Numbered from the stretch's first letter, positions 1 through 20,751 are shown. The stretch: 20,751 nt of DNA from Candidatus Thalassarchaeaceae archaeon (GCA_030747675.1 JASLKH010000090.1:1-20751), one strand, 5' to 3'. Translations and numbers: made by a program. The notes: generated by a model from the sequence alone, not told the origin.

Positions 1-1
1 C

Positions 2-676
2 GGAATAGCACTTTTCATGCGGTATGTTATGATGCCACAAATGAATGGCCCTGCTAGTGTACTTTGGTCCCTACCTCTTTTGCTAATATTGATTTTACCG
101 ACAATGCATAGAACCATTCTCAAAAAATTTGCTGAGAGATATACATTTGGAAATTGGTTCAGAGGGTCTTTTCTTTACACATTTACATGGCTTGCATTAA
201 CATTCGTTCTAGTCAACCCCCCTCTGGCAGACATTGCAGCCCCTGAAATTGCGGGTGATGGCGTTTTACTGGATATAGATAACCCTGAATATTGGCAAAC
301 TACTGACGAATGTATTGAGTTAAACGCTACTGAAACTACTGCACAGAGAACAGGTTTTGCTTTTGCTGTCCGTGATAATCAAAATGCTGATGATGTCAAC
401 GTCACTGTAGTCCTAATCCAAGGCGAATCTGAAATCCAAAGATGGACTGGTAATGCTGATGACTTGCGCGGTGACTGGGATTTAGTTTCGAGTAATGTTT
501 CTGGTATCGGGTCTAAATCTTATGACGTCCCTATTTTGGTAGAATTTGACCAACCTCTTGAATCAGGAAGTACCTACAGAGTTGTCGTAAATTTAGTTCA
601 AGAAGGTGACCCGTGGATGTTGGATGAAGACGAAACTTGGGAATTCAAAATTGGATTAGTTTGCACAGAAGAGTGA
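2..676 (+). CDS. Hypothetical membrane protein, 5'-truncated (N-terminal TM helices followed by a soluble beta-rich, probably extracellular domain)
   Basis: Frame is open to the window edge (GIALFMRYVMM...). Hydrophobic segments VLWSLPLLLILILP and FLYTFTWLALTFVLV are followed by NPPLADIAAPEI and an acidic domain with N-x-S/T sequons. Stop TGA at 674-676. Confidence 0.8.
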   Translation, partial: GIALFMRYVMMPQMNGPASVLWSLPLLLILILPTMHRTILKKFAERYTFGNWFRGSFLYTFTWLALTFVLVNPPLADIAAPEIAGDGVLLDIDNPEYWQTTDECIELNATETTAQRTGFAFAVRDNQNADDVNVTVVLIQGESEIQRWTGNADDLRGDWDLVSSNVSGIGSKSYDVPILVEFDQPLESGSTYRVVVNLVQEGDPWMLDEDETWEFKIGLVCTEE

Positions 677-757
677 CACTTTAACTTGTATTCGTGTGAC
701 TGAATCACTTTCAGTTTCAAAGTTACGAGCTCTCTCATCCAAATTGAGGTAATGCGC

Positions 758-1045
758 ATGCCTCGCCAGTGGGAATTACAGGTAGGCGAAAATATGCTCA
801 ATGAAATTACTGAAAAACGCTTGACAGAAATGATGGAATCACTGGCTTCTCGTGCAATAAGAAGACGGTTTAGCCAAGCCTTAGATTTGCTTTGTTGGAC
901 TCCTCTTGCGCCAATGATTAGATCTGCCCGACGTTCACGAGTCCTTGACCAAACCCATCAAATCCGAATGCGTAAAAAAACAGCAGAGATTTGCGCTGAA
1001 GTGCGAGAAAATCATGCAGATTTACTTGCTCCTGCTTGGGCTTAA
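758..1045 (+). CDS. Small basic/helical hypothetical protein (~95 aa)
   Basis: GAGGT SD-like motif lies 7 nt upstream of ATG 758 (only 1 nt from ATG 752). The ORF fills the gap between ORF1 and rfcS. Its TAA stop overlaps the rfcS stop in a shared TTAA (1042-1045). Confidence 0.65.
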   Translation: MPRQWELQVGENMLNEITEKRLTEMMESLASRAIRRRFSQALDLLCWTPLAPMIRSARRSRVLDQTHQIRMRKKTAEICAEVRENHADLLAPAWA

Positions 1046-2001
1046 TTGCTTGACAAGGACGAGCATATTGATGCTGTTAAAGAGTCGAGTTGGAGTGCTT
1101 CGCCACCACCTTCGACTAATCGAAAATCGATTTCAGCCATAGTTTCAGTCAAATCCAATTTCTGTGCTTCGGTCAAAAAATCAGCATCATACAGAGTCCT
1201 GTGCAATTGATTCACCAAATCGGTCCCTGCCAACCCAAATGAATCTAAAATTGTCCGTAAACGCCGCCTTGCAGGGTGAAAACCATCCTCTCTACAGGCG
1301 AGTAGATATCCATGTAATTCTTCTGGCGGTGCGGTGGCAGTCGTTTCGTAAATCAATGCGCGAGTGACATGTGAATTTAGGCTAGCACTCACTTGCAATG
1401 CAGTAATTGCTCGACGCAGGTCTCCAAGGCTGACGTGGACGATTGCCTCACATGCATCTTCGTCTAAATCGACATTTTCAGCAGCAGCAACAGTAGTGAT
1501 TTGCCTACGCACTTGATCATCAGCGAGTGGTCTAAATCTGAATACTGCACAACGTGATTGGATAGGCTCAATAATTTTCGATGAATAATTACAAGAAAGG
1601 ATGAATCGACACGTTTCAGCATATTGTTCCATGATGCGACGTAGGGCACCTTGGGCATCTGATGTAAGCGCATCTGCTTCATCTAGAAAAATAACTTTGA
1701 AATCAGCACCACCAAGAGTCCTAGTTCTTGCAAATTGCTTGACTTTTGTGCGAATACTCTCCAACTTTCGTTCATCACTTGCATTCATTTCGAGAATATT
1801 GTCACTGTAGTTGTCACCAAAGACATCTCGGCAAAGGGCAAGTGCCGCAGTAGTTTTTCCGGTGCCAGGTGGCCCTGCAAAAAGGAGGTGTGGGAAAATT
1901 CCATTTTTCCCATAAACAGCCAACCGCTCAACCGTTGCCGCTTGTCCGCGGATATCACCCACAGTACGAGGGCGATGCTTCTCAACCCACATCATTGCCA
2001 T
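1042..2001 (-). CDS. rfcS: Replication factor C small subunit (archaeal clamp loader), no intein
   Basis: N-terminal WVEKHRP, Walker A GPPGTGKT, ELNASD-like EMNASDER box, Walker B FLDEAD, SRC motif (IQSRC) and GDLRRAI; 319 aa. Confidence 0.97.
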   Translation of the reverse strand: MAMMWVEKHRPRTVGDIRGQAATVERLAVYGKNGIFPHLLFAGPPGTGKTTAALALCRDVFGDNYSDNILEMNASDERKLESIRTKVKQFARTRTLGGADFKVIFLDEADALTSDAQGALRRIMEQYAETCRFILSCNYSSKIIEPIQSRCAVFRFRPLADDQVRRQITTVAAAENVDLDEDACEAIVHVSLGDLRRAITALQVSASLNSHVTRALIYETTATAPPEELHGYLLACREDGFHPARRRLRTILDSFGLAGTDLVNQLHRTLYDADFLTEAQKLDLTETMAEIDFRLVEGGGEALQLDSLTASICSSLSSN

Positions 2002-2072
2002 CTGATTCAGGGTGTCCTTGGCGTGGGTGTCAATGAACCTTCGCTATGGCAAGAATGGTATCAAATATCGTC

Positions 2073-2103
2073 TGCATTGACCATACGTAGTATGGTCGAT
2101 GTA
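2073..2103. promoter_or_regulatory. Dyad (14-bp arms, 12 Watson-Crick pairs plus 2 G-T, 3-nt GTA spacer) in the rfcS / giant-gene divergent intergenic region
   Basis: TGCATTGACCATAC-GTA-GTATGGTCGATGTA read directly. The inner 8 bp GACCATAC/GTATGGTC are perfect. Function is inferred. Confidence 0.5.
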
Positions 2104-2136
2104 CCACAACCACTTAACAGCAGGACCACCCCTCAG

Positions 2137-2145
2137 GGGGTGAGG
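2137..2145 (+). promoter_or_regulatory. Putative ribosome-binding site of the giant surface-protein gene
   Basis: GGGGTGAGG contains the archaeal SD core GGTGA, 5 nt before ATG 2149, which begins a signal-peptide-like sequence. Confidence 0.5.
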
Positions 2146-2148
2146 CGT

Positions 2149-5100
2149 ATGACGAGCGTAGTGACAAATTGGAAATCAGCGAGTGCTTCTTTACTCTTGG
2201 TTGGTATGATGTTGTTGAGTACCTGGGTTGGTATTTTTGACATTAATCAGAAGTTGGATGACACCACAAAAATTCAGAGAATTACTGCTAGTGATAGCTT
2301 GACTATGGATACACAGACAAATTCTAGTCTTCCATCGAACACATACGGCAGTGCTCAAAACTTGATGATCGGAGATGCTGAATTCACCAGTGCCAAAATC
2401 CTAGCCTCCTTTGATTTAACAGGCACAAGCGGCACTCTGCAAACAACTTCTGTTGTAGAATCAGCATCGATTAGCCTCCATTGCCAACGATTTTCCCAAT
2501 TAGCAGTTGGTGGTACGACCATTTATCCTGCAATGCTATTGGCTAACTATAGTGAGTCAAATGCGAATCATAATGAAAGTGATACAGGAGTTAATTGGAA
2601 TGTATCGGGTGCTGATGGCTTAGGGGTAGACCGTGATCAGTGGGAGCCAGGAACATCGGTTACAATTAGCTCTAGTGCCACAGTGGAGGTTAATATCACA
2701 GCCTTGGTGCAAGATGCATTACGTGATGGGAAAACAAACATGAGCATCATCCTTTCAGCGGTTGGTCAGCCAATTTATTGCTCGTCTAGTGAGCATACAA
2801 CGACTGCTTTCCGACCATCAGTAGACTTTGTCCATTCAATTGGAATTGCAAATACACAAGGCTCAGTTAACGTAGATGGTCCTCTATCTGGCTCCATTTT
2901 GTCCGACGAATCTCAACTTGCGATTCGACCAAATTTACACCCTACTGTGTCTTGGTCCAATATGACAGGAAATGGCCTTGAAATTCAATTCTCAAATGGA
3001 AATGACTTCCGAGCTGTATCAGATGGTGATTGGGTGTGGAATTCTTGGGATGACTCAAGTTCGTTCTCAATGAACAATTTTGAATTCGATACTCCAAATT
3101 CAAACCTATCTGGAGGATCATGGGTATTCTTCCGCATGCGAACTACAAATGATACGATCCTTGGCCCTTGGTCTTATGGCGGTCATTTCGGTCTCCCTGC
3201 ATCGATTGGGACAGTTGATTTGAACAATGTTGCTTCGATTGAATTAGGGAATGATTCCATCGGTTTAGGATTTGGAACAGTTCATGATACATGGATGCTT
3301 TCAGGAAATTCATCTTACAACGGTGAGCAAGATTTCCGATATCGAGTGGGTCATTCTAATTCCAGTACTGAGCAAAACATGGAAGCTATTTTCAAACTTA
3401 ATATGGGTACGATCCCACTTCATCAAAATGTGACAATTGAAGATGCCACATTGAATATTCGAAGAACAGGGAGAACTGGTGCCCCAGTGATTTCTGTATG
3501 GGTTTTGGATTCATCTGGACATGTGATGTCCGAATTAAATTGGGATAATTCAAGCAATGGCGTTGCTTGGAATGCACAAGAACGTGTTACGGAATTTGGT
3601 AATCTTGTGGGTTCAGTCGATGGAAACCAGAGTTATGCAACATTGAGTTGGGATATATCTTCAGTAATACAGAATTACCTGCGCACTAACCAACAAGGAG
3701 ATATTGATTTCTTAATCACTGGATATGGGCTTGCAGGAGAGGAAATTGAATTTGCATCGGGTGACATTGATGCACCTTCCTACCGCCCACATGTTGATAT
3801 TGATTATACATGGGGCGATAATAGTGCTACAGCCCTTTCATCTTCGGTGCAGCCCGACGGAAGGGCTGCATGGGATGTTTCGAGTTGGTCCCTAGTGAGT
3901 ACGTTGACACCCACACTTAGTTGGAATGTGACATACGATCCAGTTTCAAATTCAGCAAATGATGTCATCATCGAATTAATTCCAGGAGGCTCTGGACCCG
4001 GAGAGGAAGTAATGCACAGAGTCGACAGCCGAACTAACGGTGGGTTTGATTTGGCGAATGGTGAATTCACAATACCATCAAATTGGGGACTTGGTTATGG
4101 AGAATGGTATTCATGGCGCATTCAAAGTGTTGAGAATGATGAACGTAGTAATTGGTATTCAACTAAATTATTGGTATCAAAAGTGAATTCTTCTTCCTTG
4201 GGTAATGGGGATCATGAATTGCGACTGAGCCATGGGAATGGTACATTGCCAACTTCACAGCAGTCACCTGAATGTGGCGATACCACTCTCGAAAGTGGGT
4301 TGGCATCAAGTACAAATCTTGACAACCAAGATTTGACAGCAAGTTCCACTCAAGTTATTTTGATTGGTTGTAATTTACCCTCTCACCAATTACCCGATGG
4401 TATGGCAGTAGTTTCTGCTACACTACGTATGCGTACACACCAATATTCTGGAATTTCAACATTCCCAGTCTCATTAACACTTCACGAAAGCAGCGAGCAC
4501 AATTGGGATGAATCCGCAGCAACATGGAATACTACTGATGGAGTTACACCATGGAACGGTGTTGGTGCTAGCGGAACAGAGAGAGTAATGGCTCTAGAAA
4601 GTGTAGATATTGAATATGATTCTACTTGGTATGAATGGAATGTTACAGGAGCAGTTCAAAGTGCAATGCGTTCTGGTGTTTCAGCAGATTTCATCATGAC
4701 TTCTACTAGTTCCACCTCTGTTACATTCTATGATCATTCAAATGTAAATCATCCTCCGGAGTTGGTCATAATTTACACAAATGGTTCCAACGCAGCACCA
4801 AATGTACCAATCGATATGACTCCAAGTAATGGGGATTGGATTCTCAGTGGTGACTACACCTTCACGGTTGATCAGACTCCAACCTTGTCTTGGAATGAAA
4901 CAGGAGCTACTGTCGCTAATGGTTGGCAGATTCAAGTTGATGGTGATAGTGGGTTTGGTTCAAACTCCTTGCTTACTTTTTCTTCATGGATTGACACAAG
5001 TTCATTCAGCGGTACATCATTCACATTTGCAAATGATTTGAGTGAAGGTGAAGAATTCTACTGGCGCGCTCGTGGAATTTCTGCAACAGGACAAATTGGC

Positions 5101-8100
5101 TTGTGGTCTGTAGGCACCAGCTTCGTTATTCCTGATTTGGATGTATACCAGATTGATTCAGATACATACAAAGTGAATATGGGCCATGGGGATATTTTGT
5201 CTGATGGCAGTATGCCATTGTTTACGGACACCTGGATTTCTTGGGCGCCCTCAAGTTTGAATGATACTCACGCCAGTGATGACACCCTCTTCATTTCCGG
5301 AACATCGAGTGCTCTTATCGAGATTCCAATCGATGGAATTGGTGCACTACCATCTCCAGCCAATGCGAAATTGGTAAGTGCGTCCATCAGTTTCCATGTA
5401 TCTACCAACAACTCGAGCACACCCTCAATCGCCATCTATGAAACCTTACAAGATTGGAATTCTTCATCAACTGGACTTGCTTATGATGGCACAACAAACT
5501 GGAGTTCTCTTGGAGGATCAGGAATTCAAGATCGTTCCGAATGGATTGATGTTGTTATTGATCAAGCGGCAAGTGTGAGAATGGTTTTGGACATATCTGA
5601 AATCGTTCAAGCAGCCATGACACGTGGCGATGATAGTGTGGGCTTGATGCTCAGTGTCGAGGCAAATTCCAACGACCGAATTGTGTTGGCCAGTACAGAG
5701 ACACAGTTTGATGCCAATGAACCCGAACTATCTCTGACTTGGCAGAATGGCACCGCTACACCACCGACACAAGCGGCGACCATTGTTTCTCCCGCGAATA
5801 GCGATATTCTGTGGGACTTCCCATCAATGTCTGCAGAGGATAACCCTGTATTCACATGGAGTCATCCAGCAGCGTCCAATGTTACCGACTGGCGATTATT
5901 CGAATACTACACGAATGATGGCCCTTGGGCCGGCTTAGGAGTCGTCGACAGTCGAGAATGCGGTTCTACCTGTATTTTTGATATGACAAATATGTCGTTG
6001 TCCTTCCCATCTGTCTGGCTTGATCAAGATGAAGAATATTCTTGGATTATTCAGCCGATTCAAGATGGAATGTATGGTCCACGTTCATCAGTTGAAGACT
6101 TCATTATCCCAAACGACATTGGTGATGCGGTCAACAGTACCGATTACTGGGTTGACTTGTCGAATGGAAATGCACATGCTGGAACTGGAAGTTATGATGT
6201 CACACAGGGTGCATACATCGATTCTTGTACTCCAAATACAGCATTTGGTTCCTTCGCGAATTACTTACCCATAGGGTCCTCAAATGGGGGTCCAGGTTGT
6301 ACCAATGCAGGTCATGAATCCCGCTCTTTACTGAATTTTAACATTTCAAATGTACCAATAATGGATGGTAATCCATGGCAAGTTGCCGAGGCTACTGTGG
6401 AATTGTATCGATGGGGTGGTTCATCTAGTTATACAACTAGTATTTCAGTATCAGATACATACTGTGACTGGGTTGAAGCAAGCGTTACTTGGAATGATTG
6501 TGCCACCAATAATTCATGGCAAACATCTGGGGCATATGGTGTAAATGATGCAGGTGTGCCTGTATCAGTTACCGATGTCAGTACAACAGGTTGGTATTCT
6601 TGGGACGTAACTCCATTGTTACAACAAGCACGAAGTAGTGGTACCGACGTACTGAACCTCCTATTTGCTTCAGAGGATCCAAATTTGATTGCTCGCCATT
6701 CATTTATTCATGAAGATGCAACTGGTTCTTATTTATCGTATAGACCAGTGCTGAATATCACTTATCGCGCAGGTTCTCAATCAGTACCATCATCCCCCAC
6801 TTGGGATTCATCCCTCACCACGAATGGTCCATTCACCTCTTGGGATTCTAGCTCATTACGACCAATACCACTCAATCCCTTGAATTCGGTTTGGACCCAC
6901 CCCTCAGCCAGCACGATTGATTCTTGGGAGATACAACATGCGTTAGATGAGCGGTTTACGGATTCTTCGAGAATTTACGATTCTAGCGATTCTTCAACAT
7001 GGCTAAACTCCACCTTTGATATCACGAACTTAACGATGTTGACACCTTCCAGTGAAGCCCAAGGAGATCACTGGAATCATCTACGAATTCGTGCTGTGCG
7101 AGATGGTGTTTACAGCAATTGGTCGGCCCCATTCCAAACTCGAGTTCCCGACGAGCAGGGTAGCGATGATGGAGCAGGAAATTATACTGTTACTATGCAA
7201 AGAGGTGTAGTGTTCACTGATTCTGGATTATTGCCATCAATGCCAGATACATGGATCGGTTCCAATGCTATTGGGCAAACCCAAAATCATGGCGCTGAAA
7301 CTACAATTAAAGTTGGAGTGGACCCTGGTTCTTCTGGACATGATGCAGTAGGTTTAGTCTCTATTGATCTAACTGAATATCCATATCCATCGACAATGCT
7401 CCCAACATCTGTAACTCTACGAATGTATGTTGCAAGTATCACAGGTACCGGCGCTCATAGTATCTCGATTCATGACTGTGCTTCATTCACAGAGTCGACA
7501 ACAACATGGGGTAATTTTAACCCAAATACCCAATGTAATGGCACAGCATCATCTTCTATGACCTCTACAAGTACGAATGCAGGGGTTTGGTATGAATGGG
7601 ACGTTACAGGAATTGCACGTTCTGCTTGGCTTGGAAGTGGCGTCATGTCGATGGCTTTGAAATCATCTTGGGCCGGAACAATTTCCCTTACTTCTGCCGA
7701 GGGTTCAACCACATATGCGCCTGAGTTAGAAGTTGAATATGTAGATAATCCAAATAATGCTTCTTCACCAGTTCAGGTGTCTCTTGTTTCTCCTGAACAT
7801 TTGGAAGTTGTTTACGATGTCAACGGCCAGTACACACTTGGAGTAGATACTAGACCAGCCCTAATCTGGAATGGGTTAAGTGATGCTACAGGATATGTTC
7901 TCATCCTGAGTAATGAAAGTGGTTCACAAACGTACCAATCGTGGGATTCAAACAGTAACTCAGGTTTCATCGCTTGTAGTTCGCAACCTGCTTCAACTTG
8001 CTCATGGCAACCGACTTTTGACCTTGCAGTTGGGGAAATTTACACATGGTCCATACAGGCATTGAATGGTTCAGTCCCAGGTCCACGTTCAGTGCCCTGG

Positions 8101-11100
8101 ACATTTGGGATTGGTAATCCAGATATTACATATGTTGGAAATCACGTTCACACCATTAAAATTGAAGAAGGTGCAGATGTCGAAGATCTTGGACATGTGC
8201 CAATTTGGGACACTCATATCAGTGAAGGTGCACCCAGTACCGCACATGGGTCAGAAAATCTGCTTCAAATTGGAAATGGGTGTGATTCAGGCTCAACTAA
8301 TCGTTGCTACGGATTATATGAGGTCGATATGGGACTCATGGGCGCACTTGACTTGTTGTCAGTGAACCCACATTCTGCAAGTCTTTCGGTTTATGTTCAA
8401 GGGATTGCAGACATTAGTGGTGCGAATTATTTGGATTTGACAGCTTATGCAATAATCAATCCAAATTATGAGGAAAGTGGAGCAACTTGGGATTCAGCAA
8501 CTACAGGTGTCAATTGGAATCAGTCTGGAATGCAATCTGGAATTGATTACAGTAATCTCCCATTGGATACGGTCCGAGTAATGGGTAGTTTCACTGGTGG
8601 TTGGATTACTTTTGATGTTAGTGGGGCAATGACGACAATGAATGGTACAGTCTCAATTCTCATTATTGGAACTCCAAATTCAGGAAATATGCTTCTTGAA
8701 GTTCGTTCAAGTGAATGTTCTCTCTTCAATTGCAAACCTAAGTTAGAATTCAATTATACTTCGGTAGATTCAATTTCAATTAGCGGGCCTTCTTCAACAG
8801 ATGCAGATACAGCTGTTAGTTTCTCAGGAAACTTACTCGATTCGGCCGGCGGAACTTTGGCAGGGGATTTGATCTGGACTTCAAGTAGTGGTTCTATTGA
8901 TTCAAATGGCTTATTCACGCCTGACCAGACTGGAATTGTGCAAATTACAGCAAGCTTTGGTCAAGTTAGTGTTATGCAAAACATCACAGTTTCTGCAGGA
9001 GTCCCCCTCACACTGATTGTGACACCACTTGTGGCTTCTCTGACGACCGATGATGTGTTTGAACTTGGCCAAGTGAAGGTGATTGATGCTAATGGGAATG
9101 TTGTGCCTGGTGAAGTAATCACATTAGGGGCAAGTAATGGTACCATTGTGCCCGGTACAACGGTCACCACTCCAGTGTCTGGCGTTAGTTGGGTGCCGTG
9201 GACAACAGGGCAACAATTCTTGAATATTTCATGGCAGTCCCAAACAATTTCTATCCCAATTACAGTAACCGTGGGCGTCCCTGATTATTTCGAAATATTC
9301 GGTGACAGCACTATAGAAGCGGGTAACTCTTCAACATATGATTTCACAATACATGACTGGCGAGGTAATCAGATGGATCGTTCAAATGCTGGACCAATTA
9401 CTTGGGGTGCAGTTAATGGAGACATGGATAATTCAACAGGAACATTTACTGGAGATTCTATTGGTGAATGGACTATTTGGGTAGAAGATTCATATTGGCA
9501 AATTAGTAGTACATTCATTGTTACAGTGAACTATGGAGATATTGATGATTTAAAGGTAATAGCAATCGGTCCAAATACAATCATTGTTACAAGTACGCCT
9601 ACAACCTCGAAAGTCGATTTAACTGCAGATGAGAGTGTTACATTCACAACAATTCGAATTGATGTGAAAGGTAATGAAGAGACCGTATTTGTCCCCTTAT
9701 CCTCATGGTCGAGTAGTGACGAGTTGTCGGTATTTTCGGACAATTCCTCCAACTATCCTATCAAGTGGGATGCATCGAAGCCAGGGTTACAGACGGTAAC
9801 AGTTTCACTGGAAGGTGTATCGGTAACAATCCCGATGAATGTTGAACATGGAATACCTGTTCGTATTGAAGCAGATGCTGATCAGACTACTCTGGCAAGT
9901 GCTGACCCACGTGAAGAAATTGAGTCATATGCCTTTGATGCAGATGAAAATCGTTGGCCGATTTCAGCAGAAGAATGGTCATTTACAAATTCCAATGCTG
10001 ATCCAGAATGGCTGGAACATAGTCAAGGGACTTACACATTCTTCTATCCAGTGACAGAAGGTACTTGGGAAGTAGAATTACGATACACGGATTCATCAAT
10101 ACCAATGACATTCTATGATTCGATTGAATTCATTGTAGTCCCTGGTGTTTTGAGTTATATCACAGTGGCCGAGGATGCCATTATTACCGCTGATGAAACA
10201 CATGATTTGGGACCAACTGCTACCGATGAAAATTACAATACATTACCTGTTGATGGATTGTACTGGTATATGTGGGACAATTCCAATTCCCAATCCCGTC
10301 CTTCAGCATGCTCCATAAGTCTTGGTTGGGATGACATAACCGATTCAATGCGATCGGACAGTTATGTATGGAACGCCTCATTGGTTGGCACATACACAAT
10401 TTGTGCAATTGGAGGTAGCGGGAGTGCAGCATTACCGGCAATGTCTGAGGTAGAGGTAGTTCATGGTGAAATCGCATCTGTTTGGCATAGTGCGTATATC
10501 GGTTACGAGTACAATGGAGAAGGTGAGTCAGTCCATATCGGAGAAGTTGAGAATATGCAATCCACCTCAATCATAGCGGGCATGAGTCCATTTGTCACAC
10601 TTTCAGTAATGGATTCGGATGGTAACGTTTTCTTCCCCTGGGATGTAACTTGGACGAGTAACAGTGTCGAACAATTTTCAGAGGGTGATTATTTCATCGT
10701 GAATGAGGGAATAGGTTACACATTCCTAGGTACGAAAAATCAGACCTTTGACCTTGAATATAGTGTTGGTGACTGCACGAGTTGTACTGGTATTTGGACT
10801 GTGAACATTGCATATGCTGAATTAGCCTCAATCACAGCAGTTGCAAGTGCATCAGGTGTTGTCCCTGGAGACAGTATTTCAGTTGAACAACAAACAACCA
10901 TTACGATTACCGCAACAGGAGCCGATCAATTTGGAAACCCAGTTCCAATTAGTTTATCCAGCCTTTTCTCAAGTGATGCAGATTCAAATTTGAATGCAGT
11001 TACGAGAATTGATGACACCACATATGAGGTATACATGTTGAATGAAGGATCTAATTCAATCACTGTAATGGATGGTGTAGTTAGTGATACAGTGGAAGTG

Positions 11101-11475
11101 AATGTTGATGGCACAATTGCAGGTTTCTTTGAAGCTAATTCACCATTGTCATGGATTGGCTTGGGTGTAGTCGTATTCTTACTGATAGGCGTTGTTGTTG
11201 TTATTGCGGTTATTGTTCGTCGGGCAGGGGACTCAGATGATGAGTACGACGATGACATGGAATATCCAGAAGATGATTACAATGAGATGCCAATTTCAAC
11301 TCCTGATTCAGAGCCAACCGAGAGTGAACCTGCTGGTGAAAGTGACGATTATAATGCAGAGGATGACCCTAATTACCGGGTGGATGAAGATGGCACAGAA
11401 TGGTGGGAAGATGATGATGGAACTTGGTGGTACCGAGATTCTGGAATGGAAGATTGGGCCGAGTGGACAGAGTAA
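2149..11475 (+). CDS. Giant (~3108 aa) membrane-anchored cell-surface protein: signal peptide, 7 DNRLRE/CBM96-like domains alternating with 6 FN3/Ig-like spacers, 8 Ig-like stalk repeats, TM helix, acidic tail with Trp-rich terminal motif
   Basis: Uninterrupted ORF. The start is moved from the track's 1735, which overlaps rfcS, to ATG 2149 (SD present; MTSVVTNWKSASASLLLVGMMLLSTWVG). Recurrent DT-W/H-I...SAxL...W-x-E...ATW...W...G...WxxWDVT...RPxL pattern. TM WIGLGVVVFLLIGVVVVIAVIV at 11152-11217. No catalytic motif recognised. Confidence 0.9.
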   Translation: MTSVVTNWKSASASLLLVGMMLLSTWVGIFDINQKLDDTTKIQRITASDSLTMDTQTNSSLPSNTYGSAQNLMIGDAEFTSAKILASFDLTGTSGTLQTTSVVESASISLHCQRFSQLAVGGTTIYPAMLLANYSESNANHNESDTGVNWNVSGADGLGVDRDQWEPGTSVTISSSATVEVNITALVQDALRDGKTNMSIILSAVGQPIYCSSSEHTTTAFRPSVDFVHSIGIANTQGSVNVDGPLSGSILSDESQLAIRPNLHPTVSWSNMTGNGLEIQFSNGNDFRAVSDGDWVWNSWDDSSSFSMNNFEFDTPNSNLSGGSWVFFRMRTTNDTILGPWSYGGHFGLPASIGTVDLNNVASIELGNDSIGLGFGTVHDTWMLSGNSSYNGEQDFRYRVGHSNSSTEQNMEAIFKLNMGTIPLHQNVTIEDATLNIRRTGRTGAPVISVWVLDSSGHVMSELNWDNSSNGVAWNAQERVTEFGNLVGSVDGNQSYATLSWDISSVIQNYLRTNQQGDIDFLITGYGLAGEEIEFASGDIDAPSYRPHVDIDYTWGDNSATALSSSVQPDGRAAWDVSSWSLVSTLTPTLSWNVTYDPVSNSANDVIIELIPGGSGPGEEVMHRVDSRTNGGFDLANGEFTIPSNWGLGYGEWYSWRIQSVENDERSNWYSTKLLVSKVNSSSLGNGDHELRLSHGNGTLPTSQQSPECGDTTLESGLASSTNLDNQDLTASSTQVILIGCNLPSHQLPDGMAVVSATLRMRTHQYSGISTFPVSLTLHESSEHNWDESAATWNTTDGVTPWNGVGASGTERVMALESVDIEYDSTWYEWNVTGAVQSAMRSGVSADFIMTSTSSTSVTFYDHSNVNHPPELVIIYTNGSNAAPNVPIDMTPSNGDWILSGDYTFTVDQTPTLSWNETGATVANGWQIQVDGDSGFGSNSLLTFSSWIDTSSFSGTSFTFANDLSEGEEFYWRARGISATGQIGLWSVGTSFVIPDLDVYQIDSDTYKVNMGHGDILSDGSMPLFTDTWISWAPSSLNDTHASDDTLFISGTSSALIEIPIDGIGALPSPANAKLVSASISFHVSTNNSSTPSIAIYETLQDWNSSSTGLAYDGTTNWSSLGGSGIQDRSEWIDVVIDQAASVRMVLDISEIVQAAMTRGDDSVGLMLSVEANSNDRIVLASTETQFDANEPELSLTWQNGTATPPTQAATIVSPANSDILWDFPSMSAEDNPVFTWSHPAASNVTDWRLFEYYTNDGPWAGLGVVDSRECGSTCIFDMTNMSLSFPSVWLDQDEEYSWIIQPIQDGMYGPRSSVEDFIIPNDIGDAVNSTDYWVDLSNGNAHAGTGSYDVTQGAYIDSCTPNTAFGSFANYLPIGSSNGGPGCTNAGHESRSLLNFNISNVPIMDGNPWQVAEATVELYRWGGSSSYTTSISVSDTYCDWVEASVTWNDCATNNSWQTSGAYGVNDAGVPVSVTDVSTTGWYSWDVTPLLQQARSSGTDVLNLLFASEDPNLIARHSFIHEDATGSYLSYRPVLNITYRAGSQSVPSSPTWDSSLTTNGPFTSWDSSSLRPIPLNPLNSVWTHPSASTIDSWEIQHALDERFTDSSRIYDSSDSSTWLNSTFDITNLTMLTPSSEAQGDHWNHLRIRAVRDGVYSNWSAPFQTRVPDEQGSDDGAGNYTVTMQRGVVFTDSGLLPSMPDTWIGSNAIGQTQNHGAETTIKVGVDPGSSGHDAVGLVSIDLTEYPYPSTMLPTSVTLRMYVASITGTGAHSISIHDCASFTESTTTWGNFNPNTQCNGTASSSMTSTSTNAGVWYEWDVTGIARSAWLGSGVMSMALKSSWAGTISLTSAEGSTTYAPELEVEYVDNPNNASSPVQVSLVSPEHLEVVYDVNGQYTLGVDTRPALIWNGLSDATGYVLILSNESGSQTYQSWDSNSNSGFIACSSQPASTCSWQPTFDLAVGEIYTWSIQALNGSVPGPRSVPWTFGIGNPDITYVGNHVHTIKIEEGADVEDLGHVPIWDTHISEGAPSTAHGSENLLQIGNGCDSGSTNRCYGLYEVDMGLMGALDLLSVNPHSASLSVYVQGIADISGANYLDLTAYAIINPNYEESGATWDSATTGVNWNQSGMQSGIDYSNLPLDTVRVMGSFTGGWITFDVSGAMTTMNGTVSILIIGTPNSGNMLLEVRSSECSLFNCKPKLEFNYTSVDSISISGPSSTDADTAVSFSGNLLDSAGGTLAGDLIWTSSSGSIDSNGLFTPDQTGIVQITASFGQVSVMQNITVSAGVPLTLIVTPLVASLTTDDVFELGQVKVIDANGNVVPGEVITLGASNGTIVPGTTVTTPVSGVSWVPWTTGQQFLNISWQSQTISIPITVTVGVPDYFEIFGDSTIEAGNSSTYDFTIHDWRGNQMDRSNAGPITWGAVNGDMDNSTGTFTGDSIGEWTIWVEDSYWQISSTFIVTVNYGDIDDLKVIAIGPNTIIVTSTPTTSKVDLTADESVTFTTIRIDVKGNEETVFVPLSSWSSSDELSVFSDNSSNYPIKWDASKPGLQTVTVSLEGVSVTIPMNVEHGIPVRIEADADQTTLASADPREEIESYAFDADENRWPISAEEWSFTNSNADPEWLEHSQGTYTFFYPVTEGTWEVELRYTDSSIPMTFYDSIEFIVVPGVLSYITVAEDAIITADETHDLGPTATDENYNTLPVDGLYWYMWDNSNSQSRPSACSISLGWDDITDSMRSDSYVWNASLVGTYTICAIGGSGSAALPAMSEVEVVHGEIASVWHSAYIGYEYNGEGESVHIGEVENMQSTSIIAGMSPFVTLSVMDSDGNVFFPWDVTWTSNSVEQFSEGDYFIVNEGIGYTFLGTKNQTFDLEYSVGDCTSCTGIWTVNIAYAELASITAVASASGVVPGDSISVEQQTTITITATGADQFGNPVPISLSSLFSSDADSNLNAVTRIDDTTYEVYMLNEGSNSITVMDGVVSDTVEVNVDGTIAGFFEANSPLSWIGLGVVVFLLIGVVVVIAVIVRRAGDSDDEYDDDMEYPEDDYNEMPISTPDSEPTESEPAGESDDYNAEDDPNYRVDEDGTEWWEDDDGTWWYRDSGMEDWAEWTE
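2290..8760 (+). repeat. Seven diverged protein-level modules (DNRLRE/CBM96-like domain plus FN3-like spacer), period ~1 kb
   Basis: Domain-opening 'DT' (or equivalent) motifs fall at about 2308, 3285, 4280, 5227, 6210, 7243 and 8209. Each domain ends in RP/PE-x-L-x-I/V-x-Y/W. Spacers carry 'P-T-L-S-W' and 'Y-x-W-R-I/A...G-x-W-S' patterns. The repeats are not visible as DNA-level identity. Confidence 0.75.
8761..11115 (+). repeat. Eight Ig-like (Big_2/intimin-like) ~80-115 aa stalk repeats
   Basis: Recurring G-x-P/L-x-x-I/L-x-I...TAD...D-x-x-G-N...W...G-x-W/Y-x-I/V...V-x-x-G (DSAGG, DANGN, DWRGN, DVKGN, DADEN, DENYN, DSDGN, DQFGN). Confidence 0.75.
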
Positions 11476-11490
11476 GAAAATCTCTCAAAT

Positions 11491-11516
11491 AACCGTCCGC
11501 CTATAGGCGGACGGTT
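11491..11516. other. Perfect 26-bp GC-rich palindrome between surface genes 1 and 2 (hairpin: 11-bp stem, TATA loop)
   Basis: AACCGTCCGCCTATAGGCGGACGGTT equals its own reverse complement. It starts 16 nt after the giant gene's stop. Confidence 0.85.
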
Positions 11517-11556
11517 CGTCGCTCCCTTCAAGTTCTATGAGTCGTTGCGGTAGAGC

Positions 11557-14500
11557 ATGGCAGTTAGGCGCCACTTCTGCATTGCAAGTGTCCTAGTTGC
11601 GCTAATCTTGATTCAAACTTGTATTTCTGCACCGAATCATGTGATGCCCTCTTCAGAAAATTTATCGGATAAAAATGGTCAAAACAATCTTGTTAACAAT
11701 GGAGATGGAACTTGGACAGTAACCTATGATTCGAGTCAAGATACGACTTTGGATAGTACAAATCCCTCAACAGTGATGTCTCAGGACCCGATTTTGGAGG
11801 TTGGCCATTTCAATGCACTTTCTTCCCAACGCACCTCTATTTTAGGCCTAGATTTGTCCAGTGCTGGTTTTTGGACCAATGTTACAATTGTGAATGCATC
11901 ATTGGACTTGAAGATTGAGTCGATTGTTGATTCTGCAGATATTCACGTTTGGAAGTTGATTAGAGAGAATTGGAATGTAGACGAAGCAACTTGGATTTCA
12001 AGAAATTCAAGTTCAACATGGGAATATTCAGGTGGCCTTGGAAATCTCGATAGTGGTGGATTAATGGATCGAAAGTTGATTGATTCATCAGACTCTGTTG
12101 TAAGCCTGAATGTCACTAGAGCCCTAAAGATAGGTCAATATCGGCAACTGAATGGTCTGGATCCTCGAGCGGGAGTTTTGCTAACATCTGGTGGCGATGA
12201 GTCTGATTCAATGGCAAGGTTTTATTCATACGATGACACTGTTTCTACAAACCGTCCAATTTGGAACATTACCTTTCATTGGACCCCACCAACAATGCTT
12301 ACCACCCAACCGAGTTGGGTTGATATTTATCCGAAACCAATTGCTTCAGTAGACATTGATGGCCAAATCAATTTTGAGGGAACCATTCGTTCAGAGGCAG
12401 CAATGAAAATTTCTGCTGGGCTAGCATGGTCTTCGGATCGTAATACGATTGACTTGAGTGGCCAATTGAGCGTGACTCAGGCAGGGATTACTACGGTAAC
12501 TGCAAGTTGCATATGGGCATCGGGAGTTCGTGAAGTAGTTGTTTTCCCGGGGACGCCTCTGGACATAGTTGCGCTTCAATCCAATTATTCAATTACTGTT
12601 GACGATATTCAAGAAATCCATGTAGTTGGATTGGATCAGTATGGGAATCATGTTTCGGACATTCCAATCTCGTGGTCGGCTTCTTCAGGAATAATTTCAG
12701 AAGATGGATTTTACACACCAACATCCATCGGAACACATACAGTTGCTGGCAATTGGGGTGGCCACATTGCTATCGTCAATGTGACAGTTGGAGTTGGATT
12801 GGCATCAAACATCATTCTTCCAGAAGGGCTTACTGCAAGGGCAGGAGTTGGCTTTCAAATCACTCCCCAGCTAGAAGATAAACTAGGAAACCCTCTTCCA
12901 CTAAGTGCCGGTGCTGGTTTGTTTTGGAATGTTGAAAAAGGAAACATCGATGGTTCAGGATATTTCATGGGTCAGGAGATTGGAGTATGGCAAATCAATG
13001 TAACAAGTGGAACTGGGGCTAATGGTACAGGTTGGATTACTGTTACCCCGGGATTAATCGATTATCTTGAGATTGTAGGTCCAAACCGAGTTGTAGGTGC
13101 GGATGAAGTTGTTCCTTTGGATTTAAGATGGCATGACTTAGTAGGAAACAATGAGTCGGTGGTAATACCTATTTCTAATTGGAGTGCGGGAAATGGTAAT
13201 TTTAGAATGGGCGACGGCATAGTTGAATGGCTCCCCAATCAAGAAGGCGAATGGGTGATTTCAGTTATCGCAGAAGGCGAGGAAGCCCTAATTTCAGTCA
13301 CCGTGGAAAATGGAGAAATCGTTCAAGTTTGGATTGACGTAGTGAATGATATTATTACTGCTGATGGCGAAACTGAGTTGATTTTACAGGCAGAAGATAG
13401 CAGGGGAAACCGGTGGTCGATTCCAGCACAATGGTCAGTAGTTGAACCAGAAGCATCATCATCTTTAGTTGAAGAATTTGGGATTACACACTTCGTTGGA
13501 AAAATTGCAGGTGAATGGACAATTCAAGCTCTACACCAATCACCTGAAGGTACATACAATGTTTCTTCTAAAATCACAGTTTTACCGGGTCGACTTGCTC
13601 GAATTGTCATCCCTGGAGATGGAACAAGCATTTCCTGTGACGATGCATTTTCTCTTTCACCAGTTCTAACAGATGCAGATGGAAACAATATAGAAGATGT
13701 GACACTTAATTGGACAATTAATGGTGAAAGTTTCACTCAAGAAATTTTGCTTTCAGGAAATATTTGGATGCCAGTAGAAGTTGGTAATTACCTTATTGAA
13801 GCTGATGCAGCGGGCCGTTTCGCTCAATCTCGTATTACTGTGTATCAGGGCGAACCATACCAAATAGTGATTGAAAGTAGTCTTGAAGGATTCTCAACAA
13901 ATAGTGGTGTACCATTCAATTTAACGACGTATGCGGAAGATTTGGACGGAAATAGAGCCCCATGGCCTGTAGAGTGGGAAGTGTCAACAACAGCATTTGA
14001 GATACAGGAAACTGCATGGTCGGGGGTTTACGAAGTACGTGGATTAAAAGAAGGTGCATGGGATATTGTTGCATCGAATGGCACAGCATCTGGAACGATT
14101 TCAATTGAAGTTATCACAGGTGACCCTGTTGGCTTGCGTGTAGGTCCGCATAGTGGAGGAGGAAATCAGGGAGAATCAATTTCAATGATGGTTGAGTTAG
14201 TAGATTATGGTGGTAACTCAATTCCACTTCAACCAGCAAAATTGGAATTTGAAACAAATGCAGGGACTTTCTTGCATGATGAAGGCCCATATTGGAATCT
14301 TCAACTTGAAGAAGCAGGGGAAACCCAACTCATTACTATCAGATATCAGAGTTGGGAGACTGAAACATTTGTTGATGTAGAAGCAACTGGCCTTGATCGC
14401 TTAACTGAAACAACTTCTGGGCAGATGTTGCTTGGAGGGTTTGCTACAGCAATAGTGGTAATCGGGATTCTCTTTTTCATTGTTCGTAATAGAGAAAATT

Positions 14501-14868
14501 CGGAAGATTGGGAGGGTGAATATGAGTGGGATGAATTATCCTCTGATGCAAATTCAGATTCAGAATTGGGGGATTCAATCCCTCAGGATAATCCAATATA
14601 TGCCGGAAATGATCGCATGACCCGACAAGATCGTCGAAGATTAAGCCACCAGAGGAAACAGCAAAGAATACGTGAACTCACTGATGCAACAGAACAATTG
14701 CAATCAACAACTACAATTGAAAGTAGTGCACAATCTGCATCGGCAACAGGTGTACTACAAGCAGTAGCAGGCACTGTACAAGGCCAGTCTGGTTGGTACG
14801 TAACTTCTCAAGGTGAAAATCAGTACTGGGAAGTTGATTCCACCGGTCGTTGGAATAGGAGGAATTAA
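11557..14868 (+). CDS. Membrane-anchored surface protein (1103 aa): signal peptide, one DNRLRE/CBM96-like domain, 8 Ig-like repeats, TM helix, cytoplasmic tail with Trp-rich C-terminal mini-domain
   Basis: Signal MAVRRHFCIASVLVALILIQTCISA. DNRLRE-like QDTTLDS...NASLDL...WNVDEATW...LNVTRAL...RPIWNITF at ~11740-12282. TM MLLGGFATAIVVIGILFFIV at 14425-14484. Confidence 0.9.
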   Translation: MAVRRHFCIASVLVALILIQTCISAPNHVMPSSENLSDKNGQNNLVNNGDGTWTVTYDSSQDTTLDSTNPSTVMSQDPILEVGHFNALSSQRTSILGLDLSSAGFWTNVTIVNASLDLKIESIVDSADIHVWKLIRENWNVDEATWISRNSSSTWEYSGGLGNLDSGGLMDRKLIDSSDSVVSLNVTRALKIGQYRQLNGLDPRAGVLLTSGGDESDSMARFYSYDDTVSTNRPIWNITFHWTPPTMLTTQPSWVDIYPKPIASVDIDGQINFEGTIRSEAAMKISAGLAWSSDRNTIDLSGQLSVTQAGITTVTASCIWASGVREVVVFPGTPLDIVALQSNYSITVDDIQEIHVVGLDQYGNHVSDIPISWSASSGIISEDGFYTPTSIGTHTVAGNWGGHIAIVNVTVGVGLASNIILPEGLTARAGVGFQITPQLEDKLGNPLPLSAGAGLFWNVEKGNIDGSGYFMGQEIGVWQINVTSGTGANGTGWITVTPGLIDYLEIVGPNRVVGADEVVPLDLRWHDLVGNNESVVIPISNWSAGNGNFRMGDGIVEWLPNQEGEWVISVIAEGEEALISVTVENGEIVQVWIDVVNDIITADGETELILQAEDSRGNRWSIPAQWSVVEPEASSSLVEEFGITHFVGKIAGEWTIQALHQSPEGTYNVSSKITVLPGRLARIVIPGDGTSISCDDAFSLSPVLTDADGNNIEDVTLNWTINGESFTQEILLSGNIWMPVEVGNYLIEADAAGRFAQSRITVYQGEPYQIVIESSLEGFSTNSGVPFNLTTYAEDLDGNRAPWPVEWEVSTTAFEIQETAWSGVYEVRGLKEGAWDIVASNGTASGTISIEVITGDPVGLRVGPHSGGGNQGESISMMVELVDYGGNSIPLQPAKLEFETNAGTFLHDEGPYWNLQLEEAGETQLITIRYQSWETETFVDVEATGLDRLTETTSGQMLLGGFATAIVVIGILFFIVRNRENSEDWEGEYEWDELSSDANSDSELGDSIPQDNPIYAGNDRMTRQDRRRLSHQRKQQRIRELTDATEQLQSTTTIESSAQSASATGVLQAVAGTVQGQSGWYVTSQGENQYWEVDSTGRWNRRN
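12313..14391 (+). repeat. Eight Ig-like stalk repeats
   Basis: Seven clear D-x-x-G-N motifs (DQYGN, DKLGN, DLVGN, DSRGN, DADGN, DLDGN, DYGGN) plus one degenerate first repeat, each ending in V-x-x-G. Confidence 0.75.
14857..14862 (+). promoter_or_regulatory. Strong SD (AGGAGG) embedded in the last codons of gene 2, serving gene 3 (translational coupling)
   Basis: AGGAGG lies 7 nt before GTG 14870. The gene 2 stop is TAA 14866-14868. Confidence 0.7.
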
Positions 14869-14869
14869 T

Positions 14870-17362
14870 GTGTCTAGGCGTATTCTTTGTGCCGTAGTTT
14901 TCATTCTCCTTTCATCTTGTTTTGTAATTGAATCAACACAGTCAGAATCAATGGGTCGAAGTTGTTCATCGAATCCACCTTCTGGGACTTCAGTTCACCA
15001 TATTTCTATTACACCAGGTGGCCCAATTTCTATACCAGCTGATGCAAATTTAGATATGAATGCGGTTGCTTACGATAGCCAAAATAACGAATTAAATGTT
15101 CCAATTTCTTGGGATGTTACCAATGGGGTTTTACAAAATTTCGGAGGAGGTTCGGCTCGTTGGTCTCCACAAGTCACTGGCAGTCAAATTGTAACTGCAT
15201 GTACTGGTGAAATTGAAACTAATTTAGATGTAAATGTAGTCCCCGGCCCTCCTTTGGGGCTAGAGTTGGTTTCTAATTCCAATAATATTACCGCTGATCA
15301 ATCGATTGAATTAGTTCCATTACTAAATGATCAATTTGGAAATACATGGACCCCCTCAATACCTTTTGCCAACTGGACACTTCCGGCTGGGACATCAATT
15401 AATTTGCCAACAGACGGTTCACCCCCCACTCTTACACCAGGTCCCACCGGTTCGATGATTGTCGAAATTTCCTGGGGGCAATGGACTGCATCATCTACAT
15501 TCAATGTCAGTACCGGGCTTCCAGTGAATTTGATGATTGATCATGATTCAAACACCATATCTTCAGATGATGTGCTTGATTTATGTGCCCATCTAGTTGA
15601 TCAAAGAGGGAATTCGTGGCCGGTTTTCGCGACATGGACTACATTTGGTGGAAATGCAGACTCATCTTTGTCAAATACTCAAGGTAATTGTATCGTTTTC
15701 GATGCAGGCCCAGTTGGTGATTGGACTGTATTTGCAGAAGAGGTGAATGGGATGACCTCAGGTCTTGCAATTTCCGTAAGTGCAGGAAAATTAGCACAGA
15801 TTAGCCTAGATAATCTTCCTGAAGAGATGAACATTGGAGAACCTTATCCACTCATTGCAGTAGGGTACGATGCCGCAGGAAATGAAGTCACTGTAAGTCA
15901 GTGGAATTGGTCTGTAACAAATGGTCCATCTGATGACCCTATTTCAACAGAAGATGGCGAAGCCCATTTTTCCCCCGAAAAATCAGGCCAGCACACAATT
16001 CAAGTGATGGCTGCTGGAGTTCCTGCAGCTATTGACGTGGAAGTATATCCTGGTATAACAACATCAATTGCGATTGAAATTTTGGATCAAGACATTTCAG
16101 ATAGTGGTAAATTGATTACTGGAACAACTATTGAACTTCAAATATATTCAGTTGATTCAAATGGTAATCGAGACCCTGTAAATGTTCTTTTAGAAAACTG
16201 GACTGTTCAAAATGGGTATGGTGTCATTGAAAATGCGTCAGCAGGTACTGGGCGTTATACATTCACTGCGGATGGAATTGGATACGTCAGTATTCATACA
16301 ATGGTTGAAGGGGCAGAAGGTGCTCTTTACCTTGAAATTTTAACTGGTGAATTGGACTCACTTGAAGTATTATTGCCAACAGATGGGTTACAGGGAAGGA
16401 ATGTAGATTTCACAGTAAAAGGGTTTGATATATCTGGAAATGAAGTTCCGATAACTCACCCCTGTGCGGTTGAAATTATTACAGATGTAGGTAAAGCAAC
16501 TTGTGATGATAATGGTTGGACACTTGAGTTAGATGAATCAGGAGAACAAGTAGTCTATGCTAGAATTGATTCAGCAGACGGTAGCTCATTCATCGATGTC
16601 GAAGAGACATGGTTTGGTTGGGGAAACAATACGCAAGTTATCATCGTGAGTAGCCTAATCCTCGTTGCAATTATCTCAGCGGTCTTAGTATTCTTATTCA
16701 AGCATCTTGGAGATCGAATTGAAGAAGAAATTGGGATAATTGAAGATGAAGAGAAGAAAAAATCGGATACTATTGATGCTGAAAATTCGGTTGGTTTGAT
16801 TTCAGGTTTACCTCCCCCTGCATTCAATTTCCCTCCACCCCCTGATATAAATCCAGTAATATCTCCTGGGTTGGTATCTCCTGTATTTCAACCAACAGGA
16901 ACATCATCGTTGCCTGCTCCTCCGTTAGTCAGTCAAACAGGTGGCCCTCAGGTTGAAACTCCCACTGACCCATTCTCGCTTTTCATTAATACCCCTGCTG
17001 AACCTGAACCGAGCGAAGTTCAACCTCAGCAAGTTGAGTTGCCTCCGCAGTATGATCTGGAAGAACCTCGAAATCAATCTGAACCCTCTCAAGAAATTCA
17101 GTCCGTACCAATTCAGGATGACACTTGGGGAGAGATGTCAGGTGATTGGAATGACACATCTGAAACAATAAGTTCAGCAGCAGCAGAATTCGCGCAAATT
17201 AGTCATGAAAATCGGCGTGGTGACGGGCCACGAAATACTTCTAGTGTTCCTTTGAGACCACTACCTGGTACTGAAAAAGGGGCTGATGGTTGGTATTTTG
17301 ATGCAGAAGACCGGCCTACTAACTGGACCCATTCAGAGTCAGGAGGTTGGGTTCAAGAGTAG
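14870..17362 (+). CDS. Membrane-anchored surface protein (~830 aa): signal peptide, 6 Ig-like repeats, TM helix, Pro-rich cytoplasmic tail, Trp-rich C-terminal mini-domain
   Basis: Start re-called to GTG 14870 (SD AGGAGG; [M][21 protein letters not shown]). [23 protein letters not shown] at 16637-16699. Pro-rich [14 protein letters not shown] follows. Confidence 0.88.
14993..16609 (+). repeat. Six Ig-like stalk repeats
   Basis: DSQNN, DQFGN, DQRGN, DAAGN, DSNGN and DISGN motifs at ~85-100 aa spacing. Confidence 0.75.
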
Positions 17363-18171
17363 CGTTCATTTTCATTTGGGAAATCTTCAGATCTCACATC
17401 GGAAATATATTGATCAACTGCTCCTGTAATTTCATCATGCAAGTTCAGATATCGTCGGAGGAACCGGGGATTGAATTCATGAGTGATTCCGAGTAGATCG
17501 TGAATCACGAGAACTTGCCCATCGACATCTGCGCCAGCACCTATCCCAATTGTGGGGATATTGACCGCTTCCGTAACTCGCCTTGCAAGGTCCGCAGGAA
17601 TTTTTTCTAATACAATTGAAAAGCAACCTGCTTTTTCTAATAATTTCGCGTCTTCAATTAACTTTTTAGCTTCTTCATCTTCTCGCGCCCGAACTGAATA
17701 TGTACCGAATTTGTAGATGGATTGAGGAGTAAGTCCAAGATGCCCCATTACAGGAATCCCCGCAGTTAGAATTCTTTCAATCGATTCAACAATTTCTGAT
17801 CCACCTTCTAACTTGACGGCATGTGCCCCACTTTCCTTCATGATTCGGATTGCACTGCTCAGCGCTTGTTTAGAATCTCCTTGGTATGTTCCAAATGGCA
17901 TATCGCAGACAATTAATGCTCGATTTACACCTTTCACGACGCATTGAGCGTGGTAAATCATATGTTCAAGTGTGATTGGAACTGTTGTATCATTTCCAGC
18001 CATCACGTTGGATGCCGAATCTCCAACTAAAATCACATCAATTCCAGCACCGTCGATAATTTTCGCCATTGAATAATCATATGCAGTGAGCATGGTTATT
18101 TTCTCACCAGCTTGTTTCATTGACAAGAGGGTATTTGTCGTAATTTTCTGAGCCTTACCTGCTATCGACAT
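17353..18171 (-). CDS. panB: 3-methyl-2-oxobutanoate hydroxymethyltransferase (ketopantoate hydroxymethyltransferase)
   Basis: Motifs [51 protein letters not shown] and [12 protein letters not shown]. Likely start ATG 18171 (MSIAGK) with GAGGGT upstream; the track's 18204 start is less likely. Confidence 0.97.
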
Positions 18172-18233
18172 AGTTACCCTCGAGACTCGCGAGTATAGCA
18201 TCACGCTTCAATCACTCGGAGTCAAAAACAGAC

Positions 18234-19850
18234 CTATTCTTGCTCATCAATTTGCTCTTCGATACCTTCTAAAAATTCATCAACATCGATTACTCCATCG
18301 GCATTGGTATCGATCTCGTGAAACATATTGCGGACATGAAAAGAATCGTATTGAGGGGCGATGATACTCATGGCATGCACAAACTCTCCTTCATTTAGAC
18401 AATCAGGATGTGAGTGTTTGGCAGCAGCGGTGTGAAATACAAGCCAGCGTTTTTCGCGTTCATGCTTGTCGCTATTTGTGAATTCAGTTCGTACGGTTCT
18501 CCAAGGTGTGAGTGTGGGATTGGCTCTTGATTTACCGTATGTGTAGTAAATTAGCAAACCCATTATACAACAGGCTGTTGCACCAATGATGGCTTTTGAT
18601 CCCATCAGATATATCAGGATAAAACCACCGATTATCCCGAACATTTGGACATATGGATACAAAGGTGATTTCCAGTCGGGATTGTACCAAGAATGTGTTT
18701 TTGAAGCCCTCCTTAGAACTATAACACACATGTTGATTACGATAAAAATCATAATTTTGAATCCTGAGGCAAGTTTTGCAATATCGTGAACTGGTAGCCA
18801 TGTAATTGCTGCTGCCATTGCTATCCCAGTGAGCAATATCGAGAGGTGCGGCGTCTGATATTTGGGGTGGACATTTTCCAAAGCCTCTGGAAGGAGGTTA
18901 TCTCTGGCCATTGCAAATGGGAATCTGGATGATGCCATTATACCGGCAAGAGCCATTGAAGTCATAGTAGTGATTGCCAAAATAGCGGCGATTACACCAA
19001 TTGTACTCCCGCCTACTTCCTTTGCAAAGATATAGATTGGGTCTTCACTTGCTTTATTTCCATCCATGTATCCAGATGGATCCAAAGTTGCAACCATGAC
19101 TATTGAAATGCTGACATAAAGCAAGCAACTGATTATCAGGGATATGATAATGCCGTATGGAATATTTCGACTAGGATTTTTGATTTCCCCTCCAACTGCT
19201 GCAATTTTAGTTACGCCTGCATAAGCTACGAAAACAAATGCTGAGGTTTGGGCTACTGATTGCCACCCTGAACCAAAGGCTGCTTTTGAAAAAGGGACAC
19301 CCCAGTCTAGGTCCATAGTGAAAATAGCCCACATACAAAGCATGAAGAGGAAAATAACTGATATTAGAACAATTGGTGTTTGTACTTTTTTGATTCTCTT
19401 CAACCCTAAGATGTTGATGCCTACAATCATGGCTAGAAGAATCAGTGCAGCGATTTCGATGTCAATTGAAATACCAAGTATGCTTTCAAGCACCACAAGG
19501 TAGGCCTTGAAGCCAATTAGAGCAAAGGCCGATTTGAGCATAAAATTCGCCCATAATCCCAAACCTGCAATGGTTCCAAAGAGTGGGCCAAATGTCCGTT
19601 CAACATAAACGTAAGATCCACCTGAAGATGGCATTGCAGTCGCAAGTTCACCCTTTGAAAGTGCCCCTGGAAGTACAATTAGTGCAGCGACAAGATAGGC
19701 TAACCAAATCCCAGCAACAGGTGTTGTCCCACCACCCATATCTAACATCGCTAGAGCAGGTAATACGAATAGACCAGAACCAAGCATTGCTGAAAGTGAT
19801 ATGATTACAACAGAAGCCATACCGAGTTTCCGTTCTAAAGTGTCACTCAC
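18234..19850 (-). CDS. APC-superfamily amino acid permease with C-terminal EF-hand domain
   Basis: TM1 AMLGSGLF, GGSYVYVERTFGP, TM6 FVAYAG, EIKNPSRNIP and ASSRFPFAMARD; about 12 hydrophobic segments. Start uncertain: GTG 19850 ([M]SDTLERKLG, AT-rich TAATTAAT ~27 nt upstream) or ATG 19907/19910. Confidence 0.9.
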   Translation of the reverse strand: MSDTLERKLGMASVVIISLSAMLGSGLFVLPALAMLDMGGGTTPVAGIWLAYLVAALIVLPGALSKGELATAMPSSGGSYVYVERTFGPLFGTIAGLGLWANFMLKSAFALIGFKAYLVVLESILGISIDIEIAALILLAMIVGINILGLKRIKKVQTPIVLISVIFLFMLCMWAIFTMDLDWGVPFSKAAFGSGWQSVAQTSAFVFVAYAGVTKIAAVGGEIKNPSRNIPYGIIISLIISCLLYVSISIVMVATLDPSGYMDGNKASEDPIYIFAKEVGGSTIGVIAAILAITTMTSMALAGIMASSRFPFAMARDNLLPEALENVHPKYQTPHLSILLTGIAMAAAITWLPVHDIAKLASGFKIMIFIVINMCVIVLRRASKTHSWYNPDWKSPLYPYVQMFGIIGGFILIYLMGSKAIIGATACCIMGLLIYYTYGKSRANPTLTPWRTVRTEFTNSDKHEREKRWLVFHTAAAKHSHPDCLNEGEFVHAMSIIAPQYDSFHVRNMFHEIDTNADGVIDVDEFLEGIEEQIDEQE

Positions 19851-19931
19851 AAGTTCAATTGGTCTGTATACGAAATTAATTAGACTGGATGGCTTCAGTC
19901 TCTTCATCAAAGGTTCGGTATTGATTAAAGC

Positions 19932-19952
19932 ATAAGATACTACGTATCTTAT
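19932..19952. promoter_or_regulatory. Perfect 9-bp inverted repeat with 3-nt spacer (operator or terminator hairpin) between the RidA-fusion gene and the permease
   Basis: ATAAGATAC-TAC-GTATCTTAT on +, which reads ATAAGATAC-GTA-GTATCTTAT on -. Same 11-bp core as the dyad at 2083-2093. Confidence 0.55.
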
Positions 19953-19959
19953 TTTTAGA

Positions 19960-20751
19960 TTAACGTGCTTTCGCGATGACCTTCATTTCGACGGCGATTG
20001 GCGTGGGCAATGCTTGTATTGCTAACGTAGTCCTTGTCGCTTGAATTTCTTCGAAATGTTTTGCATAAATTTTGTTATACCCTTCAAAATCACGTTTCAT
20101 ATCAATAAGAAATGTAGTTACATCGATGACATCATTTAGCGATGAACCACTTGCTTCAAGAATCGCCTTGACATTCTGGATGCAAGCTTCTGTTTGAGTT
20201 TTGATATCATATTCTAATGGGTTTCCTTTTCCATCTTCAATCGGCCCACCCGGGATTTCATTGGTATTTGGTTGCCTAGGGCCAACTCCGGACAAGTACA
20301 GTAAATCTCCTTGACGTCTTGCATGGGGATATGCACCAACTGGAGCAGGTGCTTTGCTTGTATTGATTGTCGGCAATTCATCAGTTTCCACTAAAGGGCC
20401 TTCAACCCCACCTGCCGCTTGCATATCTCCCCCCCCAGATTCCAAAACATTTCGATCACCACGATAAACTTCAACATCATCCTCATCGAATTCTTTGTCG
20501 CCAATTGATTCTGATGAAGGTGTTAGTTGGATGACAGCGCCACCACTTCCATTTAAGGCAGCATAAGCCAAGACCTCGCCATCGTAGTTGTTGTGTTGCC
20601 CCATTGCTGAAGCCATCCACCAAGCAGGTTTGTAGGCGACGACTTTCTGAATTCTAATTTGTCCATGAATGTCTCGTGAAAGTTGACTAATGTCTTCCAA
20701 ACGACCAGCCCCGAAGAATTCCAATATTTTCTGATTCCATTCCTCATCTTT
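19960..20751 (-). CDS. 5'-truncated fusion protein: C-terminus of a LigB-family extradiol dioxygenase subunit (2-aminophenol 1,6-dioxygenase alpha-like), acidic linker, RidA-family 2-aminomuconate deaminase-like domain
   Basis: Frame is open to the window edge (KDEEWNQKILEFFGAG...). WNQKILEFFGAG...KPAWWMASAMG...GEVLAYAALNGSGGAVIQL recalls the AmnA C-terminal pattern (from memory, not a search). The RidA domain has APAPVGAYPH, LYLSGVGP, QTEACIQNVKAIL, YNKIY, the catalytic-type Arg in ATRTT, and AVEMKVIA. Confidence 0.8.
   Translation of the reverse strand, partial: KDEEWNQKILEFFGAGRLEDISQLSRDIHGQIRIQKVVAYKPAWWMASAMGQHNNYDGEVLAYAALNGSGGAVIQLTPSSESIGDKEFDEDDVEVYRGDRNVLESGGGDMQAAGGVEGPLVETDELPTINTSKAPAPVGAYPHARRQGDLLYLSGVGPRQPNTNEIPGGPIEDGKGNPLEYDIKTQTEACIQNVKAILEASGSSLNDVIDVTTFLIDMKRDFEGYNKIYAKHFEEIQATRTTLAIQALPTPIAVEMKVIAKAR

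Follow-up and report, generated by a model that had tools for sequence, protein, structure and literature searches.

A Poseidoniales-specific locus for two to three paralogous membrane-anchored surface proteins, the largest bearing seven CBM96-fold modules

The window analysed here is a 20,751-nt stretch from a Candidatus Thalassarchaeaceae archaeon (GCA_030747675.1, JASLKH010000090.1:1-20751) in which three large genes lie on the plus strand: gene 1, encoding the class-1 giant (2149-11475, an ORF of 3108 aa), gene 2, of class 2 (11557-14868, 1103 aa), and gene 3, of class 3 (14870-17362, 830 aa, GTG start); these ORF lengths agree with public gene calls. Genes 1 and 2 are separated by 81 nt and genes 2 and 3 by 1 nt. 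At the latter junction (14855-14872, plus strand) a Shine-Dalgarno-like GGAGG, located 8 nt upstream of the gene 3 GTG, precedes the TAA stop, a single T and the start codon, a spacing that would be compatible with translational coupling and that is also found in its 1-nt form in both orthologous loci checked (L024 and L026). The co-orientation, the two spacers and the embedded Shine-Dalgarno sequence described in an earlier interpretation made from this DNA alone (the sequence-only reading) were all confirmed. The locus, at ~15 kb about 0.9% of the genome, is positioned between an RFC small-subunit gene, which is oriented divergently from the giant across a palindrome-bearing spacer, and panB.

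As judged by TM, domain and AF2 analyses, the gene products (p1, p2 and p3) share one architecture, as had been claimed: an N-terminal hydrophobic signal, an ectodomain built of a head, where there is one, and an Ig-like stalk, one C-terminal TM helix and an acidic cytoplasmic tail whose end is rich in Trp. Rather than a PGF-CTERM/archaeosortase sorting signal, 81 (p1), 126 (p2) and 216 (p3) residues with conserved folded ends follow the TM. In the giant, a signal or signal-anchor leads into a head (2308-8751, plus strand, as are all gene features below) of seven CBM96/DNRLRE + FN3-like super-repeats. The modules, located by a genome-wide six-frame search, lie at 2308-2820, 3286-3801, 4279-4770, 5308-5739, 6208-6762, 7276-7737 and 8209-8751, each with an FN3-like spacer domain of about 150 aa after it. 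The stalk of about nine Ig-like domains (8752-11136, aa 2202-2996) was recognised by blastp paralogy to gene 2 and by weak Big_1/Big_3 Pfam matches, and is followed by a hydrophobic TM segment (11155-11229, p1 about 3003-3027) and, up to 11472, the acidic tail, the conserved end of which is the class-1 Trp-rich cap (about 11362-11472). An uncleaved N-terminal anchor on the giant would alter this geometry. The seven modules are collinear across ten orthologues, the central ones being the best conserved; among the giant orthologues fetched, module number is constant at seven and length stays within 3035-3183 aa, despite 19-41% identity (an order-level divergence). Such constancy is unusual for adhesins, and a structural role would also be compatible with it.

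Gene 2 encodes a single DNRLRE module behind its signal peptide (11737-12273), eight Ig-like domains (12310-14382), a hydrophobic TM segment (14413-14490, p2 953-978) and a tail that contains a basic helix and ends in the class-2 cap (about 14752-14865). In its AF2 model p2 comprises a beta-sandwich head, the eight Ig-like domains, the TM helix and a small three-stranded C-terminal sheet. Invariant columns of class 2 concentrate at p2 504-940 and 1066-1099; the conserved core of the class is the five membrane-proximal Ig domains plus the cap. Class-2 proteins span about 650 to 1230 aa, with 4-8 Ig domains and one head module or none, the head being absent in some same-genus species and in five of the five Poseidoniaceae class-2 genes examined. 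Gene 3 encodes a signal peptide and a headless ectodomain of about six Ig-like domains (within 14870-17362), a hydrophobic TM segment (16637-16711, p3 590-614) and a Pro-rich tail ending in the class-3 cap (about 17237-17359). A possible lipobox in its signal peptide (LSSC) was rejected, as its orthologues do not share the Cys. Class 3 was seen only in Thalassarchaeaceae, and not in the five Poseidoniaceae loci fetched.

The stalks are paralogous: p1 2021-3056 is collinear with p2 62-1013 (24% identity, blastp E 2e-36), and p2 and p3 share 28% identity across 522 aa (blastp E 3e-27), which supports the relationship proposed by the sequence-only reading. In a quick IQ-TREE tree of the paralogues, classes 1 and 3 form clean clades and class 2 falls into per-family clades, each mirroring taxonomy. 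The ectodomains are acidic (pI 4.05-4.15), low in Lys (0.7-1.4%) and Ser/Thr-rich, with 53 (p1), 16 (p2) and 6 (p3) N-x-S/T sequons; sequon numbers exceed those of shuffles by about 2 to 2.6 SD for p1 and p2, though not for p3, and the tails of p1 and p2 contain none. We infer that the ectodomains are glycosylated and extended. The p2 stalk finds Foldseek matches among Ig arrays of adhesion molecules, the GhpA grappling hook and S-layer proteins (SbsB/SbsC, Sap, EA1). Searches against Pfam and NCBIfam matched no catalytic family in the three proteins or the inter-module segments, in agreement with the initial impression that a recognisable catalytic domain is missing; the catalytic GH/PL/CE module that a CAZyme with an appended CBM has in the same protein was likewise not found, and Pfam gave no match for the FN3-like spacers or the tails.

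The identity of the head modules is secure at the family level. Against the curated cut-offs of NF033679 and PF24517, p1 matches NCBIfam DNRLRE over seven stretches (E 4e-80, 267 bits, cut-off 34) and Pfam CBM96 (E 2e-46, 158 bits, cut-off 26), and each of the eight modules clears the cut-off on its own (38-69 bits). A six-frame search found exactly eight modules in the genome, seven in gene 1, one in gene 2 and none in gene 3 or elsewhere, making the locus the sole home of CBM96 in this genome. The heads graded 7/1/0 by the sequence-only reading are thus correctly counted here, but the grading varies, the class-2 head or class 3 being absent in relatives. A profile of the eight modules matches 7vbo_A along its full length (E 5e-8), this being the structure of the founding CBM96, TM6-N4 of the alginate lyase Dp0100 (PDB 7VBO; PMC9971899); a search of PDB sequences with a single module gave a chance match only. 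In an AF2 model of p1 residues 1340-2030 (moderate, pLDDT 69) beta-sandwiches alternate with FN3 folds. Its Foldseek matches include 7vbo (TM 0.70) and the chondroitin-sulfate CBM 8wab (8wab_B, TM 0.73), and among the top ones are the ectodomains of the leptin receptor and gp130. The modelled heads had been singled out as a point where a catalytic fold might surface; what emerged is a CBM96-like beta-sandwich plus FN3, with no catalytic family matched.

The alginate-binding groove of TM6-N4 is formed by Lys10, Lys22, Lys25, Lys27, Lys31, Arg36 and Tyr159 (PMC9971899). In the consensus of the eight modules the six basic positions read g, q, e, h, s and a (profile alignment), and at the positions of Lys10, Lys22 and Lys25 the eight modules hold two basic residues, an Arg in module 2 and a Lys in module 6, both at Lys25. 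The modules have 0-4 Lys each and are all acidic (pI 4.05-4.6). Since the modules are acidic and do not retain the Lys/Arg groove, the alginate specificity is not transferable, and alginate binding by the head modules is rejected at the key-residue level. The earlier proposal of polysaccharide capture retains the CBM96 fold but loses the basic groove; at the level of the fold, the modelled heads may nonetheless serve such capture. CBM96 in Poseidoniales has been mentioned only as a CAZyme count and read as alginate binding (PMC13753752), a reading that the residue-level data do not support.

At the other end of the proteins, the tails finish in Trp-rich motifs that are conserved across the order, with one cap class per paralogue, each conserved within its clade, and that are more strongly conserved than most of the ectodomain. 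The caps are cytoplasmic and are common to the trio and other proteins: in this genome the class-1 cap is also found at the end of a WD40/PBP-like type-I protein of 1340 aa and of a 233-aa protein that has neither signal peptide nor TM. The suggestion of a Trp-rich coupling module dedicated to the apparatus therefore does not stand, and the motif is better described as a general Poseidoniales tail cap. When 301 genomes of the phylum were searched with a tail-cap profile, matches came from Poseidoniales alone, and the profile gave only 156 matches in 1.84 billion representative proteins; the top multi-stretch matches of the tail profile (P0004, P0007, P0018 and others) led to no informative family. 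The p2 cap, modelled as a three-stranded sheet at a pLDDT of about 80, resembles in shape the WW domain (PF00397), the nearest named fold. None of the three tails matched any Pfam family up to E = 5, WW and DUF2510 (PF10708) included, and the WW-like shape is therefore only a resemblance. A search of the ESM Atlas with the class-2 cap and the soluble cap protein returned no named relatives.

The spacers upstream of genes 1 and 2 carry palindromes. A perfect 8+8 palindrome with a 3-nt centre (2079-2097), located between the RFC gene and the giant about 50 nt upstream of the gene 1 start, is single-copy in the 1.68-Mb genome; both arms are unchanged and the centre is variable in six same-genus loci, and it is a candidate operator or promoter element. 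The 81-nt spacer contains a GC-rich hairpin/palindrome (11491-11516, plus strand; 11-bp stem, 4-nt loop), followed by a conserved 17-nt motif about 20-35 nt before the gene 2 ATG. The hairpin is unique within the genome and is found in all 14 same-genus loci, although one of them has a degenerate 3' arm. Beside its invariant core, an A-T pair has become G-C through changes on both sides in three loci, and G.T occurs in two. Where the spacer measures 9-41 nt (Poseidoniaceae and genus g2), the hairpin is absent. It is a candidate 3' end or attenuator of gene 1, or else a candidate operator plus promoter of a leaderless gene 2-3 transcript. An Rfam search of the window found no known RNA.

In every genome checked, the class-2 gene is the immediate neighbour of the giant and runs in the same direction. 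In Poseidoniaceae the locus comprises these two genes: DNRLRE is present in 86 of 86 sampled genomes, and in each of the 29 genomes listing both tails, that of the giant and that of class 2 share a strand at a distance of 2.6-2.9 kb. The locus occurs in six Thalassarchaeaceae genera, with the trio confirmed in five and adjacent in every locus fetched. Within this family DNRLRE is all-or-none by genus: it was found in none of the 48 genomes (85% completeness or more) of seven small-genome genera, and five high-quality genomes of locus-less genera yielded no class-2-like gene or cap. In the closed genome of one such genus, only 63 nt separate panB from RFC, and the flanks are unchanged. The third family of the order, f2, has a lone 807-aa headless paralogue at the RFC-adjacent site, and its 93%-complete genome yielded no DNRLRE giant. 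Of the 80 class-2 relatives retained when 185,579 species genomes were scanned, nearly all bear Poseidoniales-type titles. Given the order-wide conservation and the loss as a block, the locus behaves as one evolutionary unit, inherited and lost together. Scattered orthologues, which would have argued against the genes belonging together as the sequence-only reading held, were never seen; adjacency, coupling-type spacing and whole-block loss were. A link to the archaellum was rejected: among Thalassarchaeaceae genera there are some with both archaellin and the locus, some with either one alone and some with neither.

Our preferred reading, to which we give a probability of about one half, is of a Poseidoniales-specific locus, passed on vertically, whose two to three paralogous products are type-I membrane glycoproteins acting as non-enzymatic, multivalent ligand binders. 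Each protein would be exported and anchored through its single C-terminal helix, with its Ig-like domains stacked into a rod. In the giant, the seven CBM96-fold/FN3 units would lengthen this rod, giving it a reach from the cell several times that of class 2 or class 3. The heads would most likely bind an external ligand multivalently and with low affinity; its probable nature is a glycan or glycoconjugate carried by particles, algae or other cells, and the shorter paralogues would be co-regulated companions at the base. The small class-specific Trp-rich fold of each tail probably docks on a shared cytoplasmic partner. Gene 1 may be transcribed alone, and gene 2 would be leaderless, with gene 3 translationally coupled to it.

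It is unlikely, in our estimate, that the three chains instead form an obligate heteromeric apparatus, standing side by side via membrane-proximal Ig domains, TM or tails as a height-graded organelle with a cytoplasmic module. Throughout the order the giant and class 2 are strictly adjacent and co-oriented; this, the 1-nt, GGAGG-bearing junction, the block loss, the membrane-proximal conserved core of class 2 and the collinear p1 and p2 stalks all argue for such an assembly; tandem duplication alone, however, also yields adjacent paralogues. Moreover, the lone headless paralogue of family f2, the lack of class 3 in the five Poseidoniaceae loci fetched and, in this genus, the hairpin and promoter-like motif that part gene 1 from genes 2-3 speak against obligate association, and class-2 length varies so widely that stalk lengths do not co-vary with the giant. 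A complex prediction, run without controls, paired giant and class 2 from the third-last Ig domain through the TM to the tail, using 11 aligned rows per chain; it scored 0.00 against a mark of 0.32 and counts neither for nor against binding.

We also doubt that the proteins are a structural cell coat. On that view they would supply most of the glycocalyx or S-layer-like envelope of these archaea, which are wall-less relatives of Thermoplasmatota; the giant would be the outer canopy, the shorter paralogues the understory and the CBM96/FN3 units spacers. The constant module number and length, the strong conservation of the central modules, the presence in every sampled Poseidoniaceae genome, the Foldseek matches to S-layer arrays and the acidic, Lys-poor, Ser/Thr- and sequon-rich composition with a C-terminal TM anchor, reminiscent of archaeal S-layer glycoproteins, are consistent with this possibility. 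Yet an essential envelope protein should be present throughout the lineage that depends on it, and seven Thalassarchaeaceae genera (48 genomes, one closed) lack the whole locus and any DNRLRE; it is therefore not an essential envelope of the order. The giant, at 330 kDa, is also far larger than any S-layer subunit known to us.

More speculative, and rather improbable as a whole, is the idea that the giant and its one or two short paralogues make up a single height-graded organelle, gained at the Poseidoniales root and discarded by streamlined open-ocean genera, with the caps plugging it and other cap-bearing proteins into one intracellular scaffold as a counterpart of integrin-type outside-in systems. 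A surface receptor set that relays ligand signals from the ectodomain via the single TM to the caps and the Pro-rich/basic tails, like tall cytokine receptors or integrins, is very improbable: the FN3/Ig ectodomain with one TM and a docking-type tail, the leptin-receptor and gp130 matches, the caps conserved beyond most of the ectodomain and the soluble protein with the same cap would suit it, but the receptor matches reflect only FN3 arrays, and the window holds no kinase, GTPase or other signalling domain.

The set of two to three paralogous ligand binders that we favour has partial counterparts among known systems. Its eight heads share family and beta-sandwich with CBM96/DNRLRE modules of CAZymes, FN3 neighbours included; unlike those enzymes, the trio has no catalytic module and repeats the CBM96 unit seven times in tandem on a membrane-anchored protein. 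The DNRLRE motif was first described from Methanosarcina disaggregatase-related and S-layer-type proteins (PMC9971899), which are archaeal, secreted and have repeated DNRLRE, as here, whereas the trio adds paralogous partner genes, a C-terminal TM and a long cytoplasmic tail closed by a folded cap. A weak Disaggr_repeat match falls under the Pfam cut-off. In Sulfolobus, the large outer protein SlaA and the shorter, membrane-anchored SlaB are encoded side by side, and haloarchaeal S-layer glycoproteins are C-terminally anchored and acidic. The trio resembles these systems in its adjacent large and short genes, its acidic, glycosylation-prone ectodomains and its C-terminal TM, but differs in that each protein has its own anchor, the proteins are mutually paralogous and the locus is dispensable in seven genera. 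GhpA of Aureispira (9flp/9fly), DSCAM, contactins and nucleoporin gp210, all matched by Foldseek, also form long tandem Ig-like rods, and gp210 and the cell-adhesion molecules are type-I membrane proteins like the trio; the likeness is at fold level only (9-13% identity), and head chemistry and tail caps are unrelated.

We found no published description of the three-gene locus, in line with the earlier statement that no such system is described in marine Thermoplasmatota. Poseidoniales genome surveys treat adhesion only via archaella, thrombospondin-type proteins and flotillin (PMC6461757). The class-specific partner genes, the block loss and the unique conserved palindromes upstream of genes 1 and 2 are new.

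No archaea are more abundant in the surface ocean than Poseidoniales, which, to our knowledge, are uncultured to date. The presence or absence of the locus splits Thalassarchaeaceae genera cleanly and independently of the archaellum, and it is therefore a ready genomic marker with which to test for particle-attached versus free-living lifestyles, as well as a concrete target for metaproteomics, cryo-ET and virus-receptor studies.

Three ORFs on the + strand make up the trio: gene 1 (2149-11475, 3108 aa; class 1, hereafter the giant), gene 2 (11557-14868, 1103 aa; class 2) and gene 3 (14870-17362, GTG start, 830 aa; class 3). The window is one whole contig of 20.75 kb, its parent genome measures 1.68 Mb and is 78% complete, and the ORF lengths are identical in the public gene calls. 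Genes 1 and 2 are separated by 81 nt, and at the junction of genes 2 and 3 a TAA stop is followed by a single T and the GTG start, with GGAGG 8 nt upstream. Housekeeping genes flank the trio: the RFC small subunit (1042-2001), divergent from it, and panB (17353-18204), with an APC-family amino-acid permease (18234-19910) and a RidA-family (RidA/L-PSP) gene (19960-20751) farther out, both on the - strand. The permease ends in an EF-hand calcium-binding motif (residues ~504-551), a fusion unusual for a prokaryotic transporter. The RidA/L-PSP gene has a long N-terminal extension, leaves the contig at its edge, and is matched by two neighbouring ORFs of 311 and 228 aa in a closed related genome, G210 (locus L037, 2701-4319).

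The three proteins (p1, p2 and p3, respectively) each carry a hydrophobic signal at the N-terminus and one other strongly hydrophobic helix, near the C-terminus and followed by Arg/Lys, beyond which 81, 126 and 216 residues remain, respectively. The N-terminal segment of the giant is the least canonical of the three and may serve as an anchor that stays uncleaved. All ectodomains have a low pI (4.05-4.15), contain little Lys and are rich in Ser, Thr and Asn, with 53, 16 and 6 N-glycosylation sequons in p1, p2 and p3, and none in the p1 and p2 tails. Residues 2021-3056 of p1 are collinear with 62-1013 of p2 (E 2e-36), and 28% of residues are identical between p2 and p3 across a stretch of 522; judged by sequence, the trio proteins are clearly paralogues.

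Seven stretches of gene 1 match NCBIfam DNRLRE (E 4e-80), and its match to Pfam CBM96 has E 2e-46. The sequence-only reading had counted seven, one and no head modules in the three proteins, and this proved exact, because searching the genome in all six frames returned only eight modules, each of them passing the curated cut-off. Gene 1 holds seven and gene 2 the remaining one, with none in gene 3 or the rest of the genome. The eight are old copies, with a pairwise identity of 18-23%. Their joint profile matches the founding CBM96 structure, 7vbo, across its full length (E 5e-8). An AF2 model of p1 residues 1340-2030 (pLDDT 69) consists of two CBM96-type and two FN3-type sandwiches in alternation, for which Foldseek returned 7vbo (TM 0.70), the chondroitin-sulfate CBM 8wab (TM 0.73) and FN3 arrays of cytokine receptors and contactins. 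The AF2 model of p2 (pLDDT 76) opens with a head sandwich (45-243) and eight Ig-like domains (252-942); past the TM helix (953-978) the chain is first disordered, then forms a basic helix (1023-1049) and finally, at the extreme end, a three-stranded sheet (1079-1101). Foldseek matches this model to arrays of Ig domains, namely those of gp210, DSCAM, contactins, the GhpA grappling hook, titin and bacterial S-layer proteins. Searches against Pfam and NCBIfam detected no catalytic family anywhere in the trio proteins.

The heads thus belong to the CBM96 family and fold, and function does not follow from that membership. The founding CBM96 binds alginate via Lys10, 22, 25, 27, 31, Arg36 and Tyr159 (PMC9971899). 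The six basic groove positions of 7vbo align with non-basic consensus residues in the modules, three of these positions, when mapped row by row, hold just two basic residues across the eight modules, and every module has a pI of 4.05-4.6. The earlier description of the heads as 'glycan-binding-like' is fair for the fold and for nothing beyond it. A recent survey (PMC13753752) took 'MGII had CBM96' to mean alginate binding; as the basic groove positions are non-basic and the modules acidic, this reading is unsupported at the residue level.

Gene 2 found matches in every genome among 40 relatives, and the twelve loci that we fetched all give one layout: RFC divergent upstream, a giant of 3035-3183 aa, a class-2 gene of ~650-1230 aa, a class-3 gene of ~810-980 aa in Thalassarchaeaceae only, and then panB. 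Poseidoniaceae pair the giant with a class-2 gene that lacks the head (863-888 aa), including on the published MG-II chromosome CM001443. In each of the 29 Poseidoniaceae genomes for which both tails were listed, these share a strand and are separated by 2.6-2.9 kb. The giants are collinear across all seven modules, with an identity to the window copy of 46-85% within the genus and 19-41% against Poseidoniaceae, highest in the central modules and lowest in the tip modules and stalk. In a tree of the 520 residues preceding the TM, built with a quick search only, classes 1 and 3 form clean clades, class-2 rows group per family and every clade mirrors taxonomy. Class-2 genes can do without the head, which is absent in four species of the window's genus (genes of ~650 aa) and in 5/5 Poseidoniaceae class-2 genes examined. 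A third family of the order Poseidoniales has one headless 807-aa paralogue adjoining RFC, and no DNRLRE giant was found in that family. Both this lone paralogue and the variation in class-2 length weaken the idea that the three proteins form an obligate hetero-complex, which we consider unlikely.

We surveyed DNRLRE in 151 genomes of the order with a completeness of at least 85%. It is present in 86/86 Poseidoniaceae genomes and in six Thalassarchaeaceae genera (g1, g2, g8, g9, g15 and g139; 15 genomes), and in 0/48 genomes of seven other genera of the latter family (g10-g14, g140 and g141). No class-2-like gene occurs in five high-quality genomes from the negative genera, and none of 13 sampled genomes of these genera has a tail cap, the Trp-rich end of the cytoplasmic tail. 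One negative genus is represented by a closed genome of 1.6 Mb, in which 63 nt lie between panB and RFC and the outer flanks are those of the window; the 15-kb block is therefore cleanly missing from a conserved site. Since both families hold the locus beside RFC, the simplest history is that the ancestor had the block and that it was lost as a whole later. The genera without the locus have the smallest genomes of Thalassarchaeaceae, all 1.3-1.7 Mb. The distribution is independent of the archaellum, as all four presence/absence combinations of the locus and archaellin occur among Thalassarchaeaceae genera. A structural coat would be favoured by the fixed seven-module design, yet the locus is dispensable in seven genera, and we regard this explanation, too, as improbable.

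Outside Poseidoniales nothing was found in the phylum, representative-protein and species-genome searches: the tail profile has no match in other families among 301 genomes of the phylum and matches just 156 of 1.84 billion representative proteins, and of 80 class-2 relatives retained when 185,579 species genomes were scanned, nearly all bear Poseidoniales-type titles. Two contigs with Poseidoniaceae-type class-2 genes (L064 and L074) are filed as bacterial MAGs, in a Verrucomicrobiales and a Yoonia bin, and are probably binning errors.

Within the window's genus, a GC-rich hairpin or palindrome between genes 1 and 2 (11491-11516), present once in the genome, is kept in 14/14 loci, one copy having a degenerate 3' arm; the pair next to its invariant core shows compensatory changes on both sides in three loci and is G.T in two. 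It is followed by a conserved 17-nt motif, ~20-35 nt ahead of the gene 2 start, the spacing at which an archaeal promoter would sit if gene 2 were leaderless. Gene 2 has no GGAGG of its own, and gene 1 has a GAGG-type site. The divergent RFC/giant spacer contains a perfect palindrome (2079-2097; 8+8 with a 3-nt centre), unique in the genome and kept in six same-genus loci; closer to the RFC start there is a conserved GTCAATGAACCT. In other genera, genes 1 and 2 are separated by 9-41 nt. We infer that the window's genus may read the locus as two transcription units, gene 1 alone and genes 2 and 3 coupled, and that loci with the 9-41-nt spacer would form a single unit.

The caps are specific to each paralogue class and conserved order-wide within it. 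They are not private to the trio: in the same genome (G000), the class-1 cap ends two further proteins. One is a 1340-aa type-I surface protein (locus L034, 1686-5708, + strand, contig C96) with a WD40 propeller, a PBP-like domain, Asp-rich calcium-type repeats and a TM, the cap sitting at the end of a tail that is short and basic; the order contains relatives of ~1400-1480 aa throughout. The other, a 233-aa acidic protein (L033, 6115-6816, - strand, contig C7) with the cap at its C-terminus, has neither signal peptide nor TM, which argues for a cytoplasmic role of the cap. This protein may act as an adaptor for a putative cap partner or compete for it, and cap-carrying ORFs of ~235-280 aa recur in many of the cap-bearing genomes listed by the tail-profile search.

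The trio is thus a real, conserved and co-inherited unit of non-enzymatic surface proteins. That its genes belong together, as the sequence-only reading held, is upheld: orthologues are adjacent and co-inherited rather than scattered, and the heads are CBM96/FN3 folds with no catalytic family. A receptor, with neither a signalling domain nor an identified partner, is very improbable. We give roughly even odds (about 0.5) to surface fibres of the lectin type, co-regulated and graded in length, that dock inside the cell via shared-type caps, because this fits the fold classes, the synteny and the block loss. The domain types are already known, as are giant archaeal surface proteins as a kind, and our literature search found no paper describing the trio locus. 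New are the fixed partner genes bearing class-specific caps, the optional class-2 head, the loss of the whole block from a defined chromosomal site in streamlined genera, the independence of the locus from the archaellum and the locus-specific palindromes.
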